Source: Octopus sinensis (taxonomy: Eukaryota). Taken from it: a DNA stretch of 64,000 bases. Under the pieces are notes generated by a model. The model saw nothing but the letters and a program-made list of their open reading frames with translations. It made no database searches and was not told where the DNA came from. Position 1 is the first letter of the stretch; each line of letters begins with the position of its first letter. Shown here piece by piece: positions 1 through 64,000 of the stretch. The position numbers and the translations under genes were made by a program. The DNA lies in NCBI RefSeq assembly GCF_006345805.1, contig NW_021834786.1, positions 7,647 to 71,646 of the forward strand, written 5' to 3'.

Positions 1-401
1 CTTTTTTACATAAGCAAAAGGTCACATCATTCGACGGACTCGTACTGGCGATCGTATTGGTTCCTTGAATTACTTTCCAAATGAAAAATAAAGTCAATAT
101 CGTCAAGACACAACTTTCAAAGGGAAAAGTAGATCTAAATAAATGTCACAAAACATCCTGTCTCTTTTACAATAAGCTAATATTCTTGTGTGAAAGTTTT
201 AGTTGTTCTACGGAGCAAAGTATTGCAGCAAAATGGGAATACATCTAGTGCTTAAATTACTATTAGTACCTGTCCAGAAATAGGTTGAGGGAAAGGTGTC
301 TGTCAAAGGTTGAGCTAAGTCAATAAAGGTAACAAACGTTTTTCCATTTGAAAATATTAAACGTCAGACTAACGAAGCGAATTCTTTTTTGTCTTTTTAA
401 G

Positions 402-500
402 TTTTCTTTCTCTCAGACGGAGATAGGAGCGATGTACTGCCTGCTCTGTATCAATTATAGCTTCGCATCCTTATTGAACGTCCGGATAGCGTATAAAGTA
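402..500 (+). CDS. Gene A (SLC18B1-like MFS transporter), internal exon, about TM8
   Basis: Branch-point-like ACTAAC at 368-373, aag| acceptor, |gtgagt donor; 99 nt, phase 0/0. Reads FSFSQTEIGAMYCLLCINYSFASLLNVRIAYKV, resembling the recalled SLC18B1 segment FNL..GYVGL.F....SY..SS.L. Confidence 0.75.
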
Positions 501-1803
501 GTGAGTATTCCTTTGTTCCATTGATGTTTCAAGATTTACTTCTGGATATACTTAAAACTTCTAGATATACTTAAAACTTGAAGATACTTCTTGAAAGTTA
601 AGTAGGTCGGTCGGGGCTACTATAAGTCACTGGTTCATATTTTGTCAGTGTCATGCTATGACTGTCTCCCTAGACATGACATTCAGGATACCCTAGTGTA
701 ATTCATATATCTATAAAAAGGGTCTATAGAAGGGCTTTTAGCACAGATATATGCTGCCCTAGCCCTAATGTATCAGCACTGGACAGTGTTACGTGCTGTC
801 CATAACAAAGCACTGAACGTTAGCTTATGCAGTCTGCTTTGTTGTACATAGTTAAGATAGGAAGATTATGCTTCACCTTGAGCCCTCTTGATGGAGTTGT
901 AGGGGTGTCGTTGTGGCACACCGGATATCTTTAACAATTTTAGTCTTGGTGAAGTCAATATTCTCCATGTCTGATCACAGATGATTCTTTCCAGAAAGGA
1001 GAACCACAGACAGAAAGTGCGAGGAAAAAAGCGATATCACTAATAGAATGATATTTTATTTATGGATTCTGAAAGAACTAAAGACAAAGTGGGTCTTGTT
1101 GAGATTTGTTGTTGCTGCTTAACACCAGATCAGTCTTGACCGAACTGGTCTATGGGGAAAAGTGCTTCAATCATGACCGTCCCGACTTTCTGTAGATCAT
1201 GAATTACGTTGTTCGATATAACATTTATTTTTTAAAAATTGGGTGTGATTTGAGGTAAATATGACTAGGATTTTCAACTTGAAAAAGTTCCTTAGTGACA
1301 CCAAGACCATCTGACATACATTGACATCACTTTACATATGGGGGAAATGTTATAGGCAGGGATACAGAAGGCAAACCAAACTGTAACCTCTCTTGCACTT
1401 GCACTTTCTATTTCAATCCTACAGAGATGGTTAGTTTAGGAGATGGTGTAAGGTATTAACTACTTCCATTTCGTTACTTCACAGAAGAGATTGATGTAAG
1501 AGGTGTAAGGTTTGAGTTACTCAAGGAAGGTGTGGTGTCATGAAAGGAATGGCTAGTAATGTTTCGGTTACATATGTAATTATTGAATATAAGTTCCTTT
1601 AAAATAAGGATTGTAATTAGCTAGATAACCCAGGAGGATTGGCGAACGTTATGCCAAAATTGATGGTTGTTAACGATCCAAAAGTCAGTTGCTTGAATAC
1701 CTATACCTAAGAATTGTACCACAGCTAGACCATGTATAATCTTGATATATTAATATATTTCAGAATATTGAATAGTTAATTAATATGTTTATTTTCCTTT
1801 CAG

Positions 1804-1898
1804 TCAGATTCGAAAAGTCTGCTCATTGTGTCAAATATTTTACTTGCTAGCGCATTATTGCTCTGCGGTCCATCGCCTTTCTTGGGAATAGAACATAA
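1804..1898 (+). CDS. Gene A exon (about TM9, GPSPFL motif)
   Basis: ttttcctttcag| and |gtaagt; 95 nt, phase 0/2. SDSKSLLIVSNILLASALLLCGPSPFLGIEH(K); GPxP after TM9 is typical of SLC18B1-type MFS proteins. Confidence 0.85.
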
Positions 1899-2101
1899 GT
1901 AAGTTGTCGATACTATTTTTTATGAAATTCTGATAATAAAAACATTAATGACTCGCAGAGGTACTGCTTCAAAATCTATCTCTCTGTAGTGTATCTATGT
2001 TTATTAGCTTGGCAATGTACATCTTCCTCTGTAATATGTGATCAAGAGGAATTCAACGAGCTATATCTATATGCATTGGTCTGTGTTCGTACTCATGTGC
2101 G

Positions 2102-2487
2102 GGCAGGATGGCGAATGCAATTTTGCCGAAGGACAAAAAGCCGAAACCAAGAAGCCGAACGGATACAATGTCGAACAAACATAAAGCCGAACGGGCACAA
2201 TGCCGAAGGGACGTAAGGCTGAACGGACACAATGCCGAAAGGGCATAAAGCCGAACGGACACAGTACCGAACGGACATGAAGCCGAACGAATACAAAAAA
2301 AACAAACAAAACATTCCTACCTACATAGTTTAATGACCAATTTATCAATTTGGGACTTAATATTTAACGAGGTTAAATTTTAATTTTTGTGTCTTTTTGG
2401 CATCTTGTCTGCTCGACATTATATCCGTTCGGCTTCTTGGCTTCGACTTCTTGTGCCTCAGCAAATGTGCATTCGGCATCCCATCCT
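2102..2487. mobile_element. Non-autonomous foldback/MITE-like element with subrepeated inverted arms
   Basis: 2102-2190 is the imperfect reverse complement of ~2395-2487. The left arm continues as ~16-17 bp tandem units (gccgaacggacacaat). No clear TSD. Confidence 0.6.
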
Positions 2488-2504
2488 TGTATCATTTGTG
2501 CGTA

Positions 2505-2746
2505 CATACGTACATACATACATAAATACACATATATATATATATATATATATACACATACATATATATATATGTATGTATGTATGTATGCATGCATGCA
2601 TGCATGCATGCATGCATGCATGCATGCATGCATGCATGCATGCATGCATGCATGCGTGTATGTATGTATGCATGTATGCTTGCATATATGTATCTGACTG
2701 TGTAGCTACCTGCGCATCTCTCTCCTCTCTCTCTCTCTCTCTCTCT
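2505..2746. repeat. Compound microsatellite (TACA/TA/ATGC/CT)
   Basis: Seen directly, including a long self-complementary (ATGC)n run at ~2588-2655. Confidence 0.95.
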
Positions 2747-3139
2747 TGGAATGATGTCATTAAAATTTACCTTAAACAATTAGTAATATAACAAAATACA
2801 TCAATGATACCACGTATAAATACGAAACAGAGTAAAGAAGTTGTCTTTAAAGTAGTTGTCCATAATTATTCACTTACTCTTTGAAATATTCGTGTCTCCT
2901 GTGTAGTTGATTTCCACAAACGGTTCATGATATTTGTATTCTGTCCTCGACAACTATGTGCTAGGGTCGAATATATAAACCACATTCTATTTCCACAAAC
3001 ATTTTTTTTTCACTGTCTGCCCATGTTAGTAACCATTACCGTTGTTGTTGTTGTTGTTGTTCTTCTTCTTCTTCTTCTTCTTCTTCTTCTTCTTTTTCTT
3101 CTTCAGGTCATGAATGTCGTGTAATGATCTAATGAATAC

Positions 3140-3540
3140 GATCACGAATACAAGTGGTCGAAATGGGACTCCTCCTGGGGATCTCTGGAGTAACGTTACT
3201 CGACAGGGTGCATAGCCTCGAGATCAGGAAACCTCTCCAGATCGAGTTACTCGTGTTCCACACTGAGAAGTCACAGGCTCGGTTCTACGGACATGTGATT
3301 AGAATGTTGCAGGAAAGATTTGTATGACGGATTCTTCAAGCCGAGCCAACCAGCAGGAGGCTTGGGGTAGGCCGAGAGCGAGATGGTTGTATAATATCCA
3401 TACTTTCAGTTGATCACGCTTGGGGATCCAGCCGCTAAGTCTAATGACGATTGCTTCTGATAAGACCTTATGGAGAAGGTGCGTGGGGACTTTAACCCCA
3501 TGATCTTCTCAGAAAAAAAGGGAGCCGAGAAGGGATGAAT
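3140..3540 (+). mobile_element. RTE-clade LINE 3' fragment, degenerate
   Basis: Translates to EMGLLLGISGVTLLDRVHS..ARFYGHVIRM..GRPRARWL..DKTLWRR, the typical RTE ORF C-terminus; contains stops and a frameshift. Confidence 0.8.
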
Positions 3541-4779
3541 TAATGTTTTTATTATACAATGCGACGTATGTAAGCGTTTTTTTAGAAAAAGAAAAAATTA
3601 TTTTAACACTTGAAATAGAGTTTTTACCCCAAAATACTCGCATTGAGATAAATTCCTAATGTTTGGACTTTCAAAAGAAAAGAAATAAGGTTTTTGTTTA
3701 TTTTTCAACAAGATTTCTTTTTTCTCGCGCTACTGACAGAAAAGAGTAAAAGGAAAATAGTCTTGAAAATTTTACACCATGTCTCCAAAAACAAAACTGA
3801 AAATGTACAAAACAATACATTGCACATACAGAATAGAAACCCTTCAGAATGCTGAATTAATTGAAGCGCAAAGTAGTAATTGTAGACACGAACTAAAAGA
3901 AAACAGATATGTTGACTCCACCGATTAGAATTTTTGCCAACAGCAACAAATACGTGCACTTAGGATGTAAACACGAATAAGTAAAACATGTCTTTTGCTT
4001 GTGTTCTTTTGAAGAGGAAACTTTTAGTATAGAACATTTTGTTGAAAGATTGAAAGCCTTCTAGTATTTTGTTCACCGAACTGTGGCAAGCCTTCCGCAA
4101 ATCCATGTCAGTGAGGTAGAAAGCAATGTATCTCTTACCAAAAATATAGTTGATTTTCTTGTCCTATTCAACTATGATTTGGAGGTAGCCTTGGCATATA
4201 TTTCATGTGAGCTAATATTCATTTTTAAAACAGAAGGGGTGATAGTACAAAACCAAATACAAAGCGACGCACCTGCCTATAAGCTGGAGAAACAAGAGTA
4301 GATTCAGTGTCAGGGTTATCGGTGAAATGTCACATCTGATTTAATAATCTGCTCAAATTGTGTCACATTCGCGGTACAATAAGAGCAGGTAGTCAGTGCA
4401 GATATGACATTCTGCGGTATGTGGTCAGGTTCCATCGCTGCGGAAATTCAACTCATTATGATCCAGCAAAACCACAAAACAATTTCAGAGCTGTGAAATG
4501 TACAAAGTGCTATGAAAACCTTAAAGCTCCGCATTCAAGGTAGATGACTTTGTGTTACAGGTATGGAAGCAAGACCCATTTGTCTGCACAGCAATCCAAA
4601 AGAACTGAAGTAAGAAGAACAACAAAACATGGAGATTGTTGGCCGAATGGATTCTCCGAATTTTCGGAATGAAGGAATAGGAAACCATGATGGTCTTCTG
4701 GATAAGCCCTCGGCCACTTAGACTACTGCCCCCAAGTATAAAATTATATACAAAGAAAATAACCTCAATGTAACCTGTC

Positions 4780-4909
4780 AGCTACTGAAAAAGGCTGAAA
4801 AAGTGAAGATTCTACTCCCTAGAACGAAAGCGGGAAGATATGCAGTGATATACATCTGAAAAATCCTGGAAGGACTTTTACCAAACTTTGGCATAGAAAA
4901 TTGCGCAAA
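4780..4909 (+). mobile_element. CR1/L2-group LINE C-terminal fragment
   Basis: FYSLERKRE/YAVIYI*KILEGLLPNFGIE matches the SLERRR..YIWKIL.G motif. Confidence 0.6.
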
Positions 4910-5257
4910 CACCACCGCTCATATCTCTCTGAGACATTTAGAAATTCAATATTTCTAATTTCGGTGACCAGTGAATAGATTTCACTGAAAATATATATAT
5001 TTGCGAAGCCTTGGCAGGCATCTCAACTAGCAGGACTGGCTACCCTGGACTGATGACGAGCAAAGACTCAGAAACATGCATGTCTCTAGGTGCTAGCTCT
5101 AGCTGGTGATGGTGCTTGCCTCCCCTTCGCAAATATAAGGACACAGGAAACGTGTCCCTGTAATTCCCTTTACGGGACTGTCACGTTATGTTGACAGTAT
5201 ACAACCACTCTATCGCTCATGTCTCTTTCAGACATTTAGAAATTCAATATTTCTAAT
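4910..5257 (+). mobile_element. Hammerhead-containing non-coding retroelement (retrozyme/Penelope-pLTR-like), copy 1
   Basis: Terminal direct repeat ctcat.tctct...gacatttagaaattcaatatttctaat ending at 4959 and 5257 (period 298); ends in (AT)n; homologous to 55695-57771. Confidence 0.75.
5044..5090 (+). ncRNA. Type I hammerhead ribozyme
   Basis: CCUGGA-CUGAUGA-c-GAG caaaga CUC-a-GAAAC-AUGCAU-GUC-UCUAGG: stem I, intact core, palindromic stem III/loop, GUC cleavage triplet; extra C/A at the base of stem II. Confidence 0.75.
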
Positions 5258-5272
5258 ATATATATACATACA

Positions 5273-5312
<40 letters not shown>

Positions 5313-5351
5313 TTAAATAAAATGAGACAACAAAGCCAAGGCTGTGTGGAA

Positions 5352-5400
5352 TTTTGTACAGCTGTATCTGGGATATTAGGGATATCCCTTCATCAGAGAA
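5352..5400 (-). ncRNA. Degenerate Penelope-type hammerhead motif
   Basis: Minus strand CUGAUGA-a-GGGAUAU cccua AUAUCCC-a-GAUAC-AGCU-GUA; GAAA is mutated and stem I is poor. Confidence 0.5.
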
Positions 5401-6017
5401 GATGTGAAAGGGCTAAATAGAGGCAAACAGTAGAGTTCAATATAAGGAGTTATTTTGAAAAAGGATAGAAATAAGAAGTATAAAAAGAAATAAGAGAATA
5501 ACAGTAAAAATAAAAATATATGTAGGATGCTATAGTTGCAGTTCCATTATCCAAAGAAAGCAGTGTGTAGAAATGGTAGAAATGCTTCTTGTTCGTGGTA
5601 TGTAAATTCCGATAAGAGTTCATATTTTGTTATTACAAATGGAAAGTGTAGAGACGAAGATTCCATGTGCTGCTCATTCAAAGGGGTCATGTGGTGTGAA
5701 TGAAATTTTGAGAAAGTAGTGATAGTATTCAGTAGATAGAGAGAAGAGAATATACATGTATGTTAAAATGAGGAGAATGGTCAAAAGGAATAGGTGAGGA
5801 AAGAAGAAAGAAAGAAAAGAAGAAAGAAGAAGATAAAATGAAAAAGGAATGTTTGATGGTGGTCAAGATATTATGAGGAGGTTGGAAGGGGAGTCGAAGA
5901 GGGATAGGAAGATATAAGAATGTAAGGATTGAATATGTGTGAGGAGTGGGAGGTGGGGTGATATGTTTGAAAGGCACTGAGATGGAGGGATGGGTACAGA
6001 AAACGGTACTGAATATA

Positions 6018-6200
6018 TAGAGCCGGGCGTAAGTCTGTTAATCTGTTAATCGTTAATTAACGAAGTTAACATTTTCGTCAACGACTTAAATTTAAAGGTA
6101 ACTTTGAAAATCGTTATTGGACTAATTAACTTCCGTTACATTTAGCTTCTGTTAAGTCCGTTAACGCAAAAATTTTATAAAAACCGGTGAACATTTAAAA
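6018..6200 (+). mobile_element. hAT-like DNA transposon terminus
   Basis: TAGAGCCGGGC start followed by dense gttaa/ttaac subterminal repeats; partner end not found. Confidence 0.4.
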
Positions 6201-7223
6201 GTTTCTATTATTTTCAGATTTTCATAGCACATTTAATATTGTACGCGTCATTCTTTCAACCCCAATATAATGCCACTTATTATTATAAATAACTCGTTTG
6301 GCCCTGCCTTGCTTTGAAACCAAATCCACCCGCTTGTTGCTTGCAAAGAGAGCGGAAAGTTTCTTTGTCCTGTCATGAGGGAAGAGTGATTGATGTGCTT
6401 CCACTTGATCCAGGACCTCGCTGAGGTGGATGTCAACAGAAAAAATATTGATTCCATAAAGTGGAAAAAATAAATGGAAGGAAAACTTTGGTAAATATTT
6501 TAGTATGAACGCAAACAGCTGTTACGTGGTAGCAGGGCATGCTAGAAATTGCAGCCAAACCTTTCCTTTCTTGGAAAAAGGAGCCGTTTACGCGTGATTT
6601 CGATGTCATATTCGTTGAAAGCATGCAAAATAACCTGAAAAATAAAAAAGACCCGCGAAACAAAACTCACTTGGTGGGAAACTTTGAGATCTTCGCCACC
6701 CCTCCCACCTTTTCCGGAAAAAAGTGACTTGCGACATGTTTGGAAGTCAGATACGTTGAATGCACCTGAAAAAACTGTGGAAAGAAATTATTCCACACAT
6801 AGGTACGAAATGTTTACCGAAAGAATAAAATCTTGTACTGATTATACCTATATTTAATTAAGTTCATCGTGAAAAGTGGCAAAATTCTTGCCGGATGCCA
6901 TCTGAGATAATTTTAGAAACAAATCAAACAAGTAAGATGCATTAAGAATTTCAATGTTATTGCTTTTACACCTGTTAATTAAAATTACCTGCGCATGAAA
7001 GTCAAATTTACGTAGTAATATCAGCTAAAATTACATAAATATAAACCAGTGGTATATAAAGCACCCACTGGAAAAATTTCAAATCTGTATGTAAAAAATT
7101 TACTGTTACAAGCAAATATTGTGGACACCCCTCTTGAACCTGAATAATTCAAAATAACGTGAATAAGCATTACATTTGACAGATTAATATAAGCACTAAA
7201 GATGCATTTTTTTCTTACACATA

Positions 7224-7627
7224 GGCGCAGGAGTGGCTGTGTGGTAGTAGCTTGCTAACCAACCGCATGGTTCCGGGTTCAGTCCCACTGCGTGGCATCT
7301 TGAGCAAGTGTCTTCTACTATAGCCTCAGGCCAACCAAAGCCTTGTGAGTGGATTTGGTAGACGGAAACTGAAAGAATCCCGTCGTATATATGTATATAT
7401 ATATATATGTGTGTGTTTGTGTGTCTGTGTTTGACCCCCTAGCATTGTTTGACAACCGATGCTGGTGTGTTTACGTCCCCGTCACTTAGCGGTTCAGCAA
7501 AAGAGACCGATAGAATAAGTACTGGGCTTAGAAAGAATAAGTCCCGGGGTCGATTTGCTCGACTAAAGGCGGTGCGCCAGCATGGCCGCAGTCAAATGAC
7601 TGAAACAAGTAAAAGAGTAAAAAGAGT
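7224..7627 (+). mobile_element. tRNA-derived SINE (octopus OK-like family), full length
   Basis: A box TGGCTGTGTGG, B box GGTTCAGTCCC, internal (TA/TG)n, tail gaaacaagtaaaagagtaaaaagag; several copies in the window. Confidence 0.85.
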
Positions 7628-7859
7628 ATACGCATAACATGGTCTCACTCGGTTGGGACTACACATGTGTTACTTTGACATCTTTCCATAAATTTTGTTT
7701 ATAGGGAGAAAAATATTGAAAATATCAATAGATGCGTGAGTGAGAAAGAAACGAGGAGGAAGGTTGTTCAGGAAGATATTGATCTTTTCCAGAGTACTTA
7801 GAGATTCTGTCCAGATTAAAAGCAGTCGTCATGTTATCTCTTTCATGCCTTTTCAATAT

Positions 7860-8030
7860 ACTTTCTAAATGCAGTGCTATAGCTTTCCTCTACATCGACT
7901 TCCTGTCCTATCTTTCCCAAACCTCAGAAACGAATTCATTTTTACTTCGTTTTGATGTAGTAAGCCTCTACAGAAATATTCCATATGATTTTGGAATAAA
8001 GACGATTATATACGGGCAGATAGAGAAGTA
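7860..8030 (+). mobile_element. Penelope-like RT fragment
   Basis: DFLSYL..FDVVSLYRNIPYDFGIKTI, matching the PLE RT motif FDV.SLY.NIP. Confidence 0.65.
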
Positions 8031-8105
8031 GTATATATATGCGCGCGCACACAACACACACATGTTCTAGTCTGTGTTAACATCCCCCTTTTTGCTTCAT
8101 TGCAG

Positions 8106-8201
8106 ATATATTTGGTTGGATATCGTTGGTATTATACTATTTGGGTATTTCTATAATCTGTCATCCGTGATAATATATAAGTTGCTTTGTGAGTATGTTT
8201 G
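8106..8201 (+). CDS. Gene A exon (about TM10)
   Basis: ttgcag| and |gtaagt; 96 nt, phase 2/2, in frame with both neighbours. (K)YIWLDIVGIILFGYFYNLSSVIIYKLLCEYV(C). Confidence 0.85.
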
Positions 8202-8265
8202 GTAAGTAAAATTATCTCCCTCCTCTTGCTTCTTTCTTTTTCTTTCCTTTTCTTTCTCCTTGTCA

Positions 8266-8332
<67 letters not shown>

Positions 8333-8403
8333 TATATATATACACGCACACATATATATATTTATACACACACATACACACACACACATATATATTTATA
8401 CAC

Positions 8404-9136
8404 ACACATGGAAGAAATACAAGCAAGCAAAATAATATTCTTAAGATTATAAAACTGGAAAAGTACAGGACAAGATATTACATCTGGTAAAGTACATAAC
8501 AAGAAAACTTTTACTTAAAATATTGCAGCTAAGGATAAAATTTGTATACTAAAGACTATTTAATTTTCATTTACAAAGTAACATTATAATTAAAAAAGGT
8601 ATCATCATTTTGTTAAAATATTGACACACTTGAATACTTAAAAGATAAGAGCCAAAAGTACAATTATAGCTAAAGTTTTATGCAAAGTAGAATAGTATAT
8701 ATGGTAGACAAATTCATTGAGTCAAGACTAAACATGGGAAGACGTGGTAATAACTTAGGCAACAACTCAAGCAAATTTTATTGTTATAGGTAGATTTTAC
8801 TGTAATATATAACCAATTTTTGTATTATTCTATTTATTGCGCTAATTATGTACTACTATATTTTATGGCCTATTTTCAAGTTTCTAATTATTAATTAATA
8901 AGTGCAAAAAATATTTTAAGTTATTTTTTTAATTTTTAATAGAAGTAGCAAGTAATTACAAATAGAGGTAGTGACTTGTAATAAAATTTTTAGTTTTAAT
9001 AAAAGCTAATATTTTCTAAATCTAAATATTTTATTTGAAATTTTATTATCAGCTGCAACATTTTCCGAGTGTAATAACTTGTCCTGTACTTTTCCAGTTT
9101 TATAATCTTAAGAATATTATTTCTCTTGCTCCATGT
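8404..9136. mobile_element. AT-rich non-autonomous TIR element (MITE), copy 1
   Basis: ~60 bp TIR: aataatattcttaagattataaaactggaaaagtacaggacaag and its reverse complement at ~9070-9130; homologous to 58930-59655. Confidence 0.75.
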
Positions 9137-9596
9137 AATCCATGTTTTTCCCAGTCTATGCTATTATGCTAATTAATAATGTGTCAACTAATAATATAAG
9201 ATTTTACCTTATTGAAAAGTGTCTATCATTTAAGTTTAATTAGAATTAGTTTATTTTTTGAAATAAAATTTTAATTATACTTAAATTCATTTTCTTTTTA
9301 CTTATATTTTTTCATGATATTTTACCTCACAACTTTTTTATACTAATTTTTGTTGCATGGGATCAAAACTATAACATTCCACATGCTTTCTTCTATCATT
9401 CAAGCTAAGATAAATGTATTTTGCTTTTAAAATAAAAAAAGTTATTTAGATCTAAACTTGATTAGAGGTGTTACATACAGGGACCAGTCCTCTTCAAAAA
9501 TGTTAACAGTTTTTAATTTGGTTTAGAACTGAATTAGCGACAAAGCTCTGAAAGATGGTGCGTGTGAATAAATTGCGGTCTTAAGCCGTAGTTGAA

Positions 9597-9721
<125 letters not shown>

Positions 9722-9743
9722 TGGATATATTGTATTTTGGAAC

Positions 9744-9949
9744 ACTCTTTTACTTGTTTCAGTCATTTGACTGTGGCCATCCAGGAGCATCGCCTTTAGT
9801 CGAGCAAGTCACCCCCAAGACTTATTCTTGTAAGCCTAGTACTTATTCTATCGGTCTCTTTTGCCGAACCGCTAAGTTACGGGAACGTAAACACACAAGC
9901 ATCGGTTGTCAAGCGATGTTGAGGGGACAAACACAGACACACAACATAT

Positions 9950-10022
<73 letters not shown>

Positions 10023-10198
10023 ATATACATATATACGACGGGCTTCTTTCAGTTTCCGTCTGCCAAATCCACTCATAAGGCTTTGGTTGGCCCGAGGCTA
10101 TAGTAGAAGACACTTGCCCAAAGTGCTACGTAGTGGTACTGAACCCGGAACCATGTGGCTGGTAAGCAAGCTACTTATCACACAGCCACTCCTGCGCC
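9744..10198 (-). mobile_element. tRNA-derived SINE (same family as 7224-7627)
   Basis: Reverse-complement match including the A and B boxes. Confidence 0.85.
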
Positions 10199-10706
10199 TT
10201 GGTAATTTTTGTTTTGCAAAATAAACACATGCACTATATTCGTCCTTCACTCGTTTATTGCTGTTCTTTTTCCATTGTCCGGAAATCTTTCGTCATACAT
10301 CTGTGACCACTTCAGCGACACTTTCCGTTTTCGTGTGTGCTCTTGCTCTACTTATTTCAGTCTCTTGTTCTATGATGTGTATCTTTATATGCACATGCGG
10401 TTGCTTCTGTGTTTGTGTATGTGTGTGTATGTGTGTGTATGTGTGTGTGCATGTGTATGTGCAAGTGCGTATGTGTATACAAGTGTGTCATTGTTCTTAG
10501 TGGAACAATGACCTTCCCCTCAACCCCTCTCCCCCGTTGTCACCCCTACAACTACTATCATTGTTAGTCGTGTTGCTGTTACTGCTATGGCCGTCTGTGA
10601 AGTTACTGTGTGTGTTTGTGTGTATATGGGTTCGTTTCCTATGTAGTTTGTATCCATGACCTTTAAAAAGATTTTTTTTATTTATCTCTGTTTCTTATAT
10701 TTATCA

Positions 10707-11284
10707 CAGGTATGTGATAAATATATTTATTTATTTCTATTTTTATTTATCTATCTCTATTTCTTATATGCATCATAGGTATGTGCATATATGTCTGCTG
10801 TGTGTTTATTATGTTGTTTGAATCTGTTTTATTTTTTATTAATTTATTTTTCTCTCTCTCTTTTCCTTCCTTCTGTCTTTAGTCGTTATATTGTGTGGTA
10901 TAGTGGTGGGTGTCCGTGCTCTACCAACATGCTCGAGCAGAACATAGAGGTTCGATTAATAGCATAGAGGTTAAGGAATTATCGATGCATAGAACTGACA
11001 CGACACTTAGACAGATCACAGAGGCTACTCACATAACAATAGACAGAAAGAGCCTCAACAGAAGACACGAATAGAAAAATAACATCCACCACAACACCAC
11101 ACAACATGACGACTAAAGACAGAAGGAAGGAGAAATGAGAGGGAAAAATAAATAAGCAAAAATAAAACAGATACAAACGGGGTAACACACACACAATAGA
11201 CATATTTGCACATACCTATGATACACATAAGAAATAGAGATAGATAAATAAAAATGAAAATAAATATATTTATCACATACCTAT
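10707..11284. repeat. Long imperfect inverted repeat (~205 bp arms, ~170 bp spacer)
   Basis: 10707-10913 is the reverse complement of 11082-11284 (e.g. ggtatgtgataaatatatttat / ataaatatatttatcacatacc; ccttctgtctttagtcg / cgactaaagacagaagg). Confidence 0.85.
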
Positions 11285-11523
11285 GTTAGTATAGGGTATT
11301 TCAATGAAAGAGGTATGTTCATAAGAGCTTTTTACAGTTGGAGAACCAAAACTTTCCCGAATTACTAGCATCCATTGGGCAGATACTTAACCCGTGTTTC
11401 AAAAGTGTAAAACAGATAAGTGATAAATGTCCTCCAGATAGAATACTGATTTATAGCTAATATTGTGCCATGCTAGGAACCGATCACAGAATCACAAATC
11501 AACAAATATTTTATCAATTCTGA

Positions 11524-14500
11524 TGTAGGGTACTGCCCAAAGATCTATGAAAGATGAAATGTAGACAGGAACTTCGCTGCGGGCTAGCTGGCGAAGTTGA
11601 CTTCCGGTTATGCAGGCTTTCTACTAAGCAGGAGTTGACTGGCGGCTATCGCTCTCCTCATGTATTTAACTCAATAAATCTTTCCTTATTACATTGTGGG
11701 TCTTATCTAATTTTTTTTGTGTATAGCTTAAATAAAGCTATAACTGGTGACCCCTCGAAAGAACAACAGCTTTTGCTTCGCACATCGAAGTCAATAGAAA
11801 ATCAAAGAAACATAGCAAGAGATCACACAACTGTACTGAAGCTACCACAGTTCTGGTTGAAGAGATCTGAGCTATGGTTTGTGCAGGCTGAAGTGCAACT
11901 TAACGTACGCAATAAAACTCCAAACCTAACAAAATATTCGTGTGTAGTAGCGGCACTAGGTGAAGACACGGCCACGAAGGTGCTGGACATTTTAACACAA
12001 CCCCCAGCAACGCACAAATACACTACGTTAAAAGACAGCCTGATGGATACATTCCGTTGGAGCGAACGGGAAGCGGCATCAAGATACTAAAGGAAGAATT
12101 AGGCGATTCCATACCTTCGGAGTTGATAGACATGATGTTGGCATTAGTTCCCCCTGATGAATCACTTTCCTTTTTATTTTGGGAAATATTCCTAGGCAAG
12201 TTACCACTCTAGATCCAGACCCTCATAACTCAGACCGAGATCAAGGACTTGCGGCAGTTTGTGAAAGCAGCCAACAAACATTTTTTTATCTAGTAGTGTT
12301 ATAGTCAACGCAATTGGGTCTGTCCTGAGACATGGTAGAGTTAAACAAGACGACCTGTGCTTCCACCACACAAAGTTCGGCAAAAAGTCTACGAAATGCA
12401 AACAACCATGTTGCTTCAGGACTCCTTGGCCATCGGCCCCAGGAAAATCCAGGGCCGACCGCCACTGAATACCCTGGTGGCCGGCAGACATGATCACCTG
12501 CTCCTCTATGTCTGAGATCGGACCTTCGGACGTAGGTTCTTAATCGACACAGGAGCAGAAGTCAGCTTGATCCCTTCGTCGGCAAGAGACCTCCGTTACT
12601 GAAAGCAACAGTCAACCTTTAACGGCCGTCAGTGGCCCCACAATCGAGGCGTTCGGTTGCCGCATCAATTCTCTCAACATCGACTCACAAAATACACATG
12701 GGCATTCACCATCGCCGATGTCCATCAGCCCATTATCGGGGCAGACTTTCTTCGAGCATACTTGCAACTGGTTGATTTGCAGGGGAGACGACTCATCAAC
12801 AACAACACATATGCCTCCGTGTCTCTGGCAACATCTGCACATGCTGCCTCCCGCATAGCAACGGTCTCTCAGACCTAGAATGAATTCTCGAGTCTCCTTT
12901 CGAGTCGCCCCACGCCGACATTCTCCAAACTTACAACCTGCTATGGAGTAACACACCACATCCCCATCACTGGCCCTCCAGTATACAGCCATGAACGTCC
13001 TCTACCACTAGACGAATTGCTATTGCAAAGGCTGAGTTTGGTAATATAGAGGCGTTGGGCATAGTTCGTCGATCAAGCAGTCCCTGGTCGTCACCCCTTC
13101 ATGTGGCACCAAAACCCAATCGAGGTTTGCAACCTTGCGGAGATTACTGGTATCTCAATGCAAATCCTTTTTAGCACGTACAGGACTTCTCAGCCCAGTT
13201 AGCCAGGTGCTCGGTTTTCTCGAAGGCCGATTTATTCCGTGGTTACCAGTACAAGACGATGATGTACCGTAAGTCGCAGTAACCACTCGTTACGGGCAGT
13301 ATGATTTTCTACGTACACCCTTTGCTCTGAAAAACGTGGTACAATCCTTCCAACGCTTTATGGACACCACGTGCAGGGTCTTGACTTTGACTTTGCATAT
13401 TTAGATGATATCCTTATCGCAAGCCAAAATGCGAAGCTACACAAGAAGCGCCGAGTTACTGTTTTTGATAGACTTTGACAGTATGGTCTAGTAATCAACC
13501 CCGCCAAGTGAGTTTTTGGTGTTACAGAAATTGACTTCCTGGAACACTGAATCACAGGCGCTGGTTCTACGTCCTTGCCAGAAAAAGGAAAGCTATCATA
13601 TCCATTTCACGCTCCTCCACAAGCAAAGCTGTACACCAATTTCTGGCCATGGTAAACTTTTACCATGCCTCATCCCTTCTGCAGCAAGAGGAATGAGATC
13701 CTATACAAGGCACTGTCAAAAGATGGTTCGAAAAGATAGGTGGAGTGGGATGGTGCAATGACCCCAGCCTTCAAATTCACTAAACAAGCTCTGGCTAAAG
13801 CAATCATGCTGTCCCATCCACATATGTCATGTTTGACTACACTCACAGTCAATACCTCCGACACATCCACTGGGGGCATTTTGGTCAGTGGCGACCACTT
13901 GCCTTCTTCAGTCAACAACTACGACCTGCTGGCTGTCTATCTAGGTGTCTGCCACTTTTGCTATTTTCTTGAAGACCGTAGGTTTGCAGTGTTCACGTTG
14001 CAACCCGACAGATGACGATAGTAGGACCTACCGCACTGCTATCGCGTCACTTTCCTTGCAGGATGTGCATTTGGCTCCAGTGGCATAATCCTGCTGTGTC
14101 ATGTAACCACTGGGAAGCTACGATTGATCGTCCCATCAGCCTGGCGCAAGAAAGTTTTCGACGTCATTCATGGACTGTACCATCCGGGTAATAGAGCCAC
14201 ACGGCACCTGCTGTCGAGCAAATTTATCTGGCACGGTATGGCCAAACAAACTGGGGAGTGGACCAAGACCTGCATCCACTGTCGATAAGCCAATGTTCAT
14301 TAGCACACTAAAGCACCTCTCGGTAACTATGAATCACCAAAGACCCGATTTAGCTACGTTAGCATTGACCTTGTCGGCCGCAACATGGAAACACAAGAAG
14401 TCAGCCGAGCCTTCATCACAAACTGAGTTGCCCCTTTCGGTGTCCCAGACAGCATTTTATCCGATCGGGGTCCACAATTCACCCCAAAGCTGTTGAATGA

Positions 14501-15398
14501 CATGTGCGATCTTTTTGGAATCACAATGAAGCGTATAACAGCCTACCATCCACAGGCCAACGGGTTAGTGGAGAGATTTCATTGCCGCCTGAAGGAATCC
14601 CTGACAACCAGACTTAACGGGTCCATTTGGCTTGATCAACTTCCATGGGTGATGCTGGGAAATCGCACCGCCCCAAAGGAAAATCTCAACACTTCTTCCG
14701 CGGAAATGGTGTATAGTGCCCCTCTTACAGTGTTAGGAGAGTTCCTTCCGAACCTGAAATCAGACCCGGATGTCAAAAGATACCTCGCGCAACAGAGAGA
14801 GTGTGGGCCAGTTGCGCCCTATTCTCATGTTGCACCTAGATCATCCGTATCAAACGACCTCTGCACAGATAACTTCGTGTTCGTTCGACGTGAAAACCTC
14901 TCCAGTCACCTTACGATGACCCATTGAAAATCATATGTTCAGGAGACAGATCATTCCAAATCTTAGTTGGCGGACAACAAGGCGCAGCTTCGATCGAAAT
15001 GTTGAAGACGGCCCATCTTGATAATGATAGCTCCGTCCAAGTAGCTCGACCACCAAACAGGAGCCGCCCCAAGCAAATCACACCAACCCTCGACAAGGAA
15101 CAATCACCAAAGAGCCGTGTAACCACACACATGGGCAGGGCAGTTAAAACGCCTTCTCGGTTCCAATGACAGACAACAGTTCTGGAGAGCGGGGAGCTAT
15201 ATGTAGGCCCAAGAATTTAACACATGGAATGTAGACAGGAACTTCGCTGCGGGCTAGCTAGGGAGATGGTCTGCGGCTAATTTGACATCCGGTTAAGCGG
15301 ACTTTCTGCTAAGCAGGAGTTGACTGGCGGCTATCGCTCTCATGTATTTAACTGAATAAATCTGGGTCTCCGTTAATATTTTTGCGTATGGCTATACA
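11524..15398 (+). mobile_element. Ty3/gypsy (Mag-like) LTR retrotransposon, full span, pseudogenised
   Basis: LTRs 11524-11743 and 15202-15398; PBS TGGTGACCCC at 11745 (tRNA-Trp type); PPT ~15184-15196. Gag LKLPQFW..LWFVQAE, protease FLIDTGAEVS, RT YLDD, RNase H, integrase YHPQANGLVERFH; many stops and frameshifts. Confidence 0.93.
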
Positions 15399-16204
15399 CA
15401 AACTAAACTGCTGTACTTTCACAGCCAACACTGGAGAATGTTGTACTAAACAGTGATAGCTATTTACCCAACTGAATTAGAGATGAGTGTATTGACAAGA
15501 GTCAACACCTCTAGTAATCAAATACTAACCTATGACCTCTTGGCAGATAATCCAATATCCTTCTGCCGAGATAATCTACATCTCTCACTTGGCATATAAA
15601 CCAAAACCTATTGGAGACTGGCATCCTGATCAGGAGGAGTTATGTTCAGTAAGATGATCTGCAGAATACTATGTTTTATTCTGGAAACAAAAGAACGGAT
15701 CAAAGGAAGACGAAAAATGAAGTTAATTAGAATAGGCTGTCGAAAATCCTAGAAATACAGTTCGTCTATTTTTTATGTTTTTTAGTCGGGAGGGAAGGTT
15801 TTTCCCATGACTCATTACAGGGCCTCCGAGAGACTTGTAAGAGGGAGGAAGTTATTCTCTGAGTGGAAATCTGTTCCTACTGCTTGCAGCTGAGTGAACT
15901 ATGCTAAAGCCGCTAAAGGAAACTCAAGGTACCACGTTGTGGTGTTAACCTGGGTCAGCCATCTGTGTAAGCCATGATATTTGAACTTAGGACATAACTA
16001 GCCGGAACAAATGAAACTACAGATTTATAAGGTTAAGGTGGTCAGATAATTTTGTAGGGATACAGCAAGGAGATGAAAACTAGCGATTGCGGGCTCTAAT
16101 TTTAGTCACTTTAAGACAACATTGTATTTAAAAGGTATTTATCAGACATTGCATTACAGTTCAGTTTACATCTTTGACAAATTGTATTTGTGTTTGATTT
16201 TTAG

Positions 16205-16279
16205 TGGCGATAAAACGGAGCAAACTTTACATGAATCCAGTACAATAAGCAGCACTTTCAACACGAGTGTATATTTTGG
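16205..16279 (+). CDS. Gene A exon (about TM11)
   Basis: tgatttttag| and |gtaagt; 75 nt, phase 2/2. GDKTEQTLHESSTISSTFNTSVYF(G), comparable with the recalled SLC18B1 NG.E..LST.GLVSGLFSAMWSIG. Confidence 0.85.
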
Positions 16280-16810
16280 GTAAGTATTAAAATATTTATA
16301 TTTACTGCGCAAAAAACCTCTTGGACACTGTTCTTGATCGTCCCTTATATTAGATGATGTTGTCGATGATTGTGTTAACAGCACTAACACCATAAAGAAA
16401 TAGGTATGAGATAAGGATATGCCTCACCACATGTCTGGGAATTGACAATATGAACAGCATATGATGGAACTTTAGTTTACAGATTGACAAGCAGATACAA
16501 AAACATCTTGTAATAATTTTGCTTGTCATTACGTTACTTAACCCGTCGGCAACGCTTTTATGTGATTAGAGAAAAAATGGAGAAAGAAAAGAGCAAGAGA
16601 AGAAAAGAGGATAAGGTGAAGAGTGAGGCAGAAAGAGAAAGAAAGAAAAGAGGGAGAGAGAAAAGATGGTGAGATAAGCGTTCATGTCATGAGGTAGGGT
16701 GAATGTAATATTTATTACGTGGTTAAAAATGTTGAAGGTAGTGATGATATAGAGCAGAGTTAAAAATACAGTTTTAGCAATGGGATGAGGTTCTGATGGT
16801 GAGATTAAAG

Positions 16811-16816
<6 letters not shown>

Positions 16817-16866
<50 letters not shown>

Positions 16867-17060
16867 GAAGGAGAAAGAGAGAGAGAGAGGAAGGAGAAAG
16901 AGAGAGAAAGACAGTCAGACAGAGACAGAGAGAAACAGAGAGAGAGAGAGAGGCAGACAGAGACAGAGAGCAGGGGAGAAAGAGAAAAAATAGCAAATGA
17001 GCTACTTTTGATACAGACACAATTAGTCTACGCTTTCAGTTTTTCAGGTGAGATTAAAGA

Positions 17061-17096
<36 letters not shown>

Positions 17097-17140
17097 CAGA
17101 CAAAGACAGAAACAGAGATAGAGAGGAGAAAGAGAAAGAA
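16817..17140. repeat. (GA)n-rich low-complexity tract with a short duplicated flank
   Basis: gtgagattaaagaaag.cagagag occurs at 16799 and 17048. Confidence 0.9.
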
Positions 17141-18389
17141 CACCTTAAGCAAATGTTTTCTACTATAACTCTGGGCCGATTAAACTAGAGACATAAGTTT
17201 TGAAATATGTGTGTCATTAATTTTTAAGTAATACAATCGGAATTATACGTAAACTTTTCTATAAAAACATAAATAGATATCTATGAAGAAAGAAGATATG
17301 AGTATTTGGATTTTCAATGTCTTGAAAGAATTCTGAGTCTGAAATCATATCTTGAAACCAATATTGTTATATTTGAGAAGGGTTAAAGTTAAGACTATAA
17401 ACACGATCACCGACTCTTAGTCGCCTGCATTACACCTGATTAATTATGTTTTTCCCAGTAATGACAATAGACAGAGATGCTCAAGATACGCAAGATACGC
17501 AAGATTATCCACCACTTTTCCAACAACTCTGGCCACCTTTTTGAATTGAATATCTTTATTACCCATGGACATCCTTATTTAATATAAAACAGCGCAGCAT
17601 CTATGATGTTCGGAAAGATTTTTTTCACATTCAGAATTGTTGAAGCATAGCATTAACATCCGTGGCAGTTGTTATTTGTCAGCACACTTTCAAAACTTTC
17701 ATCTTCCCAAAACTTGCCAGCACTATACTTAATGTAGATATACACTCTTTCTCATTTATGTTTCTTTTAATTTTCTGTCTTGTGCTTTGTTCTCTATAAT
17801 GTTCATGCACTTAATGCTATGTTCTAGCCAGATTCGAACCACCTTGCTTGGATTTCTACCAAAATACTACAGTTTACACATATAGCCATAAAAGGCACAA
17901 CCAAACCCTTGAGAGAATAGAATCCCCATGTGAACGTTTACCGGTCAATCAGCATTGTTGGCATGTATCGACTAACGGCGGCAAACATCAACGGATTATG
18001 AAAATTTCGTCCATTTGCAATTCGAAGTTTCTGGAATGTTGTGCTTAGGGTTATATAAAGTGACGATTTAAATTTTACGCCAGAATCTTTGTTCCACGAG
18101 ATGAGCACTAACTTCCTGCGTATTCTTATGTAATACTTTGAAACGATATGTATTTTAATATCGACATTTAGCCATCTATCCAATTAATTAGTTTATTATC
18201 TTCTATTTCTATAATAATGATGAATACATACAACATAACAAATTTAAGAACGTTCTCTATATTTTTCATGTAATTGTTTTACATATAGAAATGCAGAAAT
18301 ATTCTATTATTTGTTTCAGTCATTTGACTGTAGCCATACTGGAGCATCGCCATTAATCGAACAATTTGACCCCGGGATTTGCTTGGGGC

Positions 18390-18612
18390 GGCTCCTGTTT
18401 GGTGCAAGTTAGCAAAGATCGTCACCACGCTAGACAAAATACTTAGCGGTATTTTGTGTGCCTTTACGTTATGAGTTCAAATTCTGCCGAGGTCGACTTT
18501 GCCTTTCACCCTTTCGGGGGTCGATAAATTAAGTACCAGTCAGATATTGGGGTGGATGTAATCGACTAATCCCTTCCCCCATGATTTCAGGCATTGTGCC
18601 TTTAGTAGACAG
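18390..18612 (+). mobile_element. tRNA-derived SINE (OR-like family) with (ATT)n tail
   Basis: gagttcaaattctgccgaggtcgactttgcctttca core, shared with 34110-34341 and 52370-52547. Confidence 0.75.
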
Positions 18613-18613
18613 G

Positions 18614-18680
<67 letters not shown>

Positions 18681-18693
18681 CATTATTATTATT

Positions 18694-18728
<35 letters not shown>

Positions 18729-18817
18729 TTGTTAATAATGCTAATTTCATAATGCTTGTTACAAACAAAATAGCATAACTTTGTAATATTTCTTTTTTAT
18801 GATTTTGTTTTTCGCAG

Positions 18818-18911
18818 ACATCTCACTGGATTTATAATTGCTGGACCTATTTTAGATATATTTGGCTATAGATGGAGTCTTACCCACATAGCATTTCTTA
18901 TATTATTAACT
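18818..18911 (+). CDS. Gene A exon (about TM11-12)
   Basis: tttttcgcag| and |gtaagt; 94 nt, phase 2/0. (G)HLTGFIIAGPILDIFGYRWSLTHIAFLILLT, comparable with GG.LYE.IGFEW. Confidence 0.88.
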
Positions 18912-18968
18912 GTAAGTAGCTCTGTTGCTTCATTGGTATTTCATTCTTTCCTTGTCAAAAATGAAGGA

Positions 18969-19054
<86 letters not shown>

Positions 19055-19084
19055 GTATATATATATATTTTTTTTTTCTTCTTT

Positions 19085-19302
19085 GCGCCCTTTTAAAGCC
19101 TACCCAGGCGTATGTGTTCCCCAGCTGGACGGGAGGCCAGTCCATCGCAGCGTTTTCTCATTTTTGCTAACTGAGTGGACTGGAACAACGTGAAATGAAG
19201 TGTTTTGCTCAAGAATACAACGCGTCGCCCGGTCCAGGAATCGAAACCACAATCTTACGATCGTGATACTGACACACCCAAACTACTAAGCCACGCGCCT
19301 CC
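19085..19302 (-). mobile_element. tRNA-derived SINE (third family, also at 60576-60805)
   Basis: Minus strand GGAGGCGCGTGGCTTAGT A box and GTTTCGATTCC B box; body shared with 60576-60805. Confidence 0.8.
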
Positions 19303-19557
19303 ACGTATATATATATATATATAAATAGTACAAAGTAAGATAGGGGTTATGAAAGTAACCCACTATAGGATATCAGTTATCAGCTGTAAGGAGCAGTTTA
19401 TTTGTATTATTTTAATTTTTATTATTATATTACATATTGATGTATATTGGTTTGTTCGATTTTGATGTTCCCATTTGTATAATTAATAAATAATGTGAAA
19501 TTGTAATATCCGTAAGTTGATGATCGAAATGAATTTGTTTCACCATTTTCTTATTTG

Positions 19558-19608
<51 letters not shown>

Positions 19609-19625
19609 GATAGATAGGTAGATAT

Positions 19626-19712
<87 letters not shown>

Positions 19713-19771
19713 TTACGGAGATGTACTTGCATAGCGAGTGACTTGATCTGAGATCGTGTGCTGGAACGAAA

Positions 19772-19888
19772 ACAATTGCAGCGTGGAAGGTGTTTATAAG
19801 CCATTTAAGAAACACACAAATGTTGAAGTGAATCTAACGGTTTTATGTGTTTCTTAAATGGCTTATAACACCTTCCACGCCGCAGTTG
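19772..19888. repeat. Near-perfect hairpin (~50 bp arms)
   Basis: gcagcgtggaaggtgtttataagccatttaagaaacaca / tgtgtttcttaaatggcttataacaccttccacgccgc. Confidence 0.85.
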
Positions 19889-19959
19889 TATATATATACA
19901 CACACAAATATATGTATATATGGTTCCAGTACAGTTCCCTGAGGGATTCGGTTGAGAAT

Positions 19960-20400
19960 TGATGTCTTCTCATTTGCTCTGACTTCTACTTCCTAAAACG
20001 TTATGCAGTCAATCACCTAGTTTTTCAGTGATACCAAGGTCACACAGTTTGTGATATATCCCATGATCATCTTTGTCGGAGGCCTTAGCAAAGTTGAGAT
20101 ATATCATTTCTACGTTTGAACGGCTGAGCTGTTTCTTCATTACCCAGTCGAAATGCTGTAGTAGCTGTGTGAGGCAGCTCCTTCCCGAATGGAAGCCATG
20201 TTCCGTGTTTGTGAGCAAGATATGTTCCTCTAGGAACACAATAAGCCTCCTTCTGACAATGAGTTCCATGACTTTACTAACATATGAAGTTAGAGAGGAT
20301 AAGCCTGTAATTTTTAGTATCTGCTCTTCTTCCTCCTTTGTGAACAAGGCATATATATCTTCTTTTAACATTTTGGGAGGCCCGCTCCAGCAAGGAAGCC
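19960..20400 (-). mobile_element. CR1-group LINE RT fragment
   Basis: ORF 20009-20371: LTSYVSKVMELIV..EHGFHSGRSCLTQLL..IYLNFAKASDK. Confidence 0.85.
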
Positions 20401-20419
20401 ATTATTATTATTATTATTA

Positions 20420-20504
<85 letters not shown>

Positions 20505-20782
20505 TATATATTTATTATTATTATTTATTATTATTATATTATTATTATTTATATATTTATTATTATTATTATTATTATTTATATATTTATTCATTTATTT
20601 TTGCGTTCAGAGTTCCATTTTGCAGAAACTAACTTTGCGTTTCACACTTCAGGAGAAATATAATTTGTAAAAATTTTATCCACTGAGACGGTCGTGCGAT
20701 ACGCCTCGAAGTGTTTACAAGATATCAAAAATATAAACAGAAGACACATATACAATCTAACTCGGATATTTGTACCTTGTAA

Positions 20783-20833
<51 letters not shown>

Positions 20834-21233
20834 GAAAAATGACAATTTCACATACACATACATTTGTAAACACAGACGTTTGTGACTGGCAAAACTTTCA
20901 CAATACAGAGGATTAAATAACACGATGGCTACAAAAAGTGTGCTGTTCGTGATGATACAAACATGAACTCATTGTGATCTGTACAGCATAGTATGAGCAT
21001 AAAGTGAGTCCTGAATTTAGTTTTCTGGCATATTCTATCCAGGATTAGTTTATCCAAAATATTTACGATAGGTTATTATTTGAAGATTTAGTTACTGGTT
21101 ATATTAGGTCAACGATTGCATAGAGGCATCCTCCTCCTCCTTTTTCATTTATGTTGCTACTGATTTAACAATGTTATGATCATGAAAATGATGTCTCTGA
21201 TGATGATGTCGCTGTGATTTGTTTCTTTTACAG

Positions 21234-21368
21234 ACTTTACTTTTGACATGTCAGATATTGTCAAAATATTTACCAAAGATTGAAGATTTTAGAAAACTAT
21301 GGAACAACAAAGACGAAGGAAAACATCTTCTGAATTCCAATAAACACCAACTTCATGACCGTCCCTGA
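21234..21368 (+). CDS. Gene A terminal coding exon (copy 1)
   Basis: tttcttttacag|, phase 0. TLLLTCQILSKYLPKIEDFRKLWNNKDEGKHLLNSNKHQLHDRP*: end of TM12 plus a cytosolic tail with a DE..HLL dileucine-like motif. Confidence 0.75.
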   Translation, partial: TLLLTCQILSKYLPKIEDFRKLWNNKDEGKHLLNSNKHQLHDRP

Positions 21369-21886
21369 ACGTCAAAAACTAAACAATTTTCCATTGACGT
21401 CGTAGTGGAAATCTACAGCTGCCCACGCAAATTCTTATTGCTTTTATTATTATTAGTTAAAAGGTTGCTGGGCTGGTAAAAGCTGTAAAGCGTTGGGAAA
21501 AATGCCTTGCGTTAATTGTTCCGTTTCTATATATTTTGAGATCAAACACTTCCGAGGTTAACTTTGGCTTTCATTCCTCCGAAGCAAATAAGATAATGTA
21601 CAAATCAAGCTCTGGGTTAGATTAAATTGACAGATCTCTTCCTGTAAATCTTCAGGTTCTTTGCCTATATTAGAAACAATTATTGTTATTGGTTGAAAGG
21701 CAAAGCACAGGACACTAACTTGTGGAATTTGTTCTGTTACTTTACATTCTCATTTCAAATCCTCTCATGGGCAACTTTGCCTTTCATCTCTCTAGGATTA
21801 ATAAAATAAAGTACCAATCAACTGTGTGGTCAATTTAGTAGATTAAACTTTTTTTCCAGAGTTTTGGCTTTGTACCTAATTAAAAA

Positions 21887-21980
<94 letters not shown>

Positions 21981-22283
21981 TATTATTATTATTATTATTA
22001 TATTATTATATTATTATTATTATTATATATTTATTATTATTATTATATATTTATTATTATTATATTATTATTATTTATATATTTATTCATTTATTTTTGC
22101 GTTCAGAGTTCCATTTTGCAGAAACTAACTTTGCGTTTCACACTTCAGGAGAAATATAATTTGTAAAAATTTTATCCACTGAGACGGTCGTGCAATACGC
22201 CTCGAAGTGTTTACAAGATATCAAAAATATAAACAGAAGACACATATACAATCTAACTCGGATATTTGTACCTTGTAAATATG

Positions 22284-22340
<57 letters not shown>

Positions 22341-22740
22341 GAAAAATGACAATTTCACATACACATACATTTGTAAACACAGACGTTTGTGACTGGCAAA
22401 ACTTTCACAATACAGAGGATTAAATAACACGATGGCTACAAAAAGTGTGCTGTTCGTGATGATACAAACATGAACTCATTGTGATCTGTACAGCATAGTA
22501 TGAGCATAAAGTGAGTCCTGAAGTTAGTTTTCTGGCATATTCTATCCAGGATTAGTTTATCCAAAATATTTACGATAGGTTATTATTTGAAGATTTAGTT
22601 ACTGGTTATATTAGGTCAACGATTGCATAGAGGCATCCTCCTCCTCCTTTTTCATTTATGTTGCTACTGATTTAACAATGTTATGATCATGAAAATGATG
22701 TCTCTGATGATGATGTCGCTGTGATTTGTTTCTTTTACAG

Positions 22741-22875
22741 ACTTTACTTTTGACATGTCAGATATTGTCAAAATATTTACCAAAGATTGAAGATTTTAGA
22801 AAACTATGGAACAACAAAGACGAAGGAAAACATCTTCTGAATTCCAATAAACACCAACTTCATGACCGTCCCTGA
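22741..22875 (+). CDS. Gene A terminal coding exon (duplicate copy 2)
   Basis: Same exon and acceptor sequence as 21234-21368. Confidence 0.6.
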   Translation, partial: TLLLTCQILSKYLPKIEDFRKLWNNKDEGKHLLNSNKHQLHDRP

Positions 22876-23393
22876 ACGTCAAAAACTAAACAATTTTCCA
22901 TTGACGTCGTAGTGGAAATCTACAGCTGCCCACGCAAATTCTTATTGCTTTTATTATTATTAGTTAAAAGGTTGCTGGGCTGGTAAAAGCTGTAAAGCGT
23001 TGGGAAAAATGCCTTGCGTTAATTGTTCCGTTTCTATATATTTTGAGATCAAACACTTCCGAGGTTAACTTTGGCTTTCATTCCTCCGAAGCAAATAAGA
23101 TAATGTACAAATCAAGCTCTGGGTTAGATTAAATTGACAGATCTCTTCCTGTAAATCTTCAGGTTCTTTGCCTATATTAGAAACAATTATTGTTATTGGT
23201 TGAAAGGCAAAGCACAGGACACTAACTTGTGGAATTTGTTCTGTTACTTTACATTCTCATTTCAAATCCTCTCATGGGCAACTTTGCCTTTCATCTCTCT
23301 AGGATTAATAAAATAAAGTACCAATCAACTGTGTGGTCAATTTAGTAGATTAAACTTTTTTTCCAGAGTTTTGGCTTTGTACCTAATTAAAAA

Positions 23394-23424
<31 letters not shown>

Positions 23425-23425
<1 letters not shown>

Positions 23426-23953
23426 GTGAGAGAGCAGTGCATGCCATCAAAGTGACACTGGGGTAAAATATACGAAGCCCAATATACCCATCATGACTAC
23501 CCGTCTGATAAAGGTACACCAGGCACATGCATCACAACCATATGTGCGCGACATGGTGATCTCATATCAAGATAAACAGCACATGACCTTGCAGGTGGGG
23601 CTCAGTTAGAATTTTCTTCAGGTTGAGTAGCCCATCCCGCTCAAAGGTCCCTGAATAAGGGTTGTTTAAGGATGTTGAAAGAACCACCCATGTTTCCAGA
23701 GGTGAATTATTCAAACCCCAAAGAATCCCTCTCAACACATGGCTATGATGCTCCCCCACTACTTCTGCTCGTGATCAGAGATGCACATATCGTCAGCCAC
23801 TAAGGGACATGCTCAACTGGTTAAGGTCAAATAACTGACCAGCAAATCTGTGGTATTGAGCAGAATATTTGCTGTAGCCCATCTTTTATACCAAGACAAA
23901 ACAATGTACATGATAACACTTCTAATCAGTTAAGATCAGAAGCCATGAGAGCC
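23425..23953 (-). mobile_element. ~530 bp SINE-like non-coding element embedded in a (TAA)n microsatellite
   Basis: Sharp boundaries with (TTA)n on both sides. Minus strand starts GGCTCTCATGGC and ends CTCTCTCACA(TAA)n; no ORF and no tRNA A/B boxes seen. Confidence 0.6.
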
Positions 23954-23989
23954 ATTATTATTATTATTATTATTATTATCATTATTATT

Positions 23990-25530
23990 ATATGGAAACT
24001 CACAGCTTATTTCGATGAGTATGATTGAAAGTGTCTTTTGTCTACAGCCAGCAGACTAAGGTGACACTTGTTTATTGGTCATGCTTCAAGAATCCTACGA
24101 GGAATTCTTGCAGTTCCAAACAATGCTGATTTTTGTAGGTATTCTACCTTCACACTTACATCAGTCTTTTTCATCCATGTTGGTAGTTGAGAGCTGATAC
24201 TTCCAAGTGCACCAATTACAACTGGCATCATGCCTACTCTCTTCATTGACCACAAACTTCGTATTTCCCACTTCAATTCGTCATAGTTTTTTTATTTTCT
24301 CTTCATCATCCACATTGGTCATGTTGTCACCGGGGCATGCTATGTTGATTATCATACATGTTCTTTCTGTTTTATTCACCACAACAATGTCCGGTTTCCG
24401 ATGTCTGGCCGGCTGATCTCACTGGATTATTGCATCCGACAAGATTTTGCAATTCTCATTTTTGGTGACTCCTTCTGGAGTTTGCTCATACTGTGTCTTT
24501 GCTCTCTGAAAACCGTGATTGCTACAGGGCTCCCAATGGATCATTCTTATCACATTGTCATGGCGTCTTTTGTATTCACGTTGTGCCAATTTCTGCATTC
24601 GCTAACAATGTGCTATACTATTTCACCTCTCTCACCATACATTCTGCATTTTTCGCTACTGGTAGTGTTGTCTATTCTGCACTTCATATAATTGGACCTT
24701 AACGCTTGTTCCTCAGCTGCGCATATGAGTGCTTCTGTCTCTATCTTCAGGTTACTCTTCCACATCCATAGCCACTGGTTCTCTGTATCTGTCTTGGCGT
24801 TCACATATCTTGAAAATTGACCGTACATTTTCTCCGCATTCCCTGCTCTTTCTTTTTTTCATTTCTTGTTTAAATTTTTCTTTAGTTGCACAATTTTCAG
24901 TTTTGATGATGCCGACCTTCTCCGTGTGTTTCAACAGTGGCTCCACGGCATTTTTTATACCACCTTAAGCTGTTTTCCTCTGCTTCGATAAGTCCTGTTA
25001 ACTGATCAAACATCTCCCAACTTTTCTTCTGGACAAGTACAGCCTATCGGTGTCACTCTTAGCATGGAAGGCTCCGTTTACTGTTAACATTTTTCTAGTC
25101 ATGGTATCCATTTTCTTCACTTGTCTCTTTTCCCATTTTATAACTCCCACTCCTTACCGCAGTAATGCCATCGCCCACGTATTAACTGTTTGGATTTTAT
25201 TCCAACCAGTCAATTCTGAGCGCCACACCAACCTCAGTCTTCGGAAGTATTCCTTCCTCAGTTGCCCTTTCATTCACTTTCCCATTATCTCGTTGAAATC
25301 TAGTACACCAAGGTATTTGTATCCTTCCGTTTCAATTTGTTTAATCAAGTCTCTATTCGGTAATTCTATCCCTGATAGGGACTATACCTTGCCACGTTTC
25401 AGGTAGATTATTGCGCACATCTTGAATCCAAATTCCATTCTAGTATCAGTACTAAAGTACTAAAACAGTAGACCGTGCTCACCGAGGAACTCGCTTATGT
25501 CTTATTTGTGCCATACAGATTCAAATTGTG
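23990..25530 (-). mobile_element. R4/Dong-clade RLE non-LTR retrotransposon, 5'-truncated and degenerate
   Basis: YKYLGV; ETEALICAAEEQAL; CCHC CRMYG..HIVSEC; RHDNV; RKPDIVVVNK; PVVIGALG; LQKSALFGTARI. The 3' end abuts (TAA)n, the known Dong target. Confidence 0.9.
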
Positions 25531-25859
25531 ACGGACGCCTCCAGGTGAGAAGTGGGCTGGTCCACTACTAAAAAATTGTGGGCAGGCTCAATAGGTAATG
25601 TCAGACAGCGAAGGTACGCGAATAGTGTCGTACGAGCGGCAAGTTCATTTGAACGAGAAGTCATGTTTTCTTAGTTTTCCTTTTCAAAGGTATTGTTGAA
25701 GTGTTGTTGTTTGAATTGTTTGCCTTGTTAAACTGTTGCTTGCTTGGCAGATGTTGTTTTCGAACTTGTGTTCTTTCCCCCTACGCGGGGAAGATTCTAA
25801 TATTTACTATAATTGTGAATTATGGTCTGTTAGCATCTATGCCAACTAGCACAGAATGG

Positions 25860-27000
25860 GAGAATTCTCAAAGCTGCAAGTCGAGATGCTGATCAGAAAG
25901 GGGGAATATTGTAAGTGACTTTAGAAAGGGGAATATCGTAAGTAAATTTAGGCCCATAACTCTGCTAAACTCAAACTTAAAGATTTTGGCCACGGTGCTA
26001 GCAAAGACGTTGGCGCGGATCGTGGAAGGCCTTGTTGGGGAAGCTCAGACTTGCGCTAACTCAGGCAGGTCGATACCTGACAATCTTCACCTCATACGCT
26101 ACTCCTTAGAGAGGGTGGGTAAAATCTCTGGCAAAGGTGGGGCACTGGTACATTTAGACCAGTCTAAAGCATTTGATAGGATCGACCATCGGTACCTGGC
26201 CGCGGTTCTCGGGGCTGCCGGGCTAGGCCTGACTTTCTGTGGCTGAATCGCTGCTTTGTACAGTAACGTCGAGTCTATCGTTCAATACTGAGCGCCCAGT
26301 TCGCCAGCGAGGTATGTCCCCTGATTCCACTTTTGTATATGCTGGTCCTTGAGCAATTACTGCAAAGGATGGAGGCGGTAGGGTGCGTTTCGCATGATCT
26401 ATGGGGCGGAAGAGCAGCTACCGCGTACGCGGATGACACACCATCATCGTGTACGATGAAGGGCAGCTACCTAGTGTAGAAAATGCTATCAAAAGATACG
26501 AAACGGTGGCAGAAGCAGTAATTAAGCAGGTCAAGTCAGTCGAACTGAAACTCAGCACCTGCAGGGGAAAGTCGATGCTGCCCAATTACGTCGTGGGATG
26601 TTAGACGGAAGGTCCGATTAAGGGTTGTGGTTCGGTCCAGAACTACAGATAGAGAAGAATTGGAGCGAGGTTACAGGCAGGGTAACTGTACCGACCTGGA
26701 CTTGGTCTAGAAGGGCGTTATCTCTGCTAGGAAAGGTGGAGGTGGCGCAGATGCTTATAGCTTCTGTTATCACCTACCTCCTGACTCTTGTGCCTTGTCC
26801 CGATTTGTGACTGAAGAGGCAGGAACGACTCCTATTCCACTTTTTGTGGAAGAGAAGAGGAGCACTTGTAAGGCGTTCTGTCTGCTACTAAAACCTTTAA
26901 AGGGTGGCCTAGAGATGTCGTGGTTGAGGATGCGCATGTTCGCGCTAAGGCTTAAGCACCTCTGGCTCTACCTGGATGGTGAGCAGGTGTGGGTCACCGC
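25860..27000 (+). mobile_element. Tx1/L1-clade LINE RT fragment
   Basis: FRPITLLNSNLKILATVLA..GRSIPDNLHLIR..LDQSKAFDRIDH; YADD at ~26426; W.RRALSLLGK. Confidence 0.88.
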
Positions 27001-27799
27001 ACGTGAGGTTGGTATAGTTACAAGATATTATTTTATTCTTTTACTGACTTCAGTAATTAGATTGTGACAAGGCTGAGGTACAAATTTGAAGGATTTTAGT
27101 CGATATCATGGACATAGGTATTTATTTTAGTCTGAGGTGTACCATTGATATAAATTTGTTGAATCATTCACTAAGTTACACTTTTCTTTATACAACTCTG
27201 GTTCTGATAACTGGTGCTGTGACAAACACTCACTTGAACACAAATACACAAGATACACGTATACACGCATGGTGAGCTTGATGAGATGTCTAATTGACCA
27301 AATTACTCTCACAAAGCATTTGAGGTTAAAATTTATCAAAAGTTCTGTGCAGTGGAATTGAACCTGAAACTACTTGAGAATGAAGCAATCTTTTTTACCA
27401 TATAGTCATGCCTGGTAATGGAGGTCTGTTATTGTTTCACTTGTATCAATAGTGAAAATCATTATTATAACTACTTTGTTCAATTCATTCATTCAATTTA
27501 AAACATGAATTACACTGGCTGAATTGGAAGCCTTTTCACATTAAATTTTTTTAATATCATATATTTAAAAGTTAAATGTGGAAAGAAAAATGTTGTACAT
27601 AAACATTATCACACTCGCATGCACAAAATATAAAAAGAGAAAATTGCTGGGTATAATGTATTTGAGCATGATGTTTTTACCTTGGAGAAGGATGACATTC
27701 CCCATTTGTGTATAATAAATCCATCTGCCCAGCTTTAATCACTTGATAATTTGCAACTTACTTCTAGAAACCAACTAAAATCATTTGATTTTCTACAAA

Positions 27800-28140
27800 C
27801 AAGTGAACACACAGGATTTCATACTCATGGGGAAATGGAAGAGGCTGATAGTTGTAAATGCTAAATCTTTCTCTGGAGATGGCTTAGTAACTAGTGACTT
27901 CAGAGTAAGAGCTGTGTCAACTCAGAGACACAAGACAAGTTGGAGACGAAAGATATTGAAACCTGAAGAACTGTTGAATAAGCAAAAATTCAGAGAAACT
28001 CAAGTTGGAAAATTTCACAAAAAATGAGGATGTGATGGAGACATAACATAGAGGAAAACTGGAAGTTCTTATAGAACAACATGTTGCAAGCCATAGACAA
28101 GACAAAATTCCACCCAGACAAAAGGTGACATGGAGGTGGA
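27800..28140 (+). mobile_element. RTE-like LINE fragment (EN-RT linker)
   Basis: VVNAKSFSG..LVTSDFR..WRRKI.K and RQKVTWRW resemble the RTE/BovB linker; degenerate. Confidence 0.5.
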
Positions 28141-28848
28141 AGATTCTGGGTATTACTGCTGTTGAGGGGGGCACTACAGGCTTGATCAGAGTATGATAGT
28201 TGCTGTTTCTCACTGTATGTACGCAAACATCTTTACATACACAGATCTTGAAAGAAAAGGTTCAAATCCTTTTTGATATAAAGAGTTTAAGTTAAAATAA
28301 ACTGTAGGTTTTCAAGGCTTATAGTAAATAGTGTTGTTTAAATTCTGCTGTGAGGTGTTCAATATTTTTAGTTAGTAGATTGTAAATCTATTTATGTGTT
28401 ACTTTCTCAAAGTTTTGTATATACATAGACATTTCTAAAGTAAATAGACACTATCATATTTGAAAGATTTATTTCTCAAAACAAACTAATGTCATTTGAT
28501 GCTTTTAAATAATTAATCAAATATTTGGTAGACATGATTTATGCAGTTTTTTAAAATTATTTAACGATTTGGGGGATTGTACTTATGAGTAATATCCACA
28601 CTGTTAAAATGTTATAATGTGTGTAGTCTAATTACTTCTGAGATGTCTGTGCATATTTTTTTTGCTTGGACTGAGCAAGAGGAGATAGTATTTATAGGAT
28701 GATGTAGTTAGGCCATACATCATGTAACTCCCCCCCCTTTGCCCATGGGTTGGGAACCCTTCCAGTAAAGAAAATTGAACGCCCAAAAGGGCCCCCGACC
28801 CTCTGTGTGAGAAGCGGTTATGTTCAGATCACAACTAAGTATATATGG

Positions 28849-28942
28849 GCAACACACACAAACATATACGTACATACACCTATTTTCGAAACATTGTTTA
28901 CAAAATAATAGCTGATCGTTTGCGAAGAAGCTTGTTTCGGGC

Positions 28943-28993
<51 letters not shown>

Positions 28994-29016
28994 ACACACA
29001 CAGAGACACACACACA

Positions 29017-29076
<60 letters not shown>

Positions 29077-29186
29077 ATCATATACGTACACACACCTATT
29101 TTCGAAACATTGTTTACAAAATGCAAGTTTCGAAACATTGTTTACAAAATAATAGCTGATCGTTTGTGGAGGAGCGTGTATCGGGC

Positions 29187-29234
<48 letters not shown>

Positions 29235-29352
29235 TATACGTACATACACCTATTTTCGAAACATTGTTTACAAGATGCAAGTTTCGAAATATTGTTTACA
29301 AAATAATAGCTGATCGTTTGCGAAAGAGCGTGTCTCGGGCAACACACACACA
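28849..29352. repeat. Composite minisatellite: ~3 units of a unique core plus (CA)n
   Basis: cgaaacattgtttacaaaataatagctgatcgtttg...cgggcaa(ca)n repeated three times. Confidence 0.85.
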
Positions 29353-29891
29353 CTCACACACATTGCATACATGTGTTTTGTACGCATACATGTTCGTGTG
29401 TGTGTGTGTGTGACAGAAGCCATTCACACATACATACATAACAACCCCTATATGTCTGTTTTTGCCTCTCAGCCACTCATTAAAAGGACGAAATTTTAAA
29501 AATCTGTTTTCTCTCTCTCTTTAAAATCAACACTCAATCTTTCAAAAGCTTGAGTAGATTTAATTACTGACGAAACAGAGGTTTTATAAAGCGAGGCTTC
29601 ACCTCACAACATATTACACAATTTTTAGTTATACGCTTTACATCATCTACAGAGTAAGATAGATTCTTAACTTTAATATAATGAAACAATCGTATGATTC
29701 CAGGATGACACAGCGCTTCATGAATACAATACAGTTCATTATCAGTCGTAGCTGTGCAATAAGTACGCGATAAAGTATCAGATGCAACATTAAACTTGCC
29801 TTGGCGGTAAATGATATCAAATTTATACTGGGCTAATTCGATTCGCCAACGCATAATTTTTTCGTTTTTAGGTTTACTGCGCTTTTGACAA

Positions 29892-31304
29892 TCTATATAT
29901 ATAAAACTGTAGTTGTGTGAGTGTCTGTCCCCTTCGATTTAGATTCCTAACTCCTCCCACATTTTGCGGTGCAGTTTAACCAAATTCGGGTATCTTATAG
30001 TCGTGATTAATATCGAGCCCGTCTGGCTATTAGCGCGCGTCTACGATGAGTCTACGATTTTAAAAATAATTTAACATCATTTTTTATTCCATTTTAATGC
30101 ATAATTTTTCGTGTGTCGATGGCGGCGGAGTTGGCGTCCACGCTCAAACACCTGCCCTGTGTTTGCTTCTCCCCCTTCTTCCCTCCCTCGTGAAGCTGTG
30201 GGGAAGGGAGTGTATGGAAATCAACGTCGTAAAGCGTTGTCAAGGAGACCAGCGTTCTTTTAGAACAACGACTTCATGGCTTGAAGACACCAAAACAGAA
30301 ATGGCTAAGAAAGCCCGAATTGGCATCTATAAGGGAAGTAACTCTCTAAAAATGCTTATATAGTTATTTCCCTTACAAACCCGAGCAACGCCGGGCGATA
30401 CTGCTAGTCTATATATATAAAAGTGAAGTTGTGTGAGTGTCTGTCTCCTACGATTTAGATTCCTAACTACTCCCACATTTTGCGGTGCAGTTTAACCAAA
30501 TTCGGGTATCTTATAGTCGTGATTCATATCGAGCCCGTCTGGGTATTAGCGCGCGTCTACGATGAGTCTACGATTTTAAAAATAATTTAACATCATTTTT
30601 TTCTATTTCTTCCAATTTTTTCGTGTGTCGATGGCGGCGGAGTTGGCGTCCATGCTCACACCTGCACCTGTGTTGTTTCTCCCCCTTCCACCCTCTCGTA
30701 AAGTGTGACTGCGCATGCGCGAACGTGTCGCGCATGCACAGTCACACGTTCGCGCATGCGCAGTCACACTTTCGCGCATGCGCAGTCACGTTCGCGCATG
30801 CGCAAGCAAAATTTCGAACAATCGCAGTCACACTTTCGCGCATGCGCAGTCAAACTTTCACGCATGCGCAGTCACACTTTCACGACCGAATGTTTTAGTT
30901 GTTGCACAAATCTTTATATATAAAAGTGAAGTTGTGTGTCTGTCTCCTACGATTTAGATTCCTAACTACTCCCACATTTTGCGGTGCAGTTTAACCAAAA
31001 CCGGGTATCTTATAGTCGTGATTCATATCGAGCCCTTCTGGGTATTAGCGCGCGTCTACGATGAGTCTACGATTTTAAAAATAATTTACCATCATTTTTT
31101 TCCATTTTAATGCATTTTTTTGCTATTATATAAGGGAAGTAACTCTCTAAAAATGTCTACGATGAGTCAACGATTTAAAAAAATTTACTATAATTTTTTT
31201 TCCATTTTAATGCATTTTTTTCCTATTTTTTGGCTATAACTCTCTAAAAATGCTTTTTAGTTATTTCCCTTACAAACCCGAGCAACGCCGGGCGATACTG
31301 CCAG
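29892..31304 (+). mobile_element. Head-to-tail array of three non-autonomous Helitron units
   Basis: Each unit starts TC (29892, 30408, 30911). The 3' hairpin CCCGAGCAACGCCGGG is followed by CTAG (30407) or CCAG (31304). Inserted at A|T with no TSD; removal restores gypsy MFNCQKRSKPKNEKIMRWRIEL. Confidence 0.92.
30701..30883. repeat. ~22 bp tandem array built on the GCGCATGCGC palindrome
   Basis: Repeated ttcgcgcatgcgcagtcacac, with the first unit inverted. Confidence 0.9.
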
Positions 31305-34109
31305 TTAAACATAAAGCCACACTGTTTTGATCAGTTATTAGTGTGAAGTTACGTCCAAGAAGAAAATGAGACCATTTTCTCACAGATTCTACAATCGCTG
31401 TCGCCTCTTTTTCAATACAAGAATAACGACACTCATTTGGGTTGTGGGTTCTTGAAAAACATGCATCTGGCTTTCCGTTTGGGTGTAAAATGCCAGATAT
31501 AGCTACCTCCGATGCATCTGTTTCTATTGAGAAAGGAAGGCTTTCATCAATCACTTTTAAAGTAGCGTTTGCTAAATCATCTCGTAAAGTTTTTAAACTT
31601 GACTAGGCTAGTTCACTCAAAGGAAAATATTTAGTATCAACCAACAGTTTTTATCATGTCAGAGAATTTGGGAATCCATTTAGAATAATACGCAAATAGA
31701 CCAACAATTCGACTCAATGCTTTGTGGGTACTAGGAATAGGTAGTTCTAGTAAGGATTTTACCCGGTCAGGGTCAGGTTTTAAGTTACCATTTTGAATTT
31801 CATAGCCAAGCAATCGAATCCGCGTAGTGCTGTAAATGCATTTGGTATCATTAAAAGTTAAATTACAGTCCTTAGCAACTTGAAGAAAATGTTTTAACTT
31901 TCGATCATGTTCTTCCTTCGATTACCACACACAGTTATGTTGTCGATATATGCAAAAGTAGCTCTACAATTATGGCTTTCGATTATATTATCGATCACTC
32001 TACATTTGTAAGTCCGAAAGCAATACGTTTGCGTTGATATAATTTTCCCTGCGCTTTGAAAGCCGTATAATGTCAATCTTCAACTGGAATCTCAACTTGA
32101 TGATACGCATTTGAGATCTAGTGTGCTAAAATAATTTACCTGAGCTATTTTTGTGACCATGTCATGCATATTTGGCAGTGGATATCCATCTAATTGCGTA
32201 AACTTATTTATAGTCTCACTATAATCAATACACAGTCTCTTGCGATGATTTTCTCTCGATATTACCAATACCTGGGCTCGCCAGGGAGAAACACTCGGTT
32301 CAATTACCTCTTCTACCAGATCTCGGCTTAAAGTATCAGCAATAATTTTTTCATTATTGGCGGACTGTCTTCTCGATTTCGTAACTATGGGTTTACAGTC
32401 AGTGTTTAAATTTTCAAACAACCTACGTGTAATGTTACTTTTAATGCTCTTTAAAGCTCCCAAATGTAACGGGGGCATATCGCCGTCTATGATATTTGTA
32501 CATGTTGATGCTGTTTTAAGAAATGTTGTCTTAAAATTATATCTACAAACAAATTACTAAGTACCACTAGATTTACTTGCTCGTAAATTCTTCCGTGAAG
32601 TTCAATTGAACTCATACAATAACCGTTGCTTTGGGAACGATTTCCATTGACAGCCATGTTAATTTCATTCCTTTCAGACTTCACCACCAATTTGTTTTTC
32701 TTTGCAAAGTCTTTGCTAATATGATTCATAGTAGAGCCGGTATCAATCAAAGCAAATGCTTTCACGCCATCGACTGTTATTGTATAATTAACTTTAGTAG
32801 TAACTCCAACTTGACATAAAGCCACGGCGAAGTTGCCATCATCAAGAGCTGCTGATGTCTTATCGAAATTTTTACGGTTACTTGACCGGCATTCTTTAGC
32901 AAAATGACAAAAAATCTACATTTGTAACACTTGCTCCGCCTAGCAGGACATTTAAACCTCGGATGAAATTCATTAGATCCGCAAAAGGTACAGGATTTTT
33001 GAGTTCGTTTTGTCGCTGTACAAGGTGTGTTTCCGTCAGGAATTGAGATTTTGTCTTCTTCACGTGGAATAAACGTTGACAAACAGCTTCCCTGGCTGTT
33101 TATAGCAGACTGACTGCTATTATACACTTCGGAATTCCTTTGAGCAACTTCCAGCGGACGGGCTTGGTTAAATATCGCTTCTAAAGTTATCGCCGCATCT
33201 TGAATATTTTCTAAAAGTCTAAGGCGAGTTAAAGATGACGTTAATCCCGAGATAAATGCGTCACGAACAGCTTCATTTTTGTGAGTCTCAGCGTCTACAG
33301 CTCTGTACCCGCAATCTTTAGCTAGTCGTTTCAATTTCTGTAAATAGTCGTCAACTGATTGACCTGGTTCTTGTTTGCATGTCATTAAAAGGTATCTCGC
33401 AAAAATAATGTTCAATGGTTTCACGTACATTCTCTCCAGAGTTTCAATTGCTTCTGAGTAATTCTCACATTCACATATGAGTTCGTAAGTGTCTTTATCT
33501 ATGTGCGCTATTAAACACTTAAGTTTGCTTTCATCCGTGATAGGCGGTTCAGCAGGGCATGATACTAAAAATGTTTTTTAAGTTGTGAACCAATATTTCC
33601 ATTCTTTCGAAGCTTGACTCGAACTTGGATTAGCGGTGAACAAATTTGGTTTTATAAATTTGCTGTACATTTTCTCTCGCTCTCTCTCTCTAGCTATATA
33701 TAGTCGCTTAAATTGCTATAAACCCAAACTCGAATATCGAAATACAATAAAAACTCGAATAATAATATACAATACAAACAAAGATTGCTAAATTGTAAGC
33801 AAAACCAAACTTCAACGCAATAACATTTTTATGCAGCGAGTTGCTACATTCTAGACTAAAATCAACGCAGAACACGTCGTGCTGCAAACAGAACAGAACT
33901 CCGCGCAGTCGCACTGCAGGCATATAACAGCAATCGAGACAATCAAAATCACGTGATCAAAACTAAAATCACAAGTATTGACTTGCTCTTAAATAAAATT
34001 CAATTTATACTGACAACATTAAACACGATTAACTATAGGCTGTTTCTAAATTCCAGATCTTGTGCTTCTATTATTATTATTATTATTGATGTTGTTGTTG
34101 TTATTTATA

Positions 34110-34341
34110 GCAGCGAGCTGGCAGAAACATTAGCACGCCGGGCGAAATGCTCAGCAGTATTTCGTCTGTCGCTACATTCTGAGTTCAAATTCCGCCGGGG
34201 TCGACTTTGCCTTTCATCCTTTCAGGGTCGATTAAATAAGTACCAGTTACGCAGTGTGGTCGATATAATCGACTTAATCCGTTTGTCTGTCCTTGTTTGT
34301 CCCCTCTGTGTTTAGCCCCTTGTGGGTAGTAAAGAAATAGG
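34110..34341 (+). mobile_element. tRNA-derived SINE (OR-like family), full length
   Basis: TGGCAGAA head, GAGTTCAAATTCC B box, tail tgtcccctctgtgtttagccccttgtgggtagtaaagaaatagg. Confidence 0.8.
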
Positions 34342-35316
34342 ATATATAAAAAAAAAATGGTTAGCAGCATTTCTCCTGGCTTTTTTACCTTCTGAGTACA
34401 AATTCTTCCAAGTTCGGCTTTGCCTACATTTTTTCAGGGGCGATAATATTAGATATTAATCAAGTACTGGAACTAACCCCTATCTTGAAAATTGCCGACC
34501 TTGCGTCATCGTTTGAAACCATTATTAATAATGTGGTGATCAGGTAGAATTGTTGGAGCGTCGGAGAAAAAAAAAAGGATTTGTGGTATTGGTTCTGACT
34601 CTTTACGTTCTGAGTTCAAATCCCATCGAGGTTAATTTTGACTTTCATGCTTTCGATGTCGATAAAATAAAGAAACAATCAAATACTGGGGTTGATCTAA
34701 ATGATTGACTCAATTCCCCTAAATTTCAGACTTAGTTTGATGACGGTGGTTGGTAGAATTAGTAAAGTGTTGGACGCAAAAATTCTTCACGAGTTTTTAA
34801 GTAAATTCTTTAACATTGAGTTTGCATCATATTCAGGTAGATTAAACATGTCTAATAATGGAGATTAGTTTATTCGACTGTTCCTTTCCTTAAATTTGTG
34901 AACTTGTGGCTAAGTTATAAATTGTGATTATTAACCAAAACAAATGAGCGTTTCGTTTATCCTATCTATCCTAGAGTGTTTCACACCTCTATGGTCTATG
35001 ATCAAATCCTACAACAGTTAAATTTCCCTTTCGTCACTCTACGGTTAATAAAGTTGAGTGCCAGTTATGTACTTAAGGGCCTTGTTTCAGCGGGCTACCA
35101 GGAGACAAGTCTTCTCCACTTTACAGGAACAGGGGACAAACCATCTTTTGTCTTCCCTACTTTTTCTCAATTAAAAACAAAGAAAATCCCACTAACAAGT
35201 CATACATGTATAATACACATTTTTACATGTTTATAAATGTATGTATATTTATATTAATATATATAGACCCTAAGTTGCAATCGCTATTGAATTTTGTTCG
35301 TTCGATAGTTACACCC

Positions 35317-36110
35317 ATTTGCTAAAAATTAAAAACAGAACAACTCATCAATAATTGGTGTAAGAATTGTATAACATTTATATGTATTTGTCGGGATCCG
35401 GACAAAACCCCCTCAGACAAAAACCCTTCGGACAAAACCCCCTTAAAGTGCGAAAGCAAACAAAACCTCCTCAGTTATCTTTTTTGGTTATGTTTCGTTT
35501 TTTTTATGTTCTCTAAAAAAAATTTTTGCCTGCTTCAGTCATTGGACTGTGGCCATGCTGTGGCATCGCCTTGAGGAATTTTTAGCCGAATATATCGCCC
35601 CCACCACACCCAATTTCTTTGTTTTACTTGTCTGTCATCACACTGCGGAATTTTTAGTCGACTGTTTTGGATATTTTTAATTTTCTTACTTGTTTCAGCC
35701 ATTAGACTGCGGCCATGCTGGGGCACCACCTTAAAGAATATTTGCTAAAAATTAAAAAAAGATCAACTCATGAATAATTTGCTTGAGAATTGTATAACAT
35801 TTATATTTATTTGTCAGGATCCAGACAAAAGCCCTGTAGGACAAAACCTCACTAGGACAAAGCCCCTTAGTTAAAGTGCAAAAGCAGACAAAACCCCCAG
35901 TTATATTTTTGGTTATTTTTCGTTTTTTTTTTATATTCTAAAAATGCTTTTAGTTGTTTCAGTCATTGGGCTACTGCCATGCTGGGGCACAGCTTTGAGG
36001 AATTTTTAGTCGACTGTATCGATCCCAGAATTTTTTTATTTTCATACTTGTTTCAGTCATTAGACTGTGGCTATGCTGGGGTACTGTCCCGAAGAATTTT
36101 TAGTCGCTGA
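35317..36110 (+). repeat. Old ~423 bp tandem duplication with ggacaaaacccc subrepeats and SINE tails
   Basis: atttgctaaaaattaaaaa...ggatcc.gacaaaa occurs at 35317 and 35740. Confidence 0.8.
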
Positions 36111-36314
36111 AAAATCAGTATTTTAAAATTTAAAATTGCAGTCTTTTGTTTTCTTCTCTCTGCCATTAGAGATTAATGAGAGTGAGCTGACCTTCTGAAT
36201 GGCCGTTGAATGTCTAACAGAATTATGGCGCCGAAAGCTAGTTATTCAAACGTCATTCTTATCGTTTCTATGTTTCTACACATTTTTTGAAGTAAATTCT
36301 TTCCCATTTGTTAG

Positions 36315-36358
<44 letters not shown>

Positions 36359-36368
36359 GTGTGTGTAT

Positions 36369-36426
<58 letters not shown>

Positions 36427-36449
36427 AAGATAAATTGATAGATACAACT

Positions 36450-36683
36450 GAGTGGGCAAACAAAAATATGAGACACAGCGTAGTGCTTTTTTATGTTGAT
36501 AAGCCTGGTACTTATTCTATTAGTTTCTTCTTGTGAAATCAGTAAGTTATGGGGATGTAAATAAACGAACAGCAGCTGTGAAGCAGTGATGAGGGTGAAA
36601 CACAGAAAGTCACAAACATACACTTAAATATATACATACATATATATACGATTGATTTCTTTAAGTTTCTGTCTACGAAATCC

Positions 36684-36714
<31 letters not shown>

Positions 36715-37070
36715 AAGATAAATTGTGTGGGCAAACAAAAATATGAGATACTGCCTAGTGGTTGTTTTTCATTTTTATAAGCTTGGTACTTATTCTATAA
36801 GTAAGTTATGGGGATGTAAATAAACGAACACCAGTTGTGAGGCGGTGATGAGGGAGAAACACAAAGACACACACACAGACTTACATATATACATACATAT
36901 ATATACGATTGATTTCTTTCAGTTTCTTTCTACAAAATCCACTGAGAAGGCTTTGGTTGGTATGAGGCTATAGCAGAAGACACATGCCAAGTCACCACAC
37001 AGTGGGACTGAACCCAGGACCATGTGTTTTGGAACGAAATTTGTTACCACACATCCACATCTGCACCTAT
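36450..37070 (-). mobile_element. Degenerate OK-like SINE with internal tandem duplication
   Basis: Similar to 9744-10198; ~36420-36690 is repeated at ~36700-36930. Confidence 0.65.
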
Positions 37071-37381
37071 GTATGTGTGTGTGTATGTGTGTATATATGT
37101 ATGCATGTATATTTGTGAATATATATGTGTACATGTTACATGTACATCTATATATATATACATCTACACATATACATGTATACATATACATCTATATGTA
37201 TAGAAATAAATGTATACATATACAGCTATACACACATACACACACACACACATACATAGGTGCAGGTGTGGCTGTGTGGTAACAAACGTCGTTCCAAAAC
37301 ATATGGTCCTGGGCTTAAATTTAAATTTAAAATAATAAGGGTGAGAAATTGAATATTAATTTGATTAACATGAATTGAAAA

Positions 37382-37756
37382 CCAGTGGTGTAGCATATAA
37401 GACCATAGCGGATCTTCTTCTAGCAACATGGATGTCCACTGTTAATGGTTCATCCCTCTTATATAATAGTTTGACTTCAATAGTTTCAGTATTAAAGTGA
37501 AAGTATCTGACATTACAATAGAGAGATGTTTTTCTTTCACTTTTAACACGTAATACTGGAATAGTGGAGAAGATATGATATTGCTGTGGGCTCGCCCTAG
37601 GCAAGAAGTTAAAAATGTTTTTACCCATGACACTACATGGACCCTAAGTAAGGCATGTGTAAAATTTGAATGAAATTGGTTGTATAGTTCTCAAGTTTTA
37701 GGGATTCATACAGACAGACAGACAGACACACATTCTCAGTTTTATATATATATAGA
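37382..37756 (-). mobile_element. Non-autonomous Helitron-like element
   Basis: Minus strand begins TCTATATATATATAAAACTGAGAATGTGTGTCTGTC, like the 29892 units, and ends CTGG|T. Confidence 0.6.
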
Positions 37757-37772
37757 GAGATATATGTATATA

Positions 37773-37888
<116 letters not shown>

Positions 37889-38033
37889 AATTTATAAGTA
37901 AGGGCAAAAGAATAAATTTCTAATGCCAAAATATGCCGAAAATTGACACAACGTCAATAACCATGTAATTTATCACTACAAGCACGCGTCTCGAAGAAAG
38001 ACGACAGAAATTTCTAAAAAATCCCGTTATTAC

Positions 38034-38090
38034 TATATCGGACCGATTTCAGAGTTATTTCATAAGAACCTTCCCTTCATCAGTGATAAA
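38034..38090 (-). ncRNA. Degenerate Penelope-type hammerhead motif
   Basis: Minus strand uauca-CUGAUGA-aGGG...CUCu-GAAAU-CG-GUC-cgaua. Confidence 0.45.
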
Positions 38091-38257
38091 TGCGGCAAAG
38101 AAATAAGTGAAATACTTACTTATACCCATGGAAGAAGTGAACACAATCATGAGCACAATTAAGTACCCCAAATATATCCAAAATAGAAACTCTCTAGCCC
38201 ATCTCGAGACACGTGCGATTCGAACTGAAAATCAAAATTGCCTGACGTCATACTCTA

Positions 38258-39505
38258 CGAGGTGGGCAAAAAGAGTTCATTGGCTGATTATAAAGGCGTG
38301 ATGCTAGCGTTGTGAAATCTTGCATGCATTGATTTAAATTCTTCTTAATAACTGCATTATTTTCCCCCAGATAAACTGGCACCTCACAGCACAAGACATT
38401 TGACTGCTTCAAAAGTAACTAGTTGCAACCTCTTTTGAAAATGGACACAATTTGGCATTGTGGTGTTATCAAATACCTGCAGAAAAAGGATTTTGTCCCT
38501 AACAGCATCCATGCTGACATAGTTGCTATATTAGGGGATGATACTCCAGCTGTATCAACTGTGTAAAAGTGAGCAGCCGAATTTAAGAGGAGAAGAGACA
38601 TTCTTGAAGATGAACCAAGGTCTGGATGTCTAGCAATTGCCTCCACTGAGGAAAACATTGATAGTGCTCCCCACACGGTGATGGATGACAGGTAATTGAC
38701 TATGAATCAAATAATCAATGCTATTAACATATGCTGTGAGAGAGTTGAGAATATTCTGCAAAACTTGGTATGACTTGATAGGACGAAGTGTCTTCTGACA
38801 CATGATCAAAAGTGCACCAGGCTGATCACATCACGGGAAAATTTGACATTGTTTGAGCCAGATCCAGCTGGTTTTCTTAAACGTTTCCTAACCCAGGATG
38901 AGTGTTGGCTTTATTACCTTGAACCAGAGACAGAGACATAATCTGTGCAGTGAAAACATCAATCCTCACCTGCACCAAAGAAGGCCAAGGGTGTTTCATC
39001 TGCAGGGAAGATGATGGCATCAGATTTTGAGGATGCAAAAGACATTGTGTTTATTAACTGTCTTCTAAAGAGCCACACCATCAAAGAAAAGTACTATGCC
39101 AACTTGCTGAAGCAGTTACGAAAAGCTATCAAGACCTAATAGCCAGAAAAACTGAAGAAAGAGGTCTGGCTTCCCCAAGTCAATACTCTAGCACACAAGT
39201 ACATGGTTTCAATGGATGCTGTACGCGACTGTGGCTTTGACCTGGTTGATTGGCTTCCTTATTCTTCTGATTTGGCCTTATCTGACTTATCATCTGTTCC
39301 CTAATATGAAAAAAATAAACCGGTTGGAAACCAATACTGCAGTAATGATGACGTCATACCTGTTGCTGCTCACTTTTTTGACTAACAGATGAAAGGTTTT
39401 TCCCCAATGGCATCCAAGCACTGCAACACTGATAGAAAAAATCTCATTTGGTCACATTCTATGGGAGCATCTTGGTCAGCCTATGAACTTTTCAGCTGAC
39501 CCTCA
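38258..39505 (+). mobile_element. mariner DNA transposon, full span, pseudogenised
   Basis: TA-flanked imperfect TIRs (cgaggtgggcaaaaagagttcattggctga / tcagcctatgaacttttcagctgaccctca); TQDECW, SAGKMMAS, PYSSDLALSD. Confidence 0.9.
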
Positions 39506-39984
39506 TATTATCTTGAGAAAAAAAGATGTAAATATATATTGGATATCCTTACATCTTTTATTCAGACAGAAAAGCCATGTCTTAATAAACGCTGTGATGG
39601 CTACAGTTAGAACAGTTTTGATCTACTGCGTCAAAGAATTAACCGGGGTTAAACAACAGCAAAAACAATTACAACGTCAAGAAAGGCTGTTTTGGATAAT
39701 GTAGTTCTTGACTCACTGTCTGGAAAAAAGGTGTGTTGGAAATGGTTGAAAGATTTTCGGTCATTGATCTGTTGAAGCTGAGCTGAACTGGGATTAAATA
39801 AGAACAATAGCCAGTGAAGAAGTGAGTTATTCACGCTCTATCACCAGCACTGAGTTGTTGCTGCCGTTATTAAGCTCCAAGTCAATCCTGATTCAGCAGA
39901 CCTATGATGAAAATTGTTTCAGTTGCAATAATCTATGATCACATGACCTTCTACAAATTACTCCAAAATTCTCTGAAACCACAA

Positions 39985-40450
39985 CGATAGCCGTATTCCC
40001 CCGCCTAGCGGAAGCTCCAGCGATTCCGTCCGCTTGCCGGCGAGCTGCATGTCGGTCGACAATTCCAGCGCAGGTATGAGTGTTTGTGTGTTATACGTTT
40101 GTCGCCAGCTACCGGGCGTTCGGCGTTGTGATCGTGGCCGTCTTAGTGGTCGTCTTCATGTCCGTCTTCGAGACGTATTCGTGGCCATGCTTATGGCCGT
40201 GCTCGTGCTCGTGTTCGTGGTGGTGCCCGAGCTTGGTTCTCAGCTCGCATTCGTGTTCGTAGTCGAGGTCGTACCCGCTGTACGGCCAACCCGTTGTCAG
40301 CTACAAAGGAACAACTACGCTCATGTTGGTCGTTGCACTTTGAAGTATTCTGTGACAACTATGGAGGAGGAGAGAGCGTACAACAGTTGGCTGAATCGAT
40401 CGCCATATTCCGTTGCCGAGCCGAAGCTTCACCGATTCCGTCCGACTTTA
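39985..40450. other. CpG/GC-rich segment bounded by diverged ~50 bp direct repeats, unassigned
   Basis: High CpG density against the flanks; cgatagccgtattcc...gaagctccagcgattccgtccg (39985-40032) is similar to cgatcgccatattcc...gaagcttcaccgattccgtccg (40397-40444). Confidence 0.6.
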
Positions 40451-40997
40451 AAAAGGCGCATGCACATTAGAGATTGCTGTTCTGAATGTAGCTCCATCAT
40501 TGCTTAGATCAACACTGTTGGGTTTCTTGGACAATATATTTTATTCTCACCAAATATCATATCAGACAATAATTTTCAACGTTCATTCACAGAAGCAGTT
40601 GGTCAGTGTTGTGAAATCACTTAACACTGATAAAAAATCTATTTTCACCATAGACCGCGGCTTTATTAAGTCTAATATTTGCAACTGATACTTATGAACC
40701 GACCGGATACTTGTGAACTTGTGAACTTGTGAAACTGTTCAAACACAATGAGACTTTGTAGATTGATAATTGTGATTTTGAAGAGGTCAGGAGTATGTTT
40801 ATTTTTCAGGAAGTTGAGAATAGTTATGAAGAATAGGAGCAACTTTATGCTGTTTAGAATCAGTAGCAGCACTATTAGTTTTGACAAGTGTTTCTTTCCA
40901 CAACTTATAGTAATGAGTTCAACTCCTGCTTTGGAGGAATTGATGCGAAAATGAAAAGTAAAAACAAAAAAGTAAAAGAAAACAATATTAAATTTTG

Positions 40998-41432
40998 GGT
41001 GCTACTTTGTTATGCGATCTACGTAACCAACGTGTTCTACAAGAGTCAATTTCTACTTTAGTATGCGATCTACATGTTTCATTTGTTTATTATGGCTTAA
41101 ATAAAACATTCTCACATTTTTATACATTTATTTTTAAAAATTTAAATGAAGTAGATGTAGATTTGAAATAAGTTTACTAATTTTATAGCAGAATCGAACG
41201 AACATCAGCTAGAAAAGTAAAAAAAAGACAGATAATTAAAATTTTTATACATCCTATACATTTATTTTGACACTTATGCTTCATACTCTCTAACCAGACA
41301 TTTTATCGAAACCGATACAGGTGATTTCTTTGTTCTCAATCAGCATAACTTTACTTGTAGATCACGATATAAAGTGTAGGTCGCATACCAAAGCAGTTTC
41401 ATGATACGTAGATCGTATACCAAAGTAGCACC
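40998..41432. mobile_element. MITE with GG-terminal 30 bp TIRs and 8 bp TSD (Merlin-like)
   Basis: ggtgctactttgttatgcgatctacgtaac / gatacgtagatcgtataccaaagtagcacc; TSD aaattttg / aagttttg; the TIR motif is repeated subterminally. Confidence 0.75.
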
Positions 41433-42428
41433 AAGTTTTGTTCCACAATTAGAAACATTTCCTTGGGTGTAAATTCTTTAAAACTATTGAAATTTGTTTT
41501 GTTAAACAATAAAACTATGACATTTAATTTACCGAACAAATATAAAACAGTGTTATTTATGTCCTTCTCTTGGACATTAACGATGTTGGAGAAGTAAAGT
41601 GAAATAAGTGCAATTAGGAATTGAACCTAAATCTCAGGAGCGCGCTGATAGGAACCGAAAACATTTCATACAGTGCTGATGACCATATTTAAAAGAAAGG
41701 AAATATTGATTTCATACGAAACACAAATTGTAGTGATTAAACTTGAAGGGAAACTTATTTGGGTGTGCCTGTTGACCTCAGTATATAACTAGTATAACTA
41801 TTGTATAGACACCCTGGATGGATAGAAAAGCTGTGCCAATTACAAGTGAGCTTTGAACGCAGAACCTAAAGAGACATAACTAAATATTGAGTATTGTCTG
41901 ACAACTCCACCGTTCAAGGCACTGCGACTAAAATCTAGAATGATCTTTTGATTTTGGATTTGTAGCTTTCCACCTGTGATTAATGGCGAAAGTATTTTAT
42001 TTTTGATTTGAGAGAATGATCGTCAATTTACTAAAAAAAATTAGATTATGTAACTTCTAAGCCTTTCTCAAAGTCATTTATTGGTATAAGCGAAATATAT
42101 CAACTAAGAGTGGAAACCGTGTCACGAACTCGGTTTACCGTCGCTTAATCTGTTGCTCAGTTGCAGTTGTTATTGGGATTAAGAATAGAGTGGTGTATGT
42201 TTAAATGACAGACAGATTGACTGTATTTAGTTGTTGTAACGGAGTGGAGAGGAATTTGTCTTTCATTCTATGGATATAAGTAAAATCAGTTCTAGTCAAG
42301 CACTAGGGTTTAAGTTAAACGACTGTATTCTTCCTACAAAATACGTGGACTTGTCCCTACAATAATGCACCATTACACCTCTATAACTGATCAGATTTAA
42401 CGAACCAAATGGATATTTTTTCCTTCAG

Positions 42429-42524
42429 GCTAAACTTCGTGGAATAAACAATACTTTAATGAGCTTGCTGTTTGGTGTTTATCCATTCATGAATGTATTG
42501 GCTCCACAAATGGTCAAAAGAATG
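42429..42524 (+). CDS. Gene B (SLC18B1-like MFS transporter) exon, about TM2
   Basis: ttttccttcag| and |gtaagc; 96 nt, phase 0/0. AKLRGINNTLMSLLFGVYPFMNVLAPQMVKRM, comparable with the recalled SLC18B1 AEKKGASNTIIGMIFG. Confidence 0.88.
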
Positions 42525-42629
42525 GTAAGCCAACTGAATTTTCCTTTATACATACATACATACACACACACGCACACACAACACATCTTTGGATCTTACA
42601 ATTACGTATTACTATAGATATATAATTTT

Positions 42630-43630
42630 TTTTTCTGATGAAGTCCGGTTTATGGGGTTACTCTGTGTTTCCCGTCCATAAATGGTTTAAACTTATGGCG
42701 TTTTGTCAGAACCCAAAACCTGAAGAGAAGTTTCAGTAGAAAGGCAGATGTAAACAAGGTGGAGGTTGTATCCCTTTGCTAATGGCTATCGACTTCCGCC
42801 CGTACCGACATCATTCAGCTATAGGGTAAACAATAAGGGATTATCTCTCTCTCTCCCGTTAACTACCAACTTCCGGCTGTGCCGCAACCTTGCGGTTCCC
42901 AAAATGCCAGCAGAAATGTCCTAAAATGCAAACATGGCCCGAAAATCTCAGTTCTGCAGTTTAGTATAGTGCCTGGTTCTCTTTAGTGAATTTTAGGATT
43001 CTCGTGCGTTCGGCTATGCATAGATTCATAGATCGCAGCGTTTTGTACAGTTGATGTAGGGCCCACCAACCTTTTCTTGTAACGTCAGCAAGGGTAGAGG
43101 CAAGGCATGTTTCACCCGATTTGATATATTCAACTTTTATTCGTCTATATCAAAAGCGCTACTGACCAAAACGCTTTCTTTCGCTAGGGACTTCACTAGC
43201 TTTAGTGATAGCGATGTAGAAATTATTATGCATGCCTGGAAGGCAGTACTATTTAACAAAAGTTCAGCATGGGTCAAGTAATCCGACCCCACAGGCTCCT
43301 TTGACGTAGCGATGGGTTGTACATCCTTATGAAAAGTTCCCCTCTGTCCCCTTTGGCCTCTACAGAGATGATGCCCTGACCATCTCTAAGGGAGCAAGCG
43401 GCCATACACTAATTAGATAGGCTTATGAAGGACTTAATCAGCACGCTTGCCGCTATGGGATTGAAGATCACCATAGAAACCAATCTCACCACAGCGTATT
43501 TCTTAGACATCACGCTGGACTTGGGCTCCGGTACTCACAGGCCTTACCGCTAACTAAACGAGAGGCTAACATACATCAACACAGCCTCCTGTCACCCACA
43601 TATCGTGTTTAGGAACCTGGTAAAGGGTTC
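42630..43630 (+). mobile_element. Penelope-like element RT fragment
   Basis: FDIFNFYSSIS, FDVAMG, GLYRDDAL, GLKITIETNL..FLDITLDL, YINTASCHP. Confidence 0.85.
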
Positions 43631-45261
43631 CTGAACACGTTTGAGTACGAAGGTTGATATTTGTCAAGGTTTAGTAATACTGTAATACTTTACTATCATA
43701 AAGCAGTGGAATTTGGCTCATGAGACTGACTTAAACGATAGCAGCAATTGACTTTTACTGTATACCACTTATGTGACCAAAAAAGAAAAAAAAGTCTAAA
43801 TTATCAAACAACAAATCTGTTGCCAAATACTGAATGTATTCATCTTAAGCTGTACTTTTGCAGAAAGCTGGCTGAGATGGCCAGGAGGAAAACTGAAGCA
43901 TATTGAAATCAGCTCTCTTTAGTGGATTTCTGTGAGTACCGAAAAGCAAGAACAATGTCCTCCAGGAAATGGCAAAATTATCACCGAGTGAGACAAAAGT
44001 TATTTATTAACTTCTAAATACTCACACTAACAATAGTCGTCTAATACTAAGTAAAGAGAATCTCGGTTAAGAAAGAGCTAACTCTCATTTTAACTAATAC
44101 AGCTAATACAGTGCTCTTTGTTAAACTAGGAATCAAAAATATACATTGATGGTAAAAGTAGGCCTTGAATTGTTTTCAGTCAATCAATATTTTAAAAGAG
44201 ATTTTGTTTATTTTTGCGCTTAGAACTTGCTTCTACTAGAATCGTAGTTAACAATGTCATGAACGAACAGCTCCATTTGTGTGTGGATGTGTAAGCCGAA
44301 TGTGAGTGTATGTGTGTTTGTGTGTGTGTACGAGAAGAAAAAAAGAGAGTGTGCAAATTTGTTGTGTCAATGTGCACGAGGCGAGAAACAAACAGAAAGC
44401 AGATATGGTGGGCAGTAACATCGGAATACGTTCCAGATATTTCTGAGCCTTAAAGTCCAATCAGAGAATGGTATAACGTTGGAGAGAAAGTCCTGTCGTA
44501 TTTTCCCCATGATCACTCTGAGAGTACTTTGTTTTCAGTGCTTAGTATAAAACCCTAATTTATATATTCTAATAGTCTTTTTCTTTCTTTGAATGTTACT
44601 TTATATCAGAGATTAAATGCGTAATGATATCGATTTTACTTTTTTAAAATAGATCAGACCCATATCAGACACTGTGTGCCGTATGAATTCAAGAGGGGTT
44701 TCTTAAGCAATAGGAGAGGCCAGAAATATTTGTTCTGTCTATGGAAATGAAACTTTAAAATGCATGAACATGCTAACAGTGGTCCGACCAGTTTTGTTCG
44801 GAAAAATGTTTCCTCGTAGATTACTTTCGATCCAAGTGATGAAATGTGGGTTCTCTATAATAATATCCAACGAAAACGACATTGGTTAGCACCCAATGAA
44901 AAAGAAGAGTTTATCCCAGAGTTGCACCTGGAAATGTGCTCTGTGTTTCGAGGGATATGAAGAGCATTGTCTACTATGAAGTGTTAAATCTAAATTAAAG
45001 AGTTAATACTGAGAAGTTTTGTCAATTGGAATCATTGCACAAATATTTTCAGAAAAGTGCCCATCTTTGTCAGTCGTAAAGGGGTATCGTTATTATACTA
45101 CAATGAAAGACCTCATATTATCCAAACCAATCAGGAAAAATTATGACACTAAATATGGAAGTTTTGACTCATACTTCTCACTCTCCTGACATTGCTCCAT
45201 CTGACTATCATCTTTTCAGATCATTGGAATATTATGTAGAGGGAAAACTGTTTATCAATTG

Positions 45262-45748
45262 AATAATCAAGACTTGCAACGTGTACAGCGAGATCTGAAA
45301 CGATTATTCGCATATTTATTCTTAATACGTCTTGGCAGATTCAGCGGCAGAATATGCCGGTCGCTGTACGTCATAAGAGAATAAATATGATCAGCATATT
45401 TTGTGTCTGGATCTTCCCATATTAGTTAAGAATAGGCAAATAATCGTTCCAGATCTTGCTGTATATGGTGCAAATAACGATTTTTTTATCGGTTAGCAAT
45501 CAACACCAATCAGAAAACAATTTGTTCGCTGGAAGTTTAAATGACGCCAGTAGCTTGTAGGCTCAGAATTCTACTTCTGGCTGACGAGACATAACATGTC
45601 GAAACATCAGTGTCCAAGCGCCAAGCGTCGAGTGTATTGAACACACAATTCTCGTAAAAAGGAGTTATTCTATGATGTCCACTTCAGTGACCAACATATT
45701 TTGCGTCTGGATCTTCCTAGATATGTTAAGAATAAATAAGCGAATAAT
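45262..45748 (+). mobile_element. 487 bp non-coding hammerhead retroelement with internal inversion (Penelope-pLTR/retrozyme-like)
   Basis: 13 bp TSD tgtttatcaattg (45249-45261) / tgtttattaattg (45749-45761). Inverted arms 45274-45362 / 45389-45473, with the arm repeated at 45687-45752. Confidence 0.8.
45577..45618 (+). ncRNA. Type I hammerhead ribozyme with canonical core
   Basis: cugg-CUGACGA-GACAU aac AUGUC-GAAACA ucag UGUC-caag: perfect stem II, 3 bp stem III, GUC triplet; stem I is short with one mismatch. Confidence 0.75.
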
Positions 45749-46524
45749 TGTTTATTAATTGCGAAGAAGATAAAAATTATATTGAGTGCTTCTTTGCATT
45801 GAAGCCTGAAGAATTTTACGCCCAAGGGATGAGCAATTTGTCAAATAGATAAGATTATGTAACCAATTCCGAGGGGAAATATTTATTCTCATTAAATATA
45901 TGAATTAAGACCAAAGAAGCAGTTGTTTCTTTCCCATCTTGAAATCGAACTTAGTATCTATTGCTCTAGTTTCTGATAAAAGTGTCGATATGCGTTGGAT
46001 GTATGATACCATGTAAAAAAAGCCTTGTCCTGTTAACTATCATATGTTGTTGGATAATGTCACTGAATACCATATCTTAATGTGTCATAGCAAATTTGAT
46101 AATATATTACATTACACTGAATATCCTGTCATAACAAAATATCACAATCGGCTGAGTGCTAAACCGTACTTGATATCAAAGTTTCGGCTGTTTCACAGCT
46201 ATTTGAATATTTCATCACTTCTTCTTCAATATACATATATATGCATATAACTTAGATGACTTAGATATGGTTCGGCCAAAGATTGGCCCAAGCCATGTCT
46301 AACTTAGTAGCACCACCTGATAGGATTTGTTAGTCATTTTTAAAATCAAGTTAAGAGTTGCTGTTGACTGACAAGTATTCAAGCGTAGGCAGATTATCTG
46401 GTATTCATTGAGAAATTTGTTCAAGTTTCCTCTGAAGGTGATGGGATCTTTTTTAAAATATGTTAACAAATCAACAGGACTCATTCGGAATTGAAACTAA
46501 GTGTTGTCTGTTTATCTCTTACAG

Positions 46525-46598
46525 GTCTATCATTTTGAATTAAAACGTATCATATATGTTGCAATCGGGTTTTCTGCCATTAACACAATTTTTTTTGG
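46525..46598 (+). CDS. Gene B exon, about TM3
   Basis: tctcttacag| and |gtaagt; 74 nt, phase 0/2. VYHFELKRIIYVAIGFSAINTIFF(G), comparable with ..GGVTILFG. Confidence 0.88.
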
Positions 46599-47681
46599 GT
46601 AAGTGAGATTTGTTCAGAATTTTTCATATTGTCGTATTGTATGTTATTTTTTCGTACTTTGTAAAGTTACTTATGAGATTGATACTGAATGAAATAAAAT
46701 ACTGGCAAATCCTGTATGAATGCTTTATTGGGTCAAGTTTGGTGTATGATTTGCATCATGATTTCATCTGTCATATCTATAATATTGTTTTAAAGGCTCA
46801 TTTTCAGGTTCATATACTTGGCTAACTTATGAATCTACTCTGAAAAGCCATTGTGTCTAAGAAGCTGCTGATTGTGTTTCTTTGTAGACATACTATCATT
46901 ACAATTATTAAGATTTCAGAGTTAGCTGAGCTGTATCTAATTAATCTCTTTATGTTCTAAGTTCAAGTCCAACCAAGATCAACGACTGCCATTGATCTTT
47001 TACAGCTTGATGACATAGATACCAGTTAAGCAAGTTGATTAAGTAAATATGTGGCCTTGTGTCAATGTTATATGTTATAATTATTATTAGTATCATTATT
47101 ACGAAGAACAGTGGATTGATAGGATCAGTGGTGTATCAGACAGCATCTTATGTGGTATTTGGCTATCTATCTTTTACATTGAGCTCAGATCTACCAAGAA
47201 TCTGAAGAATCTGTTGGGGGGGGGGGGGGCACATCGACAAGTAATCAAAATAAGTAAAAAAAAAAAAATAACGCAATGCATCTATTACAAGGAAAAGCGA
47301 AATTTCTAACGTTTTGGCCACAGGCTCTTTATCAAGCCAAAAAGAAGAGAAAAGGCAAGGAGTCTTGATAATAATGGACGATGGAAGGAAGATATGTATT
47401 TAGTTTTTTAGGATGGTGGGCAGAAATTTCGGACAGGTGCTAAAGGTTTAGTAAACAGCGACAGAGTCAGTGCATGTCTTAGCATGAGTGAGTAAGTATG
47501 GGTAGGACGGTCAAGTACTATGAATGCATGTATGCTTGTATGCACCAGGAGTGATTAAATGATTGTGATGAAAGGAGACGAGGAAAAATTAGAGAAAATA
47601 TAAACAGTTATTGACACTAAAAGATGTACGCAATCAAAAATAATGTCAATGTTCCTGAAGCTGCAAAGCAGAAAGGGAGTC

Positions 47682-48077
47682 CAGGACCGGATTTAAACTG
47701 GGGTGGGGAGCACTTCAAGTTCAGTGGGTCACTTATACCCAAGACTTATAATCTCAGAAAATTACTAAATTTAAATCTCAAAACCCATCTATTTCCAATA
47801 ATTAAATTTGATGAGTTACCAGAGAAAGTTTAAATAAATGACTGAAAATGTCCCTTTATAGATATACTTTTTCAAAATTCAAATTTCGTTTTTCACGCAT
47901 CCACTTGCGGTATTTGATTTTTCCTTCATTGTGAAAAGTACAATGAAGGCGAGAAGAGTGAGGTAAGAGTTTTTTTTTCTTTTGATGTGAGTTACATATA
48001 TTTCAGAATGTAAAATAAGATAAAATTACAGATTATGAAGAAAAAAATCATTTTTGTGGTTGTTGCTGTTCCAAAGG

Positions 48078-48118
<41 letters not shown>

Positions 48119-48731
48119 CAAATACGGGGAAGTTCAAACAGCTATTTCTGAAAGTCAACTTTTCCACTTTCCAGAGTAAGTGGGGCACAATGAGTAATAT
48201 TTAGCATACAGCCATTTTTAGATATTGGAAATGCGACAAAATCTAAAATCTCAACGATAAATGTTTTTTATAGCTACTTCACCATAGCTTTTTGCCAGAA
48301 AGTATTCAGATATTTTATTAGCTACCTCAATTACAATTGGGTCAAATTTGAGGAAAAATTTCTTTTTTCTGACGCAAACATACATACATTTTCAGGATTG
48401 TTCTGTTTCCCTTTTCTCAGCTGTCCCCAAAGCAGCTACAATTTCCCTGGGAATCATGCTTTGGGACTGGCAATAAATTGTTTTTTAATTGAATTATTTG
48501 GTATCTCTAAAGGACCAAAAATCTATGGGTATTTATCATAAAAGAGAATTCATTACATTTAAGAAATCAAGATACCTTTGTATAACGAGTGTGACTCAGC
48601 AAGCCTGATTGCTGGAAGGTGGTGGTGAGGGGCTTCCTGTATTGAGTGCCACATACCTTTCCTAGCAGGGGTCCCCAATATCTAGATACCCGGAGCAATT
48701 GCCTCACCATACCCCGAAAAATCTGGCCCTA
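47682..48731. mobile_element. hAT-like non-autonomous element
   Basis: CAGGACCGGATTT ... AAATCTGGCCCTA termini; flanks agggagtc / agggtgcc resemble a decayed 8 bp TSD. Confidence 0.5.
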
Positions 48732-48972
48732 GGGTGCCACTGGGTAAACTAAAAAGCAGAAAGAGCTTAAATCCAAAACAATTTTTCTTTTCCTCATGAC
48801 AAAAATATAATCATTTTTATTTTTATTACTATTTCATTTGCTTTTATTGTTTTCTTACTGACAAAATATATATTTGAGTTTCCTGTTATCGACTGTTCTC
48901 ACTATGAAAATGGGCAACCTTGCACTGTTGGTAGAAACCATTATTAATATTTGTATATTTCTCTCTCATCAG

Positions 48973-49132
48973 ATTTCTTGAATACATCCCTAAGCAGGGT
49001 TCTTATAATATGGTGTTCCTCATACTAAGTTTCATTGTGAGAGCTTTCGAATCTTTGAGTTGTGGTACAATCAATACAGCAGTTATGATATTTTATACCA
49101 CTGAATTTCCAGATGATTTCAGTTGTTTATTT
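48973..49132 (+). CDS. Gene B exon, about TM4
   Basis: ctctctcatcag| and |gtgagt; 160 nt, phase 2/0. (G)FLEYIPKQGSYNMVFLILSFIVRAFESLSCGTINTAVMIFYTTEFPDDFSCLF, with the TM4 VR and FP motifs. Confidence 0.9.
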
Positions 49133-51272
49133 GTGAGTATAACTAAACGCATACTTCTTTATCTTCGTCTCATTCCAGTCTAATAGCTTCACAGTGATTA
49201 CAGAGAATATTCATGTCACCAACGTTGTATCTTTCGACCATACGTTTTCGGTTTTTTTGACGTTCTCGTTCATTTTTATTTTATATTCTATCTTGAACTC
49301 GTTCCCTTATTTCTTGTAAATACTCACTCAATACTCTTTGATTCATATTTTCCCTTCAACACACTGATGCTCCCGTGCTTGTTTTAGTGATTCGAACCTC
49401 TGTTTCTCTTTATATACCGTTTTAATCTTTCTGTTGTCATCCATATTTTATAAACAAATACATATTTTCAAGCAAGCAGACAGTAAATATATGAGGAGAG
49501 GCGATATAAAAAAATAAAAAAAGACTGCACATTTCGCTAACCACTCACCACCATCATCATCATCACCACAATGATCATCACCATCACCTCCACCACCATC
49601 ATTATAGCTTTCAATAACAAAGCTCAATCTAAGTTGTTTGCCATCCACGATAGTTTCATTTTATTTCAGTTCTTTGTTTATATCTACTCCTCTTTAAAGA
49701 ACAAAAAGCGACAAAAGAAAAGAAACGAAAAATAACATCTACGCTTATTTTGCTAAGTTATTTCACTTTCATTGAAAAAATCTATTTTTCTATGATAAGG
49801 TTATTATTATTATTCCTTTTTCAGTCCACCCAACGATGTAATAAGTCACAATAATATATGATGTTTAAAATTTTCCTTTTAACATTTTATCTCTCTCTCT
49901 CTCTCTCTCTCTCCAGCTCTCTTTTTTTTCTCCCTCTACCTCAAATTTTAACAAACATTCTAACCATGTTATTCCCCTCTTCACGTCTTTATGATTTCTC
50001 TCATTCTCTTTCTCTTAATTTTCATCTCTCATTTGCACTGACCACCTGACAGCTTAATGCATCGGCTGGCAAAACACCTCTACTCTTTCTCCCTTACACT
50101 CTCCACTTTCTCTCTCCCTCTTTGTCTTTCTTTAACTGCACCACTAGAACCTCATTCTGCTAAAATTTGTGTTACTAACTCTCTTTCTCTACATCACTAC
50201 CTTCAGAAAGCATTTTAACCCCGCAATAAATGTTACGTTTCTCCTACTTCGCATCATGAACACTTCTTTCTCCCCCTTTTTCTTTCTCGCTCTACTCCTT
50301 TTTCTTCAACTAATCACGTGACAGCGTAACGCATTTTGTCCTTAGCGTATTAATATATAGATATTTCAAATTACGGCCCCATACAGAAAAAAGCGAATTG
50401 GTTGCATTTCGGGAGCTGATTTACATATCTATCACTTGCCAGGCTATTATGTTATTCATTACATCAAATAGATTAGGCCATCATAAAGATTATGTCAAAA
50501 TGACCAATTAGCACTTTATAATATCTCTTCATAACATATGTAAATCATAGACAATTTTATAACCACTCAAACACCATCGGATATATACGAGCGCAGACAC
50601 ACACTCGCTTATAAAGTTTGAGTTGGGATGTAGTATGTGTTTCATATTCCAGAAATTATGTGTAGATATAGGTTTGTGTATAAATAAACGACGATAATAG
50701 TGACTTGAACGTTACAGTAAGTTAGGAAACAGCCAGAAATATTTTATTGGCAATGCAAGCTCCAAGCAAATGGGGTCCAGTCTGGAATAGAAGTAATGGA
50801 ACACTAGCTTGAAAATTTACAAGCCAATGATCCGTTACCTAAGTGGATCAATGCTTAAGAGAATAAAAGATGCTAGTCTGAATCACAATGGAACGCCAGC
50901 CATGGATTTGGTCCTATGATCCTTGTGCAGGTTGTCAAATACATTATGTTCTATACATATTATTGTAAGACTAAATATCTTTCCCCTATATAAAATTTAT
51001 TCATTGTTTTGTCAATTTACCGCCATTTTAAAGAACTGAAATTTTAAGGAATATCGCAATTATAGTACAGATACATTTTAGGGAATAATGCATTTGAGAT
51101 TATATCATTCTTTACGGAATGAGACAATTGAGAGATTGTGTAAGTTTTGAGAATGTTACATGTAAGTAAAGATATTTACTTTTAAGAAAATATTTCAAAA
51201 CATAATTTTCTTACAAAAACAGATTAGTATCTTCTGAAGTTCCACAGCTATTGTGTTTAAACGTTATTTCAG

Positions 51273-51341
51273 GGTTTGTTTATGGCTGTAACTGGGCTTG
51301 GTTACTCAACTAGCCCCCTATTTGGAGGAATACTTTATGAT
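51273..51341 (+). CDS. Gene B exon, about TM5 (MFS motif C region)
   Basis: ttatttcag| and |gtaagt; 69 nt, phase 0/0. GLFMAVTGLGYSTSPLFGGILYD, comparable with GLGLILGPPVGGFLYQ. Confidence 0.9.
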
Positions 51342-52369
51342 GTAAGTATGATTACATAATTATCTCTATTGAATTTTTGCTGCGAGAGAATGAAAACATA
51401 TGAGATGTGTCGGGTAACTAGCTGACGTTTAGCTGCAGTTAAACAAATGTATGGTCAACGATGTTCCAGAGAGAACCGTTTTCAGATTTAGCGTACGCAG
51501 GACAGTATTACCCAACGTATATTTTGTTTTTATGAAAGCAGGGTAAAATTTGAGGGAGAAGGCAGCTATTTCTTGCATGCCGACAGACCATGTAGAAGTC
51601 GCCTCACTTATGTTCTGTCACAAGCATTGCACTGAGTTTGTGATCAAGTTACTTCAATTTCAACATCTGAGCCATCTGAATTCATTTAAGAGGCTCTTCA
51701 AGAAACATAGTTCACAGCTGTAAACATTATCATTATTTTAATGAGGCTTGCAGTTGAGGTTAATTCTTCACGTGAGAATAGTTACCTGAAATAATCTAGT
51801 CGTATCCAGTAATTCTTTTTTTACTTTTTATCTCTTTATCACTAAAGTAAGTGGAATTAAAGATCGTAATTATTGACCTTTGTGTCAGGGAAAGATTATA
51901 CACTGTGTGAAAAATATAGACTCCACCCCAAAACTGGATTTATACACCATAAAGATGGCTACATACAATAATAAACATGGAATAGGAATATATATTCTTT
52001 AATTGCCAATAAATTAAATTATGACACATCTAATCGGCAAAATGTAAAGTCTATGATACAAATGGTGTTTCAATTTCACAGTCAAGTAATATTACTTGAA
52101 ATTAAGTGAAATTTTCAGAAATATAAATGGATATAACTATTTACAAGAAGCGTTGATGGAGTGTATATACAGTTTTGTGTGTGTACATGCAAATGAATCA
52201 TCAAATGTAAACGAAAGCGCGTTCATGTATGTGTGTATACCAATAAATGTATGGCTATAGAAATTTTTAGTACACGTATATAAAGAGTATATACATGTGT
52301 TACAATCCAGTTAATAGGTACTTTCAATGGATTCAAGGTGAAAAAATAATCTTCTCTATTAAAACTTTG

Positions 52370-52547
52370 AGGTGGGGGTAAGTCAATTACATCGACCCCA
52401 GTTCTCAGCTGGTACTTATTTTATCCACTCCGAAAGGATGGAAAACAAAGTTGAACTCGGCAAAAATTGAACTCAGAACATAAAGACGAAGGAAATGCTG
52501 CAAAGCATTTTGCCCTGTCTGCTAACGATTCAGCCAGCCCGCCACCT
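52370..52547 (-). mobile_element. OR-like SINE
   Basis: Reverse-complement match to the 34110-34341 family. Confidence 0.7.
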
Positions 52548-54044
52548 GAAGGTGGAAAAATAATGAAATTTAAGTTCCCGGATCATAGATTGTCTGTACA
52601 GTTCGTTTCAAGCAACAGATCTTGAAAACGTAGTGAATCTGTAAAAGATGTTGGTTTATAATTTGTTGCGCTACTGACTGTCATTGCACAGTTGATACAA
52701 GCCGTTGTATCACAGCTGAACTGTGTCTGCTGCTACAATGGCTGTGGGATATTGTTTGCTGAATGGCTGCTGACACCACTATCAAGGATTAGGTAAGCCA
52801 CTTGATATACCTGACTGAGAGGAATTAATTCAATAATTCGGACATCTACTAAGTCCATGGGCGTGAGTTTACATCAGTAATGCAAATATCTATCACCTTC
52901 TGTTTCCTATATGTATAAATATCCCCTAAATCTGGGCTTAGTGGTTTAACGTTTTTCATGCCTGTTCCTTGACTATGGGTACAAAAGATGACAGATAACT
53001 TTTCTTTGAAAAGGAAGCCGATCTATCTAAGATAATATTTACTATTGATTTCGTAGTATCTAACACATTCGAACGACTAGGTGAACCGAGGCAATAGCGA
53101 TATTTGATCAAGTTATTTTTATTGTTTGCACTCCGGTAAAGATGACTGTCCATCCATAAACATTGCAAGTCGTTTAGAAATGTGCTCTTTCGAAACACTA
53201 GTGTGTTTGATGCAGTTCATGTGAAACTTAAATTTTCTGTTAAATAGTTTGTTGTTTCATAGATTAGACTGTTGCAGAAATAATAGAAGAAACAAAGGGA
53301 TGACACACAGACTAACTTATAGTCTAACTTATCTGAAAATTTGTAATAGAATATTTTTCTTTAGATATGTTAGCTTTTCTCAAAGATTGGGCGCTCAACA
53401 ATTGTACATAATGTTATAACTGTTCAGGTGTGAATTAGTGTCTAGTTCTCAAGATGAAGATGTGAGTCTATTATAGATTTATAGAGTTTATGTGTCGTTT
53501 ATTTCTAGGTGACACATAAGCTCAATAATTTGAACATATGATACATGGGAAGATAACCCAATGCTTATACCTTCGGCCATCTCGTCTGTACCTTGAAAAA
53601 TTAATTTCAGTCTCCCCTTTAGACACAAGACAATTGTTTAAGTACGAAACTGACCATAGTAAATCAAAGAATATTTATTGAAGAGTTGTAATAAGATCAG
53701 ATAATGCAAGATAGATAAAATTGGATAGAATAGGATCTGAGATGGTATGATAAAATACTATACTACGTAATATGTATATTATAAATAAAATAAAAGATAG
53801 GCTATGAAAGAACAAAAACCAAGCATTTACTTAGGCTACTTCAAAAGTCTGTTCCGTTCCATGAATTTATGTTTCTCTGCATATGCAAAAAAAAAATAAT
53901 AATAATAAATCAGATATTTTCGAATATAACGTGTTAAAGAGGAGTCCAAGGACCAAGTTTTTGGAACAATACATAGCTAATAGCAATAAACAATATTAAA
54001 TCGCCACAACAGAGTCAACCATAATTGTATTAAATCTTTTTCAG

Positions 54045-54132
54045 CTTGGCGGATTCGATTTACCTTATCTGATATATGGTACACAGCTTGCCATTTGTTT
54101 ACCATGCGATATATACCTTCTAAGGAGCTCGA
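54045..54132 (+). CDS. Gene B exon, about TM6
   Basis: tctttttcag| and |gtaagt; 88 nt, phase 0/1. LGGFDLPYLIYGTQLAICLPCDIYLLRSS (GGF.LP motif). Later exons were not found in the window. Confidence 0.88.
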
Positions 54133-54168
54133 GTAAGTGTTTTATAATATAATATAATTTAACAAGAT

Positions 54169-54551
54169 ACTCTTTTACTTGTTTCAGTCATTTGACTGCG
54201 GCCATGCTGGAGCACCGCCTTTAGTCGAGCAAATCGACCCCGGGACTTATTCTTTGTAAGCCCAGTACTTATTCTATCGGTCTCTTTTGCCGAACCGCTA
54301 AGTCACGGGGACATAAACACACCAGCATCGGTTGTCAAGCAATGCTAGGGGGACAAACACAGACACACACACATACACATACATATATATATACATATAT
54401 ACGATGGGCTTCTTTCAGTTTCCGTCTACCAAATCCACTCACAAGGCTTTGGTCAGCCCGAGGTTATAGTAGAAGACACTTGGCCAAGGTGCCACGCGGT
54501 GGGACTGAACCCGGAACCATGTGGTTGGTAAACAAGCTACTTACCACACAG
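54169..54551 (-). mobile_element. OK-like SINE
   Basis: Same family as 7224-7627. Confidence 0.85.
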
Positions 54552-54579
54552 CTATTCCATTATAATTTTAATATAATAT

Positions 54580-55430
54580 ACTGTCTTCATTCGAAAAATA
54601 AAACGTAAAGTTTTTGGAAAGTAAATTTATTTTACTTGCAATTCAATGAAACTTGACTTCTACAAAATAGTTCCATATATTGTGGATGCAAGGAGCCTAG
54701 CATTTTTCCAATTTTGCAGTGCATTTTTAGAGGTGGTGAGAAGTTCTTGCATTGAATACTTTTCGATAGCTTTTATAATGACTGAAATTGGCAACCGTTC
54801 AGAATAAATTTTAAATTGTGAAGATAAAAAATCCTAAGTGACCAAATCTGTAAAATACGGTAGTAGGGAAATAAACGTCGTCCAATGTTTTACCAAAACG
54901 TTAGGGATAAAAAGTGACGTATGAGCTGGGGCCATTTTGTGCAGCATCAAGATTTTATGCTACAGGCCTCTCCTTTTACACTGTCTTTCTGAAATGTCTC
55001 AAGATATCCAAGTAAACACTCTGGTCGTTTGAACACAAGAAACAAACTCATGATGAATGAGATTCTTCCAACCAAAACTGACGATCAACATCCCCTTCGC
55101 ATTTGAGTATCTCTGAGGCACTTTTCTGGTCGAAACAGCACTGGTTCCACTCTATTGTGACAACTATCTTTTTGCTTCTGCATCGCAATCGCACACCTGT
55201 TATGGCATTTTCAGAATGTTTTCATCAGCGTTCTAACTACCAAACAGCACCAGTTCTCTTTTCCTTCATCCCACAACAGATGCAACACTAACTTTGCGAC
55301 TTCACGATGCATCTTTAATATATTATCACGTAGCACGAATTTTTACGCACGTCTACTTTAGAAACTTTACGGATAATTAAATGAGGGTTTTCATGGATAT
55401 ACAACTCACACATTCAAAATATGATCACGA
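54580..55430 (-). mobile_element. mariner remnant
   Basis: Minus strand KGMLIVSF..IHHEFV, LH..APAHTS, PYFTDLVT.DF. Confidence 0.7.
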
Positions 55431-55782
55431 TTAGATGCTGTAGGAAGTTACAGGGACGTAAACACACCAACATCAGTTGTCAAGTGATGGTGAGGGGTAA
55501 ACACAGCCACACAAATCCACTCACAAGGCTATGATCAGCCCGAGGCTATAGTAAAAGATATTTTCATATCATAAGGTCCCACGCATGAGTACTGAACCCC
55601 AATCCATGTGGTTAGGAAGCAGGCTTCTTACCACACAGCCACTTCTGCGCCTAATACGATATATGATATGAAATATGATATGATATGATACAAGTAATAT
55701 TTCTAATTTTGGTGATCAGTGAATAGATTTCACTGAAAATATATATGTTTGCGGAGGCTTGGCAAACATCTCAACTAGCAGG

Positions 55783-57482
55783 TCTTGTGTCGTTCAGACG
55801 TTTTTTTTTAAAGTTCGTGCGGTGAAAACGTTATGCTGTTGTAAAAACGGCGTTACACGTTCGGTTCTCTTGGGAAGTCGGAAAAGTCGCTTTGAGTCAT
55901 AAGGATTACTTGTCTTTATTGTTTTTCACTGGAGAATTTAGTCTGTCTGTGTGAGACAGACGAGGGAAAATGAGTTTTTCCGCATTAAGAGGAAGAATGG
56001 AGGAAACAAGAATGTTCAGCGAGTCGGACATGTCGTCTTCCGAAGAAGAATTGGTGGAAGCGGTAGAAATAATGGACATGATACAACAGAAAAGGACATA
56101 CGCAGGTGCAGCGAAGCCGGTGGAAAAAGAAATAAATCTGGCAAAATTACCGGAATGCCAGGACATATTAAAAAGAGTGAATGGAGAGGTGGAGTTGTTG
56201 CTGCCCAACAGGAAAAAAAGTAAAATGGAAAAAAAGAAAATAATATACAGAGTATTAGCAAACGACAAGAACAGCACAGATATAATAAACATGGAAATGA
56301 TAGAGGAGGCCTTAAGAACAACAGAGGAAGAAATAGTATTCCTCGCAAGAGGAAATAAGTATGCCACAGTGGTGGTGCAGTATATAAATGAGGAAACTGC
56401 GGAAGAATGGCTACAAAGACGATAAAAAATGGGAAAATAATACTTCTACCCACTCATCTGGGGAGAAGAACATGAAGAATTAGGGTGGAGGGAATGCCAC
56501 CGAATATCGAAGCAGAATTAGTAATAGCAGCAGTTATCTGCGGTAATGAAGATAAGGTCGACATAGTCCAAGCGACTATAACAGAAGATAAAGGATGGAT
56601 AGGAGCGACGCTGGAAATGGGCGTCCAGGCAGAAATGGAAACCCTACAAAGTTTGTCGGAGTCGATTACGACAAGTGATATAACGATGAAAGTATGTGTG
56701 GAGGGCAGAGCCCCTCGTTGTTATAGATGTGGTCTGAAAGGCCACATAAGAGCAAACTGCAATACGACAGTGGAACAGATAACCAAGGAAACAGCAATGG
56801 AAACGGTAGCACCCCAGAAGGAAACAGAAGAAAAGGAGAGTCGAGTGAAGGAAGACGGAAAAGAGTGGGAAACCCCAGGAAAAAGAAAACAGCGGAAAAG
56901 AAAAAAGGCAAGTAACTGTGAACCCCAACCCACCCCAGCACCACCCTCACCCACTGTGTCCCACCCCGTCCCTGCACACACTAATTCCACCCACTCCCCA
57001 GCAACAAGAAAATAGAAAACAGACAAACAAACGATAGCACAAAACCCCCACTCTGAAAAATATTGTACAGGTATTATTGACAACAAACATTTATATGAAA
57101 GATTGAAAATATGGGGAAAGATAGAAATGCCAGATGGCTGGCATCAGAAAATGGAAATAGTATTGTCAAAAAATCAGGTTGAGGAACTTGAAAAGGAACT
57201 TGAGGATGAATATATGTTAAAAAGAGGAACACTGGCACCGGAAAAGAGGAATAAACTAGAAGAAATATACGAGGTTGAATTTGTAGACTTTGTGGTTTTC
57301 GCGGTAAAATAGGAATAAAAAGGTAAGTGATGTTGACTGATGGAGCAGTTAACATCACTTTCATCTCTCATTATTTGACCTTTTTTCTCATTTTATCATA
57401 CAATGATTTTTTTATGTTTTATGTTCCCAATGTGTTGTAGTGTCCCCTCTATGTAAGACCTTTTATGGTTAATAAAAAATCA
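55783..57482 (+). mobile_element. ORF1-only non-autonomous non-LTR retroposon (HAL1-like/Tx1-derived)
   Basis: Perfect 12 bp TSD TCAACTAGCAGG (55771-55782, 57483-57494); AATAAA and an A-rich 3' end; zinc-knuckle ORF; no RT or endonuclease. Confidence 0.8.
55970..57015 (+). pseudogene. ORF1/gag-like zinc-knuckle protein with one frameshift and one stop
   Basis: ORFs 55970-56425 and 56485-57015 join via ..ATKTIKNGKIILLPTHLGRRT*RIRVEGMPP; CCHC CYRCGLKGHIRANC; basic KRKQRKRKK tail. Confidence 0.75.
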
Positions 57483-57503
57483 TCAACTAGCAGGACTTGC
57501 TAC

Positions 57504-57548
57504 CCTAGACTGGTGACGAGAAGACTCAGAAACATGCATGTCTCTAGG
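57504..57548 (+). ncRNA. Hammerhead ribozyme, core-mutated copy
   Basis: CCUAGA-CUGGUGA-c-GAG aaga CUC-a-GAAAC-AUGCAU-GUC-UCUAGG; perfect stem I, CUGA changed to CUGG. Confidence 0.65.
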
Positions 57549-57763
57549 TGCAGGCCCTAGCTGGTGGGGGTGCTTGTCTCTCCTTCGCAAATATAAGGAC
57601 ACAGGAAATGTGTCAAAGCCGACAGGAAGCGTGGATGCATCCTAGGGCTAAATAGTGGTGGTGTGTTACCCTTTACGGGACTGTCACGTTAAGTTGACAG
57701 TATACAACCACTCTATCGCTCCACCACCGCTCATATCTCTTTGAGATATTTAGAAATTTAATA

Positions 57764-57824
<61 letters not shown>

Positions 57825-57957
57825 ATAATCTTGTAGTAGATTAATCAAAAGTTTAACTGATACCTTGGTAGCAAAAATCCCAGCAGTAAACAGCACGGTT
57901 GGAGGTACAACCATATGGTGTTGCAACCGTGCGTTGGTGCGGATAATTGAAATTAAA

Positions 57958-58023
57958 ATATTATTGGTGAATTGAAGAAATGGAGCTGTTCAATCTGCGT
58001 TCAGCTCCATTTCTTCAATTCAC

Positions 58024-58032
<9 letters not shown>
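57958..58032. repeat. Perfect 31 bp hairpin with a 13 nt loop
   Basis: atattattggtgaattgaagaaatggagctg / cagctccatttcttcaattcaccaataatat. Confidence 0.95.
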
Positions 58033-58074
<42 letters not shown>

Positions 58075-58152
58075 GTATATGTGTGTATATATGTATATGT
58101 ATATCTATATATGTATATGTATATCTATATATGTATATGTATATGTGTATAT

Positions 58153-58187
<35 letters not shown>

Positions 58188-58277
58188 CACATATATATAT
58201 ACACATACACACACACACATACACACACATATATATATATATATATTCAAAGAGATTCCAACTCTGTTTTTCACATT

Positions 58278-58660
58278 TTACTCTTTTACTTGTTTCAGTC
58301 ATTTTACTGCGGCCATGCTGGAGCACCGCCTTTAGTCGAGCAAATCGACCCCGGGACTTATTCTTTGTAAGCCCAGTACTTATTCTATCTGTCTCTTTTG
58401 CCGAACCGCTAAGTAACGGGGACATAAACACATCAGCATCGGTTGTCAAGCAATGCTAGGGGGACAAACACAGACACACAAACATACACACACATATACA
58501 TATATACGACGGGCTTCTTTCAGTTTCCGTCTACCTCACAAGGCTTTGGTCAGCCCGAGGCTATAGTAGAAGACACTTGGCCAAGGGCCTCGCAGTGGGA
58601 CTGAACCCGGAACCATGTGGTTGGTAAGCAAGCTACTTACCACACAGCCACTCCTGCGCC
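58278..58660 (-). mobile_element. OK-like SINE
   Basis: Same family as 7224-7627. Confidence 0.85.
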
Positions 58661-58929
58661 TTTTATTTATAATCTTCTAATATTAATATGAGATATAAAA
58701 TAATATAGTAAAAAGAAATGAAATGAAATATTAATTGTCTATTCTTATTGAACAAATGAAATATTAAGTGTTCATTCTTATTGAACTGGTATACTTTCTT
58801 GCATTTACACAATCTTTTGGTTCATTGGTGGTGACAGTTCTGATCATTGGTTTCAACTGTGGTTGACTGGTTAAATTTTGTCCTTTATATACATTCCTGT
58901 GGATAGAAGTAGTAGTTGCTTGGCTATTT

Positions 58930-59655
58930 TTAGTACAAAGCATGAAAAGTTTTACTTAAAATATTGCAGTTATTGAATATTATAAATTATTTGATTTTAA
59001 TTTTCAAAGTAACATTATAATTTAAAAAGGTACCATAATTTTTTTAAAATATCGGTACACTAGAATACTTAAAAAATCAGAGCCAGAAGTACAAATATAG
59101 CTAAAGTTTTATGCAAAGTAGAATAGTATATACTGTAGGCAAATTCATTATGTAAAAATAGGCATTGTTCAGGACTAAAAATGTGAAGACTTAGCAATAC
59201 CTTAGGCAATAACTCGAGCAAATTTTACTGTGAATTTGTTATAGGTAGATTTTACTGTAATATCTAACTAATTTTGTATTATTATATTTATTGTACTAAC
59301 TATGTATTACTCTTACTTTTTATAACCTATTTTCAAATTTTTAATAATTAATAATAATTTAAAAAATGAATTTTTTGGAGTTACTTTTAATTTTTAATGG
59401 AAGTAACAAGTAATAACAAATAGAAGTAATAAATTGTAATATTTTTTTTAGTTTTAATAAAAGCTAATATCTTCTAAATCTAAATATTGTGTTTGAATCC
59501 TTAGTTGCAATATTTTAAGTAAAAAATTGTCTTGTTCTGTACTTCACCAGATGTAATAACTTAGCCTAAATTTTTCCAAGTGCAATAATTTGTCCTGTAC
59601 ATTTCCAAATAATAATCTTAAGAGTATTATTTCTCTTGCTGGCATTTCTCTATGT
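58930..59655. mobile_element. AT-rich MITE copy 2 (left end decayed)
   Basis: Colinear with 8404-9136 (e.g. tatagctaaagttttatgcaaagtagaatagtatata). Confidence 0.75.
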
Positions 59656-59659
59656 AATG

Positions 59660-59692
59660 TATGTAAATATGTATATATGTATATATATACAT

Positions 59693-59762
<70 letters not shown>

Positions 59763-59864
59763 TATGCATGTATGTATCTATATATATATATATATATATT
59801 TAATATATAAATATATACATATATATATAACTACATATATATACATATATATATATATATATGT

Positions 59865-59933
<69 letters not shown>

Positions 59934-60066
59934 ATACATATACTTATGTGTATATTCATATACATATATATATATATACATACGTATTATATATATATAT
60001 TAAATATATATATATATATGTACATATAACACACATATTATATATACATATACATATGTGTATATT

Positions 60067-60144
<78 letters not shown>

Positions 60145-60151
60145 ATATATA

Positions 60152-60201
<50 letters not shown>

Positions 60202-60207
60202 ATTATA

Positions 60208-60267
<60 letters not shown>

Positions 60268-60305
60268 TGTATATGCTTACATACAAACGTGTATGTGTGT
60301 GCATA
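59660..60305. repeat. Long compound (AT)n/(CA)n microsatellite
   Basis: Seen directly. Confidence 0.95.
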
Positions 60306-60575
60306 TTTATTAACGCTTGTAATTGTTAAATATAAATATAGTTATGACAATAACTGAAGGAGGATCACTCAATATATTTGTCACCATACATTCACATATC
60401 CCACCACACCTGCTACCTCTCAGACTTTATGACTGGTTGAGTTCCCTTAATTGTATCTCTGAAGTTGATTTCAACACTCGACCTACCGATAAGTGGTACA
60501 CTATCTAATCCGATAGGATATCTGACTTCATAATTTTCAGTATAGTAATATATTGGATGTTATGTACAAAACAGT

Positions 60576-60805
60576 GGAGGCGCGTGGCTTAGTGGTTAGG
60601 GTGTTGGACACATGATTTTGATTTCGATTCCTGAACCGGGCGACGCGTTGTGTTCTTGAGCAAAACACTTCATTTCACGTTGCTCCAGTTCACTCAGCTG
60701 GCAAGAATGAGTAATCCTGCGATGGATTGGGGTCCCGTCCAGGTGGGGAATATATTCGTCATTGAAACTGACCCTCATGAGCCTGGGATGGCTTGAGAAG
60801 GAAAC
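60576..60805 (+). mobile_element. tRNA-derived SINE (third family)
   Basis: A box TGGCTTAGTGG, B box TTCGATTCC; homologous to 19085-19302. Confidence 0.8.
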
Positions 60806-61202
60806 ATTTATTTTTATTTATTATGTACAAAACACTCTACTGTCGTTACTGCAGGCATTTCTCTCATGGTTGATATCAATATTTATCGTAAATTAACCCT
60901 GGCAACGCATGTACTTCACTCCTGATTCATCAAAAACAACTTCATGGTTGACTAAAACCATTTTAGATATGCACTCGGCTAATGAGAACTAAAAGTTTCA
61001 CTATGTAAAAACTAACATTTCCTTTTTCCGCGCTGAGATTCGAAACCGAATCTAAGACTTCTCGCTCGTCTGACCACCACTGACCAAACAGGCGCAAAAG
61101 AAATTTTTTTGTCCTGTCAAAAAAATGAAGGATGGTTCCCCTTTGACCTTCAACCTCAGCCGTGTCATGTAAGGTTCAAGTGGACAGGAGGCGACCTACA
61201 TA

Positions 61203-64000
61203 TGTAGGAATTTCTCATGTGGTATGTCTGTCCTTCTAGCTGTCAAGACCATTATAAATATTGCAAACCGTCAAGGGAAGGCAGGGAGAGAGAGATAGTC
61301 AGAGGCGAGACGGCCAGAAAGTAACTTCGCCAGTTAAGCAGGCAATAGAGAACCAGATATTCAGCATGAACGACCCTACACAGTAGCAGACGCAGAACAT
61401 AAACAGACACCACTGAATGACCAACGCACACACAGATACAAAACATGTCTGGTTCTACCTCATCATATTGACTCAGTATTTACCCTGTTAATTTCTACTT
61501 GGCCAGCTCGAAGTAAGTTGGTAATGTCATGTAGTGAGATTTTTGATGTATACAAGTAAATGCAAGTGTCGTTTAAATAAATTATTTAAACTACAATCCG
61601 ATGTTTTCCTATTGTTTTACTTTGACGTCGTCCACATGCTTATTTCATCTGCAACCCCAACATCTTTTGCTACACCTTTCCCACTACATTTGGAGACCCT
61701 GACTAAGAATGACAGCCTTCATTTCACCTGTCGCTAAATCAGAACTGAAAAATTGCTGCGATTAATCGTCACACAATGGCTCTATCAGAACACAACCCAG
61801 TGGCGAACACATCTACGGTCAACATGGCATACCAGGCAGCGATTACGTTCAGGATTCCACCATTTTGGACGCACGACCCTGCAGTATGATTTCACCATAT
61901 CGAGGCCCAGTTTCTTCCAGCCGAATAGTGAACGATGCGTCTCGCCTTACGCACTTGATTGGTTCCCTGTCGCCAGAGATCATGAGCGTAGTCCGTGATC
62001 TCATTATGGCACCATCCGGTTGTGTGTCATATGACACTTTTAAAACCACCCTGATCAACAGGACTTCAGAGTCCCAACAAAAGTGACTCCAACAGCTCCT
62101 TACGTCAGAAGAATTAGGTGATAGAACGCCTTCTCAGCTTCTACGAAGAATGAAATAGCTTTTTGGAGATGAGATTCTCCCCAAAAAGATTTTTAAGCAT
62201 TTTTTTTTCCAGTGTCTGCCCTCCAACACGCAGGTGATAGTCACTTCCGCACAAGAATCCACTTCCATTGAGGAACTGGTGGAGCTAGCTGACAAAATTG
62301 CCGAGGTACAGCATAGATATTCAACGATATCGACGGTGACCCCCTACAAATCCTTTCCTTTCCGTCACCAGTGCTTCCGAAATTTCGGGCTTGCGCTCAT
62401 TGATAACGCAGCAGGTATCGCAGATACAGGCCCTGACAACACAGATACAAGTCCTATCGCTTGGTACACCGCGTCGAAGTAACAGCCGATCGCGTCGATT
62501 CGGTAGACGGTTCCGAAGCCCAAGTGCCACCAGTAACTCGCAGGAAACTTGGTACCACCGAAAGTTCGGAACACGGGCGCAAAAATGGACGATCCTTGTT
62601 CGTTTTCAGCATCCCATTCGGGAAACGACACAGCCAGGAATTGAACACGATGGAAGTTCCTGGCTCTCACCCACAAAATCGCCTGTTTTTCGTTTGCGAT
62701 CGTATAACAAGCATGCGTTTCCTTGTTGACACTGGCGCGGACGTCAGCATAATCCCTGTTTCCTGCACTTCAGGTAAAAGAAAAGAGACACCAGTCTGCC
62801 TTCAGGCAGTCAACCACTTGCCGATTCTAACACTGAACTTAGGACTACGCCGTACCTTCCAGTGGGTTTTCGTCATCGCTATCTTAGGAGCCGATTTCCT
62901 TCATCATTTCGGTCTCCTAGTACAGAAGACTTGTCGACAGCACCACTCAGCTTACTGTGCGGGGTATAACCGCTCGTATGGCCACAGTCAGCCCAGCTAT
63001 TTTGCAAACAACGACAACCCGTCACAGTACTATCCTTAAAGAATAGCCGGTCGTCGCTCGACCAGTATTCCATAGTAAACCTATAAAACATGAAATCATC
63101 CACCACATCACGACCAGCGGTCCACCTGTTGCTGCACAACCTCGAAGGTTACCACCAGATCGTCTCAAAGCTGTCAAACAAGAATTCCAGCACATGCTCG
63201 ACCTCGGAATCATCCGCCGGTCTAGCAGCAACTGGTCCTCGCCAATACACTGCGTTCCTAAAAAGTCTTCAACCGATTGGCGAGTTTGCGGTGATTATCT
63301 ATCGCTAAATAACTGCACTGTATCTGATGCATATCCTGTTCCAAATCTACAGGACTTTTCTAGCTTGCTGCATGGAGCTCGCGTCTTTTTAGAGATCGAC
63401 CCTGTGCGAGCTTACAATCAAATCCCTGTGGAACCTGCGCATATTCCGAAGACAGCAGTCACGACACCCTTCGGAATGTTTGAATTCCTGTGTATGCTTT
63501 TCGGTTTACGCAACGCGGCACATACATTCTAACGGTTAATAGACACAGTTATCAGAGGTTTGCCTTTCGTCTATGCATACATAGACGATGTGCTTGTGGC
63601 CAGTAGCTCAGACGAAGAGCATGATCAACACCTGCACCTGCTATTCGAAAGCCTGCGCAAATACGGTATTGTTATCAACCCCAGCAAGTGTTCGTTCGGA
63701 GTTACTTCATTTTCTCGGACACATCGTCGATAAGGATGTCATTCGCCCATTTCTCGAGAAAGTCAAAGCCATCGTGGATTTTCCACCACCCAAATTCTCC
63801 GCAAATTGCGAGAATTTCTTGGCTTGGTAATTTTTTACAGATTTTTACCCCACTGTTCAGAGACAGCACAGCCTCTCACGAATATGCTGCGACAGCGAAC
63901 ATGCAAAAATACAAACATTGCCCTGAGTGAAGGACAACTTACCTCTTTCGCTGCCTTGAAAAAAATGTTTTCTAACGCTACCATGCTGGTGTATCCCAAA
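61203..64000 (+). mobile_element. Ty3/gypsy (Mag-like) LTR retrotransposon, pseudogenised, running off the window
   Basis: Probable LTR TGTAG..CTACA 61203-61688; decayed tRNA-Trp PBS TGGAGACCCTGAC at 61691; gag IPPFW..EELGDRTPSQLLR; protease FLVDTGADVS; RT SSNWSSPIH..CGDY..FGLRNAA..YIDD. Confidence 0.92.

What the first reader, a model, noticed from the sequence alone, without database searches (positions are those of the whole stretch)
4910..5257. Retrozyme-like family: circularly permuted ~300-350 nt non-coding unit carrying a hammerhead
Seen: the hammerhead core caps a long imperfect stem (ATATTTGCGAAG..GGCAGGCATC..CTAG pairing with CTAG..GGTGCTTGCC..CTTCGCAAATAT), with further small hairpins. 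The unit is terminally redundant, by ~45 nt here and ~13 nt in copy 2. Copy 1 starts with caccaccgctcatatctc, which lies near the end of copy 2. Both copies stop at the same ATATTTCTAAT next to (AT)n. Established: Penelope pLTRs and metazoan non-LTR retrozymes are units of this size range with type I hammerheads, whose palindromic stem III allows dimer cleavage, and retrozymes yield circular RNAs. Inference: a cephalopod retrozyme copied from a circular or multimeric RNA and targeted to (AT)n. It is in the sense orientation in introns of both transporter genes.
Basis: partly seen in the sequence, partly recalled or inferred. Interest (0 to 1): 0.8.

Follow-up and report, generated by a model that had tools for sequence, protein, structure and literature searches.

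The report
Ribozyme retroelement parasitised by site-specific LINEs
A 353-base non-coding repeat carrying a predicted self-cutting hammerhead RNA is scattered in about a thousand copies or more through this animal genome with the insertion footprint of Penelope-like retrotransposons, which likely copy it, and a group of LINE retrotransposons has repeatedly inserted into it and its sister repeats at one fixed spot just ahead of the ribozyme.

Summary
Observation confirmed. Window 4910-5257 is one copy of a dispersed, ORF-less family (monomer 353 nt; 904 exact hits of one 20-mer, control 0). It carries a type I hammerhead (core 5050-5084) on a rod whose stems covary across 50 copies. The copies are not random permutations: 69 of 78 sampled arms end at one of two 3' sites about 55 nt apart, 5' ends are scattered, and 12 of 13 inverted pairs use one site per arm. 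That is the Penelope-like element (PLE) 'tail' footprint. None of five PLE families tested uses the unit as its pLTR, so it reads as a non-autonomous retrozyme moved in trans; a (TA)n-targeting Hydra-type PLE is the best candidate partner. These LINE copies are younger than their host units. Window copy 2 carries such an insert. Cleavage, circular RNA and expression are untested; a circular template is about an even bet.

The parts
4910..5257 (+). Copy 1: 348-nt insertion = one monomer with about 55 nt deleted plus about 50 nt terminal redundancy; 3' end at the downstream ('tail') site next to (AT)n
5044..5090 (+). Type I hammerhead motif: stem I 5044-5049 with 5085-5090, core CTGATGA 5050-5056, stem II with a C.A mismatch at its base, GAAA 5071-5074, palindromic stem III, predicted cut after 5084
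   Evidence: activity untested
4995..5138 (+). Long imperfect rod capped by the hammerhead
   Evidence: MFE; covariation
5020..5043 (+). Empty LINE target site (ATCTCAACTAGCAGG region; monomer positions about 111-134)
5208..5257 (+). Approximate 'tail' between the two preferred 3' ends of the family; repeats 4910-4959
55695..55782 (+). Copy 2, 5' half, ending in the duplicated 12-mer (55771-55782)
55783..57482 (+). 1.70-kb ORF1-only non-LTR insert (broken zinc-knuckle frame, AATAAA near its 3' end) at the family's LINE target site
   Evidence: (zf-CCHC E 0.007, below cut-off)
57483..57771 (+). Copy 2, 3' half with mutated core (CTGGTGA), ending at the same TTTCTAAT before (AT)n

Best explanation
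This is a non-coding, hammerhead-bearing retroelement of the animal retrozyme kind that is likely copied into new sites by the enzyme of a Penelope-like element, and L1/Tx1-group LINEs insert into it at one fixed site. Shown: 353-nt monomer, conserved fold, two fixed 3' ends about 55 nt apart, scattered 5' ends, inverted arm pairs with one end type each, no attached PLE ORF, and repeated LINE insertions with target duplications. Inferred: a PLE protein nicks AT-rich DNA on both strands and starts reverse transcription at two internal sites of the unit RNA, as shown in vitro for the anole element PAc. The template is uncut or re-joined at the ribozyme site and longer than one unit (circle, multimer or template jump). 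The hammerhead likely cuts multimeric transcripts into monomers that can circularise, possibly as a dimer through the palindrome. The (TA)n-targeting Hydra-type PLE in the same genome is the likeliest helper. The LINEs likely use the unit as a multicopy safe haven and sometimes ride along when LINE-plus-unit RNA is copied by the PLE machinery.
For: Copy number: 904 exact 20-mer hits and 135 exact core hits, controls 0. Ends: 35 + 34 of 78 arms at two sites; 12 of 13 inverted pairs have one of each; 46 of 78 arms have an inverted unit segment upstream. Craig et al. describe a tail on only one end of inverted PLE insertions; Frangieh et al. tie the tail to two RT start sites. Structure: 18 of 71 pairs change on both sides, 0 of 500 shuffles reach the paired fraction or covariation score, slid controls fall to 27-44% paired; 5 of 6 stem I pairs covary. 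Core intact in 35 of 50 copies. In sister family U2 the core pair 3-8 is C-G in 18, U-A in 6, broken in 1 of 25 parsed copies (5 of 30 not parsed); U3-A8 is a described natural covariation. No PLE attachment: 150 loci of five PLE families. Candidate helper: CxCx5C linker (Hydra diagnostic); 28 of 28 anchored copies end at one of two sites beside (AT)n. LINE targeting: 20 of 30 best copies of ORF1-only family A run straight into the unit, 25 of 30 counting upstream halves and U2; 14 of 30 ORF2 loci are followed by retrozyme-like units (read by eye); 14-18 bp duplications at 7 of 14 such loci fetched; LINEs 0.24-0.65% apart inside units 2.2-4.3% apart.
Against: No cleavage, circRNA or expression data. 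Stem II has a C.A mismatch at its base in 31 of 50 copies, which may weaken the ribozyme, and Rfam misses it. No sequence is shared with any PLE tested, so the helper is identified by footprint only; only 34 of 69 unit ends abut (AT)4 against 28 of 28 for the Hydra-type family. Copies with two hammerheads are rare (3 of the 30 best loci; 0 of 78 sampled arms long enough), unlike the tandem arrays that define published retrozymes. One dimer (L011) joins two subfamilies, which a single circle cannot give. LINE-plus-unit chimeras copied through the cut site point to uncut linear templates. The shuffle control ignores relatedness among copies. The insert in window copy 2 belongs to a family not generally targeted to the unit (2 of 30, both this locus).
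Confidence: 0.8

Rival explanations
1. The unit is the solo pLTR of an autonomous PLE family that I did not sample; copies are 5'-truncated PLE insertions.
For: The end pattern and inverted arms are exactly those of PLEs; PLE pLTRs carry type I hammerheads; Xenopus retrozymes match pLTRs; only five PLE families, 30 loci each, were examined; one unit copy lies 617 nt downstream of a decayed Neptune-like RT.
Against: Copies that extend beyond one monomer re-enter the monomer rather than an ORF. Upstream flanks of 78 arms share no non-unit sequence other than the LINE; 6 pairwise hits were weak or a common short repeat. The Neptune-like family has its own minimal hammerhead and 28 of 30 loci lack the unit.
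Confidence: 0.07
2. It is a PLE-dependent non-autonomous repeat copied from linear, uncut read-through or multimeric RNA; the hammerhead is kept for another reason (RNA processing or folding) and circles are not the intermediate.
For: PAc inserts unprocessed RNA and does not need hammerhead cleavage in vitro. 27 of 78 arms pass through the cut site. LINE-plus-unit chimeras with PLE-type ends exist (L074, L075, L078, L084, L090, L094, L096). L011 is a heterodimer.
Against: Lengths above one monomer form a continuum up to 2.1 monomers with no pile-up of 5' ends, and no same-strand hits at monomer spacing appear among the 100 listed places, so long tandem sources were not seen. In L017, L019 and L045 the two repeats are each other's closest match. 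The fold brings the two cut ends together.
Confidence: 0.4
3. The LINE association is hitchhiking only: a few LINE insertions into master units were amplified as composites, with no site-specific endonuclease.
For: Composite copies with PLE-type ends are real. For several family A pairs the LINE is as diverged as, or more than, the unit.
Against: LINE copies are much closer to each other than their flanking units in three groups. 5'-truncated LINEs carry their own duplication (L071, L073). Three separate LINE lineages sit in five sister families at a homologous site, with several distinct junctions.
Confidence: 0.08

Closest known systems
Metazoan non-LTR retrozymes (Cervera and de la Pena 2020, PMC7229834; passages, section 14 and Discussion read; supplement not readable)
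   Same: Non-coding 170-400 nt unit, type I hammerhead, GC about 45%, highly self-paired fold; mussel units are 350-390 bp; a mismatch at the base of stem II is described for axolotl; PLEs proposed as helpers.
   Different: Here copies are mostly dispersed, 5'-truncated, under 1.5 monomers, often with inverted arms, not tandem arrays; circRNA not shown; PLE end footprint and LINE targeting not seen in the parts read.
PLE-related retrozymes of vertebrates (Li, Clavereau and Pollet 2026, bioRxiv 10.64898/2026.07.22.740005; parts 1-3 of 5 read)
   Same: [quoted passage not shown]
   Different: Evidence there is co-occurrence and pLTR sequence similarity in Xenopus; no mollusc among the groups named. 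Here the link is the insertion footprint, with no pLTR similarity found.
Penelope-like elements: PAc (Frangieh et al. 2024, PMC11167929; passages) and Hydra clade (Craig et al. 2021, bioRxiv 10.1101/2021.04.23.441226; passages)
   Same: Two RT start sites giving a tail, AT-rich targets, partial tandems, inverted 5'-truncated arm with the tail on one end.
   Different: No ORF; tail about 55 nt rather than 30-40; hammerhead has a full stem I on a long rod rather than the minimal PLE form.
Target-specific Tx1-clade LINEs (Kojima 2015, PMC4494074; passages)
   Same: Two-ORF LINEs inserting into a multicopy target, including other transposons (Tx1D, Mariner-N4, LTR and Harbinger elements), U2 genes and microsatellites.
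   Different: The target here is a hammerhead retrozyme superfamily; no such target appears in the passages read or in the listings of searches. Repbase could not be checked.

Membership tests
Non-LTR retrozyme | Type I hammerhead with conserved core and paired stems | tested here: met
   Rfam models do not detect it
Non-LTR retrozyme | 150-450 nt non-coding monomer, no LTR/PBS/ORF | tested here: met
   period 343-356 in 24 of 25 copies with an overlap, 329 in one; no unit ORF or attached ORF
Non-LTR retrozyme | Tandem copies with two or more hammerheads | tested here: inconclusive
   dimers exist (L011, L017, L019; U2 L329; L389) but are rare; no long array seen
Non-LTR retrozyme | Self-cleavage and accumulation as circular RNA | not testable with these tools
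   only assembled contigs of runs of uncertain type were available
PLE-mobilised element | Two 3' ends (tail), inverted arm, tail on one end, AT-rich target | tested here: met
   repeated in sister family U2
Solo pLTR of an autonomous PLE | Unit found directly downstream of a PLE RT/GIY-YIG ORF across a family | tested here: not met
   five families, 150 loci; other PLE families not sampled
Tx1-clade LINE (the inserts) | ORF1 with CCHC knuckle; ORF2 with APE endonuclease, RT, zf-RVT; target duplication | tested here: met
Tx1-clade LINE (the inserts) | RT phylogeny inside Tx1 rather than L1 | not tested
   no named Tx1 reference came from a tool; nearest named hit is a Ciona pol-like protein at 28%; the label Tx1 is recalled from architecture
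Target-specific LINE (Kojima's 20% rule) | More than 20% of a family's flanks are one sequence | tested here: met
   family A 20 of 30; the window's own insert family fails, 2 of 30

The most novel reading that the evidence does not exclude
A three-tier parasite system: a superfamily of circular-RNA retrozymes is propagated by Hydra-type PLE enzymes that start at two structure-defined sites, while L1/Tx1 LINE subfamilies have radiated to track each retrozyme family, inserting just upstream of the hammerhead so that the host unit's ribozyme trims their RNA and the PLE route gives them a second way to move.
Probability: 0.3. Interest if true: 0.82.

Novelty: new variant of a known kind. Interest (0 to 1): 0.62.

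Why it matters
How animal retrozymes move has been open since 2020; published support for PLE help, in the papers I read, is co-occurrence and sequence similarity. Here the genome records the PLE two-start footprint on an ORF-less unit and names a candidate helper, so the question can be put straight into the existing in vitro PLE assay. Separately, LINEs that home to ribozyme elements would be a new target class for sequence-specific LINEs and a clear case of a parasite of a parasite: about a quarter of sampled target sites are filled (6 filled places against 16 empty arms). Matched LINE subfamily and target pairs are also natural material for studying how APE endonucleases change specificity.

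Tried and rejected
Rfam Hammerhead models: no usable hit. Repeat finder on the whole window: swamped by microsatellites. Hammerheads spaced about 4 kb on C18, suspected to be a PLE tandem: no PLE ORF, a local duplication. Search for a PLE sharing the unit: five families negative; the few hits were query loci, opposite-strand or unrelated insertions, and one sister dimer behind a truncated PLE. Pile-up of 5' ends at the cut site: 1 of 78 exactly, 2 within positions 170-178. Expression: no RNA holder listed; contigs of three guessed-RNA runs and one unlabelled run were laid on L045, but contigs show neither ends nor level and the flank held another repeat, so nothing is concluded. Host gene identity: Pfam gave no transporter family. 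Earlier scan notes: nothing by sequence, by the long word list or in this genome. The supplement of PMC7229834 could not be read and may list cephalopod retrozymes; bioRxiv supplements are closed.

Full report
Observation. The window holds, at 4910-5257 (+), a 348-nt non-coding unit with a type I hammerhead: stem I (5044-5049 with 5085-5090), CTGATGA, a short stem II, GAAA, a palindromic stem III and a GUC ending at 5084. The + strand folds far better than shuffles (z -9.9). Its first and last 44 nt match at 93%. A second copy spans 55695-57771, is redundant by 13 nt, has a mutated core and is split by a 1.70-kb insertion with a 12-nt duplication. Rfam finds neither copy. The window itself occurs twice in the assembly, so those twin loci were not counted as independent.

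Family. A DNA search of the own genome gave 2335 candidates, 40 scored. Exact patterns gave 135 core hits and 904 hits of a 3' 20-mer, reversed controls 0. The tandem period is 343-356 nt in 24 of 25 copies with an overlap; copy 1 lacks about 55 nt. In an alignment of 50 copies (the window copy plus 49 of 53 that covered the core region) I set a 71-pair structure by hand from the MFE, the RNAalifold result and the hammerhead model. 94% of cells pair, 18 pairs change on both sides, no shuffle of 500 reaches the paired fraction or covariation score, and slid controls give 27-44%. One measure, further pair types, is not above shuffles (373 of 500), and shuffles ignore kinship. The catalytic core is intact in 35 of 50; the base of stem II is C.A in 31 and U-A in 13. 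The palindrome gives a -13.3 kcal/mol duplex against +1.7 for the monomer hairpin, which fits dimer action but does not show it.

Insertion footprint. I sampled 64 loci chosen only by the 20-mer: the first 30 hits, less 6 overlapping loci, plus 40 further regions on C1 and C2, leaving out 3 places already held. Of 78 arms, 35 end near monomer position 50 and 34 near 344-353, about 55 nt apart; 9 end elsewhere, most of them running on to the LINE site. 5' ends are spread. Of 13 inverted pairs 12 have one end of each type. 34 of 69 ends have (AT)4 within 20 nt against 6.6% background. Craig et al. describe this layout for PLEs, with a tail on one end only (passages), and Frangieh et al. show the tail lies between two internal RT start sites on AT-rich targets (passages). 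27 of 78 arms pass through the cut site, 6 exceed one monomer, and the longest copy seen is 747 nt. The template is therefore uncut or re-joined there and can be longer than one unit. A circle explains the continuum of lengths and the lack of visible arrays; a heterodimer (L011) and LINE-plus-unit chimeras point to template switching or linear read-through RNA. I put the circle at about even odds.

Not a solo pLTR. Five PLE proteins found by chance in flanks were each searched, and 30 loci per family read. Loci with any unit hit were 0, 1, 2, 3 and 2 of 30; none shows the unit as a family pLTR. The Poseidon-like and Neptune-like families carry their own minimal hammerheads; these clade names are recalled from motifs. 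One family has the CxCx5C linker that Craig et al. give for Hydra, and 28 of 28 anchored copies (2 of 30 had no anchor) end at one of two sites beside (AT)n. It is the best helper candidate, by footprint only.

Sister families. LINE flanks revealed diverged relatives U2-U5 and a sixth dimer. They align hairpin for hairpin with the unit. U2 has 580 exact hits and again shows two main 3' ends about 50 nt apart, the first just after the same hairpin. Its core pair 3-8 covaries, C-G 18, U-A 6, broken 1, a change described for PLE hammerheads. This is good evidence of selection on the catalytic fold.

LINE targeting. Several unit copies were preceded by the same foreign 3' end. This ORF1-only family A (1.67 kb) runs into the unit at positions 113-140 in 20 of its 30 best copies, the query included; two more have the upstream half and three sit in U2. 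Searching with an ORF2 found upstream of another copy gave 30 loci, 14 followed by retrozyme-like units by my reading; the rest sit in other LINE copies or unrelated sites. Fetched full-length elements are 4.8-5.5 kb with CCHC ORF1 and APE-RT-zf ORF2 and 14-18 bp duplications at 7 of 14 retrozyme-linked loci. Three LINE lineages are involved (midpoint root, so no order of events is claimed). Independence of insertions: four elements differ by 0.24-0.65% while their host units differ by 2.2-4.3%; two other groups give 3.0-3.6 versus 5.6-9.8% and 2.4-2.7 versus 12.6-14.3%; family A gives means of 10% versus 15% with some pairs reversed. Truncated copies with their own duplication occur (L071, L073). 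Seven loci hold a truncated or inverted LINE 3' part plus unit without an upstream half, read as chimeric RNA copied by the PLE route. In the 64-locus sample 6 places are filled and 16 arms empty. The insert in window copy 2 is at the same site, but its family hits the unit in only 2 of 30 copies, both this locus.

Comparison and novelty. The unit works like, and most likely is, a metazoan non-LTR retrozyme (PMC7229834); the tandem-array and circRNA criteria are inconclusive or untestable here. A PLE link has been argued from co-occurrence and pLTR similarity (bioRxiv 10.64898/2026.07.22.740005). A recent Octopus vulgaris repeat annotation has no occurrence of 'retrozyme' or 'ribozyme' in its main text (PMC13282606, term search). 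Tx1 LINEs targeting other transposons are known (PMC4494074). I saw no retrozyme target in the listings of searches, but the library lacks subscription papers and Repbase, and key supplements were unreadable. Verdict: a real retrozyme family, a known kind, with two additions, a clean PLE footprint and a retrozyme-homing LINE radiation. Interest 0.62.

Noticed in passing
window 55783-57482: ORF1-only non-LTR insert; its family (382 candidates) mostly sits elsewhere, often before a TCA(T)C-like motif resembling the retrozyme target.
   Followed up: partly
L131, L226, L227, L230, L233, L389: At least five sister retrozyme families, some with U3-A8, U3.G8 or CCGA core variants; copy numbers known only for U2 (580 exact hits).
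   Followed up: partly
L170, L179, L183, L186: Some LINE copies are followed by what looks like the 5' end of another copy of the same group: tandem or self-targeted insertion.
   Followed up: no
L135-L164, 3' of the endonuclease ORF: The Poseidon-like PLE family carries a tRNA-like segment between its ORF and its minimal hammerhead, read by eye only.
   Followed up: no
L195-L224: Young Hydra-type PLE family with many near-identical copies, strict (AT)n targeting, two ends about 65 nt apart and a CCGAAGA hammerhead-like motif.
   Followed up: partly
window 417-500, 1804-1898, 8106-8201, 18818-18911 and 46525-54132 (+): Two sets of hydrophobic exon candidates, apparently paralogous membrane-protein genes; resemblance to an MFS transporter is recalled, not confirmed by Pfam.
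   Followed up: partly
window 11551-14924 (+), 31273-33577 (-), 61766-63529 (+), 25893-26243 (+): Broken LTR-retrotransposon and RT fragments.
   Followed up: no
whole window: The window contig duplicates two separate stretches of C9 at 100% over the parts searched: probably an unplaced redundant contig.
   Followed up: no
L045:900-1260: An unidentified multicopy repeat beside the unit, heavily covered in all four runs laid.
   Followed up: no

Follow-up and report, generated by a model that had tools for sequence, protein, structure and literature searches.

The element at 45249-45761 of the window (the whole stretch of 64,000 nt of Octopus sinensis DNA analysed here) is, with a probability of roughly 0.8, an old and decayed copy of a non-coding hammerhead repeat of ~330 nt that was likely inserted by the reverse transcriptase (RT) and GIY-YIG endonuclease (EN) of a Penelope-like element (PLE), and its ribozyme is predicted to be inactive. 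The family is new, the class is known and the window copy is dead. The locus alone is of little weight, being a fossil in neutral decay from which no effect on the SLC18B1-like host gene is predicted. The family provides an old, independent example of a canonical-hammerhead retrozyme with the full footprint of PLE insertion, and the anatomy of its insertions backs a link between retrozymes and PLEs for which the arguments to date have come mainly from co-occurrence and from similarity to PLE pseudo-LTRs (pLTRs). Our literature search found no octopus retrozymes, and the main text of a repeat annotation of Octopus vulgaris (PMC13282606) mentions neither ribozyme nor retrozyme.

Intronic insertion in an SLC18B1-like gene

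The element is located inside the intron 42525-46524 of a gene which, by the names of the matching source proteins, encodes an SLC18B1-like MFS transporter; Pfam and Atlas searches gave no name for the host exons. The exons on both sides of the intron are consecutive on the + strand, therefore the forward unit of the element is sense in the intron, as the preliminary description had proposed. The features are as follows (window positions):

42429-42524, + strand: host exon upstream of the intron, AG/GT ends; peptide AKLRGINN...MVKRM in P0002
44720-45945 (approximate), + strand: decayed mariner-type transposase relic, host of the insertion
45249-45261: left target-site duplication (TSD), TGTTTATCAATTG; a 16-bp match starting at 45246 overlaps the element end
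45262-45385, - strand: inverted arm, 124 nt, a 5'-truncated copy of the unit 3' end (unit 265 to ~62)
45388-45752, + strand: forward copy, 1.2 units, 365 nt (unit 291 round to 25)
45388-45448, + strand: terminal redundancy (pLTR-like), first copy
45575-45620, + strand: type I hammerhead remnant, stem I broken by deletions
45581 (C3), 45588-45600 (stem II), 45604-45613 (stem III) and 45614 (C17), + strand: parts of the hammerhead remnant
45688-45752, + strand: terminal redundancy (pLTR-like), second copy, at the 3' end
45749-45761: right TSD, TGTTTATTAATTG; its first bases resemble the element end
46525-46598, + strand: host exon downstream of the intron, AG/GT ends; VYHFELKR... directly after MVKRM in P0001 and P0002

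The insert measures 487 bp and is flanked by a 13-bp TSD, identical at 12/13 positions; the mariner frame ...SPDIAPSDYHLFRSLEYYVEGKLFINCEEDKNY... is restored once the insert and one TSD are taken out. In 8/8 mariner relatives examined, the 13-mer is single-copy and the sequence continues across the site. The size, TSD and interrupted mariner frame reported earlier are thus confirmed. The relic is presumably of mariner type, as judged from its YSPDLAP-x-D motif; a Pfam search on its fragments returned 0 matches. The insert is not an assembly artefact, since contigs from two other runs cover it end to end: those of run X2 with 0 differences, and those of run X3, from a separate study, with 4 substitutions and 1 gap. 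Contigs of runs presumed to be RNA contributed no piece at this copy, which says nothing for or against its expression. Two other candidates were set aside: joints that skip ~500 nt derive from other mariner copies, no empty allele of the insertion locus being seen, and a supposed second insertion (L002) is the same locus on contig C9 (99.9% over 3.5 kb). The contig of the window (C11257) itself matches a portion of C9 at 22.84 Mb almost exactly (99.9%, 3.5 kb compared) and is probably a redundant haplotig.

Both parts of the insert derive from the same unit. The inverted arm, which shares 84% identity with the family majority across 116 nt, terminates at the 'long' end of the unit (defined below), its tail covering ~45262-45297; the inversion described earlier therefore stands, while its length of ~90 bp has to be corrected to 124 nt. 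The forward copy terminates at the 'short' end, where its final bases also form the start of the right TSD (TGTT versus CGTT in the element). Because the forward copy overruns the unit junction, it is terminally redundant: the direct repeat 45388-45434 / 45688-45734 is 85% identical over 47 nt at a spacing of 300 and extends to about 45448 / 45752. The family unit has 330 nt, and several small deletions in this copy account for the shorter spacing. Of the terminally redundant unit of ~300 nt in the preliminary description, the redundancy is thus retained and the size is not, and the equal unit size that had been noted for the 4910 family (298) is a coincidence. Both families were correctly held to be unrelated in sequence, as blastn detected no similarity between them. 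The 4910-family hammerhead nevertheless fits model R1 of the present family with 24.9 bits, being of the same subtype with a likewise extended stem I and its UAC bulge.

Several other observations were made in the window and around the host gene. The 4910 family is found at 5020-5121, 55696-55785 and 57483-57784, the two latter being further pieces (91% and 74%). The last exon of an SLC18B1-like gene is present twice in the window, at 21207-21749 and 22714-23256, 1507 bp apart, and a cluster of five SLC18B1-like paralogous exons lies at 22.54-22.96 Mb of C9. In the same intron, 1.5 kb upstream of the element, we found a decayed PLE RT relic (~42700-43760, + strand; FDIFNFYSSIS ... YRDD ... FLDITLDL), which we take to be Naiad-like from its motifs; comparing it with the hammerhead family revealed no sequence link. 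The inverted arm and the forward copy are predicted to pair as an imperfect hairpin of ~90 bp (45274-45473, -93.3 kcal/mol, z = -10.4), a possible ADAR substrate within the intron; octopuses belong to an animal group with heavy RNA editing. Matches to miRNA families over the inverted arm are generic hairpin matches, far below the Rfam threshold.

A dispersed repeat family with a canonical hammerhead

The family is dispersed and non-coding. Alignment of its copies gives a unit of 330 nt in circular permutation, with a GC content under 50% and short frames only in the majority sequence. With the element as query, at least 79 matches were obtained at 66-89% identity, its own locus excluded (40 of 312 candidates scored). 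Further loci came from two more DNA searches and one pattern search, with duplicates removed; 48 loci were used for the analysis of ends and TSDs and 72 for the orientation counts. These copies are the best-scoring matches, so the sample is biased. Comparison of 61 long segments with the majority gave identities of 76-88% (mean 82%), and their tree is star-like with weak subfamilies. Transitions at CpG are about twice as frequent as elsewhere in the alignment (0.30-0.33 versus 0.15), which suggests that the copies were methylated in the germ line. A 27-nt core motif has only 4 exact matches in 2.7 Gb; together with the column frequencies, this count leads to a rough estimate of ~550-730 copies covering the ribozyme, and genome-wide it gave no sign of a young subfamily. 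For comparison, a PLE expansion in Octopus vulgaris has been dated at a JC distance of 0.2 (PMC13282606). Another repeat, with a motif resembling a minimal hammerhead (CUGANGA-stem-GAAACGU), occurs in two of the flanks (L027 at ~904, - strand, and L028 at ~1194, + strand).

The motif shared by the family is a canonical type I hammerhead, as established on 47 aligned copies (56 matches minus 9 duplicate or partial ones). Stem I pairs UUCUGG with CCAGAA and has a distal extension, stem II pairs GACA with UGUC and carries a short or a long loop, and stem III is palindromic. Copies with a complete core, 6 bp and the extension in stem I, 4 bp in stem II and a short palindrome as stem III resemble Rfam RF00163, and one copy (L053) exceeds its threshold (34.1 bits versus 34). 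Paired cells make up 79% of the alignment versus 24-44% in slid controls. In the majority sequence, the predicted pair probability is 0.88-1.0 for stem I and near 0 for stem III. The earlier reading had been made to depend on stem I and the core in the consensus, and the majority indeed carries a complete type I hammerhead. Taken over all pairs, the covariation signal is weak (score 0.213 versus 0.193, reached by 13/500 shuffles). A C-G/G-C swap in distal stem I, present in 15 versus 11 copies, tracks the subfamily split and is a single event, pointing to selection on the master copies.

By sequence criteria, the family may be placed among the metazoan non-LTR retrozymes as described by Cervera and de la Pena 2020 (PMC7229834) and by Li, Clavereau and Pollet (bioRxiv 10.64898/2026.07.22.740005). 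Like the retrozymes in these accounts, it has a non-coding unit within 150-450 nt, one canonical type I hammerhead, a GC content under 50%, TSDs of more than 4 bp, monomers and short tandems, and a genome shared with PLEs. However, those retrozymes form long young arrays, whereas the present family is old and consists of dispersed insertions of 1-2 units, and the window copy falls outside the definition of 'active' given in bioRxiv 10.64898/2026.07.22.740005, namely two consecutive complete hammerheads.

The unit has two preferred 3' ends. Over 64 segments from 48 loci, 5' ends are scattered, while 3' ends fall at unit 17-34 ('short', 30/64) or at unit 50-66 ('long', 19/64), ~38 nt apart. This end geometry matches that of autonomous PLEs, and an ATG stands just before the short end, as PLE ORF starts do in pLTRs. 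Since pLTRs and retrozymes are described as related in Xenopus (bioRxiv 10.64898/2026.07.22.740005), the unit could be what is left of an extinct autonomous PLE, either its solo pLTR or a form with the interior deleted, and its copies would be 5'-truncated PLE insertions. We consider this unlikely. At 73 loci, copies that continue past the tail (for up to 589 nt and two hammerheads) enter the hammerhead and then the 3' end, never RT or EN sequence, and the hammerhead is the canonical type known from retrozymes (helix I of 6 bp, helix II of 4 bp, UAC in loop 1), whereas most metazoan PLE pLTRs are reported to carry the minimal type (PMC4209133). The unit also differs from PLEs as described in Adineta (PMC3846280), for Naiad/Chlamys (PMC8557442) and for Anolis Poseidon (PMC11167929) in that a search of it found no RT or GIY-YIG ORF, and in that its canonical hammerhead sits in the middle of the unit, upstream of both ends at distances of about 155 and 190 nt. 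A non-coding retrozyme-like repeat therefore remains our preferred reading of the family.

The hammerhead remnant in the window

The window copy retains the conserved core in full, with CUGACGA at 45581-87, GAAA at 45601-04 and GUC ending at C17 = 45614: positions C3-A9, G12-A15.1, U16.1 and H17 are intact (11/11 plus C17), and stems II and III pair. Stem I is broken: 4 nt are deleted on its 5' side and ~9-10 nt are gone from its 3' side, which leaves 3 Watson-Crick pairs, 1 G-U pair and 2 mismatches in the proximal part and 0/4 pairs in the distal part. Because of this loss, Rfam Hammerhead_1 scores the copy at 19.2 bits against a threshold of 34; a scan of the whole window at the Rfam gathering threshold gave 0 matches. 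The predicted pair probability of stem I is 0.00, both alone and in the whole element, and the hammerhead fold is predicted at 16 kcal/mol above the minimum. Folding is a blunt predictor of activity, as 6/7 other core-intact copies also lie at 12-22 kcal/mol above their minimum (L059 has the best predicted fold); the deletions are direct evidence. The hammerhead of the preliminary description thus keeps its intact core and is no longer canonical in this copy.

On these grounds the ribozyme of the window copy is predicted to be inactive, and the intron cleavage foreseen earlier is unlikely since stem I has been lost. It is very improbable that the copy is instead an active ribozyme cutting the SLC18B1-like pre-mRNA, perhaps after rescue in trans or by a different stem I. 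Such a reading may invoke the complete core, intact stems II and III, sense orientation in the pre-mRNA and the 3 Watson-Crick and 1 G-U pairs that can still form in stem I around two mismatches. However, the distal stem and the loop 1 contact are gone along with the predicted pairing of stem I, the stem III palindrome has two central mismatches, and a cis dimer is impossible because a single hammerhead is present; even predicted-intact Xenopus dimers are reported to cut in 1/9 cases (bioRxiv 10.64898/2026.07.22.740005). GCUUG at 45553 is not adjacent to C3, and pairing with it to form another stem I was therefore rejected. Moreover, the weight first given to the intact core is not supported: such a core is found in 9/47 copies versus 7.6 expected from chance decay at the observed column frequencies.

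Insertion footprint and relation to Penelope-like elements

We counted 21 head-to-head and 0 tail-to-tail arrangements at 72 loci. At the 15 head-to-head loci with both ends assignable, 12 combine a short with a long end, 2 are short-short and 1 is long-long; the query of one family search behind this set favoured long ends. TSD-like matches were found at 4/15 head-to-head loci (4.8% in mismatched-flank controls) and at 4/33 single-orientation loci (4.3% in controls), clear TSDs being a minority; they measure 11-15 bp at L013, L019 and L066, and 13 bp in the window copy. Segments longer than one unit are common (29/64), and three loci (L005, L009 and L025) span two hammerhead positions, all decayed, where the window copy holds a single one. 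Such lengths call for a tandem or circular template. A linear cleaved monomer was rejected as template: the cleavage site is at unit 201, 5' ends do not gather there, and unit 195-210 holds 1/64 of the 5' ends and 1/64 of the 3' ends. Ribozyme cleavage is reported to be dispensable for PLE insertion (PMC11167929), therefore the long segments do not prove that the template was circular.

This footprint resembles that described for PLEs. PLE insertions have an inverted 5'-truncated copy, a tail of 30-40 bp often at one end only and TSDs of 8-10 bp (PMC3846280, PMC8557442), and in vitro a PLE protein cuts and extends both strands of AT-rich DNA and begins reverse transcription at two internal positions, one on either side of the tail (PMC11167929). 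Across these three accounts and the present family, the shared features are a partial tandem (pLTR), an inverted 5'-truncated copy at the 5' end, a 30-40-nt tail at one end only, a TSD of 8-16 bp and an AT-rich target. Because the insertion footprint fits PLEs, we infer that PLE machinery mobilised the family, tied to no named element. The earlier proposal that Penelope-type machinery mobilised an independent, retrozyme-like family is thereby supported: the repeat is dispersed and non-coding, the majority carries a complete type I hammerhead, and the insertions show the tail, head-to-head inversion and TSD of PLEs.

LINEs are abundant in the window and LINE machinery also yields TSDs of 10-16 bp and 5' inversions, yet a SINE-like repeat moved by a LINE with L1-style twin priming is scarcely credible and is largely refuted by the end positions and orientation counts: the 3' end has no poly-A or simple repeat, copies exceed one unit, and two fixed ends lie 38 nt apart and the inverted arms are copies of the very 3' end, as in PLEs, whereas twin priming inverts the upstream part with no duplication of the 3' end.

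Insertion by PLE machinery can be pictured as follows. The PLE protein would bind tandem or circular family RNA and cut the two strands of an AT-rich target at positions ~13 nt apart. One cDNA, primed at the 'long' start site, would give the 124-nt arm; a second, primed at the 'short' site, would run past the unit junction and give the 365-nt copy of 1.2 units. The two cDNAs would then be joined head to head, gap filling would create the TSD, the spread of the family would cease, and the window copy would lose stem I through neutral deletion. More tentatively, and with some doubt on our part, the rule of one short and one long end might record the integration itself, a dimeric PLE protein nicking the two strands ~13 nt apart and priming two oppositely directed cDNAs, each from its own start site on circular retrozyme RNA. 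If so, the asymmetry of the tail, the inversion, the TSD and the longer-than-unit copies would all follow from one event, and octopus retrozymes would be a natural test substrate for the mechanism of PLE integration.

We searched the genome for a partner element. At least 147 GIY-YIG matches were found, some in open frames of 780-880 aa. Neither the family unit (as a profile) nor the hammerhead model was detected in 20 GIY-YIG loci (20 of the 147 matches; 5029 candidates), and a PLE protein search found no contiguous PLE coding sequence beside the 73 family loci; one EN fragment lies 420 bp off a family copy at L107. Shared flanks, considered as partner sequence, proved to be common repeats inserted nearby or later. 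A young PLE family with a C-terminal GIY-YIG domain (L037, L038, L047 and many of the GIY-YIG matches) has copies 95-97% identical with frames of ~780 aa; no canonical hammerhead was detected within 1.5 kb of its endonuclease. Its linker carries CxxCxxC, as in Neptune. The window itself contains two short PLE fragments, at 7894-8013 and 10913-11068, from the RT side and the GIY-YIG C-terminal part.
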